64,000 bases of DNA from Elusimicrobiaceae bacterium (lineage in GTDB: Bacteria > Elusimicrobiota > Elusimicrobia > Elusimicrobiales > Elusimicrobiaceae), in the NCBI GenBank assembly GCA_017528825.1, contig JAFXOI010000031.1, positions 26,033 through 90,032 of the forward strand, written 5' to 3'. The translations under genes were made by a program, and so were the position numbers. How positions within the stretch are numbered: the stretch's first letter is position 1; every line of letters starts with the position of its first letter. Shown here in pieces: positions 1 through 64,000 of the stretch. The notes beneath the pieces are model-generated. The model was not told the origin of the DNA, searched no databases, and was given only the letters and a program-made list of their open reading frames with translations.

Positions 1-1
1 T

Positions 2-2578
2 GCTCAAAAGGATAAATTAATTGCCGTTTGCCAAGAACGAGCCCTTCAAGCCAACCGGCTTTCTACCGCGTTTTTAGAAAAGGGTAAAAAACCGCGGGCC
101 GTGGAAAATGCTTTGCAGCAAGCCCAGCGTCGTTTCGAACAGGCGGTGGTATGGTTGCAGAGCGGGCAATTACCTGCCGCAGAGGAAGAAACTATTTCCA
201 TAGGTTCGTCTGTTCCCAAAGGGTGGGATGTTTCTTCTATAGAGGAAGCCAAAGCCTTGTGTCGTTTTGCAGAGCAGGCAGATCCTTGTGTACAGAGCTT
301 GATTTTGAAAGTACACCGATTGTTAGAAGGCCTAGTTGCGCGCGTGAAACAACGTTATGAAGCGGAAGGTATTTTAAGTTTTGATGATTTGATTGTTAAG
401 ACGCGCAATTTACTACGGACTAATTTACTGGTACGCCGTCTGTTGCAAGAAAAATACGATGCTTTTTATATTGATGAATTCCAAGATACCGATCCGGTAC
501 AAGGAGAAATCCTATTATTTTTAGCCGAGCAAAAAGGGAACGGGGCTACTAGTTGGCAACAGGTACAGCTCCAACCCGGTAAATTATGCGTAGTGGGAGA
601 CCCGAAACAATCTATTTATCGTTTCCGTGGGGCGGATATTACGGCTTATGAATTGTTTACCGATTTGATTTTAAGACAAGGCGGGCAGAAAGCCTATTTG
701 CGTCAAAATTTCCGCAGCGAGCCGGATATTATTTCCCTAACCAATCAGGTTTGTTCTACCGTGATGAAAGAGAAACCGGCTTTTCAACCTGCGTATGAAC
801 CTATTTTTACCGCCAAGCCCTTTAAGCAACCGGCTGTAGAAATTACCTTCATCCAAGAGGGAGAAGGACAAGCGGATGATTATCGTCATAATCAAGCCCA
901 ATGGGTGGCAAGTTGGATTGAACAGCACGTAGGAAAAGATGTGCTGGCTAACGGGCAGAAACTGGTCTATAAAGATATCGCTATTTTATCGCGTGCCGGG
1001 ACTACTTTAGGCCCCTATACCGAGGCTTTACGCCGCCGCGGAATTCCTTTCCTAGTAGAAGAGGATCCGGATTTTTACACGCGCCAAGAAATTGCGGATT
1101 TGTTAAATTTGTTACGTGTACTGGAAGACCCGCAGAATAAAATTGCTTTAGCCGGAGTGATGCGTAGCCCGCTGGGAGCACTCACGGATGAAGAGTTATA
1201 CCAGGCGGCCCAACGCAAAGAGTTAGACTTTAGGGTTCCCTCTCAATTTCCAAAACTGGAACGTTTATTTGCGCAATTACGTTATTTATCTGCACAAAAA
1301 GGTCGCATGCCGCTACATCAGTTCTTACAATGGATCGTGCAAGAAACCGGTTTGCGTGAGATATGTGCCTATGCTTATGAGGGAGCTAACAGCATAGAAC
1401 ACATCATGCGTTTAGTGTCTTTGGCGCAAGGTTATGCCTTGCAAAATCCGGTCAGCTTGGGGCAATTTTTGGCGCGGGTAGATGATCTGATTACACAAGA
1501 GTTAAACCGTCTCACTTCTGCAAGCGGGGAGGCAGCCAGCCAAGCGGTCAATGTAATGAGTATCCATAAATCGAAAGGATTGGAATTTCCGGTGGTGATT
1601 TGGGTGGATTTATCCAAGCGGCAAACGCATACGGCCGCTACTCAAGATACTCATTTATATTCGTGGCGTTATAATATACACGGACTAAGAGTAGGCAAGT
1701 ACGCGGATTTGAATTTAGTTTGGTTGGAAGAAGAACAACGGGAACACAGCCGTTGTGAAGAGGTACGTGTTCTGTATGTAGCTTTAACGCGTGCGCGTGA
1801 GAAATTGGTGTTGGTGGGGAATGATTTTGGGGAAACGGGCACGGTAATGGGAGCACTGAAACAAGCCGGTATCCGTCAGGAAAATACAGAAATAAACATA
1901 CCGATACAATGCAATATCGTGCCCTATGTATCACCGGAAAATTTCATTTATCAACATCAAGTGGCAAAGTCTGCTCGGGTGGAACTTGGCGATTTGGAAA
2001 AATGGAAAGAAGCGTATAGTAAGCGGCAAGCGGCTTACGAGCAACACCAACAAAATACGAAATCTTTGTCTCCCTCTAAGCGCACGGAGCATGCGGATAT
2101 TTCCGACGCGCAAGCGATGCGGTTGGGCAGTGTGGTGCATACTGCCTTGCAACGCTTTGGGCAATATCCGCAAGAAACTGCGCAACAGCTCTTGCAGGCC
2201 ACACTTTCTGCTGCCGAGCCGGATTTATACGAACGAGCCCTTGCTGTACTAAATTCATTTTGGCAAAGTGAGGCTTTTGAGCAGTTGCGGCAATTAACCC
2301 CCTTGGGAACGGAATTGCCTTTCTCACTGGATACTGAGCATGGCGTAGTGAGCGGGATGATTGATTTTTTGGGGCAAGATAAATCGGGCACCGTGTGGGT
2401 GCTGGATTATAAAACCGATGAAGTAACCCCCGGGCAAGAGCACATCGCCGCACAAAAATACTGGCCGCAACTGGAAGTGTACCTGCAGGCGGCCCGGCGG
2501 CTCTATCCGCAAAAGACCGTAAAAGGAGCCATTGTGTTTATACGCGGTGGCGTATGGGTGGAGTACCCAGGGAAATAA
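2..2578 (+). CDS. addA: UvrD/AddA-type helicase-nuclease, 5' truncated by window edge
   Basis: Frame is open from base 2. Helicase motifs YIDEFQDT, VGDPKQSIYRFRGAD, NFRS, SIHKSKGLEF and LYVALTRARE, plus a C-terminal PD-(D/E)xK nuclease (GMIDFL...LDYKT). Confidence 0.85.
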   Translation, partial: AQKDKLIAVCQERALQANRLSTAFLEKGKKPRAVENALQQAQRRFEQAVVWLQSGQLPAAEEETISIGSSVPKGWDVSSIEEAKALCRFAEQADPCVQSLILKVHRLLEGLVARVKQRYEAEGILSFDDLIVKTRNLLRTNLLVRRLLQEKYDAFYIDEFQDTDPVQGEILLFLAEQKGNGATSWQQVQLQPGKLCVVGDPKQSIYRFRGADITAYELFTDLILRQGGQKAYLRQNFRSEPDIISLTNQVCSTVMKEKPAFQPAYEPIFTAKPFKQPAVEITFIQEGEGQADDYRHNQAQWVASWIEQHVGKDVLANGQKLVYKDIAILSRAGTTLGPYTEALRRRGIPFLVEEDPDFYTRQEIADLLNLLRVLEDPQNKIALAGVMRSPLGALTDEELYQAAQRKELDFRVPSQFPKLERLFAQLRYLSAQKGRMPLHQFLQWIVQETGLREICAYAYEGANSIEHIMRLVSLAQGYALQNPVSLGQFLARVDDLITQELNRLTSASGEAASQAVNVMSIHKSKGLEFPVVIWVDLSKRQTHTAATQDTHLYSWRYNIHGLRVGKYADLNLVWLEEEQREHSRCEEVRVLYVALTRAREKLVLVGNDFGETGTVMGALKQAGIRQENTEINIPIQCNIVPYVSPENFIYQHQVAKSARVELGDLEKWKEAYSKRQAAYEQHQQNTKSLSPSKRTEHADISDAQAMRLGSVVHTALQRFGQYPQETAQQLLQATLSAAEPDLYERALAVLNSFWQSEAFEQLRQLTPLGTELPFSLDTEHGVVSGMIDFLGQDKSGTVWVLDYKTDEVTPGQEHIAAQKYWPQLEVYLQAARRLYPQKTVKGAIVFIRGGVWVEYPGK

Positions 2579-2610
2579 TTGCTAAAATTTAAAGAGTATT
2601 AGGAGGATAT

Positions 2611-2913
2611 ATGTTTGATAAGTTAGGACAATTAAAAGATTTATGGCAGCTGAAAAATCAGATGCAGGAAATTAAAAAGAGACTGGACAATATGGTTGTC
2701 AAAGTGTCCAGCCCCAATCACGTGTTTGAAATTACCATTTCCGGCTCTCAGGAAGTCAAGGAAGTGACGGTAGATGCCACGTACAAAAATTTTTCCGAAG
2801 TTCAATTAGGCGAAGAATTGAAAACTGCCATCAATAAAGCCGTGCGTGATAGCCAAGCCTTGGCGGCGCAAGCCATGGGCGGGGCCATGGGCATGGAACT
2901 GCCGAAAGCATAA
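2611..2913 (+). CDS. ybaB: YbaB/EbfC nucleoid-associated protein
   Basis: 100 aa with N-terminal coiled coil (QMQEIKKRL), V.I.GSQEVKEV and AINKA pattern. SD aggagg upstream. Confidence 0.8.
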   Translation: MFDKLGQLKDLWQLKNQMQEIKKRLDNMVVKVSSPNHVFEITISGSQEVKEVTVDATYKNFSEVQLGEELKTAINKAVRDSQALAAQAMGGAMGMELPKA

Positions 2914-2979
2914 TATAGCAGATACCCACGCAGTAGAAAATAGTTTCGTAGCGGAGAAGGGAATTTAGCAAGGGAAGGT

Positions 2980-3894
2980 GTGACGTTGCAAATAGGATCC
3001 TTGGAAATTGACCGGATAGGATTAGGCACTTGGGCATTGGGTGGCGGAAAGGATTGGGGAGAAACTCTTGCCGATCAAGCCTATGCCACTGTGTCCGCCG
3101 CGATAGACAGAGGCATTGTTTTAATAGATACCGCCCCCGTTTACGGAGCGGGCACATCCGAAGAAATCATAGGCCGCGCGATCTCCTCTTGCCGCCAGCG
3201 TGTGGCGTTAGCCACCAAATGCGGCATTTGCTTGCGTGAGGGGCGTCCCGATCACGATTTGCGGCCCCAACGTATTTTGCAGGAATGTGAAAATTCCCTG
3301 CGGCGATTGCAGACCGATTATATTGATCTATATCAAATCCACTGGCCGGACCCGAAAGTACCGTTAACGGAAGCGGTCGGTACATTAACACGCCTACAAG
3401 AACAGGGAAAAATCCGGGCAATCGGGCTTTGTAATGTATCTGCTGAACAAGTAAAACAAGCCAGCGAAGTAGCCCCTATTACAAGCGTGCAGAGCCGGCT
3501 TTCTTTGCTGGATCAAAAGACTCTTTCTTTGGCGGCGTTTTGCCAACAACGGGGGATTTATTTTTGGGCTTATGGCGTGTTGGGGGGAGGCATTTTGACA
3601 GGTAAATATACCCAAATGCCTAACTTGCGCCGTTGTGATGCGCGGCGGTATTTTTATCCGCATTATTTTGGGGAAGGATTTCACGCGGCTATGTCCGTGA
3701 CGCAACGTGTGAAAACGGTGGCGCAACAAAGACAAGTACCCCCTAGTGCGGTAGCTTTGGCGTGGACACTGGCCCAGCCGGGCGTGAGAGGAGTGCTGGC
3801 CGGTGCCCGTACGAGTGCTCAAGTGACGGAAAATATACAGGCCTTGTCTTTACAGTTAAGTGCCCAAGAGCAGGAGTTCTTACGTGGAAAGTGA
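2980..3894 (+). CDS. Aldo/keto reductase
   Basis: IGLGTWALGG, IDTAPVYG, LATKCG, SLRRLQTDYIDLYQIHWPD, GKIRAIGLCN. Confidence 0.93.
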   Translation: MTLQIGSLEIDRIGLGTWALGGGKDWGETLADQAYATVSAAIDRGIVLIDTAPVYGAGTSEEIIGRAISSCRQRVALATKCGICLREGRPDHDLRPQRILQECENSLRRLQTDYIDLYQIHWPDPKVPLTEAVGTLTRLQEQGKIRAIGLCNVSAEQVKQASEVAPITSVQSRLSLLDQKTLSLAAFCQQRGIYFWAYGVLGGGILTGKYTQMPNLRRCDARRYFYPHYFGEGFHAAMSVTQRVKTVAQQRQVPPSAVALAWTLAQPGVRGVLAGARTSAQVTENIQALSLQLSAQEQEFLRGK

Positions 3895-5179
3895 AACACA
3901 TATTAGCGAATATTTGCAACTGATTTTACCTGCTTTAGGTGTTAATAAACAGCGGGAATTGGGGCGTTTGTTATACGAGATTAACAAACGAGATGCCTTG
4001 CCGTTGGCTGAGATATTACCTGCAGAAAAAAATTTAACTTTTGAACGCGCCAAAAACATACTATTACAAAAACGCTATCCGCTTTCCTATAAGACCGCTG
4101 CGAAAAACGCATTTTATTTGCCTAAATTGGAGTTTGACCCGGCCCAGCGGGCGGATTTGTCTGGGCGCCCTTTTTCTCCCAAGCAAATATACATAGAAGC
4201 CGCGGTGCAAGACAGCCCGTTGGCGCTTCGTGCCCGCCACATGTTTCCGCAGGCACAAGTGGAAATTTTACATGAAAAAAAGACAGTGGGCCAACCTTGC
4301 TTTTCTCGTCGTACAGAAACGCTTCTTATTCATCAGGAAAAATATGATTTCGTAAAGCCCTGTCCGTGCTCGCAAGGAAATGCGGGGTGTGGGTATAATT
4401 TGATTAATTTGGGATTTGGGTGCCGGTTTGAATGTGAATATTGTTTTTTACAGCAGTATCAAAATTTGCATGCTATTTTGTTGCCGGCCAATATAAACGA
4501 TTTTTTGGCAAAAATAGATCAAACCACTTGGCGCAAAGGACTTTTTGAACGACCGCGTATCGGTAGCGGAGAATTTACAGACTCATTAGTATTTGACGAA
4601 TTGACCCAATACACACAAGATATAGTGCCCTTTTTTCGGGCACGGCCGCATTTGCAATTTGAATTCAAAACCAAAAGCACTTGTATTGAAGGATTATTGC
4701 GGGCGGGCGGAGCTGAAAATGTGGTGGTGGGTTGGTCTGTAAATGCCCCGCAATTTATTGAAAATGTGGAACATTTAACGCCGGATTTAACCGCCCGTTT
4801 GCAGGCCGCTGCACAGGTGGCTCGTGCGGGATATCGTTTAGGTTTTCACTTTGATCCGGTGGTACCGTTTGAAGGATGGCAAACCGCCTACACCCAAGCG
4901 GCCGAGCAAATTGCCCGGTCGGTCCCGTTAGACAAGGTGGCATGGATCAGCGTGGGGATGTTGCGCTTTTCCCGCGAACTGAAAAAAGCGGTGGAAAATC
5001 GTTTCCCGGAAAATACGATTTTAGACGGTGAATTTTTATTAGATTTTGACGGAAAAATGCGTTATCCTGCCGTTTTAAGGCGAGAAGTATATGGTTATTT
5101 TGTGCCGCTTTTGCGCCGCCTTTTCCCTCACACGCAAGTCTATGTATGTATGGAAGCCCCTGAATTCTCCTTACACTAA
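3884..5179 (+). CDS. splB: Spore photoproduct lyase-family radical SAM protein
   Basis: CxxxCxxC (GCRFECEYCFLQ), GSGEFTDSL, FEFKTKS, WSVN, GFHFDP. GTG 3884 follows SD caggag; ORF track starts at 3860. Confidence 0.75.
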   Translation: MESETHISEYLQLILPALGVNKQRELGRLLYEINKRDALPLAEILPAEKNLTFERAKNILLQKRYPLSYKTAAKNAFYLPKLEFDPAQRADLSGRPFSPKQIYIEAAVQDSPLALRARHMFPQAQVEILHEKKTVGQPCFSRRTETLLIHQEKYDFVKPCPCSQGNAGCGYNLINLGFGCRFECEYCFLQQYQNLHAILLPANINDFLAKIDQTTWRKGLFERPRIGSGEFTDSLVFDELTQYTQDIVPFFRARPHLQFEFKTKSTCIEGLLRAGGAENVVVGWSVNAPQFIENVEHLTPDLTARLQAAAQVARAGYRLGFHFDPVVPFEGWQTAYTQAAEQIARSVPLDKVAWISVGMLRFSRELKKAVENRFPENTILDGEFLLDFDGKMRYPAVLRREVYGYFVPLLRRLFPHTQVYVCMEAPEFSLH

Positions 5180-5245
5180 CAAGATAACAAGTACTCTATT
5201 CTACATTTGGCATTTCCTACTTATGCTAAGAACAAATCGGCTTTA

Positions 5246-5347
5246 GAAGCGTAGTAAAAAAGAGACTGGAAACGGAGTAGTCTGTTTGATATGTATGAGC
5301 GAAAGGCGAGTTTATCAAACAGCGTTTGCAGTCTCTTTTTTTGCTTC
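5246..5347. other. Long imperfect inverted repeat (about 100 nt stem-loop), possible terminator or small RNA
   Basis: GAAGC/GCTTC, AAAAAAGAGACTG(5256-68)/CAGTCTCTTTTTT(5329-41), AAACG/CGTTT and CTGTTTGATA/TATCAAACAG stems. Confidence 0.7.
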
Positions 5348-5367
5348 TTTGCCGAGAGTCTTTTTGG

Positions 5368-5395
5368 ATACTTTTTCTTCGGAAAGAAAAAGTAT
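5368..5395. other. Perfect 12-bp hairpin upstream of pilin promoter
   Basis: ATACTTTTTCTT-cgga-AAGAAAAAGTAT. Confidence 0.7.
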
Positions 5396-5407
5396 TATAA
5401 AAAACAC

Positions 5408-5436
5408 TTGACATCGTTTTTTTTTTTTAGTATCAT
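5408..5436 (+). promoter_or_regulatory. Sigma70 promoter of pilin gene with T12 tract in spacer
   Basis: TTGACA 5408-13, 17-nt spacer containing T12 (5417-28), TATCAT 5431-36. SD AAAGGAGGT 5451-59. Confidence 0.85.
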
Positions 5437-5462
5437 TTAAAAAAATTATTAAAGGAGGTCGT

Positions 5463-5978
5463 ATGAAAAAAGGTTTTACCTTGATTGAGTTATTGGTGGT
5501 TGTTTTAATTATAGGCATTTTATCGGCCATTGCAATTCCCCAATATCAAGTATCGGTAGAAAAAACAAAAGCGGCCAATTTGCTCTCTTTGCTTGCTTCT
5601 GTCGCTCAGGCAGAAGAAGTGTATTATTTAGCGAATGGAAAATACACGGATCAAATGCACGATTTGGATGTACAAGTGGATTATGTACGTAATGAAAATA
5701 AATACGGTGGAGTAGTATATCAGCTACCAGAAGGGCATTGGTTCATGCTTGATTTTCATGCCTCTGTGGTGCGTGGGGGGACAGATTATGTACAGATAAA
5801 TCGTTACTTGAATTATTCTCCTCAAGAGAAAAAAGTAGTTTGTTATGCGTTAACAGGAACAATTGGAGAACCAGCGTGTAAAAGTTTGGGGGTTAAAAAT
5901 TGGACTGGAAGTCAAGGATGTGGAATGACTGGTACCGTTTTGGGAGAGAAAACTTGTCGGTATGGTAATATAGAGTAA
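5463..5978 (+). CDS. Type IV (PilE/PilA-like) prepilin
   Basis: Class III signal MKKG|FTLIELLVVVLIIGILSAIAIPQY and four C-terminal Cys. Confidence 0.92.
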   Translation: MKKGFTLIELLVVVLIIGILSAIAIPQYQVSVEKTKAANLLSLLASVAQAEEVYYLANGKYTDQMHDLDVQVDYVRNENKYGGVVYQLPEGHWFMLDFHASVVRGGTDYVQINRYLNYSPQEKKVVCYALTGTIGEPACKSLGVKNWTGSQGCGMTGTVLGEKTCRYGNIE

Positions 5979-6046
5979 AATGATATAAAATCGGTAGGGA
6001 GCAAAACTCCCTGTCCGAACGCGCGCATATTTAGTAGAATAGTACT

Positions 6047-6682
6047 ATGGAGTTGTTTCTCATTATACCGATTTTGTTTTTCTCCATTGTGCTACATGAA
6101 TTTGCGCATGGATATGTGGCCTACCGGATGGGTGATGATACCGCTTATCTGAGGGGTCGTTTAACGTTAAATCCGCTCAAACACATTGATTTGATCGGCA
6201 CGCTCTTGGTGCCGGCGATATGCTATGTTTCGGGTCTTCCTATGTTTGGCTGGGCCAAACCGGTGCCGGTCAATGCGCAACGTCTTCCTTTTCCGCGCCA
6301 AAGTATGGGCAAAGTGGGGCTGGCAGGTCCCACCGCTAATTTACTACTGGCGGTAGTGTTTGCTTTTTTGGCAAAACTCACTTTGGTAAGCGGCGTCCTT
6401 TCGGCACAAGGCACCGTGCAAACCGTACAGATTTTATTTTACGGCATACAAATCAACATTTTGTTGGCGGTATTTAATTTAATGCCGATTCCACCGTTAG
6501 ACGGAGGACATATTTTGGCGGCTTTGTTACCGTTGGACAAGGCATTGAAATACGCCCATTTTTTCGGCCGATACGGTATGTATATCGTGTTGGGGCTTAT
6601 TATAACGGGGATTTTTAAGTATATTATTTATCCGCCCATGTTTGTGATTGTGCGGGTGATTGGTAAAATTTTTGGACTGTGA
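6047..6682 (+). CDS. Site-2 protease (peptidase M50)
   Basis: HEFAH zinc motif, TLNPLKHID, AGPTAN, FNLMPIPPLDGG. Confidence 0.93.
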   Translation: MELFLIIPILFFSIVLHEFAHGYVAYRMGDDTAYLRGRLTLNPLKHIDLIGTLLVPAICYVSGLPMFGWAKPVPVNAQRLPFPRQSMGKVGLAGPTANLLLAVVFAFLAKLTLVSGVLSAQGTVQTVQILFYGIQINILLAVFNLMPIPPLDGGHILAALLPLDKALKYAHFFGRYGMYIVLGLIITGIFKYIIYPPMFVIVRVIGKIFGL

Positions 6683-6688
6683 GGATTT

Positions 6689-7747
6689 ATGGGACAGGAA
6701 ATTATTGTTTCGGGAATGCGTCCGACAGGGAAATTACACTTAGGTAATTTTCACGGAGCACTTAAAAACTTTGTGGCGTTGCAAGAAAAATACAACTGTT
6801 TTTTCTTCGTGGCAGATTTGCATGCTTTGACCACTTCTTACAAACAAACCGAGAATTTAGCGGCCAATAGTGAGCAAATGCTCATTGACTGGTTGTCTGC
6901 CGGAGTGGATCCGAAAAAATGCCATATTTTTATTCAATCCGATGTGCCGGAAGTCAGCGAGCTTAATACGCTACTGGGTATGATTACACCGGTGGGGTGG
7001 CTACTGCGTAACCCGACCTATAAAGACCAAGTCAATGAGTTACTAGCCCGAAAATATGCCGGTCAATTACAGGGAGACGAAAATACACCGCTGGCGGAGC
7101 GGGTAAAGGGGCTAGCAGATGAAGATATTTCGGTCTATGGATTTTTGGGCTATCCGGTCTTGATGGCTACGGACATTCTCATTCACAAAGCGGCTTTTGT
7201 GCCGGTGGGAAAAGATCAGACCGCTCATTTGGAAATTGCGCGGGATTTGGTACGGCGCTTTCATGAAATTTACGGCGTGGAGGATGTATTTATCGAGCCA
7301 AAACCACTTTATACGGCGGTGGCATCAGTGCCGGGGCTAGACGGACATAAAATGTCTAAGTCTTATAATAACACCATTGATTTGGGAGAAGATTTGGAAA
7401 GTGTGCGCAAGAAAGTAATGTCTATGTTTACCGATCCTACTAAAAAACGCGCCAATGATCCGGCTAATCCCGACAATTGTGTCGTGTATGCATTTCATAA
7501 AATTTACAATCCCAATGCCGCTAAACGTTGTGAAGAATGTAAGGCCGGCGCACTGGGATGTGTGGCCTGCAAAAAAGAACTGTTTGCGCTGATGGAGCCG
7601 CAGCTCAAAGAATTCTTAGACCGCCGGAAAATGTTTGAACAGGATAAAGGACAGCTGGCCCAGATTCTTAAACAAGGAACCGAAGCGGCTCGCGCCTCGG
7701 CGGCGGTTACGTTAAAAGAAGTGAAACGGGCCATGAAATTGAAATAG
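6689..7747 (+). CDS. trpS: Tryptophan--tRNA ligase
   Basis: SGMRPTGKLHLGN (HIGH), YPVLMATDIL, VPVGKDQ, KMSKS. Confidence 0.96.
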   Translation: MGQEIIVSGMRPTGKLHLGNFHGALKNFVALQEKYNCFFFVADLHALTTSYKQTENLAANSEQMLIDWLSAGVDPKKCHIFIQSDVPEVSELNTLLGMITPVGWLLRNPTYKDQVNELLARKYAGQLQGDENTPLAERVKGLADEDISVYGFLGYPVLMATDILIHKAAFVPVGKDQTAHLEIARDLVRRFHEIYGVEDVFIEPKPLYTAVASVPGLDGHKMSKSYNNTIDLGEDLESVRKKVMSMFTDPTKKRANDPANPDNCVVYAFHKIYNPNAAKRCEECKAGALGCVACKKELFALMEPQLKEFLDRRKMFEQDKGQLAQILKQGTEAARASAAVTLKEVKRAMKLK

Positions 7748-7750
7748 TAT

Positions 7751-8512
7751 ATGATTAGTCAAAAACCGATTAACGTTCATATCAACATTTTTGAAGGTCC
7801 TATGGACCTGCTCCTGCATCTGATTAAAAAAGATAACTTAGATGTAGCGGAGGTGAACGTATCGGAAATTACGAAGCAGTATTTGGAATATCTCAATGTG
7901 ATGAAGGAGTTGAACTTAGAAATTGCAGGCGATTTTTTGGTAATGGCCAGCACGCTTATGCAAATTAAGGCCAAGAGTTTGCTCCCTTCTCAAGTGCCCA
8001 CCGGAGAAAATGAAGGACCGGATCCGGCCAAAGAATTAATCGCTAAGTTGCTGGAGTATCAAAAATATAAAGAAGCCGGCAAATTCTTAGACGAGAAACT
8101 GGAAGAAAATAAAGATAATTTTTACAAGTCGGCACCCATCTTTGACAACGGCGAAAAGGTGCTCAATATCCAATTGTTTGATTTGTTGTCCGCGGTCAAA
8201 AGAGCTTTTGACCGTTTGGATGAACGCAAACGTATTGAACTGCTTAAAATAGAAGAGTTTCCCATTGAAAATAAGATGGAAAAAGTGGTGGGAATGCTCA
8301 AGAAAAGAAAATGGATTTTGCTAGATGATATTTTTGTAGGGGAAACGAAAAAGCGCGGTATTATTACGTGCTTTATGGCGGTGCTGGAGCTGATGAAAAT
8401 TAAGAAATTACTGGCCCGCCAAGATGAGCACGACGGTCAAATCCGTATTTATCTAAACCCCGATAATCAAGAAAAAGATTTCCGCGAACTGATGCATGGA
8501 GACGCGGCCTAA
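7751..8512 (+). CDS. scpA: Segregation/condensation protein A
   Basis: FEGPMDLLLHLIKK, DFLVMASTLMQIKAKSLLP, FMAVLELMK. Confidence 0.95.
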   Translation: MISQKPINVHINIFEGPMDLLLHLIKKDNLDVAEVNVSEITKQYLEYLNVMKELNLEIAGDFLVMASTLMQIKAKSLLPSQVPTGENEGPDPAKELIAKLLEYQKYKEAGKFLDEKLEENKDNFYKSAPIFDNGEKVLNIQLFDLLSAVKRAFDRLDERKRIELLKIEEFPIENKMEKVVGMLKKRKWILLDDIFVGETKKRGIITCFMAVLELMKIKKLLARQDEHDGQIRIYLNPDNQEKDFRELMHGDAA

Positions 8513-8522
8513 CGGAGCTTAT

Positions 8523-9398
8523 ATGTCAGAACAAGATACCCCTGAAACGGTACAAATTTCAACCCCCGCACAACCGGTTGTAAGTGTGGCAGAAAATAAT
8601 ACACAACCGGAAGAATTGTTGCAAACGGAAGAGGCGAAACAAATTATTGAAAATTTATTGTTCATTACAGACCGCCCGCTAAAACCGGCCCGTATTGCCG
8701 AAGTGGTGGAAAACGTGAACGCTAAACGCGTGCTTGAAATTATTCAACAACTTGCCAAAGAATATGAAGACACCGGCCGTTCTATCCGTATTTTGGAAAT
8801 CGGCGGGGGCTATCAAATGTGCACGAAACCCGAATACGGTCGTTGGGTGCGGCGGCTGTATAATGAAAAAATGACCACTCGTTTGTCTAATGCGGCGTTA
8901 GAGACTTTAGCGATTATTGCCTATAAACAACCGGTCACGCGCGCTGAAATGGAAATGATTCGCGGGGTAGATGTGGCCGCTCCGTTGGATAAATTATTAG
9001 AACGAGGGCTTGTGCGTGTTCTAGGCAAACGCGACACAATCGGTCGTCCTATGGTATATGGCACGACGGACGAATTTTTGCGTGTGTTTGGACTCAATAA
9101 AATTTCAGAATTGCCGGACCTGCAAGTGTTTGCCGCCAAACAACTACAGGAAAAGCAAGAAGATTTACCGTTTGATGAAAAACTGCCGCCACTGGCAGAG
9201 CCGGCTATTTTGACTGAGGAAAACACCACCGGTGATGCAGCAGATGCTTTTTTCAGACGTCCCAAAGATATGTTTGAAGATTTACCCGCTGACACAACTA
9301 CGGAACAACAAACAGAGGCAGTATCGTCAGAAACGCAATCATCTTCTCAACCGGAACCGGTAACACCCGAAACGAACAAACAGGAGGAATCCGTATGA
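8523..9398 (+). CDS. scpB: Segregation/condensation protein B with acidic tail
   Basis: LSNAALETLAIIAYKQPVTRAE, GRPMVYGTTDEFL. ATG 8523 follows SD. Confidence 0.95.
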   Translation: MSEQDTPETVQISTPAQPVVSVAENNTQPEELLQTEEAKQIIENLLFITDRPLKPARIAEVVENVNAKRVLEIIQQLAKEYEDTGRSIRILEIGGGYQMCTKPEYGRWVRRLYNEKMTTRLSNAALETLAIIAYKQPVTRAEMEMIRGVDVAAPLDKLLERGLVRVLGKRDTIGRPMVYGTTDEFLRVFGLNKISELPDLQVFAAKQLQEKQEDLPFDEKLPPLAEPAILTEENTTGDAADAFFRRPKDMFEDLPADTTTEQQTEAVSSETQSSSQPEPVTPETNKQEESV

Positions 9399-10846
9399 AT
9401 ATCGTATTAGCTGCAAGCGAGGCAGTCCCATTTTGTAAAACAGGGGGACTGGCTGACGTAGTAGGGGCTTTAAGCCAACAAATAGCAGGCCGGAAAGGCA
9501 ATAAAGTGCTATTATTTTTACCGCATTACCGCAATATACGACAGATTTCTTCTCTTAAAGTCGTACCGGGTACTTATCTGATTCCTATCGGCGGCAAGAT
9601 TGAGCAAGTGTCACTTTCTTATGTGAACTGGGGCAAAGTATTGGTGTTCTTTGTAGGAAATCGCAAATATTTTGATCGCCCCGAGTATTATCACACCAAA
9701 ACAGGGGAATACCGCGATAATGACGAACGGTTTATTTTCTTCTCCCGTGCGGTGTTGGAAGGCTGTAAATTTATTGGTTTCCGTCCGGATATCATTCATT
9801 GTCATGATTGGCAAACCGGTTTAATCCCGGCTTACTTGAAAACCGTGTACAAATTAGACGCCTTTTTCACTCGTACCCGCAGTTTGTTTACCGTACACAA
9901 TATGGCCTACCAAGGGCACTACGGATACAGTAGTTTTGAAAAAGCAGGATTCCATCCGGTGGATTTTGTACCCAGTAAATTTGAATATTACGGCGGTATT
10001 AGTTTCTTAAAAAGCGGTTTAGTATTTGCCGATAATCTCAACACCGTCAGCCCCACCTACGCTAAAGAAGTGCAGACAGATCCCGCCAAGGGTTTTGGTT
10101 TGGAAGGGGTATTAAAATCCCGCCGGAAAAATTTTTACGGCCTTGTTAATGGGATTGATACGGACGTGTGGGACCCGGAAGTAGATCCGTTTTTACCCAT
10201 GGGATATGATGCGGCCAGTTTTACTCAAAACAAACCGTTTTCCAAACAACAACTCCAACAAACAGTTGGTTTAGAAGAAAATGCTAAAAAACCGCTGGTA
10301 GGGATTGTGTCCCGTTTAGATTATCAGAAGGGACTCGATCTTGCATTGCCGTTGTTGGATAAATATCACGGCAAAGTGCAATTTGTGGTGCTGGGTTGTG
10401 GGGATGCTCGCCTGGAAAAACAATACAGTACCCTGGCCAAACAATATCCCTCTGACATAGCTTATGTGGGTCGTTTGGACGAAAAATTGGCGCACCAAAT
10501 TTATGCCGGGGCGGATTTGTTTTTAATGCCTTCTCGATTTGAACCGTGCGGTTTATCCCAACTGATTGCCATGAAGTATGGCACCTTGCCTTTAGTAAGC
10601 AAAGTGGGGGGACTGGCCGATACGGTTATCGGATACAAAGACGGCTCGGACAATGCAGCAGCGACCGGGTTTTTCTTAGGCAGTGTCAGTGAGGCGGCGT
10701 TAACGGCCACCCTGGATAAGGCCTTGCAAGTTTATGCCGATAAAAAAATATGGAACAAGCTCGTGAAAAACGCGATGCTTAAAGATAATTCTTGGGATAA
10801 ATCAGCTCAAGATTATTTGGATTTGTACAAAAAGACGGCGGTGTAA
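9395..10846 (+). CDS. glgA: Glycogen synthase
   Basis: KTGGLADV, IHCHDWQT, PSRFEPCGLSQL. Confidence 0.95.
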   Translation: MNIVLAASEAVPFCKTGGLADVVGALSQQIAGRKGNKVLLFLPHYRNIRQISSLKVVPGTYLIPIGGKIEQVSLSYVNWGKVLVFFVGNRKYFDRPEYYHTKTGEYRDNDERFIFFSRAVLEGCKFIGFRPDIIHCHDWQTGLIPAYLKTVYKLDAFFTRTRSLFTVHNMAYQGHYGYSSFEKAGFHPVDFVPSKFEYYGGISFLKSGLVFADNLNTVSPTYAKEVQTDPAKGFGLEGVLKSRRKNFYGLVNGIDTDVWDPEVDPFLPMGYDAASFTQNKPFSKQQLQQTVGLEENAKKPLVGIVSRLDYQKGLDLALPLLDKYHGKVQFVVLGCGDARLEKQYSTLAKQYPSDIAYVGRLDEKLAHQIYAGADLFLMPSRFEPCGLSQLIAMKYGTLPLVSKVGGLADTVIGYKDGSDNAAATGFFLGSVSEAALTATLDKALQVYADKKIWNKLVKNAMLKDNSWDKSAQDYLDLYKKTAV

Positions 10847-10849
10847 CGC

Positions 10850-12217
10850 GTGAAGAAATTAGGACTTACGGTTGTACTTTGTTTGTTGGTGATGGTTGGA
10901 TGTACCAAACCGGCTAAAAATGCGGTGTGGATTATTGCCGATGGTATGGGACCGGGCACCATGGGTTTGTTTATGGAAGGAGTGCGCAATACACAACTAG
11001 ACCGCTACCCCGATCAACGGTCTACGCTGGAGAAGTTTATTGATGCGTCGGTGACGGGCATGTATTTTGACAATACCCATGATACGGTAGTTACCGATTC
11101 TGCGTGTGCAGCTACTCAAATGGCCTGCGGAGCATTGTCCCGACCGGATTATATCGGATTAGACCATCGCCTCCAACCCTTGGAGACTATTTTGGAGGAA
11201 GCCTATAAGCAAGGTAAGTCGGTAGGAGTGATCTCGGATGCTTATGTGGCCGATGCCACGCCGGCCGGCTTTTTGGCGCATACGGGTAGTCGTAAAAATA
11301 AGAATGAGATTGCGCGGCAACTGGTAGCCAGCAAAGCCCAAATTATTTTGGGTGGCGGGAAAAAATACTTTGAGCGACAAGAGAACAAAGATTTATTACA
11401 ACAGGCCGCACAGCAAGGTTGGACAGTAGTAACCGATAAAAATGCTTTGGCTGGGGTAAAAGAAGGGCGTATATTGGGGCTGTTTAGCGATGAGGGAATG
11501 CCTTTTTACGGGGATATGGACGAGCACCCGCAAACACCCACTTTGCTGGAAATGACGAAGAAGGCCATAGAAATTTTAAGCCAGAATAAGAAAGGATTTG
11601 TATTAATGGTGGAAGCCGGTAAGGTGGATTGGTCCTTGCATGATAATGAAATGGGCCCTACTTTGTGGGAAATGATTAATTTGGATGAGACGTTGTCTTT
11701 TGTTTGGAATTTTGCAAAGAAAACAGCTGATACGCTGGTTTATCTGAATGCTGATCATGAGACCGGCGTGCCCGGATTTCACTACCGCCACTTGGATGCG
11801 GATACTATGAAATATAAAACTGCCCAAGGAGAAAAACTTTATGGCGGCAATACGGACTATGTTAATTATCCGTATTTTCAAAATCTGTTTGCGCATAAAC
11901 ACTTGTTGTACTATGTATATCCGGAGTTTAAAAAATTACCCATTGAGCAACAGACGGCTGACAAATTGCAGGAAATGGTTAATCAAGCGATGGGCGGAGA
12001 GGTAAATCTGCAATTGAACGGACAAGTTCCGTCGTACGATGACTTGATTTTGAAAATGAATCAGGCACAGGGATTAACATGGGCCACTAAAAATCATTCG
12101 TCGGGTATGTTGTTGGGCATTGCTTATGGACCGGGGGCGGATTTGTTTCATGGCGTGTACCACAATACAGATTTGAAAGGAAAATTTGAACAAGCACTTG
12201 GTTTTACGGCTAAGTAA
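10850..12217 (+). CDS. Alkaline phosphatase family lipoprotein
   Basis: Lipobox LVMVGC, IADGMG, VTDSACAAT (Ser nucleophile), MVEAGKVDWSLH, ADHETG. Confidence 0.88.
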   Translation: MKKLGLTVVLCLLVMVGCTKPAKNAVWIIADGMGPGTMGLFMEGVRNTQLDRYPDQRSTLEKFIDASVTGMYFDNTHDTVVTDSACAATQMACGALSRPDYIGLDHRLQPLETILEEAYKQGKSVGVISDAYVADATPAGFLAHTGSRKNKNEIARQLVASKAQIILGGGKKYFERQENKDLLQQAAQQGWTVVTDKNALAGVKEGRILGLFSDEGMPFYGDMDEHPQTPTLLEMTKKAIEILSQNKKGFVLMVEAGKVDWSLHDNEMGPTLWEMINLDETLSFVWNFAKKTADTLVYLNADHETGVPGFHYRHLDADTMKYKTAQGEKLYGGNTDYVNYPYFQNLFAHKHLLYYVYPEFKKLPIEQQTADKLQEMVNQAMGGEVNLQLNGQVPSYDDLILKMNQAQGLTWATKNHSSGMLLGIAYGPGADLFHGVYHNTDLKGKFEQALGFTAK

Positions 12218-12226
12218 GGAAGATAT

Positions 12227-13009
12227 ATGGAAGATTTTTTACAGGAACAACCTAAAAAACAAAATCGTGCTCCGGCACCGCATAGCCACCGCCGTCTATT
12301 TGTGCTGGTGTTGGCAATAGCGCTATTATGGCAGGTGATTAGTTTTATGCAGTTGCAATTGCAACAGTATCACCAAAATTTACTCCAAGATTTCAAAGTT
12401 CTCTTAACGGTATCTGCATCGGTGGATAATGATACTTTAACCACTTTAGGGGAAAGCCTAAGCGCAAAAGAGGATATTACCGCCGTACGCTTGTTTTCGC
12501 CGCAGGATGGGCTAGCTGCTTTGCAGGCCAAAAACCCACGTTTAACAGCCGCGCTGGTGGCTTTGGGACGAGAACAAATGCCGGCCTATTTTGAGCTCCA
12601 GTTAACTCATCCGGCTATCAATAATATACGTCCGTTTGTGCAAAATATAGCGGCAGAATATCCGCAGTTATCCGTGAAGTATTCACCCGAGCAAGCGGAT
12701 ATGATTTTTTATAGTGGTGTCTGTTTGCGCACCTTGCAATTGGCGGCTGTTTTTGTACTCGTATTATTTGTGATTTTTATGTTTTTGGTGGAAGCGTATC
12801 CGTCGCGGGGTAAAGTTCGCACGGCGGCAGATGTATTATATGCGGTGTTGGCAGGCGGTCTTTCTTTAGGATTGATTGCCTTACTGGTATATCCGACCGG
12901 ACTGTTAATGCCGGCGATACAACACTTTACCTCTATGGAAAGGCAGGCGGTTTTGCTGGTATTTTGTGCTTTGATGGGTTGGACAATCGGAAAATGGCAA
13001 AAATTTTAA
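12227..13009 (+). CDS. ftsX: FtsX-like permease
   Basis: TM, then about 110-aa extracytoplasmic domain (RLFSPQDGLAALQ...MPAYFEL), then 3 TM. Lies directly upstream of an EnvC-like gene. Confidence 0.65.
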   Translation: MEDFLQEQPKKQNRAPAPHSHRRLFVLVLAIALLWQVISFMQLQLQQYHQNLLQDFKVLLTVSASVDNDTLTTLGESLSAKEDITAVRLFSPQDGLAALQAKNPRLTAALVALGREQMPAYFELQLTHPAINNIRPFVQNIAAEYPQLSVKYSPEQADMIFYSGVCLRTLQLAAVFVLVLFVIFMFLVEAYPSRGKVRTAADVLYAVLAGGLSLGLIALLVYPTGLLMPAIQHFTSMERQAVLLVFCALMGWTIGKWQKF

Positions 13010-14184
13010 TGATTCTTTTATGTGGCGTTGGTTTACTCCCCGCAGTGTATGCACTGGACGGGGAAACGGCGCATAAACAAGAATTGGAACGATTGAAAAA
13101 ACAGGCAGCGGAAAAACAAGAAGAATTAAAAAAATATCGCGAACAGGAAAAAGCCATTTCCCAAGAAATTTCAGTTTTGGAAAGCCGTAAAGCAGAGGCA
13201 ATTCGGCAGAAAAATAAACTGCAGTCGGATATTAATTACGTGGAGCAAACTATTTTGTCCACCGAAGAAAAACGAGCCGCACTCGAGCGCAGTATGCCTA
13301 TGTGGAACTATGTGTTAGTCGAAGAGATCCGTGATTTTTATTTAGCTCCTCAGTGTAGCGTATGCCCTGGCGGAACGCATTTGGAAGAGGAAGTGTTTGT
13401 AGAACGGGCTCTGCTGCATAAGGCTGCTTTTGCAGTTTCATTGCAAGATGAAAATAAAGCGGCGAAACAAAAAATTTATGACTTTGAGAAACGAAATCAA
13501 CAATTGATGGCGGAAAGTTCGCAGATTCAACAAAAACAACGAGTCATTAGTACAAATTTCTTAAAGAAACAACAAGATTTAACTTTGACTAAGAAGAAGG
13601 CCCAAGCAATTCGTGATGAAATTAACGAGTTAAATAAATCAGCCCGGGCACTGGATGATTTGTTGGCCCGCTTTGAACGACAGCGCAAAGAAGCGGCCAA
13701 GAAAAAAGCCAAAGCGGAATCCACCGCCTCCAAAACGACGTCGGCAAAACAAACTTCAATTGCCAAAATTGATGTACCGGCACATTCGTTGCCGTGGCCG
13801 GTGCAAGGCAAAGTGTTAAGCAAATTCGGTAAGGAATATCGGCAAGATTTAAATACATGGATTTTCCGGGACGGAATTAAAATTGCGGCGCGTGCCGGAG
13901 AAAACGTGAAATGTGTAGAGGCCGGCGATGTGATTTATGCCGGACCCTTCCGCTCATACGGAAATGTAGTCATTGTAGACCACGGAAAGGGGTTCTTTAG
14001 TATTTACGGATTTTTACACACCATTCAAGCCGCGGTGGGTGATAAGCTAACCCGTGGCGGTGTGTTGGGAACGGCGGGGCGTGATACGCAACAAAGTTCC
14101 GGTACAGGACAGTATGCTGTTTATTTTGAGACGCGTCAAGGTACTACTGCGGTAGATCCGTTAGATTGGTTGAAACCGCTTTAG
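12994..14184 (+). CDS. envC: EnvC-like coiled-coil/M23 murein hydrolase activator
   Basis: Signal peptide, long coiled coil, LPWPVQG, and a degenerate M23 domain (GNVVIVDHG, YFETRQG). Confidence 0.85.
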   Translation: MAKILMILLCGVGLLPAVYALDGETAHKQELERLKKQAAEKQEELKKYREQEKAISQEISVLESRKAEAIRQKNKLQSDINYVEQTILSTEEKRAALERSMPMWNYVLVEEIRDFYLAPQCSVCPGGTHLEEEVFVERALLHKAAFAVSLQDENKAAKQKIYDFEKRNQQLMAESSQIQQKQRVISTNFLKKQQDLTLTKKKAQAIRDEINELNKSARALDDLLARFERQRKEAAKKKAKAESTASKTTSAKQTSIAKIDVPAHSLPWPVQGKVLSKFGKEYRQDLNTWIFRDGIKIAARAGENVKCVEAGDVIYAGPFRSYGNVVIVDHGKGFFSIYGFLHTIQAAVGDKLTRGGVLGTAGRDTQQSSGTGQYAVYFETRQGTTAVDPLDWLKPL

Positions 14185-14211
14185 GTAAGAAAGATTTGTG
14201 GAGGAAAACAA

Positions 14212-15582
14212 ATGAATTCAACATATAAAACAAAACTGGTAGCATGGGCTACGATTATCTTTTTTGTAGGAACTTTATTTCCCTATGCATACGGAGCGGT
14301 GGACCGCGGCTTGAAACAGTTGCGTACCTTCGTTAACGTATTGGAATATGTAAAAGAAAATTATGTGGAACCCACCGATACGGATACACTGGTATCGGGT
14401 GCTATTAAAGGACTAGTAGAAGAGTTAGACGATTTCTCTCAGTATTTGGAGCCGAAGGATTATAAAACCTTGAAAAATGATACACGGGGAGATTTCGGCG
14501 GTTTGGGAATTCGCTTGGGAAAACAGGACGGATTTATTACGGTACTTAGTCCCATGCCCAACACGCCTGCCTTCAAAGCCGGTGTAATGCCCGGAGACCG
14601 TATTCTGTTCGTAGATGATCGCGATGTAACCTCTATGAATTTGGATGAAGCGGTGGAATTAATGCGCGGTCCGGTAGGCAGTAAAGTGAAAATTACCATG
14701 AGCCGGAAAGATGAAAAAACAGGAGAATATGTCAATTTGCCTGATTTTCATTTCAAACGTGAAAAAATCGTGCCGGAAGTGGTCCACCATCGTATGTTGC
14801 CGGATCAAATTGGCTACATTTATTTGGTAGATTTTTCGGGTCATAGTACGGAAGCAGTAAAAAAAGCGTTACAAGACCTGTCTAAGAAAGGGATGAAAGG
14901 CCTTGTATTAGATTTGCGCTTTAATCCGGGCGGCCTGTTAAACGGAGCGGCTGATTTGGCTAAGTTGTTCATGGGAGATAATCAAATGATTGTCTACACG
15001 CAAGGCCGTAAGCCGGAGTTTTACCAAGAGTATAAAACGGATGCTAAGGCAGATTATCCGGATATTCCGCTAGTGGTGCTAATCAATCAGGGTTCTGCCA
15101 GTGCCAGCGAAATTGTGTCCGGTGCTTTGCAGGATAATGACCGTGCGGTGATTGTGGGACAACGCAGTTTCGGCAAAGCCAGCGTTCAGCAGGTTATGCC
15201 TCTTGACGGGGGAGCAGCCTTAAAATTAACCATCGCCAGATATTACACACCCAAAGGACGGCTAATTCAGCGGGATTACCGGGACAAGAGCAAGGCGGAA
15301 GAGGGGGGCATATTCCCCGATGTGGAAGTGAAGGTGGATCCTAAACAGGAAGTCAAAATTTTATCTCAGTATAATCAGGTTGTGTATACTCCGGGTAAGG
15401 AAATGCCGGTTTTGAAATTAACTGAAAAAGATCCGGTTTTAGAGAAAGCAGTGGAAGTATTAAAGGAAGGTACGGATAAAATTATTGCTCAAAAGGCCGA
15501 ATTGGAAAAAGCCGCTCGTGAAAAAGCAGAACAAGAAGCCGCCGTTGTTGCGCAGGAAAAAACGAGTCAGGGTAAAAAGTAA
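14212..15582 (+). CDS. ctpA: Carboxyl-terminal processing protease (S41, PDZ)
   Basis: FGGLGI PDZ, LDLRFNPGG, SASASEIVSGALQD, GKASVQ. Confidence 0.93.
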   Translation: MNSTYKTKLVAWATIIFFVGTLFPYAYGAVDRGLKQLRTFVNVLEYVKENYVEPTDTDTLVSGAIKGLVEELDDFSQYLEPKDYKTLKNDTRGDFGGLGIRLGKQDGFITVLSPMPNTPAFKAGVMPGDRILFVDDRDVTSMNLDEAVELMRGPVGSKVKITMSRKDEKTGEYVNLPDFHFKREKIVPEVVHHRMLPDQIGYIYLVDFSGHSTEAVKKALQDLSKKGMKGLVLDLRFNPGGLLNGAADLAKLFMGDNQMIVYTQGRKPEFYQEYKTDAKADYPDIPLVVLINQGSASASEIVSGALQDNDRAVIVGQRSFGKASVQQVMPLDGGAALKLTIARYYTPKGRLIQRDYRDKSKAEEGGIFPDVEVKVDPKQEVKILSQYNQVVYTPGKEMPVLKLTEKDPVLEKAVEVLKEGTDKIIAQKAELEKAAREKAEQEAAVVAQEKTSQGKK

Positions 15583-15591
15583 GAAGAAAAT

Positions 15592-16620
15592 ATGTTGAAA
15601 AAAGATTTCACCATTTTGGGAATAGAAAGCACGTGTGATGAAACCTCAGCCGCCTTGTTGGTCGGGGGCAAGAAGCTGTTGTCAAACGTGATTTATTCCC
15701 AGATAGAAGAACATAAAAAATATCACGGAGTAGTGCCGGAGTTAGCCAGCCGTGCTCACGCGGCTAAAATTGCTTCTGTGGTAACACAAGCATTAGGTAC
15801 TCACCGTCCCGATGCCAATGCGTTTGCACATGGCCCCGGATTGCCCGGCGGACTGATGGTAGGGCGTGTAGCAGCGGAAACTTTAGCCCAGTTTTATCAG
15901 GTGCCTTTGATAGGAGTGAATCATTTAGAAGGACATTTGTTTGCGTGCGAATTTGAAAACAATGAGGTGAAACATCCTCTCAACTTTCCGTTAATTGCAC
16001 TCATCGTATCGGGAGGGCATACGGAACTGTGGTATGTATCCGGGTACGGAAAATATAAAGTGCTCGGGCGCACGCGAGATGATGCCGCGGGAGAGGCGTT
16101 TGACAAAGTAGCTAAGTTACTGGGCTTGCCTTATCCGGGCGGGCCGCAGGTGTCGGCTCAGGCTTTGCAAGGCAGGCGCGATGCTATTGCTTTTCCGCGT
16201 CCGCTTTTGCCGGGTACGTGGGAATTTTCTTTTAGCGGTATTAAAACCTCTGTCAGCTATTATTTACGGGACCATCAAACTGTTTCTGTTGCAGATGTAT
16301 GCGCCAGCTTTGAACAAGCAATTTGTGAAACCTTAGTTAGAAAAACGATGTTAGCGGTTCAAAAATATAAAGTAAAATACATAGCAGTAGGCGGCGGAGT
16401 AGCCGCTAACAGTTTGCTGCGCCAATTATTGGAAGAAGCGGGTAAAGCACGCGGGGTAGAAGTGCGTTTTGTTCCGCGGAAAATGTCGTCTGACAACGCG
16501 GCCATGATTGCCTTGGCGGCGTGGCGGAGGCTGGAGCATGCAGGGGAACATGCCTTGCAAACCAAATGGCCTGTGCAAATTAACCCAAATTTGAAAGTAA
16601 AGAACTGGGGGAATAAATGA
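15592..16620 (+). CDS. tsaD: tRNA N6-adenosine threonylcarbamoyltransferase
   Basis: GIESTCDETS, GVVPELASRAH, NHLEGH, VSGGHT, DDAAGEAFDK, DNAAMIA. Confidence 0.96.
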   Translation: MLKKDFTILGIESTCDETSAALLVGGKKLLSNVIYSQIEEHKKYHGVVPELASRAHAAKIASVVTQALGTHRPDANAFAHGPGLPGGLMVGRVAAETLAQFYQVPLIGVNHLEGHLFACEFENNEVKHPLNFPLIALIVSGGHTELWYVSGYGKYKVLGRTRDDAAGEAFDKVAKLLGLPYPGGPQVSAQALQGRRDAIAFPRPLLPGTWEFSFSGIKTSVSYYLRDHQTVSVADVCASFEQAICETLVRKTMLAVQKYKVKYIAVGGGVAANSLLRQLLEEAGKARGVEVRFVPRKMSSDNAAMIALAAWRRLEHAGEHALQTKWPVQINPNLKVKNWGNK

Positions 16621-17822
16621 TTTTATGGGTCATGCCGGACACCGGCTCACGTTCTAAAACAGATTACCAACAACTTGCCCAACGATTTTGTAAGGAGCAT
16701 CCGGGGGCGGAATTGTCGGTACAGGTTATTACGCGCAACATTTTGTGGAAAAAAATTTTCATGCTCAAATATCCCACCGCTCAGGAAGTGGTGCCGGATG
16801 TGGTGCAAATTCCGCATTATTGGACTGCTTTACTAAGCCGCGCCGGTGTGGCGGAAAATTTGTCGCAATTGGCTCCGGAACTTTCTTTGGCGCCGTGTTT
16901 AGCACCGCTACGCGGGCATTGTTATAAACCGGGCACAAAGGATATGTACTCGTATCCTTGGTGGTTTGATATGAGCGCTTTGCATTTCCGTACGGACCAT
17001 TTGCGGCAGGTGAGCTCTCATCCGGAGGAAGAACTGGCCACATGGGAAGGACTTTTGGATATTTGTGCACGTCTGCAAGAAAAATTTCAGCAAACAGAAG
17101 GGTATTATCCTATGCAAAACAGCGACTGGCGCGGTTCGCTTTCTACGCGCAGTGCGCTGATGGAAATCTGGGGACGTGGAGCTGACTTGTTAACGGAAGA
17201 TCTCAAAGATACACAAATTAATACGCCGGCTTTTGCGCAAGGAGTTAAAGATTATATTACGCTGGCACTCAAAGACTACATGCCCATTTTGCGCGAGCGT
17301 GGCAGTTTGGGAACGATGCTTACCGGTAAGGCCAGCTTATTGATGTCGCGCAAACAAGGGGTATCAAGTTTTGAAGGACAACGGGAAGTACCCGTGCAAA
17401 CGGTGCCGGTGCCGCGCACAGGTGCGGAACCGCAGGCCTATTTATCGGGGATGAATTTAATGATTAACCGCGCCGGAAAAGATAAGACGACAGCGCTGGC
17501 CTTTATTAAGTGGTGTGCACGTCCGGACAATCAGGTATCCTACGCTACCACCTTGGAAGCATTTCCAACTGTGGAAGAAAGTTTTGAACAATTAATTTTC
17601 TCTTCATCTCAGCGTTTGCAAACCTATTCCGGTATATTGGCTACTGCTCGCACGCTGCCTAATTTAACCCTTACCGGTACGATTATTGAAATTTTGAATA
17701 AAGTATTTGCGGTGAACGCAACGCAGATTGTAGAGGGGCGTTTTACGCAGGCAGGACTGGACCGCGATTTGGAACAGGCAGCCAAAGAAGTGCAGTATCT
17801 GCTTTCTTTATATGAGGAATAA
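16617..17822 (+). CDS. Family-1 (sugar-type) solute-binding-fold protein lacking a signal peptide
   Basis: W..P..., FCKEHPG.EL, PDVVQI, YSYPW, NLMI...KDKTTALAFIKW pattern. No hydrophobic N-terminus or lipobox; start overlaps the tsaD stop (ATGA). Confidence 0.7.
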   Translation: MILWVMPDTGSRSKTDYQQLAQRFCKEHPGAELSVQVITRNILWKKIFMLKYPTAQEVVPDVVQIPHYWTALLSRAGVAENLSQLAPELSLAPCLAPLRGHCYKPGTKDMYSYPWWFDMSALHFRTDHLRQVSSHPEEELATWEGLLDICARLQEKFQQTEGYYPMQNSDWRGSLSTRSALMEIWGRGADLLTEDLKDTQINTPAFAQGVKDYITLALKDYMPILRERGSLGTMLTGKASLLMSRKQGVSSFEGQREVPVQTVPVPRTGAEPQAYLSGMNLMINRAGKDKTTALAFIKWCARPDNQVSYATTLEAFPTVEESFEQLIFSSSQRLQTYSGILATARTLPNLTLTGTIIEILNKVFAVNATQIVEGRFTQAGLDRDLEQAAKEVQYLLSLYEE

Positions 17823-17824
17823 TT

Positions 17825-19342
17825 ATGTTTGATAAGCAAGCCTATACCTTGTTTAAATTTGGCAAAAAAATTAATCAATCCGCTCAAAACAAACGAGAAC
17901 TACTCGATTGCGCCTTGCCTGCCTTGCGGGAATTATTCCGCTTGGACCGCGTATACTTTTTTGACTGGCAGCAAGAGCGGGCTCTATTATCTTTGCGCAT
18001 GATGTGCAAAAAAGAATATTGCATGGATATGCAGGAAGATATTTCTGTGTTGGGCGAGCCGGAATTTTTGAAAGAGTTGTTGCGCGACGGCATTGCAGAT
18101 TCTACGGATTTGAATTATCCGGCTGTGTATGTACTACTTCGTTGGAAACGTCCTACTATGACGCTGGAAGGAGAAGAAATTAAAAATACGATTAAAACCC
18201 GTTTGGGCGTTTTGCGTTTGGAGCGTTTCCGTAAAACCCGTGTTTTCACCGAAGCAGAAAAGAAACTGATTAAAGGAGTGGCGGCTGAAATTTCACGCAA
18301 TCTCACGCATACGGAAGGGGACCAGGCCAAAAACCAACGCTTAAACATTGCCACGGCACTCAATGATTTGGCCACCGTATTTGCTTCTTCTTTACGTTTA
18401 ACGGACGGACTGGGTCTTATTTTGCAAGGGGTGCAAAAATACTTTCGTTTTGACCGTGTACGTTTGTACCAAACCAATTATGACGGCACCAAAATTAAAT
18501 CTATTTTGGGAGTAGATATTTCCGGACAGGTGGAACGCCAAGAAGGCGAGAGCCTGCCTGCGGAAGAGCGCGCTTTGTTACAGGAAATGTTTGAGGCGGG
18601 CGAATCCTACCGTTTGGTGCACAACGTGGTCTATATTCCTTTGCAAGTACAGCGTAACAAAGTGGGTTTTTTAACCTTTGATAATTTGCTTTCTCGCCGA
18701 CGTATTGACTATTTGGACTTCGTCTCCTTAAAACAATTTTCTACCCAAATTGCCTTGGCCATAGACAATGCAGCCCTGTTTGAACGGGTGCAAGAATTGT
18801 CCAATTATGACGAGCTGACCAAACTGCCGGTGCGGCGTTTCTTTGCGGAAAAATTAAGTGATGAAATGGCTCGTTCCAAGCGGTTTGATTTAATTATGTC
18901 TATCATTGTATTGGATATTGATTTATTTAAGCAAATCAATGATACGTATGGACATCAGATTGGGGACTGGGCACTCAAACAGGTCAGCCAAGTTTTACGT
19001 ACCAGCCTGCGGCAAACCGATGTTCCGTGCCGTTACGGTGGGGACGAAATGGTGATTATGTTGCCGCGCACCAATGGGGACGAGGCCAAAATTATTACCA
19101 AACGCCTGAAAGATAAAATTAACAATATAGCTATTCCCAGCCGCTATACGGACGGCCAACGGGTTACGTTAAGTATTAGTCAAGGGGTTTCTTCTTTTCC
19201 TCAAGACGGACAGACTGCGGAAGAATTGTTTGATAAAGCCGATAAAGCCTTGTACTGGGTGAAGAACGGGCGGCGCGGCACGTTTGCAATATACCGCGAA
19301 ATAGCGGATGATTTGCCGCAAGCGGAACCGGAAAAGAAGTAA
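17825..19342 (+). CDS. Soluble GAF-GAF-GGDEF diguanylate cyclase
   Basis: YDELTKL, LDIDLFKQINDTYGH, RQTD I-site and RYGGDEM, ADKALY. GAF-like segments (FDRVRLY, QIALAIDNA). No TM. Confidence 0.9.
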   Translation: MFDKQAYTLFKFGKKINQSAQNKRELLDCALPALRELFRLDRVYFFDWQQERALLSLRMMCKKEYCMDMQEDISVLGEPEFLKELLRDGIADSTDLNYPAVYVLLRWKRPTMTLEGEEIKNTIKTRLGVLRLERFRKTRVFTEAEKKLIKGVAAEISRNLTHTEGDQAKNQRLNIATALNDLATVFASSLRLTDGLGLILQGVQKYFRFDRVRLYQTNYDGTKIKSILGVDISGQVERQEGESLPAEERALLQEMFEAGESYRLVHNVVYIPLQVQRNKVGFLTFDNLLSRRRIDYLDFVSLKQFSTQIALAIDNAALFERVQELSNYDELTKLPVRRFFAEKLSDEMARSKRFDLIMSIIVLDIDLFKQINDTYGHQIGDWALKQVSQVLRTSLRQTDVPCRYGGDEMVIMLPRTNGDEAKIITKRLKDKINNIAIPSRYTDGQRVTLSISQGVSSFPQDGQTAEELFDKADKALYWVKNGRRGTFAIYREIADDLPQAEPEKK

Positions 19343-19470
19343 ATAGTTGTCATTTCCGAAGGCAGAAATCGGGGATGAGGGTGTTTTGTACAGGGAGTTT
19401 CGTACGCGCACACGCGAAAAAAATTTGACAAGCAAAGAAAAAGTTGTAAAAATGTATATGATATAGTCCG

Positions 19471-19499
19471 CACACTTTGATATAATGTATCAAGGTGTG
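19471..19499 (+). promoter_or_regulatory. Extended -10 promoter centred in a 12-bp inverted repeat
   Basis: CACACTTTGATA-taatg-TATCAAGGTGTG (one mismatch). TGaTATAAT at 19478-86. A TTGACA also lies at 19425-30. Confidence 0.65.
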
Positions 19500-19570
19500 G
19501 TTGTCTGTACGCAGACGCGCGTAAGTAGTGCGCAAGGTCATCCTGAAAGATGATGGGTCAGGATTTCCAC
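19497..19570 (+). ncRNA. Candidate structured 5' leader (multi-hairpin junction)
   Basis: GTGG/CCAC encloses GTCTG-TACG-CAGAC, GCGCGT-AAGTA-GTGCGC, and TCATC-CTGAAA-GATGA (alternative pairing ATCCTGA/TCAGGAT). Confidence 0.4.
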
Positions 19571-19631
19571 GTTAGAAAATACGGATTTTGTAAATTATAA
19601 GACGGATATATAAGAGGATTACTTAAACCAT

Positions 19632-22600
19632 ATGACAAAACATTTTTGGAAAACTTTGTGTAGCAAGGCGGCCATTGCGGCAGTCTTGCCGTTGTTGTTT
19701 GTGGTAGTGCCGCAATGTGTGCACGCCCAATCGGCCGAAATTCGTTCTGCCGGTGTATATTATATTGACGGCCTAAGTGACATCAACAGTGTATATTGTA
19801 ACTGGGGTGCCGACAATATTTCCAATGCCGGGCAAGCGGCGTACAAGAGCGGTATCGTGGATGTGGCGGCTCATCAAACTGCTGATCCGTGGGATACCTC
19901 GGCCCTTATTGAGTATGATCAACCTTATCCGGCTCCCAATCAGCCCAACAATTATCCCAACCATTGTTTGGCGTTATGCTTTGATGTGTATTGTACCAAT
20001 AAACCCAACGGCGCTACAACTTACTCTATTTCTTTCCCGTTGCAAACCATTCAATTTGAAATTGCCAAATACAATAATTCCAAAGATATCGGTTCTTCCG
20101 AAACTAACCCGGCTGTGCGCACCATTATGGAAAGTATTATTGACAATAATATTTTGGTGGGTGGCGCTACGGGGCCTATGCCCGATACGGATTTATCTAA
20201 GTACATGTGTGCCGCCTATTCGTGCGTAGGTTCTGCAGCCACCTTTGGTGCGACTCAAAGTTGTCCTAACCCTCAATACGAATGTATTGAAAAGTCTGCT
20301 CTTTCTTCTAGCGATATGGGGCCGAACTGTCAAAATCCTCCTTCGGACATTATTAAAAAAGTTACTCATTGCTGTCGTTCATTAAATACGACTGCTTCTA
20401 CCTATGACTATCCTGCGATAACTACTAGGGACGCACAAGATAGTTTTGTCCCCGGGAAAAAAGAAACCGGTGGAGTAGAATATATAGAATGTGGAAATAG
20501 TGTATTGGGTTGTAAAGATGATGGAAGCGGTTGTATTAATGGCCGCGAGACTCCTTGTATTCAACGTTCCATGGGTACCGGTAAAGGATACAATGACCCA
20601 ATCCGCTTCTGCACATCTTGGGACGGTTCATATGAAATTTTAGGCGAATTTGGAAAAACCAACGGGCAATTTGGTTTCCGCGCCAATGTGAAAACCAATT
20701 ATCCCGGTGATAACATCGCTGTAGAAGAAATCGCCATTGACGATACCTTCATTTACCCCAGCGATAACCAATATCCTATTCAGGTAGACGTGACCAACGT
20801 GCACACCGTACGCAGTACGGCTACGGTGGTGGGTTCTATTACGTCTGTCATGGCTACACCTTACACGGTAACCTACCGCCTCAGTAAAGATGCGGATGTC
20901 AGTATCCAGGTATTTGATGCTTCTCATGCGGTGCCGTATACGCAGTCTGACTGGAATCCCAGCGCTACCATGGTAGATGCTATTTCTTACAATGATTCCA
21001 CCAACATCCTGCTTACTCAGCCCGTGCGCCACTTAGTGGATTGGCAGCCGCGCTTAGGCGAAGGGATGAAAGGCTCTGATAAAGACGTGATTTTGCAAGA
21101 GTCCGAAAGCTGGGACGGTCGCGATGACTCCGGCCGCTTATTGCCTGCCAATAACTATTTGATTTCTATCCAAGCCAAGACCCAAGACGAATGGCCGGGC
21201 ACGGATTTCTCCCGTGCGGTTACCCGCCAGCTCAGCTTGGATCCGTTAAAACTAACCGATATTGTGGTGCAAGGGCTCAACAAACAGTCTACCGCCTACG
21301 CCCGTGTCAATTATGTTCCGACGGAAGCATCCACGGTGTACTTTGAAGTATATACGCCGGGCACCACCTTTGCCAGTGAATATACGCGCGGCTTTGAACC
21401 GACCGGTTCTCGCCCGGTAATTGCGAATGGTACCGGTTCCTTGGTCTATTCCAATCACCAACAGCGCAATCGCGGGCTGAGCTACCCCGATAAATGGGAT
21501 GGTTTGTGCCATGTGGCAACCGGTTGTGACTTGGCTTATCCGCGCGGAAAGAAACTACCCTTTACCGGAGACGTGTGGAATGGCACAGCAACTCTCTGTA
21601 CGGACCCGATTTCCGCAGGCGGAAACGCAGGTACAGTATCCGGTCAGAATTGTGTGATCACTTCCCAAGAAGGCGCACCGATGCCGGATGGAGACTATGT
21701 ATATGTACTCTGGGCAGAAGTGCCGTACACGGATCACTATTTTAACGCAGCGGCCTGTTATGGACCGGGTACCCCGCAGTCTGCCGGATGTACCGGAACG
21801 ATTAACTGCAGCGGTAACAACGGTGCCTATACTTGTACTACCACCGTACGCGGAACCACTAATACCTGTTCTACAGCCGGTACCGCGGGTAGCAATGCTG
21901 CAGCTTGTACCGGTGCCTTTACCGGTGTAAAGACCCAACGTTACTATACCGGACACTTGCCTATTGAACGCGGTGTGGTAGATATTACTATTCAACCCGT
22001 TAGCTACGCCACTATCGGTTCCAGCCCGACGGCGTATGGCTTAGATCCGTTTATCTTTAAGTACTCTATTGCCCGTGAAGCTACCGTGAATGCGTATGTC
22101 AAAAATACGGCCGGTGTAAAGGTGAAAACCCTTACCAACGAAGGCGGTAACACCAATGTGGCCCAACAGATGAACACATTAACTTGGGACGGACGCGATG
22201 ATAATGGGCGTATGGTCAGTGCCGGCACCTATATGTTTGTGGTGGAAACCTCGGACCCCATGTTCCCGCAAAGTGTCAAAACCCAAGCGGCTTCTATCTT
22301 CCCGGTGGACTTGTATAGAGTTACGAATGTCTCTACAACGGATGTCTATGGAGACAGCGCGGCTAAAGCAACCATAAGTTATATGCTTTCTAAGGCCATG
22401 AATGTACAGATCAACATATATAATAAGGATGTAGTGGTACCTGTACAAAACACGACAGCCGGTGCACAACAGATTACGCAGGAAACAACCACGGCCAATG
22501 TGCTGGGGTTGCCTGAACTGCCGGGCTTGACCAGTACGGCGGTTCCTGCTACGGTTATCGGCGCAACTTTAGTGGCAGGGGACAGCGTAGGCTCTACCTA

Positions 22601-24608
22601 CTATGTATATACGACCCCGGTGGTAACAGGTAGTACCTATTATTATTACCGTGCTTTGAAATATGTTTCCGCAGTTACTGCCACTACTGAAAACTATGAA
22701 GTTCAGGAAGTGGTGCGCGTGGACGGGACTACTGCCCCGTGGCCGCCGCGCGTCTGCGACAGACAAACCGATGCGGCTTACTTTACAGGCGGATATGTAG
22801 ATCCGACCAAGTTCCCGCAGTGTATTTATGTCAATGACACCAACTTTACCAATTATCCGGCTAACCCCAAAGCAGCCGAGTATAACTATACCGAAGGCGC
22901 CCGCCAAACCTTGGATGTGCGCTTACAGCCGGTAAAAACTTTCAACCGCTCTGCCTTGAAGGCCGGAGACGGCGTAGTGAATATGGAAGAATGGGATGCT
23001 CAATACTTCTATAACCCGACGCCGGTATCTGTGGCCGATGGCGGCAAAAATACATTAGCTGCGGTACAAGCGTGTAAAAATCAAACCGATATTACCAAAT
23101 GTCCGTATGAAATGATTCCGGACGGTACTTATCCGTTGTATATTGCGGCTCGTACCCAAGAGCCGGTGGACGTCTATTACAACCAAACAACAGCCATTCC
23201 GTTCCGCACCGCGGCTGAGGTACTCCCGCAAACCGGTCTGTATGCTACAGATAAACCGGTATACCGGATTAATATCTCTCGTGGGCCGGTGTACTTTATT
23301 GACGGCACGGTGGCGGTGTATCCCAATGCTCCGCAGTTGTACAACGTGTCTTCCGGTCCTATTTTCGTGCCGCCGTATGAGATTAACTTCTCTATTTCCC
23401 GTGCGGCTACGGTGGAAGTAGCTGTGGTGGCCTTGCAAGACGGTTTGTGCACCACCACACGCGATACAGGGTCCTCTTACTCGCGCTTGCCCTACAACAA
23501 TAAGGCAGGGGATGTGTGTAAATTCTTAAGCACCATGACTATTCCCAATACCGCTAACTTTGACCCAAACATTGTTCGTAAGCTGTATTGGGACGGTACC
23601 GATAATAACGGCAAGTATGTCAAGAACGGTAACTATGAAATCCGCTTGACGGCCAAAAACTATCCGGATGAAGGATTGTATCAGCCCACGGTCAAACAGC
23701 TGACCTTGAACGTAGATTTGCTCAAGGTGTATGACTTGCCGGAATCGGAAGCCTACTCTATTAATAAGCGTGGTATAGACATGAAAGTGTCTTACCAGAT
23801 TTCCGTGCCGATGAAAGTGGCCATCCAGATCTTTAAGCCGGGTACCACCATTTACGACTATACAAAAGGTACCTTGCGTGACCCGTCCACCGGACAGGAA
23901 GTAACCGATATCCGCGATGTGCTGGTCAGATCCATTGTGGGTATCCGCCCATCTACCACCTTGATTGAAGAGGTGTGGGATGGTACGGACTATGCCCAAC
24001 AGGGTGTGCCGGACGGTACCTATCCGTTACGCTTTGTAACGGCGTTGAATGGCGCAGATATTGACTCTGTTACCGGAGAAGTGTTGGCCGGTAGCGATGC
24101 GGCCGGTTCCACCGATTATAAGATAAATTACGTGGCTGATACGTATCAGTACGTGAACTTGCATCATGCTACAGTGGCTATCGGTGACGGGGAGTTCGTC
24201 TGCGAAGACTGGGAGAAAACGGTATTCTTCTATCCCAACCCGTTCAAAACAGCCACCGGTACATTAGAAATTACTAAGTTACCAGTGCCCGGTAAAATGT
24301 CTATTAAGATGTATAACTTGGCCGGTGACTTGGTGCGCGAAGGCGGATACACTTGTGTGGATGCTCAAAATATGTCTGTGACAATGGGTAGCTCTCTACA
24401 AGTCAGTCCGGATAATAATGTCAGCAGTACCACTTATACGGGTGGTATGCCGTCCCTGCGTAATGCGGCCCTGCGCTGCTTCTGGGACAAAACCAACGAC
24501 CATGGTAAACGTGTGGCCCGCGGGGTATACTTCGGACTAGTGGATTTCCGTGCTCAAAACGGCAGACAACACTGCCAAAAGGTAGTGAAGATTTTAATTC
24601 CGAGATAA
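19632..24608 (+). CDS. 1658-aa secreted protein with repeated FlgD-like Ig modules, Cys-rich inserts and T9SS-type-A-like C-terminal domain
   Basis: Signal peptide ending AQS. Repeated WDG motifs (e.g. WDGRDDSGRLLPANNY, WDGRDDNGRMVSAGTY, WDGTDNNGKYVKNGNY). C-terminus FYPNPF...MYNLAGDLVR...ARGVYFGLV...KVVKILIPR. Confidence 0.75.
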   Translation: MTKHFWKTLCSKAAIAAVLPLLFVVVPQCVHAQSAEIRSAGVYYIDGLSDINSVYCNWGADNISNAGQAAYKSGIVDVAAHQTADPWDTSALIEYDQPYPAPNQPNNYPNHCLALCFDVYCTNKPNGATTYSISFPLQTIQFEIAKYNNSKDIGSSETNPAVRTIMESIIDNNILVGGATGPMPDTDLSKYMCAAYSCVGSAATFGATQSCPNPQYECIEKSALSSSDMGPNCQNPPSDIIKKVTHCCRSLNTTASTYDYPAITTRDAQDSFVPGKKETGGVEYIECGNSVLGCKDDGSGCINGRETPCIQRSMGTGKGYNDPIRFCTSWDGSYEILGEFGKTNGQFGFRANVKTNYPGDNIAVEEIAIDDTFIYPSDNQYPIQVDVTNVHTVRSTATVVGSITSVMATPYTVTYRLSKDADVSIQVFDASHAVPYTQSDWNPSATMVDAISYNDSTNILLTQPVRHLVDWQPRLGEGMKGSDKDVILQESESWDGRDDSGRLLPANNYLISIQAKTQDEWPGTDFSRAVTRQLSLDPLKLTDIVVQGLNKQSTAYARVNYVPTEASTVYFEVYTPGTTFASEYTRGFEPTGSRPVIANGTGSLVYSNHQQRNRGLSYPDKWDGLCHVATGCDLAYPRGKKLPFTGDVWNGTATLCTDPISAGGNAGTVSGQNCVITSQEGAPMPDGDYVYVLWAEVPYTDHYFNAAACYGPGTPQSAGCTGTINCSGNNGAYTCTTTVRGTTNTCSTAGTAGSNAAACTGAFTGVKTQRYYTGHLPIERGVVDITIQPVSYATIGSSPTAYGLDPFIFKYSIAREATVNAYVKNTAGVKVKTLTNEGGNTNVAQQMNTLTWDGRDDNGRMVSAGTYMFVVETSDPMFPQSVKTQAASIFPVDLYRVTNVSTTDVYGDSAAKATISYMLSKAMNVQINIYNKDVVVPVQNTTAGAQQITQETTTANVLGLPELPGLTSTAVPATVIGATLVAGDSVGSTYYVYTTPVVTGSTYYYYRALKYVSAVTATTENYEVQEVVRVDGTTAPWPPRVCDRQTDAAYFTGGYVDPTKFPQCIYVNDTNFTNYPANPKAAEYNYTEGARQTLDVRLQPVKTFNRSALKAGDGVVNMEEWDAQYFYNPTPVSVADGGKNTLAAVQACKNQTDITKCPYEMIPDGTYPLYIAARTQEPVDVYYNQTTAIPFRTAAEVLPQTGLYATDKPVYRINISRGPVYFIDGTVAVYPNAPQLYNVSSGPIFVPPYEINFSISRAATVEVAVVALQDGLCTTTRDTGSSYSRLPYNNKAGDVCKFLSTMTIPNTANFDPNIVRKLYWDGTDNNGKYVKNGNYEIRLTAKNYPDEGLYQPTVKQLTLNVDLLKVYDLPESEAYSINKRGIDMKVSYQISVPMKVAIQIFKPGTTIYDYTKGTLRDPSTGQEVTDIRDVLVRSIVGIRPSTTLIEEVWDGTDYAQQGVPDGTYPLRFVTALNGADIDSVTGEVLAGSDAAGSTDYKINYVADTYQYVNLHHATVAIGDGEFVCEDWEKTVFFYPNPFKTATGTLEITKLPVPGKMSIKMYNLAGDLVREGGYTCVDAQNMSVTMGSSLQVSPDNNVSSTTYTGGMPSLRNAALRCFWDKTNDHGKRVARGVYFGLVDFRAQNGRQHCQKVVKILIPR

Positions 24609-24627
24609 GTGTAGGAAATAACAAACT

Positions 24628-25590
24628 ATGAAAAATAAAGTTTTAATTGCTTGTTTTGCTCTCGCCTTGGCAGCTCCGGCTGCTTGGGCTGACTCGTATG
24701 CAGATGCCGGTACTAGTGCTAGCGCATTCTTGAAGATTGATGCGGGATCTCCGCGTGCGCAAGCCTTAGGTAACGCGTATGTGTCTATTGCAGAAGGACC
24801 GGAGGCCTTGTTTTGGAACCCGGCCGGTGCCGCTTCCGCTACCACGCGGGAGTTAGCTTTTGCTTATCAAGATTATTTGCAAGGTTATAAGGCACGCACC
24901 TTAGCGTATTTGCAACCTATGGGCAAAACGATTATCGGTGTAACATTCAACTACATGGATATGGACGGCTTTGATTACCGCGATGAATACGGTTATCAAC
25001 AACCTACTGTAGGTAAACCGGTACAGAACTTTGTGGGTAGTTTGTCATTGGCCCGCGGATTTTTCAACCAAGGATTACAACTGGGCGCTACCGCTAAGTA
25101 CATCAATGAAAAATTGGATACCTACCGCTACACCAACGTCGGTTTTGATGTGGGGGCTAAAGGGCGTCCGTGGCATTGGTTAGGTTTAGGTGGTGCCATT
25201 ATTAACATCGGTGACAAAAAAGAAATGCCGCGCGGTTGGCGTGTGGGTGCCGATATTGATACGAAGTATTGGACCATTTCCGGTGAATATATGAAATACC
25301 GCGACGATCAGGGCCGCTACGGGGTTGGTTTAGAAGTACATATTCCGGAAGATTTATTGCAAGTGGCTCGGTTTGATTTGCGCGTAGGTTATTACGATCG
25401 TGAAAGCACCGGTTACAGCGAAAGCAAAAATTTGAAGAGTTTAGGACTTGATAGTACCTCTAAAGTTTCCTTCGGGTTTGGTATTTATAGCTCTGAATTA
25501 TTTGGCTATGGTGCCAGCATTGATTACGCAGTTACCCCGTTTGGGGCTTTAGGTACTTCGCAACAAATTGCGGTATCGGTGCAATTTTAG
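24628..25590 (+). CDS. PorV/PorQ-family (FadL-like) outer-membrane beta-barrel
   Basis: Signal peptide, AFLKIDAGSPRAQALGNAY and ALFWNPAG plug motif, alternating beta-strands, terminal Phe (AVSVQF). Confidence 0.8.
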   Translation: MKNKVLIACFALALAAPAAWADSYADAGTSASAFLKIDAGSPRAQALGNAYVSIAEGPEALFWNPAGAASATTRELAFAYQDYLQGYKARTLAYLQPMGKTIIGVTFNYMDMDGFDYRDEYGYQQPTVGKPVQNFVGSLSLARGFFNQGLQLGATAKYINEKLDTYRYTNVGFDVGAKGRPWHWLGLGGAIINIGDKKEMPRGWRVGADIDTKYWTISGEYMKYRDDQGRYGVGLEVHIPEDLLQVARFDLRVGYYDRESTGYSESKNLKSLGLDSTSKVSFGFGIYSSELFGYGASIDYAVTPFGALGTSQQIAVSVQF

Positions 25591-25639
25591 TATCGCATAG
25601 GAAGCGGTGCTTGAGTTGTTGCGACGGAAGGTGTACAAT

Positions 25640-25834
25640 ATGAATACGATGCACAAAGTAAAAAGCCTGGTCGTAAACAAAAAAGGGCAAACGGCTGTGG
25701 AATATATTATTACAGCTTTTTCGCTTTTTGGGGCTTTCTTAGCGTTTTATGCTTTGTATTCTAATATGGTTCCGCAACAGTTCGACCAAGGAGCCAAAGT
25801 CATTTTGTCAGTATATGACACAAGTAGTAATTAA
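25640..25834 (+). CDS. Flp/TadE-like pilin
   Basis: KKG|QTAVEY followed by a hydrophobic helix. ATG 25640 follows ggaagg; ORF track starts at 25607. Confidence 0.8.
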   Translation: MNTMHKVKSLVVNKKGQTAVEYIITAFSLFGAFLAFYALYSNMVPQQFDQGAKVILSVYDTSSN

Positions 25835-25857
25835 TTTGTTAAATTAGGGAGGAATCC

Positions 25858-26079
25858 ATGAAGTTTATTATCGCCATGCAAAATAAGTTGAATGCTGCCA
25901 AAGCGGCTGCCATCAACAGCTTAAAAAAACAAGAAGGCCAGAACACCATCGAATACATCATTATGTTAGGTGTAGTAGTAGGTATTGCCCTGCTCGTTGG
26001 TACGTTGGTTAAAAACATGATGCCGGAAGTCTTTGAGAACATCAAAGCCAAAATTTTGGGCGGCGTCAACCAAGACTAG
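25858..26079 (+). CDS. flp: Flp (type IVc) pilin, probable major subunit
   Basis: KKQEG|QNTIEYIIMLGVVVGIALLVG, short mature part (about 46 aa), strong SD agggagg. Confidence 0.88.
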   Translation: MKFIIAMQNKLNAAKAAAINSLKKQEGQNTIEYIIMLGVVVGIALLVGTLVKNMMPEVFENIKAKILGGVNQD

Positions 26080-26096
26080 TAAGTATTGAAGGAACA

Positions 26097-26585
26097 ATGA
26101 CAATTTTTCATAGGAGGCATGAGGGGCAGGTAACGGTAGAATTGATGCTCATTCTGCCGGTGCTAATGTTGATGATATTCTTTATCCTAGAATATGGCAA
26201 CATTGCCTATCATACCATTATTGCTAACCATGCTTCCTATGAATTTGCCCGAATCGGCGCTTTAACAGGGGCTAAAAAGCCTAGCGGTAAAGCCAGTACC
26301 GGGCCGATGGTAACAAAGATTAACGCGGCCAAGCAAAAGGTGTTTGGCGCGGATGCATCCCGCATTTCGGTGAAAGTTAAATTGCAAAACACCGGTGTGG
26401 ACCCGATGTATAAAAAACATCGGCATGAAGATGTAATCGTAACGGTGGTATATCCGGTGCGGTTAGCGTTTCCGGGGACTAGTTGGTTACTCGCCAGCGA
26501 GCCGAAACGCAACGGTGTACGCAAAATAGAAGCTACTACGCGTATGCCGGTAGAAAAATTATATGCCGGCTCGGATCCTAAGTGA
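26097..26585 (+). CDS. tadE: TadE/TadF-like pseudopilin
   Basis: HEG|QVTVELMLILPVLMLMIFFILEYG, ASYEFARIGA, V.VTV.YPV. Confidence 0.85.
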   Translation: MTIFHRRHEGQVTVELMLILPVLMLMIFFILEYGNIAYHTIIANHASYEFARIGALTGAKKPSGKASTGPMVTKINAAKQKVFGADASRISVKVKLQNTGVDPMYKKHRHEDVIVTVVYPVRLAFPGTSWLLASEPKRNGVRKIEATTRMPVEKLYAGSDPK

Positions 26586-26644
26586 TCTGTGGTAGAATTT
26601 GTTTAAATTATAATAAGAATTGGAATAACAAGTAAGGAGAAACA

Positions 26645-27397
26645 ATGAAAAAAGGAATTATGCTTCCGTTGCTGTTAGCATTCTTAGCAGCTTTGGTTTA
26701 TTGGATGATTGTACACAATGCTGAAAAAAAATTGAATGCTTCTAAGACAGTCAAAACTGTTTTGGTGCCTGTGCGCGATATTAAAGAGCGCGAAGTAATT
26801 AAGCGTGACTACTTGAAACGCATTCAAGTGCCTGCTGCCTATGTGCAAAAAGACGCTTTTACTTATACAACCGATGCAGATTTTGCCAAAATAGACAATG
26901 CCATTGCACGGATTCAAATCCCGAAAGGAAACCAGATTTCCAAATATGCCGTTACCTCGCTTTCTCCCGAGGCCGGTTTGTCCAGTAAAATTCCGGTTCA
27001 GATGAGAGGTTTTGTCATGGTGGTCGATAGCAACGTAGCTAGCATGATTAAACCCGACGATAACGTGGACATCTTGCTCACGTTTGAGGCCCTGATGAAA
27101 ACAGGGGCTCGGCAGAAAGTAACCGTAACGCTACTTCAGAACGTAAAAGTGTTAGGTGTAGGTTCTGACTTGGGACAAGGATTGGATGCCAAAGCGGCCG
27201 CCGCCTTGCGTAACCAAGAGGAAGACGCTTCCGCGTATACAGATACGAGCGCGTTGAGCTTGGCTCTGTCTCCGCGTGATGCACAATACTTAGCCTTGGC
27301 TAAGGAAGAAGGAACGTTATCCGTCATCTTACGTTCTCACGGAGATGTGACGAACTACTTGATGGAAATTGCCACCTTTGAGAAATTATTTTCATAA
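26645..27397 (+). CDS. cpaB: Flp pilus assembly protein CpaB/RcpC
   Basis: N-terminal TM, SAF domain (VLVPVRDIKERE), IKPDDNVDIL, LLQNVKVLGVG, LALSPRDAQYLALA. Confidence 0.9.
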   Translation: MKKGIMLPLLLAFLAALVYWMIVHNAEKKLNASKTVKTVLVPVRDIKEREVIKRDYLKRIQVPAAYVQKDAFTYTTDADFAKIDNAIARIQIPKGNQISKYAVTSLSPEAGLSSKIPVQMRGFVMVVDSNVASMIKPDDNVDILLTFEALMKTGARQKVTVTLLQNVKVLGVGSDLGQGLDAKAAAALRNQEEDASAYTDTSALSLALSPRDAQYLALAKEEGTLSVILRSHGDVTNYLMEIATFEKLFS

Positions 27398-27415
27398 ACA
27401 GGAATAATATAAACT

Positions 27416-28150
27416 ATGAAATTTACTTCTAAACTGACTTTATGGATATTGCTACTGGTGTTAGCTTGCCCTGCCGCATTTGCTAAGAAAACGCATTTGG
27501 TGGCTGTAAGTGCCGACGTGGTAGAAATCGGCGGTACGATGACTTCGGCCAAAGGGTTTGAATGGAACCAAATCTTTGACTTTGAAGAAGCCAACATCCC
27601 GGGTATTTTATCTTTGGGTGAATTTGCCCGTAAGACAGCGGTCATTACCCGTTTACGTTTATCCGAAACGGAAGGGCGGGCGCAGATTTTGTCCAACCCG
27701 AAAATTGTGACCAGTTCCGGTAACAGCGCCAAAATTACGGTAGGTGGTAAAGTGCCTATACCGGTGGTAAATAACCAAGGGGTAGGTTCCCAGTTGGAAG
27801 AATATGGTATCTTGCTAAACGTATTACCTACCATTATTCCGGAAAGAGGGAATATTATTGACTTGCAGGTACAGTTGTCTGTATCTTCAGTAGACTATTC
27901 TCGTACGGTATCCGTCGGTACCGCTACGGCTCCTTCTTTCACCAACCGTGACGTGGAAACCCATGTGGAACTCAATAGCGGGGAAACCTTGGTGATTGGC
28001 GGTTTGAAGAGCAGCTACCGCAACGTTAGTGAAACCCGCGTGCCATTTCTGGGACGCCTTCCGTTAATCGGTTTGTTGTTTAAGTATAAAGACGTAACGG
28101 AAGAACAACGCTCTCTATTCTTGTTTATTACCGTGGAAGTGGTGGAATAA
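27416..28150 (+). CDS. cpaC: Minimal secretin (CpaC/RcpA-like, secretin domain only)
   Basis: Signal peptide followed directly by GRAQILSNPKI...GGKVPIP...YGILLNVLP...LNSGETLVIGGL...VPFLGRLPLIGLLF. Confidence 0.88.
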   Translation: MKFTSKLTLWILLLVLACPAAFAKKTHLVAVSADVVEIGGTMTSAKGFEWNQIFDFEEANIPGILSLGEFARKTAVITRLRLSETEGRAQILSNPKIVTSSGNSAKITVGGKVPIPVVNNQGVGSQLEEYGILLNVLPTIIPERGNIIDLQVQLSVSSVDYSRTVSVGTATAPSFTNRDVETHVELNSGETLVIGGLKSSYRNVSETRVPFLGRLPLIGLLFKYKDVTEEQRSLFLFITVEVVE

Positions 28151-28155
28151 TAATT

Positions 28156-30450
28156 ATGGCAGAAGAACAATTAGAAAACCCGAAAAGCGAAGCAAAAATT
28201 ATCGCATTAAGCTCTCCCAAAGAAGGCGCAGGGAAAACAACCCTGACGCTCAATTTGGCGCTTGGTTGGGCCGGTATTCAAAAGAGACCGGTGTTAATTG
28301 TTCCTCTCGATCCTTTAGCCCGTCAAGAGCATAGCTTTTATTTGGATATTAAAAAGCCGGTCAGCGTGGCTGATATTTTGCGCACGCTCGGCAATGCCAA
28401 CATCGCCGTAGTGGGCGGGTTGTTACGCGGTAAAATTTCCATGTCTCAATGGGGGGTGGGGGTGTTGCCTTTGGGAAATACGCGTGCCCAAATTGCCTCT
28501 ATCAGTCCTAAAATTTTAATTCCCATTCTGTCACGCTTATCGCAAACGTTTGATATTTTCTTGGATGTGGATTCTTCTTTCCCGATGCAGGCGTTTGCTT
28601 TTGATATTGCAGATAAGATTTTTTGGGTGTCCAATGCTACACGTACGCATCTGAACTCCACCGTGCAGTTGTTTAATGATTACAAAGAACAGCGCTATCC
28701 TATGGAACGGGTAAGTGTCATTTGTAACCAGTACGACATGCCGGGATCTATCCCTTACGAAGAAGTGGAAAAGTTTTATAACTCCTTAGGCCGCGGTATT
28801 GATGTATTTTTACCTTGGGATGAGGGGATTATGACCACTTCCAATCAGAAAGGGGTGGAAATTATTTCAAATCCGCAGTCTGAGTGGATTAAGGGCTTGC
28901 GTTTAGTATTGGCTAAAATCCGTGATTTAACGCCCGCACCTAAAGATTGGCACGCTTCTGTATCAGATGAAGAATTTACGCAAGCAGCCAAAGAAATTTG
29001 GGCTCCCATTATGGCAGGCGGAGTGGGAGTTGGAGCTGGGCCGGAAAGCCATATTGCAGTGGAAGAAGAAGGAGAAGCCGGCAAAACGAAACTATCTTTC
29101 TGGGATGATTTGAAACAAAAAATCCACAAAGAAGTAGTCCGCACGCTGGAAGTGGAACGTATTGTGATTAGTGATGAAAGTTCCGCCAGTGCACAAACCC
29201 GCAAACGGGTGGCGGCTATTGTGGACGACATTTTGCAAAAGCAGCCCAATTTGCAGTTCTCCCGCGATCAACGTACTCGCTTTGCTTCTGAATTGTTAGA
29301 TGAAATTTTGGGGTTAGGGCCCTTGGAAACCTTGATGCGCGATGCCAGCGTTACCGAAATCATGGTCAACGCCTTTGACAAGATTTTTATCGAGCAAAAA
29401 GGTAAGTTGACCTTAACCAAATACAAATTTAGAAATAACGAACAAGTGGTGCAGGTAATCAAGCGTATTGTATCTCCGTTAGGACGTCGTATTGACGAAT
29501 CCGTACCACTCGTAGACGCCCGTTTGAAAGACGGTTCCCGTGTCAACGCTATTATTGCGCCGTTGGCGGTGTCCGGACCTACCTTGACGATTCGTCGTTT
29601 CTCGCAAAAACCTTTCGGACCGGAAGATTATTTCCGCTTTGGTACGATTAGTCCGGAATGTATGGAATTTTTACAGAAATGCGTAAAAATTCGTAAAAAC
29701 ATTATTGTGTGCGGTGGTACCGGTACCGGTAAAACTACATTCTTGAACGCGCTTTCCGGTTATATTGCCAATGATGAACGTATCATTACGGTAGAAGATA
29801 CGGCCGAGCTTCGTTTGCAACAGCCACACTGGGTATCGTTGGAAAGCCGTCCGCCCAACGTGGAAGGAAAAGGTGCTATTACCATTCAAGATTTAGTTAA
29901 GAACTGCTTGCGTATGCGTCCGGACCGTATTGTAGTAGGGGAGTGCCGCGGTGCAGAAGCACTGGACATGTTACAGGCCATGAACACCGGTCACGAAGGT
30001 TCTCTGACCACTATTCACGCCAATACCCCGCGTGACGGACTATCTCGTTTGGAAGCCATGTGTATGCAGGCCAGCGGAGATTTACCCATTTTTGCTATTC
30101 GCGAAATGATTTCGTCAGCCGTAAATATGATTGTACAGCTGTCTCGTTTTTCGGACGGCTCCAGAAAGGTAACCTACATCACGGAAATGCACGGACAAAA
30201 AGACGGGATGATTCAATCTACCGACTTGTTCCGCTATGTGCAGACCGGAGTAGATGAGAATGGTAAAGTGCAGGGGATGTTCGCCCCGACAGGCAATTTG
30301 CCTACTTTCTACAATGATTTTAAGGCAAAAGGGGTACCGGTGCCGGAAGATGTGTTCTTGAAAGGGGCTATTAAGTTTGACGAAGATGATAACCCCATCT
30401 TGCCGCAATCCGAACAAACCCCACCGCCACCGCCGGGAGTACACGGATAA
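28156..30450 (+). CDS. cpaF: CpaE/TadZ (ParA-like) fused to CpaF/TadA assembly ATPase
   Basis: N-terminal [10 protein letters not shown]-terminal [41 protein letters not shown]. Confidence 0.92.
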
Positions 30451-30454
30451 ACCC

Positions 30455-32080
30455 ATGAAGAAGATAGGATGGCTGATTAGTTTGTTGATACTGGTGTTGG
30501 GAGTGTTAGCTCCGCGGCCGGTGTCTGCGCGCGCTTTGGACCAAAATGACAAACGCAAAATAGAGTGTGCGATGTTTAAGATGTATGCGCTGAGTAACTA
30601 TTTTAACGTCGACATGCCAGCCGATCAAAAACAATATAAGTATCCACAATCCTGTGGAAAAAATCTAGCCGGAAAAACTATTAAGATGCCTGATTGGTTT
30701 CCTAAAGAATTGGAAGCCATGGACAAATTAAAAGTGGTCTACATCCAAGGGGAAGGAACCTTGAGTGAAGCGACTCTTTGGTACCGTACTTTTGCTAACG
30801 TATATGCTTTCTTAGACCGGGCCAACAATGCTTTGGATCCCAGTCAACCGGTAGTTCTGGAACAGCTTTCTCGCGGTTATGTAAGCAACAGAATTAAATT
30901 GGTTTCTAACTTAGACCGTTTAAATAAAGAACTGGTACGTGGTCAAGAAGTGTACAGCATGAAAGATAGTATGCAGGGACGCGGCCGGTCTATGTTGGCC
31001 ACCTTGGAATTTATGAACCGTGAGTTTTATAGCACGATTGAGTCTTTTACCAGTCCTGCTGCTCAAAAGGAGAATAAATACCGCCAATCTGTGATGGCTG
31101 TGGTTACACTGGCTAATCAACTGTGGAGCGAGTTCCGTGCGGCTCCGTTGCCGGCCAATCCGCCGGATGCCAAGATTTATCAAACTACCGATGGTGAACG
31201 CTTATTTAGCACCTTGCTAATGCTTTTGGGTGCTTTCCTCATTGGTTACGCGGTTTATCTATTGATGGAAGCCAAGAGCGATGAAATTAATCGTGGTTGG
31301 GCCCAGTACCGTGAAAAGAGTATGATTTGGGCCGAAGATTTCAACCGTCAATTTTTGACCATTGATGTAAAGTATATTGTATTTGGAACGTTGGCTGTCT
31401 TTGCGTTGATGGGGTTATTGATGGGAATATCTATGGGTGGTTTTGGCGGAGTATTGATATTTATTCTATTTGTGATAGTGGGTGCTTATGCCGGAATCCG
31501 TATGCCCAAAGTAGTGTTGGATAAACTTAAAAAGAGCCGCGGGGTCAAGATTAATGGCCAGCTGATGGATGCCTTAATTTTGCTATCCAACTCTTTGCGC
31601 TCCGGTATGGATATTGTGCAGGGGTTTGAGTTGGTGTCACACGATATGCGTCCGCAGATTGCCGATGAATTTGGCCTGGTGATTAAGAATTATCAATTAG
31701 GTACGCCGTTTGAAAAGGCCTTGGAAGGCCTGGACGAACGGGTGGAAAGCCGTATGCTTTCTTATACGATTAAAGCCATTATCATTCAACGACAGGTGGG
31801 TGGAAACTTGACGGTTATTTTCTCACGCTTGGTGGAAAATATTCGTGAAGAAAGTAAGTTGGAAGAAAAATTGGAAGCTATGACTGCCCAACAAAAAATT
31901 CAGTCCATTGTGGTCAGTATTATGCCGGTCATTATGCTAGGGGTTATGTTCTTGTTCCGCCCCGATGAGATGATTGGCTTTTACACCACTCCTGTAGGCA
32001 TTTTTGTGCTGTTCTTCTGCTTTGTGTGGATTATGATTGGTATGAAACTCATCCAAAAATTGGGCGAGGTGAGGGTATAA
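30455..32080 (+). CDS. tadB: TadB-like platform protein with N-terminal exported domain
   Basis: Signal peptide MKKIGW...VSA, about 230-aa soluble domain, then TMs and the T2SSF domain QLMDALILLSNSLRSG...QRQVGGNL. Confidence 0.85.
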   Translation: MKKIGWLISLLILVLGVLAPRPVSARALDQNDKRKIECAMFKMYALSNYFNVDMPADQKQYKYPQSCGKNLAGKTIKMPDWFPKELEAMDKLKVVYIQGEGTLSEATLWYRTFANVYAFLDRANNALDPSQPVVLEQLSRGYVSNRIKLVSNLDRLNKELVRGQEVYSMKDSMQGRGRSMLATLEFMNREFYSTIESFTSPAAQKENKYRQSVMAVVTLANQLWSEFRAAPLPANPPDAKIYQTTDGERLFSTLLMLLGAFLIGYAVYLLMEAKSDEINRGWAQYREKSMIWAEDFNRQFLTIDVKYIVFGTLAVFALMGLLMGISMGGFGGVLIFILFVIVGAYAGIRMPKVVLDKLKKSRGVKINGQLMDALILLSNSLRSGMDIVQGFELVSHDMRPQIADEFGLVIKNYQLGTPFEKALEGLDERVESRMLSYTIKAIIIQRQVGGNLTVIFSRLVENIREESKLEEKLEAMTAQQKIQSIVVSIMPVIMLGVMFLFRPDEMIGFYTTPVGIFVLFFCFVWIMIGMKLIQKLGEVRV

Positions 32081-32082
32081 GT

Positions 32083-32967
32083 ATGGACATGTTATCACTA
32101 ATTCTCAATCTCATTTTACTGTTTGGAGCCGTGTCTTTATTTTTTGCGGTGCTGGCCATTTTCGCCCCAAAAGAGGAAGGCGGTCAGATTGTAGACGTCG
32201 CTGCCCAACGTTTTAAGTCTTCTTCCAGTTTTGCCAGTTTGCAACCCGAAACTAAGTTTTGGGACCGGGTTGCTGTATTCTGCTTAAATACCTTCCATCT
32301 GGAAAAACCGTTGGAAGAAATTCATATGCAGTTAGGTAGCCCGGACTATCCGCAACCGGTGAATATTCTGTATTGGAAAGTAGCCTGTGCGATTGGGGTG
32401 CCGCTGGCCATCATGATTATGTTCCAAACCGTTTTTGGAATACTTTTTGTACCGGTAGGTTTTTATTTGCCGGATATGATGTTGAAAAGTAAGATCCAAA
32501 AACGACAAGCCGAAATTTTGGGGAACTTTTCTACTACCGTAGATTTGGCCGCTCTGATTATTGAATCTGGTTTGGATTACTTAACCGCTTTTGAACGTAT
32601 TATCAGTATTGCAAAGGTGAAGACGGTATTGGAAGAAGAACTGGAAAAAACCCTCAATGAAATTAAGTTGGGTTATTCCCGCCGTGAAGCGTTGGAACGC
32701 TTTGCAAACCGTACCGGCGTACAGGAAGTGCGCTCTTTGGTCGGCTTGATTATTCAATCCGATGAGTTGGGTACCAGTTTGGTGGATTTGTTGCGTAACT
32801 TCTCCTCCGATTTGCGAAGTCGTCGTATGAGCCGTGCCGAAAAACTGGCCGCACAGGCTTCTACAAAAATGTTGTTTCCGTTATTTGTATTTATTTTCCC
32901 GACAATCTTTATTCTGATTTTGTCGCCGATGATTAAAGGTCTGTTGTCGCAAGGATTAAGTTTTTAA
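32083..32967 (+). CDS. tadC: TadC platform protein
   Basis: DLAALIIESGLD, LIIQSDELGTSL, AEKLAAQASTKMLFPLFVFIFP. Confidence 0.9.
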   Translation: MDMLSLILNLILLFGAVSLFFAVLAIFAPKEEGGQIVDVAAQRFKSSSSFASLQPETKFWDRVAVFCLNTFHLEKPLEEIHMQLGSPDYPQPVNILYWKVACAIGVPLAIMIMFQTVFGILFVPVGFYLPDMMLKSKIQKRQAEILGNFSTTVDLAALIIESGLDYLTAFERIISIAKVKTVLEEELEKTLNEIKLGYSRREALERFANRTGVQEVRSLVGLIIQSDELGTSLVDLLRNFSSDLRSRRMSRAEKLAAQASTKMLFPLFVFIFPTIFILILSPMIKGLLSQGLSF

Positions 32968-32977
32968 GAGGATATTT

Positions 32978-34363
32978 ATGAAAAAATCTTTATTATTTTT
33001 ATGTATCTTGTCTGTTTCTCTTACCTCAGCGGCGGCTCCGTTCCGCCAGCCCAATCCCATTCGTCAACACGGAAAAGAAGAGGGGATGATGTTGGACTTG
33101 AATAAAATTACGCTGGGTACGCTCAATGATGTGGAAGAAAAGAAACAATATCTTTCCACCGTACAACTGGAGAAACAGCGTATCCAAAACTACATGTTGC
33201 ATCAGGTGTATGAAGATGCTTATACCCTGTACCGCCGCGGGGATTATCAACGGGCACAGGAAATGGCGCAAACCATTTTGAGTATTGACCCCAATTATAC
33301 GCAGGCCTCTACGCTAGCCAAACAAGCCGGTAATATGGGGGCCTATGGTACGACTTCGGAAGCCGAAGTTATCGATGCTAAATTTCAGGAAGCCAACCGG
33401 ATGTATGATTCCGGGCGCTTGGTAGAAGCTAATGAAAAATTAGATGAGATTTTAACCCTGCAACCGCACAATTCAAAAGCATTATCTTGGAAACATCGTA
33501 TCGATCGTGATATTGCCCAAGAATATGCCCGTCGCGGTAATGTGGCCTACGACAAAAAAGATTACAAAGAAGCGTTGGATAATTGGTATAACGCTTTGCT
33601 CATTCGTAAAGATGATCCGAATTTAGTCAATAAAATTGCCCAAACGGAAAATCAATTGCGCCAACAACAAGTAAAAGATGCCATGGAAAAAGCAATGGAT
33701 TACTACAACAAAGGGCAATACTTGGAATCTTACTCTACTTTTGAACGGATTACTAAAATCCAACCCGGAGATCAACGGGTACAGAAATACATGAGCCAGT
33801 TAAAAGACGAGATTGCCACCAGTTATTACGATGCTGGAAATAAGTCTTATGGAATGCAAAAATATGACAGCGCAGTCACCTACTATACCAATGCTAAAAA
33901 GTGGGGGGCTGATGCTAATCAAATGGACCAGTTGATCAAACGCGCTCGCAATGCCAAAGAGAATGCCTTGCGCCGCAAACAAGAAGCCGCCGCTAAAGCT
34001 GCGGAAGACGCGAAAAAGAAGATAGAGGAAGAGGCTAAAGGACCGGAGGAGGAAGAACCGATTGAAACCGTGCCGGTGGAAGGTAATACCGGCGGTTTAA
34101 CACCGCTTACTCCGGGAACAGCTCCTTCTTTGGGTCCGGATAGTAATACAACCACAGACGGCATTGGCGGAGCGACTGGCCGCGTGTCGGAAGAAGCCAG
34201 AGAAGCCTCTAAACAGAAATATCTGGAAGGGTTGGATGCATTTAACCAAGACGACTACGAACGGGCACGCCAAGCCTGGATTGTGGCCAAAAGGTTGGAC
34301 CCAGGCAATACAGATGCTGATTCCGGTTTGCGTAAAGTGGAAGAATTAATCGGCATTCGCTAA
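32978..34363 (+). CDS. Exported multi-TPR protein (TadD/CpaO-like position)
   Basis: Signal peptide, many TPR units (AYTLYRRGDYQRA, ILSIDPNY), Pro/Gly/Thr linker, final TPR. Confidence 0.75.
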   Translation: MKKSLLFLCILSVSLTSAAAPFRQPNPIRQHGKEEGMMLDLNKITLGTLNDVEEKKQYLSTVQLEKQRIQNYMLHQVYEDAYTLYRRGDYQRAQEMAQTILSIDPNYTQASTLAKQAGNMGAYGTTSEAEVIDAKFQEANRMYDSGRLVEANEKLDEILTLQPHNSKALSWKHRIDRDIAQEYARRGNVAYDKKDYKEALDNWYNALLIRKDDPNLVNKIAQTENQLRQQQVKDAMEKAMDYYNKGQYLESYSTFERITKIQPGDQRVQKYMSQLKDEIATSYYDAGNKSYGMQKYDSAVTYYTNAKKWGADANQMDQLIKRARNAKENALRRKQEAAAKAAEDAKKKIEEEAKGPEEEEPIETVPVEGNTGGLTPLTPGTAPSLGPDSNTTTDGIGGATGRVSEEAREASKQKYLEGLDAFNQDDYERARQAWIVAKRLDPGNTDADSGLRKVEELIGIR

Positions 34364-34375
34364 GCAGGAGAGAAT

Positions 34376-35488
34376 ATGAAACTGACATCTAAGTGGACCT
34401 TGTGGTTTGTATTGGTATCGTTGTATGCTGCCATTATCGGCGGTCTGTTTTATTATAACTTGTTCAAATTTGTGTTTGACAAAAAACTGCAAAATGAAAT
34501 GGTGGAAATGGTACGTTTCCGCGCGCCCCTTTTGGTGCAAAGTTTGGCGGCTCGTCCTCGTAGTGAAGCCACGTTCCGTGAAGCAGAGCTGATGAAAGAA
34601 TGGAAACGCAACGATGACCGCATTAAAACGTTGGTGTATTTGAATGACGATGGATCCATTCGCTGGCATGAAAATACGCAATTTGTCAAAATGTCTTATT
34701 CAGACTATAACAATGAAGTGGTATTTGACACCCCTGTTGTCCCGCAGGCTATTCGGGAACGGACCCCTAAGGCGATTATGTTTGACGAGGGGGATTATTA
34801 TGATATGGCTATTCCGCTAATGGCCAAAGATGCGGTGGCAGGCGTCGTTAACCTTACTGTTTCCCGGGCCAGTGCCAAAGCACTAATCCGCCAATCTATG
34901 GTGCGTTATGCGGTGGGAGCATTTATCATGATCCTGCTTATCGGCGGTGTGTTGTACCTGTTCTTGTTGCTCAAAATTATCCGTCCTTTGGAGGCTTTGA
35001 AAGACGGAGTGGATGCTGTCTCTTTGAACCGGCTGGACCTAATTTATCCGGAACGTTCGGATGAAATTGGCAGTGTGGCGGCAGCTATTACATCGTTACT
35101 GGCCAGAATTAAAGAAGAAATGAAAGGCTTAGAGAATGTTGAAATCATGTCTCTGGAAAAGGAGCAAAAATGGTGGAAAACTATTTTGGCAGTTACGGTG
35201 CCGCGCGGATCGAGAGCTTTAGTCGTCGACGAAAACAATAACATTTTATATACCAATTTCGAAATGAATCTAAAGAAAACGGGTACCATCCATTTGTTAG
35301 ATGTTTTTGACGGGCGTCAACAGAGTATTATTCAAGTGGTAGGAGAAGCCATGGAACATCCGGGCAAAGTATTGCGCGGCAAGGTGGAGAACCAAAATGT
35401 TCCGTGTATTGTTAAAGCGGTTCAACTACCCGATGATGCCGGCAAAAACCGGATTGTACTTGTGCTGGAACCGGAAAAAACTTTATAA
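34376..35488 (+). CDS. Membrane sensor-like protein (TM-periplasmic-TM-HAMP-PAS-like), no kinase domain
   Basis: Two TMs, HAMP (RPLEALKDG...RSDEIGSVA), C-terminal ALVVDENNNILYTN. No H-box. Confidence 0.7.
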   Translation: MKLTSKWTLWFVLVSLYAAIIGGLFYYNLFKFVFDKKLQNEMVEMVRFRAPLLVQSLAARPRSEATFREAELMKEWKRNDDRIKTLVYLNDDGSIRWHENTQFVKMSYSDYNNEVVFDTPVVPQAIRERTPKAIMFDEGDYYDMAIPLMAKDAVAGVVNLTVSRASAKALIRQSMVRYAVGAFIMILLIGGVLYLFLLLKIIRPLEALKDGVDAVSLNRLDLIYPERSDEIGSVAAAITSLLARIKEEMKGLENVEIMSLEKEQKWWKTILAVTVPRGSRALVVDENNNILYTNFEMNLKKTGTIHLLDVFDGRQQSIIQVVGEAMEHPGKVLRGKVENQNVPCIVKAVQLPDDAGKNRIVLVLEPEKTL

Positions 35489-35523
35489 TAAAAAAAGGGG
35501 CTTATCCCTTGGGAGAATATACA

Positions 35524-35796
35524 ATGAAAGTAGCAATTAAAAAGATAGGTGTATTAGATGTGATCTTTTCCGTATTTCCCGTGGCTGTGTTTATAGTCAT
35601 GTTGATTAACGGTATTATGGGACTGTTCAGCCCGGATATGTCCTTTAATCTGGCTTTCTTGGTGAACATGATTATGCAAGCCATTTTGAATACGTTGTTG
35701 TTCTTGGTATTCACGGTAGTATTTTTGTGGGTATACAATTTACTCAGTGGAATCGGCATTCGTGCAGTATCCATTGAATTAGAAGATAAGGAATAA
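35524..35796 (+). CDS. Small two-TM membrane protein of unknown function
   Basis: Two hydrophobic helices in a 90-aa ORF, in operon context. Confidence 0.65.
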   Translation: MKVAIKKIGVLDVIFSVFPVAVFIVMLINGIMGLFSPDMSFNLAFLVNMIMQAILNTLLFLVFTVVFLWVYNLLSGIGIRAVSIELEDKE

Positions 35797-35807
35797 GAGG
35801 AGATTGA

Positions 35808-36764
35808 ATGAAAAGACTTATTATTTTTGTAGTAGCCTGTGTGTTGGCTTCTTCCGTCTATGCAGCCGACAAAGCGGCTAAAAGCAGTAAAAATGCTAAA
35901 GCCACTTCTAAACAACCGATTGAATTTACCGTCATCGAAGCAGAAGAGTATGCTTCCGGTAAACAAGATCCCCGTGTCACCAACGGATTGGCCACCTTTT
36001 TAGAAGGGGTGCCGCAAGTGACGGCGATGTCTGTAGTAACTGCTAAACAAGACCCGGCATTGGCTAACTTGGATTATAGTTTCTTGCCGCTTTATTTAGT
36101 AAAGAAAACACCGAAATTGCAAAAGAAATTAGAGCAGCAAATTGCGGCCGGTTACGTACAACAAAATGATACGTATCTGATTTTCCCGCGCTTAACTCGC
36201 ACCGGTGTTTATACAGATAAAACAGCGAACCCGGGCGTATTGGAAATTTTTGTAATGTCTCAGTGCCCGTATGGAGCTATGGCGGAAAATATGGTTATCC
36301 AAGCCAAAAAAGAAGGCAAATTCCCGTTGGATAAAACGGTCAAATTGCGTTACATTGTTAACTACAACGAGCAGACCGGAGAATTCCAAAGCTTGCATGG
36401 CACGGCCGAATGGGAAGAAGACGTTCGCCAATTGTTGATTGCCAAATACTATCCCGCCAAACTATGGAAATATTTGGAAATTCGTAACAAAGATTATCGT
36501 TCCAGCCGTTGGGATAAAGCCATGGAAGAAGCCGGTATCAGCGTGAGCAAAATTACCAAGAAATTTGATAAAGAAGGCATAGAATTGCTCAAAGCCGAGG
36601 CGGCCTATGGCAAAGAATATAATATCAATGCATCTCCGACATTCTTGTGGGAAGGCAAAGAAATATTGGACTTTGGCAGCGTAGCACAAAAACCCGGATT
36701 TGAGTTTCTAAATCCGGCGCGTACGCAGCCCAATGCACCCGCCGCACCCACCGGTAGTTGCTAA
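35808..36764 (+). CDS. Exported thioredoxin/DsbA-fold protein with CPYG motif
   Basis: Signal peptide, LEIFVMSQCPYG, cis-Pro loop NASPTF, C-terminal ...PTGSC. Confidence 0.7.
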   Translation: MKRLIIFVVACVLASSVYAADKAAKSSKNAKATSKQPIEFTVIEAEEYASGKQDPRVTNGLATFLEGVPQVTAMSVVTAKQDPALANLDYSFLPLYLVKKTPKLQKKLEQQIAAGYVQQNDTYLIFPRLTRTGVYTDKTANPGVLEIFVMSQCPYGAMAENMVIQAKKEGKFPLDKTVKLRYIVNYNEQTGEFQSLHGTAEWEEDVRQLLIAKYYPAKLWKYLEIRNKDYRSSRWDKAMEEAGISVSKITKKFDKEGIELLKAEAAYGKEYNINASPTFLWEGKEILDFGSVAQKPGFEFLNPARTQPNAPAAPTGSC

Positions 36765-36784
36765 GTTGTTTTTCAACCAAATAG

Positions 36785-36820
36785 ATTGGGGGCTTAAGAG
36801 CAATCTGAGCCCCCAATTTT
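36785..36820 (+). terminator. Rho-independent terminator-like hairpin
   Basis: ATTGGGGGCT...AGA-GCAA-TCT...AGCCCCCAAT then TTT. Confidence 0.6.
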
Positions 36821-36832
36821 AAAGGTGTTGTT

Positions 36833-38722
36833 ATGGTGAAGGGAAAGCAAACAGGCAGTTTATTTCGTAAAGCGGTAATTGCACTTAGTTTTGTGACAAT
36901 CGTGCCTATTTTGCTGATTGGATGGTATGTGTTGCGCATTAACAATAAGTTGTTGCAAAGTGAAATTTTAGATAAGCAACGCACCATGGCCCACCGGATT
37001 TCCTTTTTAATTTCCGAGTCCGTCAGCCGGCAATCTCAATTTATTTCTATCTTTAGCGATTTACATTCCGTACTGTCAGACCATTTAACTTCCATTGACC
37101 AAGAGGATTTGGAGTATTTACGCAAGCGCAACCCGGACATTGTGCATTTACTGATTTTAGACCGTCGCGGAAATCAATTATTTCACTCGGGAACCTCGGG
37201 ACATTTCTTAAATTACAAGGCAGAACTTGCCCCTATTTTGAAGACGTGTATTCAAGAAGGGCAGGAATATGTGGGTTCTATCCAGCGTCATAACGGGCAT
37301 ATGTATGTGCTCATGGCATATCCGTTACAAGCCGCTAATTCCTCCCGCAACGGTCAGGTATTGGTGGCAGAGATTGATTTGGAAGGATTGGGAAAGGCAC
37401 TGGAAAAAATATATTCCGATAATATGCAAGTGGCTGTTTTAACAGATGAAGGGGAATTGATTTCTTATTCCGGCGTATCAGGAGGACTGGTATCAGATGA
37501 AGAATTGCCGCTTCTTTCTCAACTACAGGCGATGAAACAGGCCTTAGAGGAGAAAAGCGACGGTCGTGTACATCTTCAAACAGGGGGAAATTGGTTAGCC
37601 AGTCAGACACCGGTGTCTGGACTAAATTGGACGGTTTTAGTCTATCAACCCGATCATACCGTTTGGACATTGCTACTGGAAAGCACCGTTCATTCCGTGT
37701 GGAATCTGGTGGTCATTTTGTTGGCGGTGGCGGTGTTTGTAGTAGGCGTAACCTATGTGGTGTTAAGACCCATCGTTCAGCCGGTACAACGCTTGCAGGA
37801 AGCAGCTGTTAAACTGGAACAAGAAGAAGATTATATTCCCACAGAAGCAGATTTAATTATTCCGAATAATGAAATTGGAGAGTTGGCTCGTGTATTTTTA
37901 CAAATGACGGTCGTATTGCAAGTGCGCAAAAATGCTTTGCTTTCTGCCCAAAAAGAATTGTCCGCCATGAATAAAGCTTTGGAACAGCGGGTAGAACAAC
38001 GTACCGTAGAATTGCACAAAGCCACCAGCGAATTAGTGAAGGCGGAACGGTTGGCAGCCATTGGTCAGATGGCTTCCATTATCAGCCACGAGATTCGCAA
38101 TCCGTTGGCGGTAATCAGCAATGCCACCCGCTTAATCAAAATTATTCAACCGCCCACGGATCCAAAACTGATCAAACAGTTTTCTATTATTGAAGCGGAA
38201 ATTCGCCAAGCTAATAGTATTATCAATGAGGTCTTGGGGTTTGCCCGCAGCCGTGATATGATTTTGAGTACGGTTGATTTGAATAGCTATCTGCATGACT
38301 TGCTGGTTTCTTTCCCCTGGCCGGCTCATGTGCGTTTACAAGAAGAGCTTGACCCGGAAAGCGTACGATTAAAAGTGGACAGTGAAGAAATAAAACAAGC
38401 CTTGCGCAATATCTTGGCCAATGCGTGTGAAGCTATGCAAGAAGGCGGCCGTTTAACGGTGGGGACCCAAGTAGGAAAACAGGTTGTTTGTATTTATATA
38501 GGCGATGAAGGACCGGGCGTTCCGGAAGAGTTGAAGGAGAAGATATTTTCTCCGTTCTTTACCACTAAGGCCCGCGGTACAGGGTTGGGGTTAGCCGTAG
38601 TGCGCAAAGCAGTCACGCGGCATAAAGGTAAATTATTTGTGCATAATTTACCCGACAAAGGAGCCATTTTTGAAATTTATTTACGAATTTATAAGAAGCA
38701 GGGAGATACTCGCTATGGATAA
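36833..38722 (+). CDS. Membrane sensor histidine kinase (Cache-like, HAMP, HisKA, HATPase)
   Basis: Two TMs, HAMP, SHEIRNPL, NILANACEAM, DEGPG, FFTTKARGTGLGL. Confidence 0.93.
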   Translation: MVKGKQTGSLFRKAVIALSFVTIVPILLIGWYVLRINNKLLQSEILDKQRTMAHRISFLISESVSRQSQFISIFSDLHSVLSDHLTSIDQEDLEYLRKRNPDIVHLLILDRRGNQLFHSGTSGHFLNYKAELAPILKTCIQEGQEYVGSIQRHNGHMYVLMAYPLQAANSSRNGQVLVAEIDLEGLGKALEKIYSDNMQVAVLTDEGELISYSGVSGGLVSDEELPLLSQLQAMKQALEEKSDGRVHLQTGGNWLASQTPVSGLNWTVLVYQPDHTVWTLLLESTVHSVWNLVVILLAVAVFVVGVTYVVLRPIVQPVQRLQEAAVKLEQEEDYIPTEADLIIPNNEIGELARVFLQMTVVLQVRKNALLSAQKELSAMNKALEQRVEQRTVELHKATSELVKAERLAAIGQMASIISHEIRNPLAVISNATRLIKIIQPPTDPKLIKQFSIIEAEIRQANSIINEVLGFARSRDMILSTVDLNSYLHDLLVSFPWPAHVRLQEELDPESVRLKVDSEEIKQALRNILANACEAMQEGGRLTVGTQVGKQVVCIYIGDEGPGVPEELKEKIFSPFFTTKARGTGLGLAVVRKAVTRHKGKLFVHNLPDKGAIFEIYLRIYKKQGDTRYG

Positions 38723-39836
38723 ACAGGTCAAAATTTTAGTAGTTGATGATGATAATAATTTGCGGGAAACCTTAGCTGATTTGCTGGAAATAGAAGGCTA
38801 TAAAGTCTATCAAGCCGGCAATGGGCAGGAGTGCGTTGATTTAATTTCCTCAGAATTTTTTAATTTGATTTTGATGGATTATAACTTACCGGATGAAACC
38901 GGATTAGATTTAATTCGCAAAATCCGCGGGTTTAACCAAGAGACTCAGATTGTAATGATTACCGCCTATGCCTCTCTCAATTCCATCATGGAAGCAATGA
39001 AGGAATCAGTCTATGATTTTTTGATCAAGCCGGTCGATTTTGATTATTTAAAACGTACGATTAATCGTGCCTTGGATAAATACTTTTTGGAACAGAGCAA
39101 CAAAGACTTATTGGCTCAATTAAAGGCGCGCAATGCAGATTTGGATCGTTTGAACAATATGAAATCCAAATTCTTTTCTATCGTGTCTCACGATTTGTCC
39201 AACTCTTTGATGACCTTAAAAATGAGTTTTGATATGCTCAAAAAACGTCTAAATCCCGACGAAGACCAAGCCAAAAAAATGTCCTACATGGATGAATCGT
39301 TGGGGCAGATTGAACATTTAATCAAAGATTTAGTGGACTGGGCGGCTATTGAAAAAGGTAAACTGCGTATTGAAAAAACTAATTTTGAATTAACGTCCAG
39401 TTTGAAGAAAACAGCAGAGATTTTTAAGGACAAAGCCAGTAAACGTTCCATCACGGTCACCTTTGAAAGTGTGGGAGAAATGAATGTGTTTGCCGACGAA
39501 AAACGCATTCGCCAAGTGATTTCCAACATTCTGGAAAATGCGGTGCGTCATACGCCTGATGGCGGACAGATTGCCGTAACCGTAAGCAAACTGGATGAAA
39601 AAAATGCTAAAGTGTCGATAAAGGATTCCGGGGATGGTATTGATCCGGAAAAGGCGCCGGAGTTGTTTACCAGTTTCATGCAACTGGGAGATAAAAGCCG
39701 GGTAGGTCGTTTAGGACTGGGTCTGTCGATTGCCAAGGATATTATTGTCAATCACGGCGGTCGAATTTGGGCGCAGAGTGATGGGTTGGGCTTGGGGGCC
39801 ACCTTCAATTTTACGTTGCCCATCAGCGGACTATAA
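38715..39836 (+). CDS. Hybrid receiver-histidine kinase (REC-HisKA-HATPase)
   Basis: ILVVDDD, LILMD, SHDLSNSL, NILENAVRHT, DSGDGI, GLGLSIAK. ATG 38715. Confidence 0.92.
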   Translation: MDKQVKILVVDDDNNLRETLADLLEIEGYKVYQAGNGQECVDLISSEFFNLILMDYNLPDETGLDLIRKIRGFNQETQIVMITAYASLNSIMEAMKESVYDFLIKPVDFDYLKRTINRALDKYFLEQSNKDLLAQLKARNADLDRLNNMKSKFFSIVSHDLSNSLMTLKMSFDMLKKRLNPDEDQAKKMSYMDESLGQIEHLIKDLVDWAAIEKGKLRIEKTNFELTSSLKKTAEIFKDKASKRSITVTFESVGEMNVFADEKRIRQVISNILENAVRHTPDGGQIAVTVSKLDEKNAKVSIKDSGDGIDPEKAPELFTSFMQLGDKSRVGRLGLGLSIAKDIIVNHGGRIWAQSDGLGLGATFNFTLPISGL

Positions 39837-39868
39837 GCTAGGTGAATTTTGAACGGGAGCAAAATAAT

Positions 39869-40555
39869 ATGACCACGAAAAAGAAAAAAGTGAAAGTGTT
39901 AATCGCAGATGATCAAACTTTATTTCGCGAAGGAATCCGAGATGTATTGAATTCCGAAAAATGGATAGAGGTCATTGGAGAAGCTGCTGACGGATTGGAA
40001 GTGGTAGCGCAAGCCAAAAAACTTAAACCAGATGTAGTGCTCATGGATATTAAGCTGCCTAAACTGGACGGCATTGCCGCTACGCGTAAAATTCGTGAAG
40101 CAGTGCCGGAAGTGAACGTACTCATGCTTTCGTCCTTTGAAGATGAGGCGCACGTATTGGATGCTATTCAAGCCGGAGCCAATGGATATTTGTCTAAAAT
40201 GTTGCCGGCAGCCGAACTTGTTAACGCGATCAAAACATTTACCACAGAAGGATTGATGATTCCGCAACAGTTGATGGGTAAGTTACTTAGCGGACTGCGC
40301 AATATGGGGCCCGGCAATGCTCCCAGTCAGGCCACTTTGACCAAGACGGAAATTAAGGTCATGGATTTGTTAGGAAAAGGGCTGAGTAATAAAGAGTTAG
40401 CCAAAGCACTTGATTGCAGTGTGAAAACGATTAAAAATCATCTCAATAGTGCTTTTCATAAATTGGGAGTCAGTAGCCGTACGGAAGCAGTCGTGAAGGC
40501 TATTGAAAAAGGACTTATTTCCTCAGAAGGAAATACATTCCCGGACGAGGAGTAG
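39869..40555 (+). CDS. NarL/LuxR-family response regulator
   Basis: VLIADD, VLMDIKLP, LTKTE...GLSNKELA...SVKTIKNHL. Confidence 0.94.
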   Translation: MTTKKKKVKVLIADDQTLFREGIRDVLNSEKWIEVIGEAADGLEVVAQAKKLKPDVVLMDIKLPKLDGIAATRKIREAVPEVNVLMLSSFEDEAHVLDAIQAGANGYLSKMLPAAELVNAIKTFTTEGLMIPQQLMGKLLSGLRNMGPGNAPSQATLTKTEIKVMDLLGKGLSNKELAKALDCSVKTIKNHLNSAFHKLGVSSRTEAVVKAIEKGLISSEGNTFPDEE

Positions 40556-40558
40556 ACG

Positions 40559-40744
40559 TTGTTTATGCGCCGAATAAAAGCATTGCTGCGCCTGGCGCGT
40601 AGAAGTCGCCGCGGCCAAGCTACCATCGAATATGTGCTGATGCTTAGCAGCATATTGGTAATCTTGTCGGCTTTTATTTCGGCTTTTCACAAAGATATTG
40701 TGAAATGGTTTTTTATGTTTATCGGGCAATTATTGGCCAAATGA
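40559..40744 (+). CDS. Flp-like minor pilin
   Basis: RRG|QATIEY followed by a hydrophobic helix. Confidence 0.82.
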   Translation: MFMRRIKALLRLARRSRRGQATIEYVLMLSSILVILSAFISAFHKDIVKWFFMFIGQLLAK

Positions 40745-41865
40745 AAACATTTTTACGTACCTGTCAGCACACCCTGCATAGCCGGCAAGCACAAATTTTG
40801 TTGCCGGCAGTAATGTTGGCGCCTATTTTCATTTTGGTTATTTACTTGTTATTTGAAACCTCCAAACTATCCATGACTAAGGTGCGCCAGCAATTCGCCT
40901 TGGACAATGCCGCCTATGCCCAGATGTCTACTGCCAGCACTTACTTAAATGCAACTGCGATGGTGAACGGGATTCCCTACCGCGTTATGCGAACGATGAG
41001 CCAAACGCTCAAACCAAAAAAAACTTCTGAGTTGAAAGGTAATTTTACTGTGTTTGATGTGTTTTACCGCGCAGGCGCATTTCTGTCTATTGGACCTAAC
41101 CATGCCGACCAAGCCATTTCAAACCCGATCCCGGCTGCTGCATCTACTAACTGGGATTTTCAGTATTACGGTGATAAGCGGAAAAACTGGATAAAGGAAG
41201 AACCTTCCGATGCCAACGAAGATATGGAAGAGAAAAAAGATGATGGTGGCAAATACTTAGTTTTAGCGGATAAAGAAATAGTCGACAATTATTTCTTTAC
41301 TTCTACCAACGGCGCCTTGGATAGGGTTAAAGATTATATAGTTATTTTTATTCGTACAGGTTCTATTTATGCTTCCCAGAATTATGCATACAAGGATACC
41401 ATTAAAAAGAGCCGTATGTTTCGCGAAGCAATCTTTCTAAACACGAAGGATTGTCGTAAATCAGAGTGCGGCCAGCAAGGGGCGGCTGTTCTAGACCGTT
41501 TTGAACTAAACACAGTTCCGTTTGAAATTGAAAGAGGCCGCTTTTATTTAACAGCAGACTATGTAGGGTCTACGGCCCATTCCGGTGCATATCCGCTTGA
41601 TTTGGATTTCAATAAAATTATTAAAACGAAATTATTTCAATTTGGCTATTTGGATGCCTCCAGCCGTTCCCGTTTGAAACAACTGGCCAGAGGCATCACG
41701 TTGAAACAAAAATATGTAGTGCCGGAGAACCGTTTTAATATCAATATCACTGCCCGCTACAAACCGTACGTAAAAAATACGGTATCGGTGACATGTCCAC
41801 GCAGCGGCAATAACTGCGTATGGCCCAATCCGTTGCCTAAATACAGTGTGAAGGTGGGCGTATGA
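40741..41865 (+). CDS. tadG: TadG-like pseudopilin
   Basis: RQA|QILLPAVMLAP hydrophobic start, RQQFALDNAAYA (Tad domain pattern), four Cys. Confidence 0.7.
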   Translation: MKTFLRTCQHTLHSRQAQILLPAVMLAPIFILVIYLLFETSKLSMTKVRQQFALDNAAYAQMSTASTYLNATAMVNGIPYRVMRTMSQTLKPKKTSELKGNFTVFDVFYRAGAFLSIGPNHADQAISNPIPAAASTNWDFQYYGDKRKNWIKEEPSDANEDMEEKKDDGGKYLVLADKEIVDNYFFTSTNGALDRVKDYIVIFIRTGSIYASQNYAYKDTIKKSRMFREAIFLNTKDCRKSECGQQGAAVLDRFELNTVPFEIERGRFYLTADYVGSTAHSGAYPLDLDFNKIIKTKLFQFGYLDASSRSRLKQLARGITLKQKYVVPENRFNINITARYKPYVKNTVSVTCPRSGNNCVWPNPLPKYSVKVGV

Positions 41866-42392
41866 GAAAATATAATTTTTCCCGCCACGGTCAAGCCACA
41901 ACCGAAACGGTTCTTCTGTTGCCGGTGATGGTTATTTTTATTCTATTTATTATCAAAATTTTTGGCCTCTTAGTTTTGACCCAAAAGATGGAAATTGCTG
42001 GTTTTTATGCGGCCCGTCGCTATCAGTTGCAGAGCCATACGGCGGATGTTTTAACTCGTTGGGACCGCCGTTTCTTACAAAAAGATATTAAAAAGAAAGT
42101 AGAAGAGTACCTTGGTTTTAATAACCCGGGGATGGTGCGTTTTTTGAGTTTGAAGAGCTTGAAATTGGATATCAATACCAAGGGTACTTGGACAAAGGTA
42201 ACTATGACCGTTTCCACGCGGCCGCCGCAAATTAAGTTTTTGTGTAATTACGATAAGTTGCAAATTTGCGAAAATGATATTTCCTGTTTGCACGGATATG
42301 CTTTCCTGTGCGAAACGGGGGGGCAAATCCAAATCATCAAATACGTCAGTCCTAATGAGCGGCCCTTGCCGTTTGTGCGACCGGAATCGTAG
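41862..42392 (+). CDS. tadE: TadE-like pseudopilin
   Basis: RHG|QATTETVLLLPV, AGFYAARR. Confidence 0.8.
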   Translation: MRKYNFSRHGQATTETVLLLPVMVIFILFIIKIFGLLVLTQKMEIAGFYAARRYQLQSHTADVLTRWDRRFLQKDIKKKVEEYLGFNNPGMVRFLSLKSLKLDINTKGTWTKVTMTVSTRPPQIKFLCNYDKLQICENDISCLHGYAFLCETGGQIQIIKYVSPNERPLPFVRPES

Positions 42393-42452
42393 TAAGAATT
42401 TGTAAAAGATTTCTCGGTTTATCGAGTGATTTGGCAAGTATTAAAAAAACGC

Positions 42453-42481
42453 TTGACAAACCGAAAAAATCAGTTTATACT
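42453..42481 (+). promoter_or_regulatory. Consensus sigma70 promoter of the cargo-array unit
   Basis: TTGACA 42453-58, 17 nt, TATACT 42476-81. Confidence 0.8.
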
Positions 42482-42578
42482 ATAGTAGAAATAGATGTAT
42501 CAGTAAACTCTGTGTTTGAGCGCGGGACATCCCCGCGGGTCAGCAAGAGTGAATTTTTATATTATGGCGAGGTGGAAT

Positions 42579-44216
42579 ATGTTAAAACTGTTCCAGAAAA
42601 AATCGAAGGTGAAGGAAGGTAAACAAACCCAAGCCGATGCCAACGCGCAGACTCAGCAAAAAAAGAAAGAAGCGCCGTTGGCCGCGTTTGGCAAAACATG
42701 GAAGAAATTAAATTCCATGGACCGCAAACAGGCCTATACATGGGGCGCTGTGATACTGGTAGGGGTCATCGGGCTACTGATTTTAGCTTCGGCAGCCTCT
42801 GGTGAGAAAGATGATTTTTCGGATTTTGAAACCCGCGGTTATGACTTGGCAAACATGCCCTTTTCTTCCGATGAAGCGGAGCAATACCTGTTAGCTTCTA
42901 AATATCCGGATATGGAAGAGGGTAATAAAGGGATGGGTCTCTATAGTGCAGAAGAAAAAGAGGCCCGCCAAGAGGAAGATGCAGAGCAAGCCGAACTGGA
43001 TACGTCTGCCTCGTCTTCAGCTTCCGAATATGTGCCGGGGCGCTATTATGGCGGTGGCGGTAGCGGACGCGGCACAGGTGCGCGCACGCAAGTAGGCAGT
43101 TTGGGCAGCGCCAGCATAAAAGGGGCTAGTGGGTCCGGCTTGAGCAGCAAATTCGGCCCGAGCGGAGATTTTTCTAATTTCCGCAGTCAAAATAAAGGTA
43201 GTGACAGAGCACCCGGTCGCCTCCACGGTGGTGATGCCCGCACGGCATTACGACAAACAGCCATGGCCAGCCGGGCAGCTGCTGGGCTGAAAAACGACAA
43301 AATGTTAAATGCCAAAAAAGCTTTGATGGGTGGCAATGTAGAAGGTAGTAAAGCTTTTATGGATGATAGCGGTGCTGTTAACTTAGGCGAAGCCGCCGGT
43401 TTGGATTTAGACACCAATGCTCCTACCAGCAGCGCCGACCTTAGTGGCTTAGATCAAGGATTGAATGATGCCAAAGATAAGGGACAAAAGGACGGAAGCG
43501 ATAACGATGATGAGAAAAATGAGTGGGAAGAATTCGCAATAGAATTCTTGAAAAAGGCAATAGATTTCGGTTTGCAGTTAGCAGAAGGTGCGGTACAGGA
43601 TGCCATTAAAGTGCATCAACAGCAGGTGGCTAACTATCAGGTGGATTTAGCCAATGCGCAGATGGAAGGAAAATTGGATCCTCCTCCGACAAAGCTTAGT
43701 GATGGATCGTCTCTGACAGCAGATATGCTTGGAAATGGGGATGCTAATGTGCAAGCTGGGTTGAAAGGAGCAGGTTGGAGCGTGGCCGAAGGACAAGGGT
43801 TCAGCAATACTTCTGATTCACAGACTTGGACATCAAGTGATGGGCAGACTGTGACTGTCAACAGAACCCCTAAAAAGGATAACGACGGGAACGTGATACC
43901 TGGAGCGTATGATTATTCCTATGCAGATGGGCAAAAAGCTCCCACGGTAACCAAGAAACAGGCCAATGCGTATAATAAATCTGCGCTAAAAACGTACAAT
44001 AACAGTGATCCTGTGAAGAAGTTCAAAAAGCAAAGTTTTGCGCAAACAAAATCGGACTATTACGGTAATACGTCAAGGACAAGTACTTTAGGAACTTCCT
44101 CCGGACAAAATGTAACGTATAACGGTGTGTCGTATTGGGGACGCGTTGGCAAAGATGGTAAATTCCATATAGATGGTGGTGGTACCCTGGATACATGGGA
44201 CGGTAAAGGGCAGTAA
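42579..44216 (+). CDS. Gly/Ser-rich single-TM protein of unknown function (array protein A)
   Basis: ATG 42579 after SD gaggtgg. Basic N-tail, TM (YTWGAVILVGVIGLLILA), low-complexity linker, helical region, Thr/Asp/Gly-rich C-domain. Confidence 0.75.
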   Translation: MLKLFQKKSKVKEGKQTQADANAQTQQKKKEAPLAAFGKTWKKLNSMDRKQAYTWGAVILVGVIGLLILASAASGEKDDFSDFETRGYDLANMPFSSDEAEQYLLASKYPDMEEGNKGMGLYSAEEKEARQEEDAEQAELDTSASSSASEYVPGRYYGGGGSGRGTGARTQVGSLGSASIKGASGSGLSSKFGPSGDFSNFRSQNKGSDRAPGRLHGGDARTALRQTAMASRAAAGLKNDKMLNAKKALMGGNVEGSKAFMDDSGAVNLGEAAGLDLDTNAPTSSADLSGLDQGLNDAKDKGQKDGSDNDDEKNEWEEFAIEFLKKAIDFGLQLAEGAVQDAIKVHQQQVANYQVDLANAQMEGKLDPPPTKLSDGSSLTADMLGNGDANVQAGLKGAGWSVAEGQGFSNTSDSQTWTSSDGQTVTVNRTPKKDNDGNVIPGAYDYSYADGQKAPTVTKKQANAYNKSALKTYNNSDPVKKFKKQSFAQTKSDYYGNTSRTSTLGTSSGQNVTYNGVSYWGRVGKDGKFHIDGGGTLDTWDGKGQ

Positions 44217-44244
44217 TTAATTTTATTTGTAAGGAGCGTAAATT

Positions 44245-45681
44245 ATGAAAATCATAAATTGGATTAAAAATCGCAGCGGTAAATTCGCTCTTTCTACAGC
44301 GCAAGCTATAGGGACGGCCGCAGTGGTAGGCGTGGCAGGTATCGCCGCGTGGCAAATGTTGTCTTCTTCGGGTCCTAATCAGGATACGGCATTTTCCTCT
44401 CAAGACCCGGACGTAGTCTATGTGGCCGGCGGGGCCGGTGGCTCCTACAGCGGCGTTGGATATGGCGAAGGCGGAGAATTGCAAAGCCATATTAATGTAT
44501 CCAAATCCTCCAGCCAACGGCTCATGGAAAGAGATTTTGAACAGGAAAAATTGCGTGGACAAAACCCATCTTCCAGCCAAATGGAGCGGGATGAACAAGC
44601 CATTTCTGCCCATAAAATGAACGGGGCTAGCGAAGGCTTAGGCGTGGGTGTCGGCGCACAAGAAATGGGTAGCGGCACAATGGAAGGCGGAAACAGCCAA
44701 GTGCAAGATCAAATTGCCGCTATTAGTGCCCTGGCTAACCAAAAGAAAGAAGAAGCTGAAGCGGCAGCTGCAGCGGCCGGTGCGGAAGGCGGAGATGTAG
44801 TAGCGGCAGCCGCTAAAGCAGCCGGTTTGAATAAAAGCGGTGGCAAATATGACATGGCTTCCGGCATAGCCCGTAGCGGTAACAGTTATAGCACGAACGC
44901 TTTTGGCGGTTCCACCAGAATAGCCGAAAAAGGCGGGCGCATTAGCCCTAGCGCTGAAACCGATCGTTTAGCTATGGGAAGATCCGGCCAAATGCAAGGT
45001 CCCAATAATGCCAATTTTGGCGGTTATCATGGTAAAGTAGGCAATGACTTGGGCTCTATGGCCAAATATGCCTCTGATGCAAGAAGCAAAAAAATGGCCG
45101 TGAACCAAATGGCTTCTGATCTATATATGTCCGGTGCACAACAAAGCGGCGGTATTAAAGTAGCCAACGATGGCAGTCTAGGATTAGGCGGTGGTGAATC
45201 ATTGGATCTTTTGGACGATGCCGTGCGTGCGCTGGGTATTACAGGCGAAGGTATAGGTGGGGAAACTTATGGACAGGCAAAGCAACGATTGCTTGACGGT
45301 ATATATGACTTACGTACAAAACTAGCGGGTTTAGCTTCTATTCCGTTGATTGGGCCGCTTTTTGCACTCATTCCCTATTTAAATTATCTGAAACAGGTAA
45401 AAGAGTTTAAAGAGAGTTGGGGGGCTAGTGTGATGGAAACTGAAAATACGCAAGGCTCTTTGGCAGATCATCTCAAAAACTGTGCTGACCAAATGTATGG
45501 GTTATCGTGGATGAGTACTGCAATGAGTGTGTTTGGTGTAGTGGGGTTTGTAGCTGGTTTGGAAGGGTCTGTAGTCGGCGTAATAGGTAGTTACAATGCA
45601 TACGCAGCTCAATATTGGCCCGAAGCTGCCGAAGAAGAGGGAGAGGAGAATCCGGATCCGACCAAAGAGAAGAATAAATAA
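44245..45681 (+). CDS. Gly/Ala/Ser-rich protein with prepilin-like leader and hydrophobic C-terminus (array protein B)
   Basis: MKIINWIKNRSG + hydrophobic segment. C-terminal LAGLASIPLIGPLFALIPYL and MSTAMSVFGVVGFVAGL. SD aaggag. Confidence 0.75.
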   Translation: MKIINWIKNRSGKFALSTAQAIGTAAVVGVAGIAAWQMLSSSGPNQDTAFSSQDPDVVYVAGGAGGSYSGVGYGEGGELQSHINVSKSSSQRLMERDFEQEKLRGQNPSSSQMERDEQAISAHKMNGASEGLGVGVGAQEMGSGTMEGGNSQVQDQIAAISALANQKKEEAEAAAAAAGAEGGDVVAAAAKAAGLNKSGGKYDMASGIARSGNSYSTNAFGGSTRIAEKGGRISPSAETDRLAMGRSGQMQGPNNANFGGYHGKVGNDLGSMAKYASDARSKKMAVNQMASDLYMSGAQQSGGIKVANDGSLGLGGGESLDLLDDAVRALGITGEGIGGETYGQAKQRLLDGIYDLRTKLAGLASIPLIGPLFALIPYLNYLKQVKEFKESWGASVMETENTQGSLADHLKNCADQMYGLSWMSTAMSVFGVVGFVAGLEGSVVGVIGSYNAYAAQYWPEAAEEEGEENPDPTKEKNK

Positions 45682-45691
45682 GGAGGAATTT

Positions 45692-47299
45692 ATGAATATA
45701 CTAAAACTACTAAAAAATTGTACAGGTGCTATACGGCCGGCGGGGATTGCCGCGTTGTGTATGACGGGTACAATGGCGTTTATTGGTATTTCCAATTATA
45801 TGTCATCTTCTCCGGCTGCTCAAGAAAAAAAGGTACGTGCTATGGCAGATCTGATGCGTGAGAATCCGTCGGCTGTTCCGAGTATGAATTTTGCCTTTGA
45901 CAAGAATCAATTCGCTTCTGCGGAAGAAAAAGCCAGAATGGAAGGCCAAATGGCTGATAAAGTGTTTGGCGCTGGGGATCAAGCTGCTGAAGCAATAGAA
46001 GGATTGAATTTAGCGTCTAACGGTGCAATCGAAGGTATTGGCAATATTCAAGGTTCTGCCTTGGGAGCTGGAGAGGACAGCTTTGGCTTAAATACGGATA
46101 AGGGTGCCGAAAGTACCGGCGGTAGTGTCCGTGGGGCTGCCCAAAGAGGCAGTACGGACGGCATGGATGAAGCCGTTGCGGGCCAAGCGAAAAAAGAAGT
46201 CAAACAATTGCAGAAAGCATCTGTCAACACTAAAGGCGGCAGTAATTTAGGTAGCGGGACAGGTTCTCTCAGCGGTGCAAATAGCTCCGCAGCAGGACGT
46301 TCCGTAGGCCAAGAAAGAGCGAGCCGCATTAATCCCAGTGCTCGGGGTGCAGGGTCTATTACCGGGGCGATGGGTGACGGTACTACGGGACTGATTGCCA
46401 GCGGTGCCCAATATCGCGGCATGCACAGTACCTCCTATAAAGGCAATAACCGGTTCTCTTCTTCTCACAGCGGACAACAAATGGGAAAAGAACTAAACAG
46501 TTTGAAACAAATTGCACAAGATTCTGCTAAGATTGCCGATTCAATAGGCAAATCTGCTAACGAGGGAAGCCGTGCATTTTGGGGCAATAAATCTTTATCG
46601 GCAGTGATGGATGTAGATGGTTATCAGACAGGAGTAGGTGGTGGTGAGCTGCCGAGTGCTGAATTCCATAAGCAGCCATCTATTGATAATCTCGATACGG
46701 AAATGGATAAGCAGAAGAAGTTGGAAGCCGAACGGGAGGAGGCTCGTAGAAACCTAAAAACTCAGCTTATCTCTCTGCTTTTTGCCGCCCTGGGAGCCGC
46801 GATAGGTATTGCTGCTCTTAAAAAACTGGGTCCGTGGGGAATAGCAGGTGCTGCGATTCTCTTAGCTGGAATATGTGCATGGTCTATTGCTTTTATCGTA
46901 CAGGCCGGCAGATATATGAGCAAGTTCGGTTCTGACGGAATTAGTATTGCAAGTATCGTAGTGGGTGTCTTGTGTATAGCGGCAGTTGTTATCGCTTTTG
47001 CGGTCGGTGATTTCGGATCGCAAGCGAGCGCAGCCGAGGGAGAATCGTCAGCAGCTCTTGGAGAATCTGCTGCAGAAGCCGGCGCGGAAGCCGGTGCAGA
47101 AGCCGGTGCCGCGGCAGCTGGAGAAGCCGGTGCCACTGCGGCTAGTGGAGCAAGTGCTGGAACAAGCGCAATGGCGGCATTGGGAGGAGGAACTTCTGTA
47201 CTTATGGGTGGAAAAGAAGCTGTTGAGGGTATTATCAACTCAGCGGATCCCAATTTAGCTACTGGTGACGGTTCGGGTTCAGGTGGCGGTAAAAAATAA
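45692..47299 (+). CDS. Gly/Ala/Ser-rich protein with prepilin-like leader, coiled coil and three hydrophobic helices (array protein C)
   Basis: ATG 45692 after aggagg. MNILKLLKNCTG + hydrophobic segment, KQKKLEAEREEARR, then three long apolar helices. Confidence 0.75.
   Translation: MNILKLLKNCTGAIRPAGIAALCMTGTMAFIGISNYMSSSPAAQEKKVRAMADLMRENPSAVPSMNFAFDKNQFASAEEKARMEGQMADKVFGAGDQAAEAIEGLNLASNGAIEGIGNIQGSALGAGEDSFGLNTDKGAESTGGSVRGAAQRGSTDGMDEAVAGQAKKEVKQLQKASVNTKGGSNLGSGTGSLSGANSSAAGRSVGQERASRINPSARGAGSITGAMGDGTTGLIASGAQYRGMHSTSYKGNNRFSSSHSGQQMGKELNSLKQIAQDSAKIADSIGKSANEGSRAFWGNKSLSAVMDVDGYQTGVGGGELPSAEFHKQPSIDNLDTEMDKQKKLEAEREEARRNLKTQLISLLFAALGAAIGIAALKKLGPWGIAGAAILLAGICAWSIAFIVQAGRYMSKFGSDGISIASIVVGVLCIAAVVIAFAVGDFGSQASAAEGESSAALGESAAEAGAEAGAEAGAAAAGEAGATAASGASAGTSAMAALGGGTSVLMGGKEAVEGIINSADPNLATGDGSGSGGGKK
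47072..47131 (+). repeat. 12-bp in-frame tandem repeat (AEAG)
   Basis: gcagaagccggc / gcggaagccggt / gcagaagccggt, plus ggagaagccggt at 47120. Confidence 0.75.
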
Positions 47300-47311
47300 T
47301 AAGGTCCACTT

Positions 47312-47623
47312 ATGGCAAAAATAGATATGGTATTGAAAAAGGTGTTTAATGTAACGGTGTTGGTGTGTCTTTTCATAACAGGATTGTTGTTATCAGTGTA
47401 TTTTGCATACCAACAACGGCAGGCGGAGCGGGAGCTGATTTATCTCAAGGCGCGGGAACTGGTTAAGCAAGAACAACAGGACCGCTTACGAGATTATCAA
47501 AAACGCTTACAACAGCGCCGTCTGACCCAAGAGTATAACAAAGGCCGCGTGGTAAATATGAACCAACCAACCCAACCGGCCCAATCGGCTGCCCCGGCAG
47601 ATACGGCAGCAGCCCAGAAATAG
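47312..47623 (+). CDS. Small TM + coiled-coil protein
   Basis: 103 aa, one TM, then a Gln/Arg-rich helix. Confidence 0.7.
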   Translation: MAKIDMVLKKVFNVTVLVCLFITGLLLSVYFAYQQRQAERELIYLKARELVKQEQQDRLRDYQKRLQQRRLTQEYNKGRVVNMNQPTQPAQSAAPADTAAAQK

Positions 47624-47632
47624 GAGTTTAGC

Positions 47633-49096
47633 ATGAAACAGGAAAAGACAAGTTCTTCGTCGGTTGTACCGTCGCTTAACCCTGCTCAGGGACAGCACCG
47701 TCCGGCCGCGATGAACCCATACAAAAAGTGGGGAATAATCGGGGGACTTGTTTTTTTCCTGTTTTTGATTATATTTGTAATACCGGCAGGTAGTTGGCCG
47801 GGATTGCGTAAGGTAGTTAGCACGTTGGAAGAGGCGCCGCAAGCCCAGTCTTGGAGTGTAGGTCGTATCCTATGGACGTGGGCCCGCGCAGGGTTTCCGT
47901 TTCAATCGCAAGAAGCCCAGCAGTTATCGCTCTTTGACAGAAAGCAGTCAGTTGCGCAGACAACCGGAACTAAATCGGGACTGATTGATTTGGCCGCGGT
48001 GAATGTTTCTCGGCGCGCGCGCGGGTTGCGCGCGGATGGGATAGCAGGCGCGTACGAAGCAGAAGAAGGCGACGATAGAGCCGCTCTCTCCCGCCCTGTC
48101 GGGGACTGGAGTGACGAAGCAAAAGCGTCGGCCGAAAAATCCGCCAAAGCGGTGGATGTCTACTTGGGTACGGATGCAGATTTGCTGGCACGGGCGGATT
48201 CTTCCGCCGGTCAGGGTTCGGCCGATACGGCACAGATGCGTGCTCGTTCGGTTGTTGCCGGTACGGTAAGTTCCGATATGCTGGCCAGTGTGGCTGATAG
48301 CATGTCCGCTTCCACGGACGCGGCGTTGAGGCGAGCTTTGGCCGCTGCCGCCACAGCCTCTGCCAATACTAGTATCCGTAGCGGTACGGATTTGAGCCAA
48401 AAAGCCCAACAGGATTTAGCGCAAGTATTCGTGCTCACTAACATCGCCGAAAAAGCGCCGGAAGGGTTTAAGAACCAATTGGTTACCGCCGGATACATGG
48501 CGGGCACTGTATCTGCAGAAGCCTATGAAGCGGTCAGCGCGCCCAGTGTGTCTTTGCGCGGGGCAGAAAAGGTGGCTCCTTCAGCACAGACCGGAAAGAC
48601 CGAGGAACAATGCCAGCAACAGGCCAAGCAGACCAATGAGCAATTGGCCCCGGTGCTAGAGCGTTCCCGTGAGCTCATCCGCCACATTCGTCAGGGGGTA
48701 CCGCAAGGGTGCGGGGCGGAACTGAGTAACTGGAAAAGCAGTTTGATTCAAGTGCGTGAGCAATGCCAAACGGTCAAAAAACTATTTTTATCTATGAGAG
48801 ATGCCTGCGGCATGAACGTACCTAAGGAGGGCAGTTGCGAAACGGTTTATTTGGATGCGTATGCGGGCGAGTTGTCTGAGAAATGTGAAGCTCTGTCAAC
48901 GGCAAAAGCGCAAGTGCCGGTAGATAAGAGCCAAGTATCAGAGCTAACCGCGCAAATTAATACACTGGCGCAGACGTTTGATCAGATGCAGCTGGATAAT
49001 TCGTTTAACTTGCGGGTAGACGGTGTGTTAGGGACGAATGACTTTTTCCCACAGACCGATAACACCCAATGGTTGACGCAAGAAAAAGCCCAATAG
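47633..49096 (+). CDS. Ala-rich single-TM protein with six-Cys helical C-domain (array protein E)
   Basis: TM WGIIGGLVFFLFLIIFVIP. Cys in EEQC, PQGC, REQC, RDAC, EGSC, SEKC. SD aggag. Confidence 0.72.
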   Translation: MKQEKTSSSSVVPSLNPAQGQHRPAAMNPYKKWGIIGGLVFFLFLIIFVIPAGSWPGLRKVVSTLEEAPQAQSWSVGRILWTWARAGFPFQSQEAQQLSLFDRKQSVAQTTGTKSGLIDLAAVNVSRRARGLRADGIAGAYEAEEGDDRAALSRPVGDWSDEAKASAEKSAKAVDVYLGTDADLLARADSSAGQGSADTAQMRARSVVAGTVSSDMLASVADSMSASTDAALRRALAAAATASANTSIRSGTDLSQKAQQDLAQVFVLTNIAEKAPEGFKNQLVTAGYMAGTVSAEAYEAVSAPSVSLRGAEKVAPSAQTGKTEEQCQQQAKQTNEQLAPVLERSRELIRHIRQGVPQGCGAELSNWKSSLIQVREQCQTVKKLFLSMRDACGMNVPKEGSCETVYLDAYAGELSEKCEALSTAKAQVPVDKSQVSELTAQINTLAQTFDQMQLDNSFNLRVDGVLGTNDFFPQTDNTQWLTQEKAQ

Positions 49097-49126
49097 GCCT
49101 ATTTTGAAAAAGGGCCCAAAAAGTGG

Positions 49127-49155
49127 TTGACATTTTGAAATAATAATTCTTTAAT
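49127..49155 (+). promoter_or_regulatory. Sigma70-like promoter of the 1335-aa gene
   Basis: TTGACA 49127-32, 17 nt, TTTAAT 49150-55. Confidence 0.6.
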
Positions 49156-49263
49156 GGTAGTAGTAGGATTTGTAGTGTAGTAATCGGTCTTAGCGGGCCC
49201 GAGCGGTCGCTAAGGCCTAGCAGTACACCCCCAGTTGTGGGGGAAAACTAAAAGGAGAAAGTT

Positions 49264-52200
49264 ATGGCTGAAAATAAGAAGGATTCTTTCACCTTTAGCG
49301 ATAAGATTAAAAACAGCAAGCCTGCAGTTAATCCGTTCGCTAAGAAAGGTGCTTCTAAAATCGGCAATAATGGCAAGCCCAAACAGACCTTGTTTGAACG
49401 GTCTCGTCGTGATGCGCCCTTTATGGTAGCGGCGGCGGCGGCTTTGCTGATGTTGCCCTTTTTGTACAAATACAGCGGTAACGTCAATGATGACGTCATT
49501 GTACCGCCAGGGTCAGAAGATTCTATTTTTGATCCGGAACGCTTTGGGTTCTCTCCCAGCAACGAAGATCCCACCGGCCAGATTGCACAATTGGCGGGTC
49601 GTGATCCGCTGAGCCTGATTAAAGGCTGGGGCAACCCGGAAGAAGAGCAAGAAGCGGCAGAACCGGAATACGAATCCAGAGATGCGTTTGACCGGGATTA
49701 TACTCCGGCTCCGCGTCCGGATACGCCCAACTATCGGCAGACTGCTCCGGTAGCCACCCGTGCGGCTTTCCAAAGAACACCTACCAAGATTAAAGACTTG
49801 AGCGGTGCTTCTTTGAACTTGCGCGGTGGCGGCGGTGTGGGCAGCCGTTTTGGTGGTGCTCAATTAAAAGCTGCTGCCAGACAAAGCTCTGCCAGCGCTC
49901 CGAGAAGAGGAGCTCAAGCTCGCTCTTTAACTCCGTTGCGTTCAGCGGCTAATCCGTCTCGTTCTTACTTTGGTCAAGGCGGTGCGGCACAAGCTCGTGC
50001 ATCTCGTGATGCGTTGAGTAAAGCTAACGCAGCAGAAGCCTTACGCGACGCTATGTTTGCCCCGGTGAAAAACGAACGTGTGGGCGGACTGGCCGATGGT
50101 TTCTTTGCTTCGGGCGGTGGTCCGGGCAAAATTGACCGCAACATGAACTTCAAAGGTATGGAGCCGTGGTGGTGGGACATGATGAAACAACAAGAAATGG
50201 AGAGATGGAAATGGAACTATTTCTTGTGGAGAAAAGGCTTAGTAGAGCCGCTCATCGCCGCGTTAGCTCAAGTATTGGCTAAAATCGGTACGAACCTTAC
50301 TTGCTGTATCGTAATGGGTAACTCCGATTGTGATGCAGATACTTTTGTCGGTTCCAATGGAACGGGTAGTAAAGCTCCTGAATGTTGCGGAGTCAACGAA
50401 GAAAGATTCCGTGCTCAATTCCCCGCAATTTCTGCACTGTATCCAGACGATTTTAAAGCCGCTTGTGATGCTGCACGTAAAGGTGATAAAGGGAAACAAG
50501 ATTGTCCTAGCGGTTGGAAAGCCGGTCATAATTATGGCACCAAGATGAACGGTTTCCAAACCCGTTGGAAATGTTTGGGTGGTGTTGTGCATGGCTCTGG
50601 AGCTACGGAACTGCGTGACCGCTATAACTGCGAAGCTATCAATACTACGCAGAACTTTGAATTACAAGCCACCGGTCAAGCAGCTAAATGGAAAAACCAT
50701 TACCACGTGGTGGTAGTAGATAATTATGTGCCGTTCCCGGTAGGAGATGATAAATCTCACTATCTGTGCACCAGCATGGAAATGCCGGGTGCCAACTCAC
50801 AGAATCGTATCGCTCTGCAAAACGTGAATGGCCATTCCGAAGATCACAATGCCGGAAGACATACCAGTAGCGGACAAAAATATACGTATAAGGATAAAGA
50901 CGGCAAAACCGTTGATGCTCATACTACTGACATCGTGCGCGACAACATCAACGATGGTTGTGTAATCTATGTGGCCAAAGGCGATAATTTCAGATGGCCG
51001 ACGTTCAAATCTGAAACGATTGGACTGTTAAATGAAATGATTCCCGAAGACGCGGGTATTTCCGGTGAGGAAGCCTTTGCCCAATTGCGTTTACGTTTCA
51101 TTGAAGGCTATGCCATGAAACAAACCTTGGCAAGAAAATGGGAAAAAGCTAAAGGAAAACGTGTTCGCTCTAAGAGTGGCGGTACGCATCGCACGAATGT
51201 ATACAAAAAAGTCAGCGATGGTATGATTGACCAGTCCATCCTGCCTGTATCGTATGCGGACTTTGAAAGTTTCTACGTCTTGCACCGCAGCAGCGCTAAA
51301 CCGAGCGAGTCTCAAGCTCCTTATAGTGATCAGAAAAAACGCAAGTTTGCTGATACATATCAAGGAGTGGACAACTCTACTCGTACGTCTTTAGCAGATG
51401 ACGGTAAAGCAACTGCTATTCGCTCTGAGCAATGTGAGTTCAATAGCTTCCGTATTACGGCTAGAGAAATTGAGTATGTGGAGAAAGAGGGAACCGGAGA
51501 AAGCCAGTTGAGCATTGCTGCCAACCTGACCTTTGATCCGTTGCGCTATCCTAAACGGGAAGATTTGGTGGTGACGTTGACCATCAAAGGCGCTGACGGC
51601 AAGACCGTCATTGATAACCACACGCTCACGGATGCGGAGAAACTCACTTGGCAAGATGGTAATAGTTTTATTAAGTTAGAAAATGAGAAACCGGTGCGTG
51701 ATTATTTCAAAAATATTCCGGCCGGAGAGAAGAGATCTATCACGGCTTACTGGACGGCTACCGATCCTAAGACAAAGAAAGAGTCTAAAGATCAGACGTC
51801 GTATGGTTCTGAAAAGCCGATGATCCCGATAAAAACGAAGTCGCCTTGCGAGGAAGGACAGACTCTTTGGGAAGGCGAAGTGGACAAGGATGGTTGTCCC
51901 TTGTACAAAAAATGCGTTGATAACAAGTGGAGTACGGAGAAAGCAAAAGATCCGAACTGCCCTAATAACATCAAGAAATGTACTCCGGGAGACACTAAAA
52001 CCATTCCGAGTGCTGTTGAAGGGTGTGATGCGACCATCACCTGTGACGAACATGGTGAATGGGGCGGTAGCGTGACCGTGGACCCCGAATGTCTATCCAA
52101 CAAGATCAAAAACAAAATCAAAGGTGGGGCTAAGCAGTCATGTACGGAAGATGTGACCGTTACCAGCGGAGAATGTGTGTATGTGATTCCCTGCGAAAAT

Positions 52201-53271
52201 GGTCAATATAATCCCGAAGCGGCCAACTTGACAAATCCGGAATGTTTGAATAGCTTTAGCTCAGACATTGGTTTGTACTCTTTAGCAGGGCACATCATGG
52301 AAGTGCCTACAGTGTTGGAGAATCATGCTAAGAGTGCAGATGCAGGCTTTACTTTTGCCCCTGCACAAGGACCTATGTACTATACTCAGCAGCCTAAGCA
52401 TGATCAGGATGCCACCGCACTGAGCGGTAGAGCGGTTGACAACAGAAGCTCTGATAGCGCCAGAGAGTTTGTCAATGAGGTGTTATCAGAAGTGAATGAT
52501 CGGTTGAAATCGCAGAAAGCGGGATACGCCTTCGTGACATTGAAAGCAGGTGAGGCTCCTAGAATTCCGCAGTTTGTGGATGCTATGCTCCTTGCGAAGA
52601 ACACACTAGGTCGAACGAGTGTTCCCAAAGCTGCTGTGTGTACGATGGCTCGCGGGGTTGGGTTGTCTTCTTACGATCCGGTCAAAGTCAAACAGGATCT
52701 AAGCAATGAATTCGGCTCTTTCGCTATCTACACCGGTCTGTCTTCTGCCTATGTGCCGCGCCAAGATGTTGAAGAAATAGTGGACGGCGTAAAACAGACC
52801 AGAACTAACCAGCGGTTTGACACAGCACCTTATCAGGCCAATAGTTATATGAAGAGAGGGCTTCAAGGTATAACTAAGAGTGGTGTCCAAAGCCCTGTTC
52901 CTGATGATAAGGGTATAGAAGGCGCGATGGTGAATGGAAGATTCCCCTTAGCGGCATTACTGGAGGACGTGCAGTTTAGTAATGACTTAAAGAATCCCTT
53001 GAAAGGCCATTGGTGGGATGATATGTCTAAACCAGAAGTTTCTCAGAAAGTATATGATGAATATGATAACAAGATCGGAAGCATATTATTCCATGATACT
53101 GGCCGATGTAATTTATACGGAAGCCAAGAAATGAGTATTCAAGATGCCTTGAATTATATCGGCAAAGTGCTTGAGTTAGGCTTGGATTATAAACCGCTCT
53201 CCAAGAAGGACTCGAAGCCTGGAAAGACAAAAGTGCATAGTACTACTGGGCACGGAGGCAAGAACGGTTAA
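49264..53271 (+). CDS. 1335-aa single-TM protein with Gly-rich linker, Trp-rich helix and Cys-rich repeats (array protein F)
   Basis: TM PFMVAAAAALLMLPFLY, PWWWDMMK...WKWNYFLW, three C-x-C-x-C-x-PxC repeats at 51847-52245. SD aaggag. Confidence 0.78.
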   Translation: MAENKKDSFTFSDKIKNSKPAVNPFAKKGASKIGNNGKPKQTLFERSRRDAPFMVAAAAALLMLPFLYKYSGNVNDDVIVPPGSEDSIFDPERFGFSPSNEDPTGQIAQLAGRDPLSLIKGWGNPEEEQEAAEPEYESRDAFDRDYTPAPRPDTPNYRQTAPVATRAAFQRTPTKIKDLSGASLNLRGGGGVGSRFGGAQLKAAARQSSASAPRRGAQARSLTPLRSAANPSRSYFGQGGAAQARASRDALSKANAAEALRDAMFAPVKNERVGGLADGFFASGGGPGKIDRNMNFKGMEPWWWDMMKQQEMERWKWNYFLWRKGLVEPLIAALAQVLAKIGTNLTCCIVMGNSDCDADTFVGSNGTGSKAPECCGVNEERFRAQFPAISALYPDDFKAACDAARKGDKGKQDCPSGWKAGHNYGTKMNGFQTRWKCLGGVVHGSGATELRDRYNCEAINTTQNFELQATGQAAKWKNHYHVVVVDNYVPFPVGDDKSHYLCTSMEMPGANSQNRIALQNVNGHSEDHNAGRHTSSGQKYTYKDKDGKTVDAHTTDIVRDNINDGCVIYVAKGDNFRWPTFKSETIGLLNEMIPEDAGISGEEAFAQLRLRFIEGYAMKQTLARKWEKAKGKRVRSKSGGTHRTNVYKKVSDGMIDQSILPVSYADFESFYVLHRSSAKPSESQAPYSDQKKRKFADTYQGVDNSTRTSLADDGKATAIRSEQCEFNSFRITAREIEYVEKEGTGESQLSIAANLTFDPLRYPKREDLVVTLTIKGADGKTVIDNHTLTDAEKLTWQDGNSFIKLENEKPVRDYFKNIPAGEKRSITAYWTATDPKTKKESKDQTSYGSEKPMIPIKTKSPCEEGQTLWEGEVDKDGCPLYKKCVDNKWSTEKAKDPNCPNNIKKCTPGDTKTIPSAVEGCDATITCDEHGEWGGSVTVDPECLSNKIKNKIKGGAKQSCTEDVTVTSGECVYVIPCENGQYNPEAANLTNPECLNSFSSDIGLYSLAGHIMEVPTVLENHAKSADAGFTFAPAQGPMYYTQQPKHDQDATALSGRAVDNRSSDSAREFVNEVLSEVNDRLKSQKAGYAFVTLKAGEAPRIPQFVDAMLLAKNTLGRTSVPKAAVCTMARGVGLSSYDPVKVKQDLSNEFGSFAIYTGLSSAYVPRQDVEEIVDGVKQTRTNQRFDTAPYQANSYMKRGLQGITKSGVQSPVPDDKGIEGAMVNGRFPLAALLEDVQFSNDLKNPLKGHWWDDMSKPEVSQKVYDEYDNKIGSILFHDTGRCNLYGSQEMSIQDALNYIGKVLELGLDYKPLSKKDSKPGKTKVHSTTGHGGKNG

Positions 53272-53311
53272 CAAAGCGCTCAGATAACAAATACCAATAA
53301 GCGTATTTATC

Positions 53312-53349
53312 CCGCCCCGGTAGAAATACCGGGGCGGCTTTTTGTGTTT
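53312..53349 (+). terminator. Rho-independent terminator ending the array
   Basis: CCGCCCCGGTA-GAAA-TACCGGGGCGG then CTTTTTGTGTTTT. Confidence 0.88.
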
Positions 53350-53436
53350 TGGCTCCTCTGAGTGTTCTGTCGGCAATCTCCTGCTTATCCTTTTTTCCCG
53401 TTCGTTCCTTCCGTCAATTATTGCTACAATATACAT

Positions 53437-55119
53437 ATGTCTATTAGGAAAAATACCCTATTTGTCTTGTTTAGCGCTCTGCTGTGGGCCGCCGCCGTGC
53501 CCGCGTGGGCATTTTTCCCGTTTGACTTCGGTAAAAAAGAAATCAAAACCGACTATTCCCAAACCGTTTGGGACCGTATTATGTTAGATCAGTCCGTTTC
53601 CGATATGCGGCGCGGGATGGGGGAAATGTCTTTGGCCAGTTATCAGGCGGCGGCTAATTCATTTGCCAAAGCAATTATTAAAAACCCAAACGATGCGCTG
53701 CCGCATTTCTTGTACGGTGCTTCTTTGTATTGGAGCGGAAAGGTGGATGATGCTATGAGCGAGTACCGCGAGGGCTTGCGCTTAGAGCCGCGCGATGCCA
53801 TGGGGTATCAGCTGATGGGTATTGCCTGGGGGTGGAAAGGGGATATTGCTCAAGCTCAGGAAAATTTCTTAAAAGCCACCCAATTAAACCCGCTTAAAGC
53901 AGACAGCCACATGAATTTGGGTTCTACCTATGCCGCTCAGCATGAGTGGGAAAAGGCATTGGATGAGTATCGCCGCGCCGTGGAACTGATGCCGCGTGAG
54001 CCTTTGTATCATTATCAGTTGGGCACTTTGTATGACTTTATGGGCAGAGACAGCCAGGCCGAAGAATCTTATCACAAGGCCTTGAAGTATTTTTCCCGTT
54101 ATGAAGATGCACAGCTGGCACTGGCGGCTCTGTACGAAAAACAAGACCACACCGAAGAAGCGTTGAAGTATTACAAAAAAGCAGTGAAAACCAAACCCGG
54201 AGATTTTGTGGCACGCCTGCGATACGGTTATTTGCTCACGCGTCTGGGGCGACGCGAAGAAGCGCGGGCCGTATTAGAGGAGGCATTTTCTATTGCTCCA
54301 TTTAAGTCAGACGGGCTGGCTCTTAATGCCGTGTACCGCGCTAGCGGACAGAACGCCGACGATTTCCAAAAACAAATTGATCAGTTTAAGCAGAATTTGC
54401 TCAAAGTGCCGGCCGGAAAAGATATTAATGTGCAAGTAAATTTGGATTATCAGCCGTTAGCTACCCCCGCCGCTTCCGGCGATAAAAACAGTAAATTTGC
54501 AGAGGCCTATCAAAGTTTGCGTGCCTCCTCCGCTGTGGCAGACGGTGCAACCCCCATGTCTTTCCAGCGCAGTTTTGTATTAAACGCCACCGATGAAAAC
54601 ACCCGCGCCTCGCAAGTGGAAAATTTTACGCAAGAGCTTACCCGCGCGGCCACCATGGGGGGAGATAAATATCAAGTAAGTATGACCTTGCAAGGGCGCA
54701 CGATGGATTATACGTCCCCGTCTGCTTTGACCCAAAACCGCACGGTGGCCCCCAAAGCGGTGTATGACCCGCGCATTGTGGGAAATGATATGGGACTATG
54801 GGTCATGGGCAAAACATGGATACGGTATGTGGAAGATATTGCGGCTGACTTGCAGGAAGAAAAAATGAACGGCGCGGAATATTCCATTTTACAGGGACTG
54901 GCGGCCCTGCTTGCCGGACAAGCCGGAGCGGCACGGGATATTTTTGCCGAGGCGGCCTCGCAAAATTCGAAGGATGTTTTGCCCTTATTAGGCCTAGGTA
55001 CGGCGGCGGTTATTGCGGCAGACGACGAGCAAGCCGCGGCGTATTACCGGCAAGTGCTCTCTTTGCAACCTCATCATAAAGTGGCCACGCGCAATCTGAA
55101 AATTTTGGAGAATCAATGA
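53437..55119 (+). CDS. Exported tetratricopeptide repeat protein
   Basis: Signal peptide MSIRKN...PAWA and many TPRs (NPLKADSHMNLG, PREPLYHYQLG). ATG 53437. Confidence 0.85.
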   Translation: MSIRKNTLFVLFSALLWAAAVPAWAFFPFDFGKKEIKTDYSQTVWDRIMLDQSVSDMRRGMGEMSLASYQAAANSFAKAIIKNPNDALPHFLYGASLYWSGKVDDAMSEYREGLRLEPRDAMGYQLMGIAWGWKGDIAQAQENFLKATQLNPLKADSHMNLGSTYAAQHEWEKALDEYRRAVELMPREPLYHYQLGTLYDFMGRDSQAEESYHKALKYFSRYEDAQLALAALYEKQDHTEEALKYYKKAVKTKPGDFVARLRYGYLLTRLGRREEARAVLEEAFSIAPFKSDGLALNAVYRASGQNADDFQKQIDQFKQNLLKVPAGKDINVQVNLDYQPLATPAASGDKNSKFAEAYQSLRASSAVADGATPMSFQRSFVLNATDENTRASQVENFTQELTRAATMGGDKYQVSMTLQGRTMDYTSPSALTQNRTVAPKAVYDPRIVGNDMGLWVMGKTWIRYVEDIAADLQEEKMNGAEYSILQGLAALLAGQAGAARDIFAEAASQNSKDVLPLLGLGTAAVIAADDEQAAAYYRQVLSLQPHHKVATRNLKILENQ

Positions 55120-55877
55120 AAAAATACGGGCAACATTTTTTAGTAAATGCGCGTATTATTGACGGTATTATTCAAGCAGTACCGGCAGGGGTGGCAGATG
55201 TGCTGGAAATCGGGCCGGGGCGAGGAGCTTTGACCGAGAAACTGCTTGAAAAGAATTTCCCTTGTTTTACGGCGGTGGAAATTGACCCCGAAATGGAAAG
55301 CTATCTGCAAGCACATTTTCCGCAACTCGCAGGCCGATTGGTGCGGGCGGATTTTATGCGTTTTGATTTGCAACAATTGCCTGCGCGGCCCACTTGGGTG
55401 GTGAGTAATTTGCCCTACATAGATGCGGCGGATATTTTGGACAAAGTGCTATCTTGGGAGCATTTTGCGGGAGCTGTTTTTATGTTTCAGAAGGAACAGG
55501 CAGACCGCATTTTGGCACGTGCCGGCCAAACAGGGTACGGCCCCTTATCTATTTTGACTCAAGTGCGCAGTAAGCCTGCTTTACTGCTCAAGGTGGGAAA
55601 GGCTTGTTTTAATCCGCCTCCGAAGGTAGAAAGCGCAGTACTGACTTTTGAAAAAACAGATTGGCAAGTACCTCCGCAGCAATATGCACGCTTTGCTCGC
55701 TTGATAAAAGCGGCCTTTCAACACCGGCGTAAAACTTTATTTAATTCCTTGTCTTTGTGTGGGTATGATAAAGAGAAAGTGCAAGGTGCTTTGACGCAAA
55801 GCCAACTACCCGCCACTGTGCGCGCTCAAGACGTGCCGCTGGAACATTTTTTATCTCTGTTTACTTTTCTAAAGTAA
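55116..55877 (+). CDS. rsmA: 16S rRNA dimethyladenosine transferase
   Basis: KKYGQHFL, LEIGPGRG, VSNLPY, FNPPPKVES. Confidence 0.94.
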   Translation: MKKYGQHFLVNARIIDGIIQAVPAGVADVLEIGPGRGALTEKLLEKNFPCFTAVEIDPEMESYLQAHFPQLAGRLVRADFMRFDLQQLPARPTWVVSNLPYIDAADILDKVLSWEHFAGAVFMFQKEQADRILARAGQTGYGPLSILTQVRSKPALLLKVGKACFNPPPKVESAVLTFEKTDWQVPPQQYARFARLIKAAFQHRRKTLFNSLSLCGYDKEKVQGALTQSQLPATVRAQDVPLEHFLSLFTFLK

Positions 55878-56835
55878 CCAGTCCTGCTTTAATTTCGAAA
55901 ATCTGTTGGAAAGGATCAAACGGTTTGACCTCAGATAAATTCAATTTTTGCGCGGCAACGTTCAAGAGAGTTTGTATCTCTTTTTCTTGCGGAGTATAGT
56001 AATGTCCGCTGTCCAGCATGGCTTCCAAGGGCACCAGTCCCACCAGTTCACATCCCGTAGCTTGCAATCCCATTTGAGTTGCGTATCGTTGACAGGTTTG
56101 ATAAACCAAGTGTAATGGAGTTTGACGAAAATCTACAATGTTGCAGGATACTTGCGCCCGTTTGAAATTTTCCATGTACCATCCGATTGCTTTTACGCCG
56201 GGCAACCCACCGTTACTTTCGCGAATGCGGGCGGCTATTTTTTGCGCCGCTTGGACATCACGGGTGTTCAGATTGATATTAAACGCAATTAAAAAATTAC
56301 GCGCTCCAATGATACAGGCTCCTGTTTTTTGTACATGTGCATTAATTTCTTGCGGGCCGAAATCAGGCGGTAAGGTGCGTAATTTTTTAGGTAAATTTTC
56401 GTATTGGCCGCTACGGATAAAAGCTAAATTTTTTCGTTCTTCTTGGCGGGCGGCCGCTTCATATAAATAAACCGGAATTTGTAATTCTTGGCCGACGCGG
56501 TGCGCCAATTGCCGGGCCAGTTGGGCCGTTTGTTTGAGCGAAATATCTTTGATGGGAATCAGCGGGCATACATCCACCGCGCCTATGCGCGGATGTGTTC
56601 CGTGTTGCATGCGCATGTCCAGTAGTTGTGTGGTTTTGTCAATAAATCCAAACAATGCTTCCAATAAAGCAGCAGGCTCTGCTACCAGCGTGTAAACGGT
56701 GCGATTGGCGGAGGGATTACTGTCTATATGTAACAGTTGCACGGCGCGACAGGTGCGCCAATACGCGGCCAGTGTTTGTAGCACGGCTGTATTTTTCCCT
56801 TCCGATATGTTTGGCACAGCTTCTATCAGCGGCAT
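55861..56835 (-). CDS. ftcD: Glutamate formimidoyltransferase (FTCD transferase domain)
   Basis: EAVPNISEG, NRTVYT, GTHPRIGAVDVCP, GARNFLIAFNINL, QVSCN, ELVGLVP. Confidence 0.9.
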   Translation of the reverse strand: MPLIEAVPNISEGKNTAVLQTLAAYWRTCRAVQLLHIDSNPSANRTVYTLVAEPAALLEALFGFIDKTTQLLDMRMQHGTHPRIGAVDVCPLIPIKDISLKQTAQLARQLAHRVGQELQIPVYLYEAAARQEERKNLAFIRSGQYENLPKKLRTLPPDFGPQEINAHVQKTGACIIGARNFLIAFNINLNTRDVQAAQKIAARIRESNGGLPGVKAIGWYMENFKRAQVSCNIVDFRQTPLHLVYQTCQRYATQMGLQATGCELVGLVPLEAMLDSGHYYTPQEKEIQTLLNVAAQKLNLSEVKPFDPFQQIFEIKAGLVTLEK

Positions 56836-56958
56836 ATTTGTATTATATACAAATTGAGCCGTAAAAAAATATGCTAAAAATAATAAGTTATGCTATAATA
56901 AATATAGATATCTATTAAGTTTAGATATCTGATATCAAAAAAGGAAGTAAAAAGTAAA

Positions 56959-57162
56959 ATGGCAAATGGAAAAGTAAAATGGTTTAACGACCAAAAAGGT
57001 TATGGTTTCATCACGCCCGAAGATGGTTCTAAAGATCTCTTTGTGCACTATCAAGAAATTCAGGGCGATGGTTTCAAAACCTTGGCAGAAGGCCAGGAAG
57101 TAGAATTCGAAATCGTTGAATCCGAAAAAGGCCCGAAAGCCGTGAAAGTCGTTAAAAAATAA
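56959..57162 (+). CDS. csp: Cold-shock protein
   Basis: [26 protein letters not shown]. Confidence 0.96.
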
Positions 57163-57187
57163 ATTTTTATTTTTTAGACTTTTCAAG

Positions 57188-57213
57188 ACCCGCTCCCCAG
57201 GGGCGGGTTTTTT
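57188..57213 (+). terminator. Rho-independent terminator after csp
   Basis: ACCCGC...GCGGGT followed by a T-run. Confidence 0.75.
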
Positions 57214-57226
57214 AGTGGAGTAGAAA

Positions 57227-58597
57227 ATGTCTGTCAGTAAAAAAGTGCCACCAGCTTCTATAAAAGAATTGTGGCTTTTGTCTTATCCTTTAATTATTAC
57301 CATGGCTGCCCAAGTAATCATGCAGTTTGTGGACCGCATGTTTTTGTCTTGGTATAGTCACGAGGCTTTGGCCGCGTGCGTTCCGGCCGGCATTTTGGCT
57401 TTGACATTTGCCTCTTTATTTATGGGGCTGGCCAGTTACACAGGTGTTTTTATTTCTCAATATCAGGCACGCAAAAAATTTGCTTCCGTAAGCGTTTCTT
57501 TGTGGCAAGGTATTTTGTTAGCGGGGTTATCTGCCATTGTGTTGGCGGCATTAACTCCGGTGGGAAATTGGTTAATCCGTGGGTTTAAGCACGGGGCGAT
57601 GATAACCCCATTAGAAATTACCTATTTTTCGATTTTGAATTTATTTGGCGGATTTGCTGTGGTGAACAATGCACTGGCCAGTTTTTTCAGCGGACGAGGG
57701 AAAACAAAAATCTCGATGTGGGTCACTTTAAGTGGAAATCTATTGAATATTTTGTTGGACTATGTACTGATTTTTGGCAAATTTGGCTTTCCGGCTATGG
57801 GAGTGGGCGGAGCAGCCTGGGCGACGGTATGGAGCTGTGTATTTATGACGCTGTTGTTTGGAGTATTAATTTTCGCGGGCCGGACGGGCAAAACTTATAA
57901 GCTGGGCAAATTGGCCGGATTTTATAAACCGGTTTTTTCCAGACTTTTGCGTTACGGGGTGCCCAACGGCTTTGGTTTTTTAATGGATGTGATGTCTTTT
58001 ACCTTATTTACGTTTATGATTGGAAATATCGATGTGATTTCTCTGCAGGCCAGTAATATTATTATGTCTTTACAACCGGTGGTATTTATGGTTATTTTAG
58101 GATTAGGAATCGGAATTCAAATTTTGGTGAGTAAATATCAAGGATTAAATAAACCGGAATTAAGCATACAGGTTGTGAAAAATGCCTGCAAAATCGGCTA
58201 TAGTTACGCCGCAACCGTAGGATTGTTATTTTTCTGTTTTTCCTCTTTCTTTGTAGGGCTTTTTATTACGCCGCAATCTTCCAATGCCGCAGAGATTGTG
58301 GCCAAAGCATTACCGCTGATGAAACTAATCAGCGCGTTTGTGCTCATGGATGCTACCTATTTGATTTTCGCAGAGGCTTTGCGCGGAGCCGGAGATACGC
58401 GCTTTTATATGCTGGTGATGCTGACGTGTGCATGGGGGTTGTTAATCCCCGGGACATGGGTGCTGGTGTACGTGTGGCACAGTAGTGTATTTGCGGTGTG
58501 GAGTTGGCTTACTTTCTATGCGGGACTCACGGCAATACTCATGCTGGCACGTTTCCTGCAAGGCAAGTGGAAACATATTCGTATTACCGGCCAATAG
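57227..58597 (+). CDS. MATE family efflux transporter
   Basis: About 12 TMs, LSYPLI, FFSGRGKT, LNILLDYVLIFG, GVGGAAWAT, ALRGAGDT. Confidence 0.92.
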   Translation: MSVSKKVPPASIKELWLLSYPLIITMAAQVIMQFVDRMFLSWYSHEALAACVPAGILALTFASLFMGLASYTGVFISQYQARKKFASVSVSLWQGILLAGLSAIVLAALTPVGNWLIRGFKHGAMITPLEITYFSILNLFGGFAVVNNALASFFSGRGKTKISMWVTLSGNLLNILLDYVLIFGKFGFPAMGVGGAAWATVWSCVFMTLLFGVLIFAGRTGKTYKLGKLAGFYKPVFSRLLRYGVPNGFGFLMDVMSFTLFTFMIGNIDVISLQASNIIMSLQPVVFMVILGLGIGIQILVSKYQGLNKPELSIQVVKNACKIGYSYAATVGLLFFCFSSFFVGLFITPQSSNAAEIVAKALPLMKLISAFVLMDATYLIFAEALRGAGDTRFYMLVMLTCAWGLLIPGTWVLVYVWHSSVFAVWSWLTFYAGLTAILMLARFLQGKWKHIRITGQ

Positions 58598-58704
58598 AAT
58601 TAATTGTCTTAATTAAATTATAAAAAATCCTTTTCAGGGGCGTGCTATTTATGCTAAAATAATCAGGAAGGCGTTTTTGCCCCTACTTTTTTAGAGGAAG
58701 AAAT

Positions 58705-59061
58705 ATGAAAGAAAAAATACATCCGAAATATGATTTTGTTGAAGCGGTCTGCGCGTGCGGCAACAAATTTATGACGCGTTCTACCGTCAAAACCTTAAAA
58801 TTAGATATTTGCGCAGCCTGCCACCCGTTTTTTACCGGTAAGCAGAAATTGTTAGATACGGAAGGTATGGTAGAGAAATTTAATAAACGCTTTGCTTCTA
58901 CGTCCGGCAAAACCGTAACTCGCAAGCCGAAAACGGAAGTCAAAGCAAAAGCCAAATTAGCTAACAAGGCTGTCATGAAAAAAGCCGCTGCTGCTAAAAA
59001 AGCCCCCAAGGCTGTAGCTCCGGCGAAAAAAGCCCCAAAAGCTGAAAAAGCTGCTAAATAG
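58705..59061 (+). CDS. rpmE: 50S ribosomal protein L31 (Zn-binding type) with Lys/Ala-rich tail
   Basis: [33 protein letters not shown], then an AK-rich extension. Confidence 0.95.
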
Positions 59062-59073
59062 CAACGAAATTTG

Positions 59074-59109
59074 AAAAAACAGACTCTCATTTCGGGGGTC
59101 TGTTTTTTT
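59074..59109 (+). terminator. Terminator-like hairpin after rpmE
   Basis: AAAAAACAGACTCT...GGGGTCTGTTTTTTT. Confidence 0.7.
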
Positions 59110-59132
59110 ATTACAGTCCACGAGGATAATAT

Positions 59133-60191
59133 ATGGATACCGCTAAGTATTTAGAAGAATATAACACATTGGAAAAAGAGCTGATGAGCGGCAATTTATC
59201 ACCTAAAGAACTCATGGAAAAATCCAAACGCCATGCATTCTTAAAACCCATTGTTGAAAAAGAAAATGAAATCAATACGGTACTTTCCAGCATAGAAGGA
59301 GACCGCGAAATTATCAAAGACGGGTCCGATAAAGAAATGGCCGCGCTGGCTGCAGAAGAATTGGCCGAACTGGAAGCTAAATTGCCGGTTTTGCAACAAG
59401 AATTGCGCGTTCTTGTTATTCCGCCAGACCCTAATGACAGCAAAAGTATTTATTTAGAAATCCGTCCCGGTGCGGGAGGTGAGGAATCGGCTTTGTTTGC
59501 CGCGGAATTATTGCGCGTGTATCAACATTTTGCCGATGCCAAGGGTTGGAAAACCGAGCTGCTGGAATATACCCCGACCGGTTTGAAAGGATGTAAATAC
59601 GTCAGCATGTTTATCAAGGGGGAAGGGGCCTACTCGTGGCTACGTGATGAAGCCGGCACACACCGTGTACAACGCGTGCCCGATACGGAAACCTCCGGCC
59701 GCGTGCATACCTCTACCGTAACGGTAGCCATTATGCCGGAAGCGGAAGATATTGATATTGAAATTAAGCCGGAAGATTTGGAACTGGAGACCTGCCGCAG
59801 TGGCGGAGCGGGCGGACAGAACGTTAACAAAGTAGAAACCGCGGTGCGTATTATCCACAAACCTACCGGAGTGGTGGTTTCGTGTCGTGAGGAGCGCAGC
59901 CAAGGCAAAAACCGCGAGAAAGCGATGGCTATGCTCAAGGCCAAACTCTATCAGATAGAAGAAGAAAAGCGTAATAAAGAAATTTACGACGCGCGCAAAA
60001 GCCAAGTGGGCACCGGTGACCGCAGTGAAAAAATACGCACCTATAACTTTCCGCAAAGCCGCGTGACCGATCACCGCGTTGATAAAAACTACCATAATTT
60101 GGCTGAAATTATGGAAGGAAATATTACTGAAATTTTGGAAGATTTGCGCAAGTTGCGTGTAGAAGAAAAATTGAAAAATTTACAATTATAG
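59133..60191 (+). CDS. prfA: Peptide chain release factor 1
   Basis: PxT ([14 protein letters not shown]), [22 protein letters not shown]. Confidence 0.96.
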
Positions 60192-60208
60192 TATTGTACA
60201 ATGTGTGT

Positions 60209-61183
60209 ATGAAGCAAATCCCCAACGTGCACGAATTAAAAAATATTTTGGTCTGCCGCGGCGAAGGATCCCTCGGGGATGCTATTGTGTCTTCGTGTTG
60301 TTACCGGGAAATTAAAAAGGCCAATCCGCACATTAAAATTACGGTAGCGTGTTTTGGCCCGTCCTATCCTTATTTTCAATATAATGCTTACGTAGATGAA
60401 GTGATTAAACTGCCGGTGCGCACCTTAATACGTCCCAATCAACGATGGATCTCTTTAATAGGGGCCGCTCTTAAATTACGTCGGAAACATTTTGATTTAG
60501 TATTAGATAGTTCGCGTAAAAAGTTTTGGAATTGGCGCCTGTTCAAATGGATTACAGGGGGGGATAAAGTGCTGGATTGTTTTACCAGTCCCGTGCAACC
60601 TTTTGGTGCCTTTGCCGAACACGCCAGCCAGCACGAGCAAGCCATCCTAAAATTACTTGGAATTGAGCATCCGGATGCCTCCTATGATTTGCCTGTTCCG
60701 CCGCAGACTCAATCTCAGGTAGATAGTTGGCTAACCGGTACTCATATTCAATCGTATATTTTGCTTAATCCGTCCGGTTCCATATCGGCGCGGCGTTTTT
60801 CCAAAGAAACTTTACATACCTTGGTAAAATCGTTAACAGAGTTAAACCGCCCTTTTGTAGTGCCGACTGTACCCGCCCAGCGGGCAATGTGGGTGGAAAT
60901 TTTTGCTGATTTGCCACAAGTGCACGTCAAGCAAACAGCGGATATTTTTGAATTATTCGAGCTGGTACGGCGGGCAGAATTGGTAGTTACGCCCGATACT
61001 TCCGTTGTGCATTTGGCGGCAGGATATCATCGCCCTACGCTGGGGGTTTACAATCGTTTCTCCAAATATAATGCCCCTCTCAACCCCAAAGCCGTGATTG
61101 TGCGTACCGCTCCCGAAACGGTGAATAAGTTTTCGTTGGAACAATTACAGCAAGCTGTGGAGCAAGTGAAAAAAATGTTATGA
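60209..61183 (+). CDS. Glycosyltransferase family 9 (heptosyltransferase-like)
   Basis: GSLGDAI, LRRKHFDLVLD, LLNPSGS, VVTPDTSVVHLAAG. Confidence 0.85.
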   Translation: MKQIPNVHELKNILVCRGEGSLGDAIVSSCCYREIKKANPHIKITVACFGPSYPYFQYNAYVDEVIKLPVRTLIRPNQRWISLIGAALKLRRKHFDLVLDSSRKKFWNWRLFKWITGGDKVLDCFTSPVQPFGAFAEHASQHEQAILKLLGIEHPDASYDLPVPPQTQSQVDSWLTGTHIQSYILLNPSGSISARRFSKETLHTLVKSLTELNRPFVVPTVPAQRAMWVEIFADLPQVHVKQTADIFELFELVRRAELVVTPDTSVVHLAAGYHRPTLGVYNRFSKYNAPLNPKAVIVRTAPETVNKFSLEQLQQAVEQVKKML

Positions 61184-62022
61184 GCCATACCCGCGCTGCC
61201 TTACTACAAAGAGCTATTTCTCAACTGACACAAGCCGGCACACCGCAACCACAGGCGGAAGCAGAATTTTTATTGGCGGCGGCTCAGCATACCACACGTA
61301 CACGCGTATTGGCTTTTAGCCAGCAAGAAGTTACTGCTACAGAAGCCGAAACATTTTGGCATTTTATTGAACAGAAGGAAAAGGGGGTTCCGGTTGCTTA
61401 TATTACGGGAGAAGCTGATTTTGGCGGTTTGTTATTGCGTAGCGACCCGCGTGCCTTAGCCCCCAGACCGGAAACGGAAGAATTGGCTCAGTATTGTGCC
61501 GGTTTATTTGAAAAGGGGGCAGACCCCGCCATTTTGGATTTGTGTACGGGCAGTGGTTGCATTGCTTTATATTTAGCGGCTAAATTACCGCAGGCACAAG
61601 TAACGGGGGTAGATCTGTCCGCAGAAGCCTTGCAACTGGCATCGGAAAATGCCCGTTTGACTAAGTTGCAAGAAAGAGTAATCTGGTTACAAAGTGATTT
61701 GTTTGAACAGGTCAGCGGACGTTTTGATTTAATTGTTTCCAATCCGCCGTATATTGCCAGCGACGAAATTGCGCAATTATCCGCCGAAGTTAAGCAGGAA
61801 CCGCGGATGGCCTTAGACGGTGGAGAGGATGGATTGGATATGATCCGGCGAATAATCAGTTTAGCGCCCGATTATCTAAATGCACGCGGTACATTAGCTT
61901 TGGAAATCGGCGCCGGACAGGCAGATAAGGTATGTGCTTTATTTGACGGTAAACGTTGGGATGGTGGTGTGAAAAAAGATTTTGCAGGTATCGAGCGTTT
62001 TGTATTTGCGCGACTTAGATAA
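61180..62022 (+). CDS. prmC: Release factor glutamine methyltransferase
   Basis: PVAYITG, LAPRPETE, LDLCTGSGCIA, VSNPPY, GGEDGLD. Confidence 0.95.
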   Translation: MSHTRAALLQRAISQLTQAGTPQPQAEAEFLLAAAQHTTRTRVLAFSQQEVTATEAETFWHFIEQKEKGVPVAYITGEADFGGLLLRSDPRALAPRPETEELAQYCAGLFEKGADPAILDLCTGSGCIALYLAAKLPQAQVTGVDLSAEALQLASENARLTKLQERVIWLQSDLFEQVSGRFDLIVSNPPYIASDEIAQLSAEVKQEPRMALDGGEDGLDMIRRIISLAPDYLNARGTLALEIGAGQADKVCALFDGKRWDGGVKKDFAGIERFVFARLR

Positions 62023-62034
62023 TAGGAGAAAACT

Positions 62035-63306
62035 ATGGATCGATTTTTAGTAGAAGGCGGAACAAAATTAATGGGAACAGTACAAATTAGCGGATCTAAA
62101 AATGCGTGTTTGCCTATTTTGATGGCTTCGTTACTTACCGATGATCCTTTTGTGCTACACCGCGTTCCGAACCTGCGTGATGTGCGCACGACTCTTAAAA
62201 TTTTAACAGCGCTTGGCAAAAGTGTATCTTATGAAAAAGGCACGGTAACGATTACAGCTAGTGGGCCTTTGAAAAATACCCTCCCTTATGAGTTGGTCAA
62301 GCAAATGCGGGCCAGTTTTTGGGTGGCGGGGCCCTTGCTGGCACGATTCAAAGCGGCCGAAATTCCTTTGCCGGGCGGTTGTGCCTTGGGGGCTCGACCG
62401 GTAGATATTCACTTGAAAGGATTTGAAAAATTAGGAGCGCACTGTACTACCGAACGCGGAAATGTGGTGCTGTCTGCTAAAGAATTGCATCCGGCACATA
62501 TTACTTTGCGTTTTCCCAGTGTGGGGGCTACGCAAAATTTGATGATGTGTGCGGCCTTGCTACCTGGCGAAACGATATTAGAAAACGTAGCCAAAGAACC
62601 GGAAATTGAAGACTTGGCGAGTGTGTTGCGTAAAATGGGAGCCAGCGTTGACAATGACGGTAAAGGGAGGCTGGTTATTGGCGGACAGGCCGTGTTGCAC
62701 GGAACAGAACACACGGTTGTGGCAGATCGTATTGAAAGCGGCAGTTACATGCTGGCTGCGGCCGCTACGCGAGGAGACGTGCGAGTAGAAGGATGTGTGC
62801 CCGAACACAATGCTATGCTGCTAGATTGTATGCAGGAAGCGGGTATTCCCTTGGAAATTGGACCGAATTTTGTGCATGTCAAACCGTATGATACGCCATT
62901 AAAACCGCTGCGTATTAAAACGGCCCCTTATCCAGGGTTTGCTACGGATTTGCAAGCCCCGTGGGTGGCTTTGATGACGTTAGCAGACGGAACTGCTGAA
63001 GTAGATGAAGATATTTTTGAAAACCGTTTTATGCACGCACCCGAACTTAATCGTATGGGAGCACAAATTCTAACGGAAAAAAGTATTGCCCGTATTACCG
63101 GTGTGAAACAATTGTCCGGGGCAAGGGTGATGTCTTCGGATTTGCGCGGCGGTTTTGCCCTGTTAATAGCGGGATTATGTGCACAAGGCACGACTGAAAT
63201 TGAACGCGTATATCATATTGACCGTGGCTACGAAAATCCGGAAGGTAAACTAAACGCTTTGGGAGCTCGTGTGAAACGGTACAACCCGGATAAAGATGAC
63301 TTTTAA
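62035..63306 (+). CDS. murA: UDP-N-acetylglucosamine 1-carboxyvinyltransferase
   Basis: SGSKNACLP, MRAS, PGGCALGARPVD, SVGATQN, YPGFATD, DLRGG, IDRGY. Confidence 0.97.
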   Translation: MDRFLVEGGTKLMGTVQISGSKNACLPILMASLLTDDPFVLHRVPNLRDVRTTLKILTALGKSVSYEKGTVTITASGPLKNTLPYELVKQMRASFWVAGPLLARFKAAEIPLPGGCALGARPVDIHLKGFEKLGAHCTTERGNVVLSAKELHPAHITLRFPSVGATQNLMMCAALLPGETILENVAKEPEIEDLASVLRKMGASVDNDGKGRLVIGGQAVLHGTEHTVVADRIESGSYMLAAAATRGDVRVEGCVPEHNAMLLDCMQEAGIPLEIGPNFVHVKPYDTPLKPLRIKTAPYPGFATDLQAPWVALMTLADGTAEVDEDIFENRFMHAPELNRMGAQILTEKSIARITGVKQLSGARVMSSDLRGGFALLIAGLCAQGTTEIERVYHIDRGYENPEGKLNALGARVKRYNPDKDDF

Positions 63307-64000
63307 CACTTTTTTTACAGACTTGTTCAACCGGATCGGGCCCGTTTATGGTGCGGGCCCGACCGCTTTTAAGCGTTTGCTGGAGCGTTTGGGAAATCCG
63401 CAAGAGCGTTATTCAATTATTCATGTGGCGGGCACCAACGGCAAAGGAAGTGTCTGCTATGCAACTGCACAAGTATTGCATTCTGCAGGGTACCGGACGG
63501 GTTTATTTATTTCTCCTCACTTACATAGCCCTACCGAGCGTATTCAAATCAATGGTCGGTGTATTTCTAAAAAAACTCTTATGAAACTTTGCCAACAAGT
63601 ATTGGCGGCGGAAGAAGAAAAATTGAATTTTTTTGAAATTTTAACGGCGGTGGCTTTTCTGTATTTTGCCGAGCAGAAAGCCGTTTATGTGGTGTTGGAA
63701 ACCGGATTAGGCGGGCGAAAAGATCCAACCAATATATGTCGGCCGGTAGTATGTGTGATTACTTCCATTGGACTGGATCATTGTGCTGTACTGGGAAATT
63801 CATTGGCACAAATCGCCCGTGAAAAAGCAGGCATTATCAAACGAAAAGTCCCCGTTTTTTGTTCGGTGCTTCCCGTACAAGCTGCGTTAGAAATTAGGCA
63901 AGCGGCTCAAAGAAAACAGGCCCCGTTGTCTGTCGTGCGTGTTGGGCAACCTTTTCGCTTGAAAGATATTTGTTGGCAGAAAGGACAGCTACGTTTGCAA
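63296..64000 (+). CDS. folC: Folylpolyglutamate synthase/dihydrofolate synthase, 3' truncated (absent from the ORF track)
   Basis: Frame open from ATG 63296 to the window end: LGNPQ, HVAGTNGKGS, SPHL, ETGLGGRKDPTN, SIGLDH, EKAGII. Confidence 0.93.
   Translation, partial: MTFNTFFTDLFNRIGPVYGAGPTAFKRLLERLGNPQERYSIIHVAGTNGKGSVCYATAQVLHSAGYRTGLFISPHLHSPTERIQINGRCISKKTLMKLCQQVLAAEEEKLNFFEILTAVAFLYFAEQKAVYVVLETGLGGRKDPTNICRPVVCVITSIGLDHCAVLGNSLAQIAREKAGIIKRKVPVFCSVLPVQAALEIRQAAQRKQAPLSVVRVGQPFRLKDICWQKGQLRLQ

Follow-up and report, generated by a model that had tools for sequence, protein, structure and literature searches.

Secretins are characterized by extensive periplasmic N-domains, which align them with their inner-membrane machine, and often by a C-terminal tail for a pilotin, according to the description given with the structure of the Tad secretin RcpA (PMC10499894). 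The locus analyzed here lies in a 64,000-nucleotide stretch of DNA from an Elusimicrobiaceae bacterium (the whole stretch is referred to as the window) and encodes a secretin-like protein of only 244 aa in the middle of a Tad/Flp-type pilus operon. It raises the question of whether a natural secretin can consist of the secretin core alone and, if so, how such a pore is connected to the rest of its machine. The gene and its parts are the following:

27416..28150, + strand: bare secretin gene, a 244-aa ORF with a PF00263 match; the best solved relative is RcpA (8odn, E 1.1e-22)
27416..27484, + strand: putative signal peptide, aa 1-23, with an AxA site assigned by eye and a hydrophobic helix at aa 4-16 of the model
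27491..28147, + strand: predicted complete secretin domain, aa 26-244, with outer and inner barrel, gate motifs and an amphipathic helical loop at about aa 208-225

The boundaries of the gene are tightly fixed. An in-frame TAA lies 3 nt 5' of the ATG, the upstream cpaB gene ends at 27397, the TAA of the secretin gene occupies positions 28148-28150, and the ATG of the downstream tadZ-tadA gene is at 28156. Because of these flanking in-frame stops and adjacent genes, neither an N-terminal nor a C-terminal extension is possible without a frameshift. Secretin (PF00263) is the sole Pfam family matched at E<=0.01 (141.7 bits against a cut-off of 27.5, E 2.3e-41, aa 84-244), and no pil_N (PF13629), VirB9-like, BON or N3 domain was found in the protein at this threshold. 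The first barrel strand begins only 2-3 residues after the signal peptide, and the C-terminus is equivalent to residue 371 of RcpA, with the stop codon directly after it, so the protein ends without an S-domain. The original prediction that the core starts a few residues past the signal peptide and leaves no space for N0-N3, BON or S domains is thus borne out by the Pfam searches, by the position of the stops and by the structural superposition described below. Judged from the sequence, the signal peptide would be cleaved after AFA (aa 23), and the 244-aa ORF minus these ~23 aa gives the mature length of ~221 aa that had been proposed. We considered a lipoprotein (self-piloting) reading of the lipobox-like Cys18 and rejected it, since this residue is not conserved among close orthologues, including the one in Elusimicrobium minutum, in the secretin alignment. 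The residues that are invariant in that alignment include G110/P114 and P210/P216/G219/F222, which we take to be motifs of the gate and of the amphipathic helical loop (AHL), respectively.

The AF2 model of the secretin (mean pLDDT 77, with low confidence for aa 55-73) is all-β, with strands from aa 28 onwards, and its predicted fold is that of a complete double β-barrel secretin domain. VIA-align superposes residues 26-244 of the model on residues 131-371 of RcpA (8odn) with Z 13.2 and an rmsd of 4.6 Å over 196 aligned residues, and it also aligns the model with residues 172-403 of f1 pIV (Z 14.5) and residues 322-571 of XcpQ (Z 12.7). The top 28 rows of this search are all secretins (Z 10.6-14.9), and so are all 40 Foldseek matches at E<=0.001. 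Because residues 26-244 of the model cover RcpA 131-371, i.e. the whole solved domain, the mature protein is the secretin domain alone. The region of aa 24-83 was also considered as a possible reduced N-domain; this was rejected, as the model superposition places it within the secretin barrel.

The gene is embedded in a compact conserved block, all members of which are encoded on the same strand:

24628..25590, + strand: outer-membrane-type protein of 320 aa, with which the conserved block begins; weak UPF0164 match; position conserved in L005, L006, L007 and L012
25607..25834, + strand: Flp-like pilin 1, 75-aa ORF; no Pfam match; position conserved among related loci, with phmmer matches there
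25858..26079, + strand: Flp-like pilin 2 of 73 aa; matched weakly, below threshold, by Flp1_like and Class_IIIsignal; conserved in related loci
26097..26585, + strand: TadE-like minor pilin; PF07811, E 6.9e-12
26645..27397, + strand: CpaB/RcpC homologue, 250 aa; PF16976 at aa 111-230, E 2e-17; hydrophobic N-terminus
28156..30450, + strand: TadZ-TadA fusion ATPase, 764 aa; CbiA/ParA-type domain at aa 16-227 and T2SSE at aa 386-665
30455..32080, + strand: TadB-like platform protein, 541 aa; T2SSF at aa 374-499; ~250-aa N-terminal periplasmic helical extension
32026..32967, + strand: TadC-like platform protein; T2SSF
32978..34363, + strand: TPR protein in the TadD position; TPR families; conserved position
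34376..35488, + strand: 370-aa membrane protein (p370), last gene of the conserved block; weak HAMP match

The gene order OMP - flp - flp - tadE - cpaB - secretin - tadZA - tadB - tadC - TPR - p370 is found in full in all four class-level relatives fetched (L005, L006, L007 and L012), one of which is a complete 1.64-Mb genome, and the secretin gene lies between cpaB and tadZA also in L013 and L024. The host genome (1.53 Mb in 41 contigs) encodes a second secretin, a conventional 529-aa protein with STN, Secretin_N and Secretin domains, adjoining an MshE/PilB-type ATPase. N-domains are therefore not generally missing from this organism, and the 529-aa protein is the sole Secretin_N match in the genome. 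No stand-alone pil_N (PF13629) protein scores above the cut-off in the host genome; the best PF13629 score, 13 bits, belongs to a 300-aa repeat protein that is unrelated and encoded on a different contig. Bovine-gut metatranscriptome libraries contain a 178-nt contig identical to positions 27667-27844, within the secretin gene, and other contigs over flp2-tadE and tadZ. The RNA runs cover scattered short pieces only, so that a lack of coverage elsewhere carries no information, and the evidence for transcription is weak, since such libraries may contain DNA.

The short length of the secretin is shared by its relatives. Among the 120 closest homologues listed, 117 have 236-248 aa; the named ones include proteins of Candidatus Avelusimicrobium and the 'RcpA subunit' of Elusimicrobium minutum (65% identity). 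PF00263 is present in 189 of 201 Elusimicrobiota genomes, and 169 of the 201 contain a match to our secretin at E<=1e-20. For 140 of the 150 matches listed from these 201 genomes (40 further matches were obtained) the stop-to-stop frame has 222-300 aa, and 149 of the 150 listed have no internal stop, the length being kept at 29-95% identity. Ten frames among the matches listed are longer; two of them reach 509 aa artificially, through an open frame that overlaps cpaB (L007), and some of those with 301-364 aa probably resemble L020, a locus in which PF13629 precedes the secretin domain. A search of 1.84 billion cluster representatives recovered short representatives of 238-276 aa. In BLAST comparisons with Elusimicrobiota references, those bearing a signal peptide were mostly 37-96% identical, and four representatives with no signal peptide (P0189, P0219, P0244 and P0255) showed 30-43% identity; by sequence, the distant short representatives probably belong in or near Elusimicrobiota. 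The ESM Atlas yielded only Elusimicrobiota secretin clusters, together with one fragment cluster at 0.89. The bare form is the norm across Elusimicrobiota, and its short length is far from a chance event, because it is shared by 117 of the 120 close homologues listed and kept across the phylum. Many Tad systems have been catalogued in Elusimicrobia by Denise et al.; the accessible part of their article does not mention secretin length (PMC6668835).

Outside this phylum the picture is different. We used an alignment of CpaF to fetch 80 loci with a CpaF/TadA-type ATPase from many phyla, 39 of which have a secretin within 10 kb. Six of the 39 were set aside: four are partial (L032, L033, L043 and L074), one has a C-terminal match only (L039), and the sixth, a 340-aa protein from Phycisphaerales (L053), was rejected as a bare form, as it has no signal peptide, its start reads like the end of an N-domain, and it is probably 5'-truncated. 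Among the remaining 33 complete secretins, 3 are bare, namely those of L013 (Elusimicrobiales), L024 (Ca. Avelusimicrobium) and L021, one comprises pil_N and secretin (L020, 315 aa), and in the other 29 the domain is preceded by 141-410 aa. None of the 22 PF00263 matches in five genomes from Myxococcota, Planctomycetota, Pseudomonadota, Bdellovibrionota and Acidobacteriota has a frame shorter than 459 aa. The shortest frame in 61 Pseudomonadota genomes has 405 aa (among the 150 matches listed of 186), and in 41 Planctomycetota genomes frames of up to 300 aa account for 2 of the 150 matches listed of 213, both of which abut contig ends. All these frames were measured from stop to stop, which makes genes look longer than they are in GC-rich genomes, where bare forms could consequently be hidden. 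In the samples taken, the bare form is rare in other bacteria. The original prediction had considered the counter-case that N-domain-less secretins of this size are common in ordinary Tad systems; in these samples of lengths and loci they are uncommon outside Elusimicrobiota.

In a quick maximum-likelihood tree of 59 secretin domains, with a single PilQ-like outgroup, the bare forms are grouped apart among the secretins of Tad loci, as one branch (SH-aLRT 81) has every one of them on the same side. The pil_N-bearing L020, L008 (316 aa) and the long, long-branched L025 fall on that side as well, and the long Tad secretins from other phyla do not. The nearest relatives in the tree are small Tad-type secretins of 312-335 aa that comprise pil_N and the secretin domain (L020 and frames in families f15 and f18); L020 differs from the bare form in having PF13629 at aa 24-90, before the secretin domain, and in a CpaB that keeps a hairpin-like tail. 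The topology would fit a single loss of the N-domain at an early stage; the support of the clade is modest, and the direction, loss rather than gain, is not proven by it.

Comparison with characterized systems makes clear which parts are absent. In RcpA, the N-domain spans residues 28-112, followed by a 20-aa linker, a secretin domain whose first built residue is 131, and an S-domain at residues 381-411 (PMC10499894). The Pseudomonas aeruginosa protein and ours are alike in that the whole secretin domain superposes, and in a locus placed after rcpC/cpaB and before tadZ/tadA. However, according to the published structure, RcpA has a VirB9-like N-domain, the linker and an S-domain that contacts the pilotin TadD (PMC10499894), and the bare secretin exists without all three. 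The only remark on a comparable natural protein that our literature search found, with most subscription journals outside its reach, concerns KilC of the Kil killing apparatus of Myxococcus xanthus, described as 'uniquely short' and without N0, in a Tad-like system without TadD (PMC8460266); no other natural core-only secretin was encountered. The comparison with KilC is by description only, and the protein belongs to a different phylum, with a different set of accessory genes. An engineered PulD variant (28-42/259-660) that lacks N0-N2 is reported to multimerise and insert into the membrane; unlike the natural Elusimicrobiota protein, this artificial form still has N3 and the S-domain (PMC4604470). 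Since the minimal PulD that assembles retains both of these parts, a core-only secretin goes further than anything tested so far.

The established periplasmic alignment ring of Tad machines is CpaB/RcpC (PMC12307814; PMC13170226). In P. aeruginosa, the published structure shows a dodecameric RcpC ring that grips the N-domain of RcpA via a C-terminal β-hairpin and the linker preceding it (PMC12307814). In Caulobacter crescentus, a separate protein, CpaI, which has the fold of the N-domain, bridges CpaC and the CpaB hairpin, and Tad systems vary, according to the authors, in how they connect their two membrane complexes (PMC13170226). The Caulobacter trio of CpaC, CpaI and CpaB resembles our case in that the module connecting the secretin with CpaB need not belong to the secretin; it differs in that CpaI is gripped by the CpaB hairpin (PMC13170226), whereas here neither a pil_N-like protein nor a hairpin is detectable. 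The CpaB encoded in the window ends 20 aa past PF16976 and has no C-terminal linker or β-hairpin. The tail after PF16976 has 20-22 aa in all six class-level loci, as compared with 36-398 aa in 24 loci with longer secretins, and in the CpaB alignment the terminal 'V.VIRG'-type hairpin is absent from all seven class-level CpaBs (the six and L007) and present in L020, L009, L078, L040, L037 and L067. The co-loss is not strict: L009 (family f11) combines a bare 260-aa secretin with a CpaB that has a hairpin-like tail, and the CpaB tails of L021 and of family f12 have 45-53 aa. A sequence comparison of CpaB with solved structures gave no match to RcpC, the best hit being an unrelated proteolipid (E 0.65). 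A complex prediction with two copies of the secretin (aa 24-244) and CpaB aa 30-250 gave a score of 0.00, which is evidence neither way.

As both halves of the known hairpin/β-sandwich clasp are missing, the coupling of the pore to the inner-membrane platform would have to be built differently. CpaB is the likeliest periplasmic partner of the bare secretin, and the arrangement that we favour, at somewhat less than even odds, is one in which the CpaB ring abuts the periplasmic rim of the barrel directly. Otherwise, lineage-specific parts (the periplasmic helical domain of TadB, the TPR protein or p370) may provide the coupling, or there may be no stable link.

Taken together, these observations are best explained if the gene product is the outer-membrane pore of a Tad/Flp-type pilus machine in a form cut down to the secretin core, a reading to which we assign a probability of roughly 0.8. 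In this protein a putative Sec signal peptide leads straight into the double-barrel secretin domain, complete with gates and amphipathic helical loop, and the C-terminus is the last barrel strand. By analogy with the rest of the family, it would multimerise into a gated ring that passes the Flp filament, and the bare form would have arisen when an N-domain of the pil_N type was lost, early in the history of the lineage. We further propose, only tentatively and with less confidence than the direct contact with CpaB, that the bare secretin represents a different trans-envelope plan, in which a self-sufficient core of ~220 aa, without N-domain, S-domain or canonical pilotin contact, works with a hairpin-less CpaB, perhaps joined by the TadB domain, so that the two halves of the machine are coupled via an undescribed interface or not stably, and in which one family has moved this bare pore out of the operon and uses it as the only secretin of the cell.

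Among the competing explanations, the one that deserves most attention, even if we consider it rather unlikely, is that a small CpaI-like β-sandwich protein, the TadB extension or the TPR protein stands in for the missing periplasmic domains in trans and thereby rebuilds the canonical conduit. There is a precedent for it in Caulobacter, where the fold of the RcpA N-domain is provided by CpaI as a bridge from CpaC to the hairpin of CpaB (PMC13170226). Besides, the ~250-aa TadB extension is conserved in all seven class-level loci examined, and a TPR protein occupies the position of TadD. However, no PF13629 match in the genome is above the cut-off, and the CpaB encoded here has no hairpin with which to grip such a domain. 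The TadB extension consists of a signal-anchor and a predicted helical bundle (AF2 model, pLDDT 82) confined to the class-level relatives. Other bare-secretin loci lack it, with a TadB of 286 aa (L011), 287 aa (L021) or 269-280 aa (family f12), and the extension has no Foldseek match in the PDB at E<=0.001, the best hits being four-helix bundles of FAT domains (0.17). As for the TPR protein, it stands at the position of TadD, yet the S-domain that contacts TadD in RcpA is absent here. In the original prediction the conduit was to be supplied, for example, by the extra domain of TadB or by the TPR protein. In that form the claim is unsupported: CpaB was overlooked, and the TadB extension is restricted to the class-level relatives, helical and without an informative match.

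The preferred reading of a dedicated Tad pore also has to be weighed against the view that the bare secretin is a general-purpose pore shared by several type IV filament machines, or an autonomous channel, which we regard as improbable. It draws on family f12, where in all three loci examined the gene stands apart from the Tad genes, among housekeeping genes in a conserved arrangement, and where many small genomes have no other PF00263 match; against it, the gene lies between cpaB and tadZA in the window, in all four class-level relatives and in L013 and L024, and the genome has the second, conventional secretin by the MshE/PilB-type ATPase for its other machine. Gene decay or an erroneous gene call (a remnant of a pseudogene, an incorrect start or a frameshift) is a far less probable explanation still. 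The ORF has about half the length of a typical secretin, and one look-alike, from Phycisphaerales, is probably truncated, but the ORF studied here is flanked by stops, tightly packed in its operon and equipped with its own signal peptide, all core secretin motifs are conserved, and its length is kept across the phylum at 29-95% identity, with no internal stop in 149 of the 150 matches listed. The gene encodes a real, conserved Tad secretin cut to its core and paired with a clasp-less CpaB.

A Tad secretin that consists of the barrel alone throughout a phylum, accompanied by a hairpin-less CpaB, provides a natural test of the minimum required for folding, multimerising and reaching the outer membrane. 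If the proposed different plan is true, no natural secretin would be smaller, and the protein could serve as a minimal model of how secretins assemble. The bare secretin leaves the general picture of type IV filament machines unchanged, and it extends the recent view, put forward for Caulobacter, that Tad systems link their membrane complexes in different ways (PMC13170226). With ~24 kDa per subunit, the pore is a compact object for structural work. Elusimicrobium minutum is in cultivation, which makes such work practical.

Finally, the arrangement in family f12 merits a description of its own. The Tad core of this family has the order cpaB-tadZA-tadB-tadC, with the secretin gene absent from its place in between, and the bare secretin is encoded elsewhere, in the context proS - permease - lpd-like - gcvT - secretin - two unknown ORFs. 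Thus, a bare secretin can function without linkage to the Tad genes and may be a shared pore. In the complete genome of one member (G031), it is the sole PF00263 match and lies 185 kb from the Tad core.

In addition to the bare secretin of the Tad operon, the source genome encodes a conventional secretin of 529 aa, which comprises STN, Secretin_N and Secretin domains and is followed by an ATPase with MshEN and T2SSE domains (locus G000:C6:110586-114065). In the operon itself, the bare secretin gene is followed by those of two proteins:

28156-30450, TadZ-TadA fusion, a single 764-aa protein whose TadZ part is of the ParA/MinD type
30455-32080, TadB with an N-terminal periplasmic extension of about 250 aa

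The TadZ-TadA fusion is retained throughout the phylum Elusimicrobiota, in frames of 634-879 aa, and a TadZA fusion has also been described for Bdellovibrio, in a 2026 preprint. The TadB extension is kept in class-level relatives only; it contains two conserved motifs with Cys residues and is predicted to fold into a helical bundle with small hairpins, for which a comparison with known structures returned no match at E<=0.001.

At 19632-25590, the gene for a 1658-aa secreted protein, which matches FlgD_ig and CHU_C-type (type IX signal-like) domains, comes before that for a 320-aa outer-membrane-type protein with a weak match to UPF0164; the latter is the conserved first gene with which the Tad block opens in related genomes. 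Downstream (36833-42392), a histidine kinase, a hybrid response regulator/kinase and a LuxR-type regulator were assigned by reading the translations alone. Beyond them lie a protein of 386 aa that matches no Pfam family and another TadE-like protein, the second here, of 176 aa. These downstream genes may encode regulators and additional minor pilins of the same Tad system.

Family f12 of the Elusimicrobiota has its bare secretin gene as an orphan, located after gcvT and away from the Tad genes:

L003:8937-9632, orphan bare secretin
L004:8346-9077, orphan bare secretin
L010:8094-8798, orphan bare secretin

Its neighbourhood reads proS, permease, lpd-like, gcvT, secretin and two ORFs without a Pfam match. 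The Tad core of this family consists of cpaB-tadZA-tadB-tadC and includes no secretin; L095 and L096 are further loci of this set. In the complete genome G031, the orphan is the sole PF00263 match.

Among other lineages, some proteobacterial-type Tad loci possess beta-flower / DUF3659 repeat domains (491-642 aa) that extend CpaB or come after it, a short way upstream of the secretin:

L015:6534-8009, beta-flower / DUF3659 case at CpaB
L017:299-991, beta-flower / DUF3659 case at CpaB
L018:5822-7750, beta-flower / DUF3659 case at CpaB

One Tad secretin ORF from Phycisphaerales (L053:7425-8447), 340 aa long, has no signal peptide and starts in the middle of the domain; a frameshift or an assembly break upstream of it is likely. 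One Tad secretin from Omnitrophota (L027:696-2366) extends 143 aa beyond the secretin domain.

Follow-up and report, generated by a model that had tools for sequence, protein, structure and literature searches.

Tad/Flp pilus machines with their accessory proteins and pseudopilins (TadE/TadF/TadG, TadD, RcpB/RcpC), the proteins TolA, TonB and FtsN, and the type III translocators AopB and YopB are the described systems that come closest to the locus reported here. In TolA, TonB and FtsN, a cytoplasmic tail and one transmembrane helix are followed by a long periplasmic spacer of low complexity and then by a C-terminal domain; the functional signal of FtsN is a short conserved peptide within its disordered spacer. 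Elusimicrobiaceae are widespread gut bacteria whose envelope biology is almost uncharacterised experimentally. Our search of the literature on Tad systems or pili in Elusimicrobia yielded only a remark, in general terms, that the phylum has Tad systems (PMC6668835), made in a paper whose supplements contain no mention of Elusimicrobium.

We analysed a window of 64,000 nucleotides, the whole stretch of DNA presented above, in which positions 42579 to 53271 of the plus strand hold six genes, A to F, in one operon of about 10.7 kb (Table 1). The array resembles Tad/Flp accessory proteins and pseudopilins in lying often beside tad genes, in the envelope location and N-terminal hydrophobic segments of its products, and in having a TPR protein nearby, as classical loci have TadD. 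It differs from them in that A to F have neither a TadE (PF07811) or Tad (PF13400) N-terminal domain nor a prepilin-peptidase site, form their own transcription unit, and have a core that is also found without tad neighbours; neither sequence nor fold similarity of A to F to Tad/Flp accessory proteins was found. The architecture of TolA, TonB and FtsN recurs in the array, and the FtsN spacer peptide is the closest "works like" analogy for a motif described below, but homology to these proteins is lacking, TolA_III, TonB_C and SPOR domains are absent, and the operon includes no Tol/Exb partner genes.

Table 1. Positions of the genes, motif copies and transcription signals of the array and of its neighbours in the window.
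Feature	Coordinates	Strand	Description
TadG-like (40705-41865) and TadE-like (41862-42392) pseudopilin genes	40705..42392	+	just upstream; separate transcription unit
Sigma-70 promoter of the array	42453..42481	+	near-consensus TTGACA-17-TATACT; best promoter-like site in 40400-56000 (11/12)
Structured 5' leader RNA, conserved	42482..42578	+	RNAalifold, covariation, covariance model
A	42579..44216	+	545 aa; single-pass inner-membrane protein; transmembrane helix 56-74 (hydropathy)
Motif copy in A (TQVGSLGSASIKGASGSGLSSKFG)	43086..43157	+	aa 170-193
B	44245..45681	+	478 aa; N-terminal anchor, then a Gly/Ala/Ser-rich region and hydrophobic helices at the C-terminus
Degenerate motif in B	44851-44907	+	B-C profile alignment
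C	45692..47299	+	535 aa; anchored at the N-terminus; motif within a Gly/Ala/Ser-rich region; Ala/Gly/Glu-rich tail
Motif copy in C (KEVKQLQKASVNTKGGSNLGSGTG)	46193..46264	+	aa 168-191
D	47312..47623	+	103 aa; single-pass; transmembrane helix 11-29 and charged helix
E	47633..49096	+	487 aa; single-pass; transmembrane helix 34-52
F	49264..53271	+	1335 aa; single-pass; transmembrane helix 50-68
Motif copy in F (TKIKDLSGASLNLRGGGGVGSRFG)	49783..49854	+	aa 174-197
Intrinsic terminator closing the array	53312..53347	+	11-bp stem, 9 G-C pairs, then CTTTTTGTGT
Exported TPR protein downstream	53362..55119	+	TPR families; likely start near 53437

An earlier note on this DNA had described a five-gene array and had overlooked D. 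The gaps between A, B, C, D and E are 10 to 29 bp, and the start of C is at 45692, with the ribosome-binding site AAGGAGG, rather than at the first ATG of the ORF. We read the interval as a single autonomous operon, A-B-C-D-E-F, which was shown to have its own promoter and intrinsic terminator and a conserved structured leader RNA ahead of it. The promoter sequence TTGACA-N17-TATACT occurs about 90 to 130 nt upstream of A in 56 of the 62 loci, among them E. minutum (12/12) and the loci that do not adjoin tad genes. The terminator after F is the strongest terminator-like site within 40400-56000, and in 65 of 66 loci F is followed within 150 nt by a hairpin of -10 kcal/mol or below with a T-rich tail. 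Metatranscriptome contigs were found for A, B, C, E and F, but too sparsely for mapping transcript ends.

The gene order is syntenic in about 60 Elusimicrobiaceae genomes or loci, and the operon is restricted to gut Elusimicrobia and specific to the family Elusimicrobiaceae. All homologues with a source name or a titled genome record came from Elusimicrobiaceae or relatives, and the distribution is narrow, with 125 clusters for A among 1.84e9 representative proteins. Searches returned 277 homologues of A, all unnamed, and at least 592 of F, all hypothetical proteins of Elusimicrobiaceae; for C, low complexity swamped the word index and the search yielded only 4. Among cultured species, homologues were found in Elusimicrobium minutum (Emin_0644 and the two genes downstream of it) and Parelusimicrobium proximum (Dip518_000039). 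D was found in 28 loci with phmmer, and in E. minutum and three further loci (L083, L088 and L090) C is likewise followed by a small transmembrane protein. The ancient core was shown to be A-C-D, a trio that stands without tad, E or F nearby in E. minutum Pei191 (within 10 kb) and in L083, while most lineages gained E, F and a TPR gene downstream. The TPR gene accompanies the array in 51 loci and also in the lineages L080, L085 and L090.

All six products look inner-membrane-anchored, with their bulk in the periplasm, and follow a pattern of a basic N-tail and then a transmembrane helix, for which hydropathy was the sole basis of assignment. In A, this helix is followed by a conserved but disordered linker and a lineage-variable folded C-domain; in the AlphaFold2 model, residues 135-291 have a pLDDT mostly below 50, and the C-domain, from about residue 340, is largely at 80-94. 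C has three to four C-terminal transmembrane helices and the blocks LxxIAxxSA and SANEGxRAF, and E has six conserved cysteines and ends in NDFFP. The cytoplasmic tail of F is highly conserved (FTFSDKIKNSKP...), and its linker carries the motif; after this come a PWWWDMMK block and then a large Cys-containing region with beta-sandwich and alpha/beta domains, the cysteines being conserved in the alignment. An anchor, a linker and a unique C-domain had been attributed to every protein of the array; this does not hold for B and C, which have a common C-terminal multi-helix membrane domain.

As the earlier note had recognised no family, so Pfam, NCBIfam and the PDB gave no match and no convincing fold for A to F. 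Searches of Pfam-A and NCBIfam showed no family above cut-off for A to F, and none above threshold for 27 members of the A family, 21 of B/C and 13 of E. Profile searches of the PDB with the array proteins were empty or marginal, and F was without a PDB sequence match. Foldseek against the PDB gave one weak partial match for F (7p4l_B, E 4.8e-4, TM about 0.1) and, for the C-domain of A, PAS-like noise with a best E of 0.54; the AlphaFold2 model of F 290-1335 (pLDDT 69) gave weak Ig-like/beta-sandwich matches alone, with a TM of about 0.07.

We then compared the array proteins with each other. None of the whole-protein BLASTP and Smith-Waterman comparisons among the window proteins beat shuffles that kept the local composition. 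Family profiles were needed because these pairwise comparisons were not significant, and profile-profile comparison was carried out with 41 orthologues per family. The results showed a match of B with C over the full length (hhalign, 100% probability, E 2e-41), of A171-335 with C169-371 (77% probability, E 2e-5) and of A167-193 with F171-197 (66% probability, E 5.7e-5). The A-C and A-F matches beat 60 of 60 column shuffles as well as reversed-alignment controls, and their probability drops to 6% (A-C) and 34% (A-F) when broader, noisier alignments of A, B/C and F are used. In addition, C of the window matches B orthologues in 18 loci. By sequence, B and C are thus full-length paralogues, A probably has a region of about 130 residues in common with B/C, and the kinship of F is limited to the motif, perhaps with a short flank; for D and E, the profile comparisons detected no relation to other array proteins. 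The proposed paralogy of the whole array is therefore upheld for B and C, probable for A with B/C, confined to the motif in F, and unsupported for D and E.

A gapless 24-aa motif had been aligned in A, C and F, with a looser version in B, and we confirmed these peptides at positions 43086 (A), 46193 (C), 49783 (F) and 44851 (B). When counted from the starts 42579 (A), 45692 (C) and 49264 (F), the triple A170/C168/F174 is the highest-scoring gapless 24-mer triple over all A x C x F positions, and the same register is reproduced by the A-C and A-F profile alignments. Its sum-of-pairs score is 131, compared to 83.2 +/- 6.8 (maximum 102) in 60 local 20-residue shuffles, which places it about 7 sd above shuffles that keep the local composition. 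The B-C profile alignment put "DMASGIARS-GNSYST" of B under the C motif. Two further blocks, L-x-Q-x-A-x-x-S and N-x-G-S-x-A-F, follow the motif in A and in B/C; the earlier note had seen L(R/K)QxAxxS and GS(K/R)AF in A and C. The consensus of A, B/C and the N-terminal part of F is T-x-[VI]-x-x-L-x-x-[AS]-S-[ML]..G-[SG]-G..F/G. Among 27 A homologues, T170 and further positions of the motif show little or no variation, distant A-like proteins including Emin_0644 keep the motif, and the C-like proteins of the distant lineage L088 have a clearer version, RPxTQVNK[LM]xSSNGSGSSF. The distance from the anchor to the motif is tight in A (median 103, interquartile range 99-108), F (median 113, 109-119) and C (median 138, 134-144). 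The motif is a conserved island within linkers that are otherwise variable and predicted to be disordered, which fits a recognition or assembly signal; alternatively, the proteins could be processed or modified at this site.

The first interpretation given to the array was that A to F are accessory subunits or substrates of the neighbouring Tad/Flp pilus machine, which would read the motif as a secretion or assembly signal, and we regard this as doubtful. A bona fide Tad locus does lie upstream, with two Flp pilin genes that have G/XXXXEY, TadE, RcpC/CpaB, a secretin, a TadZ-TadA fusion, TadB and TadC. The TadG/TadE-like genes match Tad (PF13400) and TadE (PF07811) of Pfam weakly, under the cut-off in both cases. 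Among 50 close loci, 46 have these genes directly ahead of A and 4 lack them; they also precede A in the distant lineage L080/L085, where the whole tad...A-F arrangement is kept. What stood of the Tad proposal is this adjacency in the majority of loci; against it are the separate promoter, leader and terminator of the array and the lack of a prepilin or Flp signal. No Flp G/XXXXEY (G....E[YF]) or N_methyl pattern was found in the first 80 aa of A to F, and no PF07811 or PF13400 match in these proteins, whereas such features are present in both Flp genes, in TadE and in the TadG/TadE-like neighbours; moreover, Tad systems are not known to export cargo other than pilins. Linkage of motif-bearing homologues to tad genes was only partial, since no tad gene lies within 10 kb of the E. 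minutum core and the array adjoins unrelated genes in six other lineages (L090, L088, L020, L032, L064 and L070). The Tad link of the array rests only on gene adjacency and appears positional rather than obligatory; because the homologues with a source name or a titled genome record all come from Elusimicrobiaceae or relatives, this adjacency may be mere inherited synteny. Of 55 informative contexts, 48 have the array directly after TadG/TadE-like genes, so that it may yet depend on Tad, and with adjacency as the majority state a functional link may exist.

Membrane-inserting translocator-like proteins are another conceivable identity for B/C (and A), with a TPR chaperone binding the motif by analogy with YopB/AopB and class II TPR chaperones. 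B/C have a helical region and then a hydrophobic helical hairpin, as translocators do, and a TPR protein of weak LcrH/SycD-type similarity travels with the array; their profile also matched AopB (3wxx_B, E 0.007) over block 2/3 and the hairpin. That match was rejected, 14.3 of its 18.6 bits being compositional bias. The 21 B/C members lack an SseC/IpaB-type Pfam match or any other Pfam translocator family, no injectisome genes were seen within the window, and the TPR protein, the similarity of which is generic, has a signal-peptide-like N-terminus that suggests a periplasmic location, unlike the cytoplasmic type III chaperones; we consider this reading highly improbable. Scarcely better placed, although a little less remote, is an A-C-D core that would form an FtsN/FtsL-like divisome or cell-wall module of single-pass proteins, in which a short essential peptide of the disordered periplasmic linker would activate a membrane enzyme complex. 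In their architecture, A, F and D are similar to proteins of the FtsN/FtsL/TolA type, the core stands away from pilus genes in E. minutum, and D weakly matches the FtsL family TIGR02209 (E 7.7e-4), but at 19.3 bits this match is far under the cut-off of 42.45, the operon is outside the dcw cluster in every locus examined, with no dcw genes in the neighbourhood, and no SPOR, LysM or other peptidoglycan-binding domain was found. The idea that the motif similarity is a biologically meaningless by-product of Gly/Ala/Ser-rich low complexity, for which the whole-protein comparisons spoke, deserves almost no credence: the three-way motif is the global optimum and far above the local-shuffle null, the profile comparisons survived column shuffling and reversal, the motif is conserved per family between variable flanks, and a motif HMM built from F only picked out A orthologues specifically, 47 of 60 outscoring every one of about 7000 decoy ORFs. 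These controls refute the low-complexity explanation, which the earlier note had itself raised.

The reading that we favour, at roughly even chances, is that the array encodes an autonomous, lineage-specific envelope complex whose subunits have a common docking motif, adjacency to tad genes being frequent but dispensable. From their co-operonic conservation, the A to F proteins would assemble into one heteromeric complex in the envelope. The motif would be a short linear peptide for docking, carried on a flexible spacer of constant length, and would bind one common partner; candidates for this partner are components in the periplasm or associated with the outer membrane, for instance the TPR protein that travels with the array, D, or a domain of E or F. 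The variable C-domains would give the subunits their individual functions. If the array does cooperate with the Tad machine, this would be an accessory role and not a defining one. Should the proteins form an envelope complex that a common peptide addresses, this would represent a new principle of assembly; if A to F serve the Tad pilus instead, they would be new lineage-specific Tad components. The analysis delimits a conserved six-gene operon whose products match no known protein family, and tells a real motif apart from low-complexity noise with statistical support; the motif and the leader RNA are two precise, mutable experimental handles. We put forward only tentatively, as rather unlikely, a bolder version in which A to F form an undescribed periplasm-spanning apparatus with a periplasmic "zip-code" peptide to a common receptor and a leader RNA of a new cis-acting class (attenuator- or riboswitch-like), which is duplicated along with A-family genes.

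In the favoured envelope-complex reading, the leader hairpin and U-run would control the operon via attenuation or protein binding. The leader contains an imperfect hairpin at about 42507-42550, ACUCUGUGUUUGAGCG-variable stem-loop-CGGGUCAGCAAGAGU, followed by a U-run at 42554-42558, and its minimum free energy in the window is -25.7 kcal/mol. RNAalifold on 43 leaders predicted 16 pairs, with compensatory changes in 10. The paired cells amounted to 95.9%, compared to 35-51% when the partners were slid, and the covariation score was 0.389 compared to 0.19 in shuffles, none of the 500 shuffles reaching 0.389. A strong promoter, a structured leader with a hairpin and U-run right before the ribosome-binding site, and a strict tie to one gene family are features of leader attenuators and riboswitch-type 5' UTR elements; unlike known elements of this type, the leader had no match at E <= 1 when 42350-42650 was compared with the 4227 families of Rfam 15. 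It is a candidate attenuator or protein-binding leader; a hairpin with a stabilising role, or a small RNA in its own right, are other possibilities. A covariance model of the leader (R1) found no further copies elsewhere in 1.18 Mb and exactly one copy per locus, always ahead of an A-family gene.

The array at 42579-53271 of the window was found to consist of six same-strand genes, A to F; the earlier note had counted five, and D is included here. In hydropathy profiles, A, D, E, and F each begin with a basic tail that leads into a single transmembrane helix, and B and C have a weaker N-terminal anchor with two to four hydrophobic helices at the C-terminus. Gly, Ala, and Ser together made up 33-44% of A, B, and C, the bias being smaller in E and F. 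The conserved cysteines, six in E and several invariant ones in F, fit an oxidising, extracytoplasmic location. In AlphaFold2 models, the C-terminal domain of A (from about residue 340 onwards) had a pLDDT of largely 80-94 and no significant fold match, and F 290-1335 (pLDDT 69) was modelled as beta-sandwich and alpha/beta modules with weak Ig-like matches. F has a cytoplasmic tail, KKDSFTFSDKIKNSKP...GKPKKTLFERTRRDAPF (residues 1-50, window 49264-49413), that was near-invariant across homologues whose overall identity is 30-47%, which suggests that it has a conserved binding partner in the cytoplasm.

Features of the array, its expression signals, and the pilin-like genes upstream
Feature	Position	Strand	Description
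Two likely Flp pilin genes	25607-25834, 25858-26079		G/XXXXEY: KKGQTAVEY, EGQNTIEY; tandem, just 5' of TadE
Sigma-70 promoter	42453-42481	+	sole 11/12 match in 15.6 kb; between TadE-like gene and A
Structured 5' leader RNA	42482-42578	+	~100 nt between promoter and A
A	42579-44216	+	545 aa
B	44245-45681	+	478 aa
C	45692-47299	+	535 aa; start fixed by ribosome-binding site AAGGAGG
D	47312-47623	+	103 aa
E	47633-49096	+	487 aa
F	49264-53271	+	1335 aa
Terminator hairpin	53312-53337	+	strongest terminator-like site; directly 3' of F

Whole proteins of the window compared in pairs gave no match by BLASTP, and their Smith-Waterman scores lay inside the range of local-composition-preserving shuffles. 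The earlier note had aligned a gapless 24-residue motif in A, C, and F, with a looser copy in B, and all four peptides lie exactly where it placed them. When A, C, and F were scored for every gapless 24-residue triple (~3.9e8 in all), the alignment A170/C168/F174 was the global optimum, with a sum-of-pairs of 131 versus 83.2 +/- 6.8 (maximum 102) in 60 local 20-residue shuffles. Comparison of family profiles built with orthologues from 79 genome loci matched B to C with 100% probability (E 2e-41, residues 1-437 with 1-448), A to C with 77% (E 2e-5, A171-335 with C169-371), and A to F with 66% (E 5.7e-5, A167-193 with F171-197). The C-F alignment was weak, yet fell in the same register, and the looser motif of B sits beneath that of C in the B-C alignment; the D and E profiles matched no other family of the array. 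The A-C and A-F scores, 50.7 and 45.9, exceeded all 60 local column shuffles (means ~19, maxima 40 and 28.6, respectively) and also the reversed-alignment controls. With a motif model made from F sequences alone, 47 of 60 A orthologues outscored every one of ~7000 decoy ORFs. These results, from the three-way optimum to the profile controls, confirm the motif and lead us to reject its origin as a low-complexity artefact.

The family consensus at the motif is pTqVG-L-SASm--AsGSGvsgTfG in A, LqrASmArASGs in C, and aTKIn-L--Agl--RGGgglgg-fG in F, and both C-like proteins of a divergent lineage have a much clearer copy, RP(V/S)TQVNK(L/M)xSSNGSGSSF. The additional strings noticed earlier in A and C correspond to blocks that both families conserve: the A family has ALxQTAxxSRAAAG and GSxAF, the B/C family LxxIAKRSAxxAxN and SANEGxRAF. 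On these alignments B and C are related by duplication, and A is probably related to them in the same way; the motif is common to F as well. In every family the motif is a conserved island within a variable linker. Residues 135-291 of A, which span the motif and both further blocks, had a pLDDT mostly below 50, the model showing only two short helices over the second block. The distance from the anchor to the motif was tightly kept, with medians of 103 residues in A (interquartile range 99-108), 113 in F (109-119), and 138 in C (134-144). Because the island is conserved, modelled with low confidence, and held at this distance, we infer that it is a short linear motif displayed on a flexible spacer.

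The array is an autonomous operon. Its promoter, TTGACA-N17-TATACT, was present ~90-130 nt 5' of A in 56 of 62 loci, including that of Elusimicrobium minutum and all those where the array is away from tad genes, and a stable hairpin with a T-tail followed F in 65 of 66; the gaps from A through E are 10-29 bp. Metatranscriptome contigs, sparse and from bovine and sheep gut, covered A, B, C, E, and F in part and give a weak indication of their transcription. The leader core is an imperfect hairpin (~42507-42550 in the window) formed by ACUCUGUGUUUGAGCG, a variable stem-loop, and CGGGUCARCAAGAGU, with a U-run after it (42554-42558). Of the 16 pairs predicted by RNAalifold, 10 show compensatory changes; 95.9% of cells were paired versus 35-51% when the partners were slid by 1-3 columns, and the covariation score was above 500 of 500 shuffles. 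The leader matched no Rfam family. A covariance model found exactly one leader per locus, always 5' of an A-family gene (52 sources), except for a second in L080, L081, and L085, where A has been duplicated in tandem; it found none elsewhere in 1.18 Mb. We read the leader as a candidate new cis-regulatory RNA, an attenuator or a protein-binding element, and it may instead be a hairpin with a stabilising role or an independent RNA of short length. In the divergent loci L085 (8438-11005) and L080 (10001-12538), the second array gene is an A-family paralogue of 331-334 aa and not a B-type gene, and each A copy has its own leader. This unexpected RNA, together with the existence of cultured species carrying the core of the array, raises the interest of the locus.

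Homologues of F (at least 592) and A (277) were all unnamed or 'hypothetical', as are the database entries for A-F, and those with a named source came from Elusimicrobiaceae, Candidatus Avelusimicrobium, or Elusimicrobia. Apart from a few that are evidently mis-binned, the 79 related loci belong to Elusimicrobiales MAGs of animal-gut origin; the DNA runs containing the window sequence are gut metagenomes, and its source is a gut member of Elusimicrobiaceae. Searching 1.84 billion representative proteins with the A-family profile returned 125 clusters at E <= 0.001, most with their best stretch in the profile's conserved N-terminal two thirds, among them Emin_0644 (E. minutum Pei191) and Dip518_000039 (Parelusimicrobium proximum). 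A-F showed no Flp, prepilin, or lipoprotein signal, and neither these window proteins nor members of the A (27), B/C (21), and E (13) families matched a Pfam or NCBIfam family at threshold. PDB profile searches were empty except that the B/C profile matched the type III translocator AopB, a hit rejected as bias-dominated. In the literature library searched, neither the operon nor the motif nor the leader was described. In sequence and in fold the array is distant from all known families, and we rated it as categorically new in kind.

The order A-B-C-(D)-E-F was kept in ~60 loci. The earlier note had read the proteins as paralogous substrates or subunits of the Tad machine, with the motif as a secretion or assembly signal. 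This reading is partly supported: the paralogy and the signal-like motif stand, and the proteins may or may not depend on Tad. A genuine Tad locus lies upstream of the array in the window, TadG-like and TadE-like genes are immediately 5' of A there and in 46 of the 50 loci with enough upstream sequence, and L080 and L085 retain the complete layout. The array was found downstream of unrelated genes in L020, L032, L064, and L070, and after peptide-transport and peptidase genes in L090; the L088 locus lacks F and TadG/TadE-like genes and has A, two C-like, two D-like, and one E-like gene. L083 has A-C-D followed by cdsA and dxr. E. minutum (L087) has A-C-D only, flanked by CCA-adding-enzyme and small membrane-protein genes and by a small ORF then rpsB/tsf, with no tad gene, E, or F within 10 kb. 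Thus the conserved core is A, a B/C-type gene, and D, with E, F, and the downstream TPR gene (53362-55119 in the window) as frequent additions, and tad linkage is common, not obligatory. We consider it unlikely that A-F are true Tad accessories or substrates.

We put at about even chances a composite reading of the array as a lineage-specific envelope complex of inner-membrane-anchored subunits with a docking motif and leader control. One common partner would dock the subunits through the motif on its fixed-length spacer, the divergent C-terminal parts would do separate jobs, and the strong promoter would drive the operon, with the leader hairpin modulating it. Such an arrangement would work like FtsN, TolA, and TonB, in which a short functional peptide or C-domain is carried on a disordered periplasmic tether; membership of A-F in those families was tested and not found. 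Divisome-like and translocator-like readings of the proteins each receive little weight beside the envelope complex.

Just 5' of Emin_0644, and so of the A-C-D core, in E. minutum (CP001055; positions 9243-9827 of L087) is a gene whose 194-aa product is a multi-pass membrane protein carrying a metalloprotease-like HEAGH (HExxH) motif, with no counterpart seen in the window. The Tad locus of the window comprises TadE, RcpC/CpaB, a short secretin, a TadZ-TadA fusion, TadB, and TadC, and two tandem small ORFs are likely its Flp pilin genes. Its unusual parts are a secretin of 244 aa, practically the secretin domain only (27416-28150), a 764-aa fusion of a ParA/MinD-like (TadZ-type) N-domain with a T2SSE ATPase (28156-30450), and a TadB with a ~300-aa N-terminal extension (30377-32080). 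TPR-protein (32978-34363), HAMP-domain, sensor kinase, and regulator genes follow 3'. The gene at 35808-36764, located between those for Tad and those for the sensor kinases, encodes an exported protein of 318 aa without a Pfam match; on visual inspection it seemed DsbA/thioredoxin-like, and such an identity would fit the cysteines conserved in E and F. On the 5' side, 19632-24608 encodes a Cys-rich protein of 1658 aa that has FlgD Ig-like domains and matches the CHU_C type IX sorting domain weakly, below threshold. The next gene, 24628-25590, directly 5' of the Flp genes, encodes a beta-barrel-like protein of 320 aa, whose UPF0164 match is weak.
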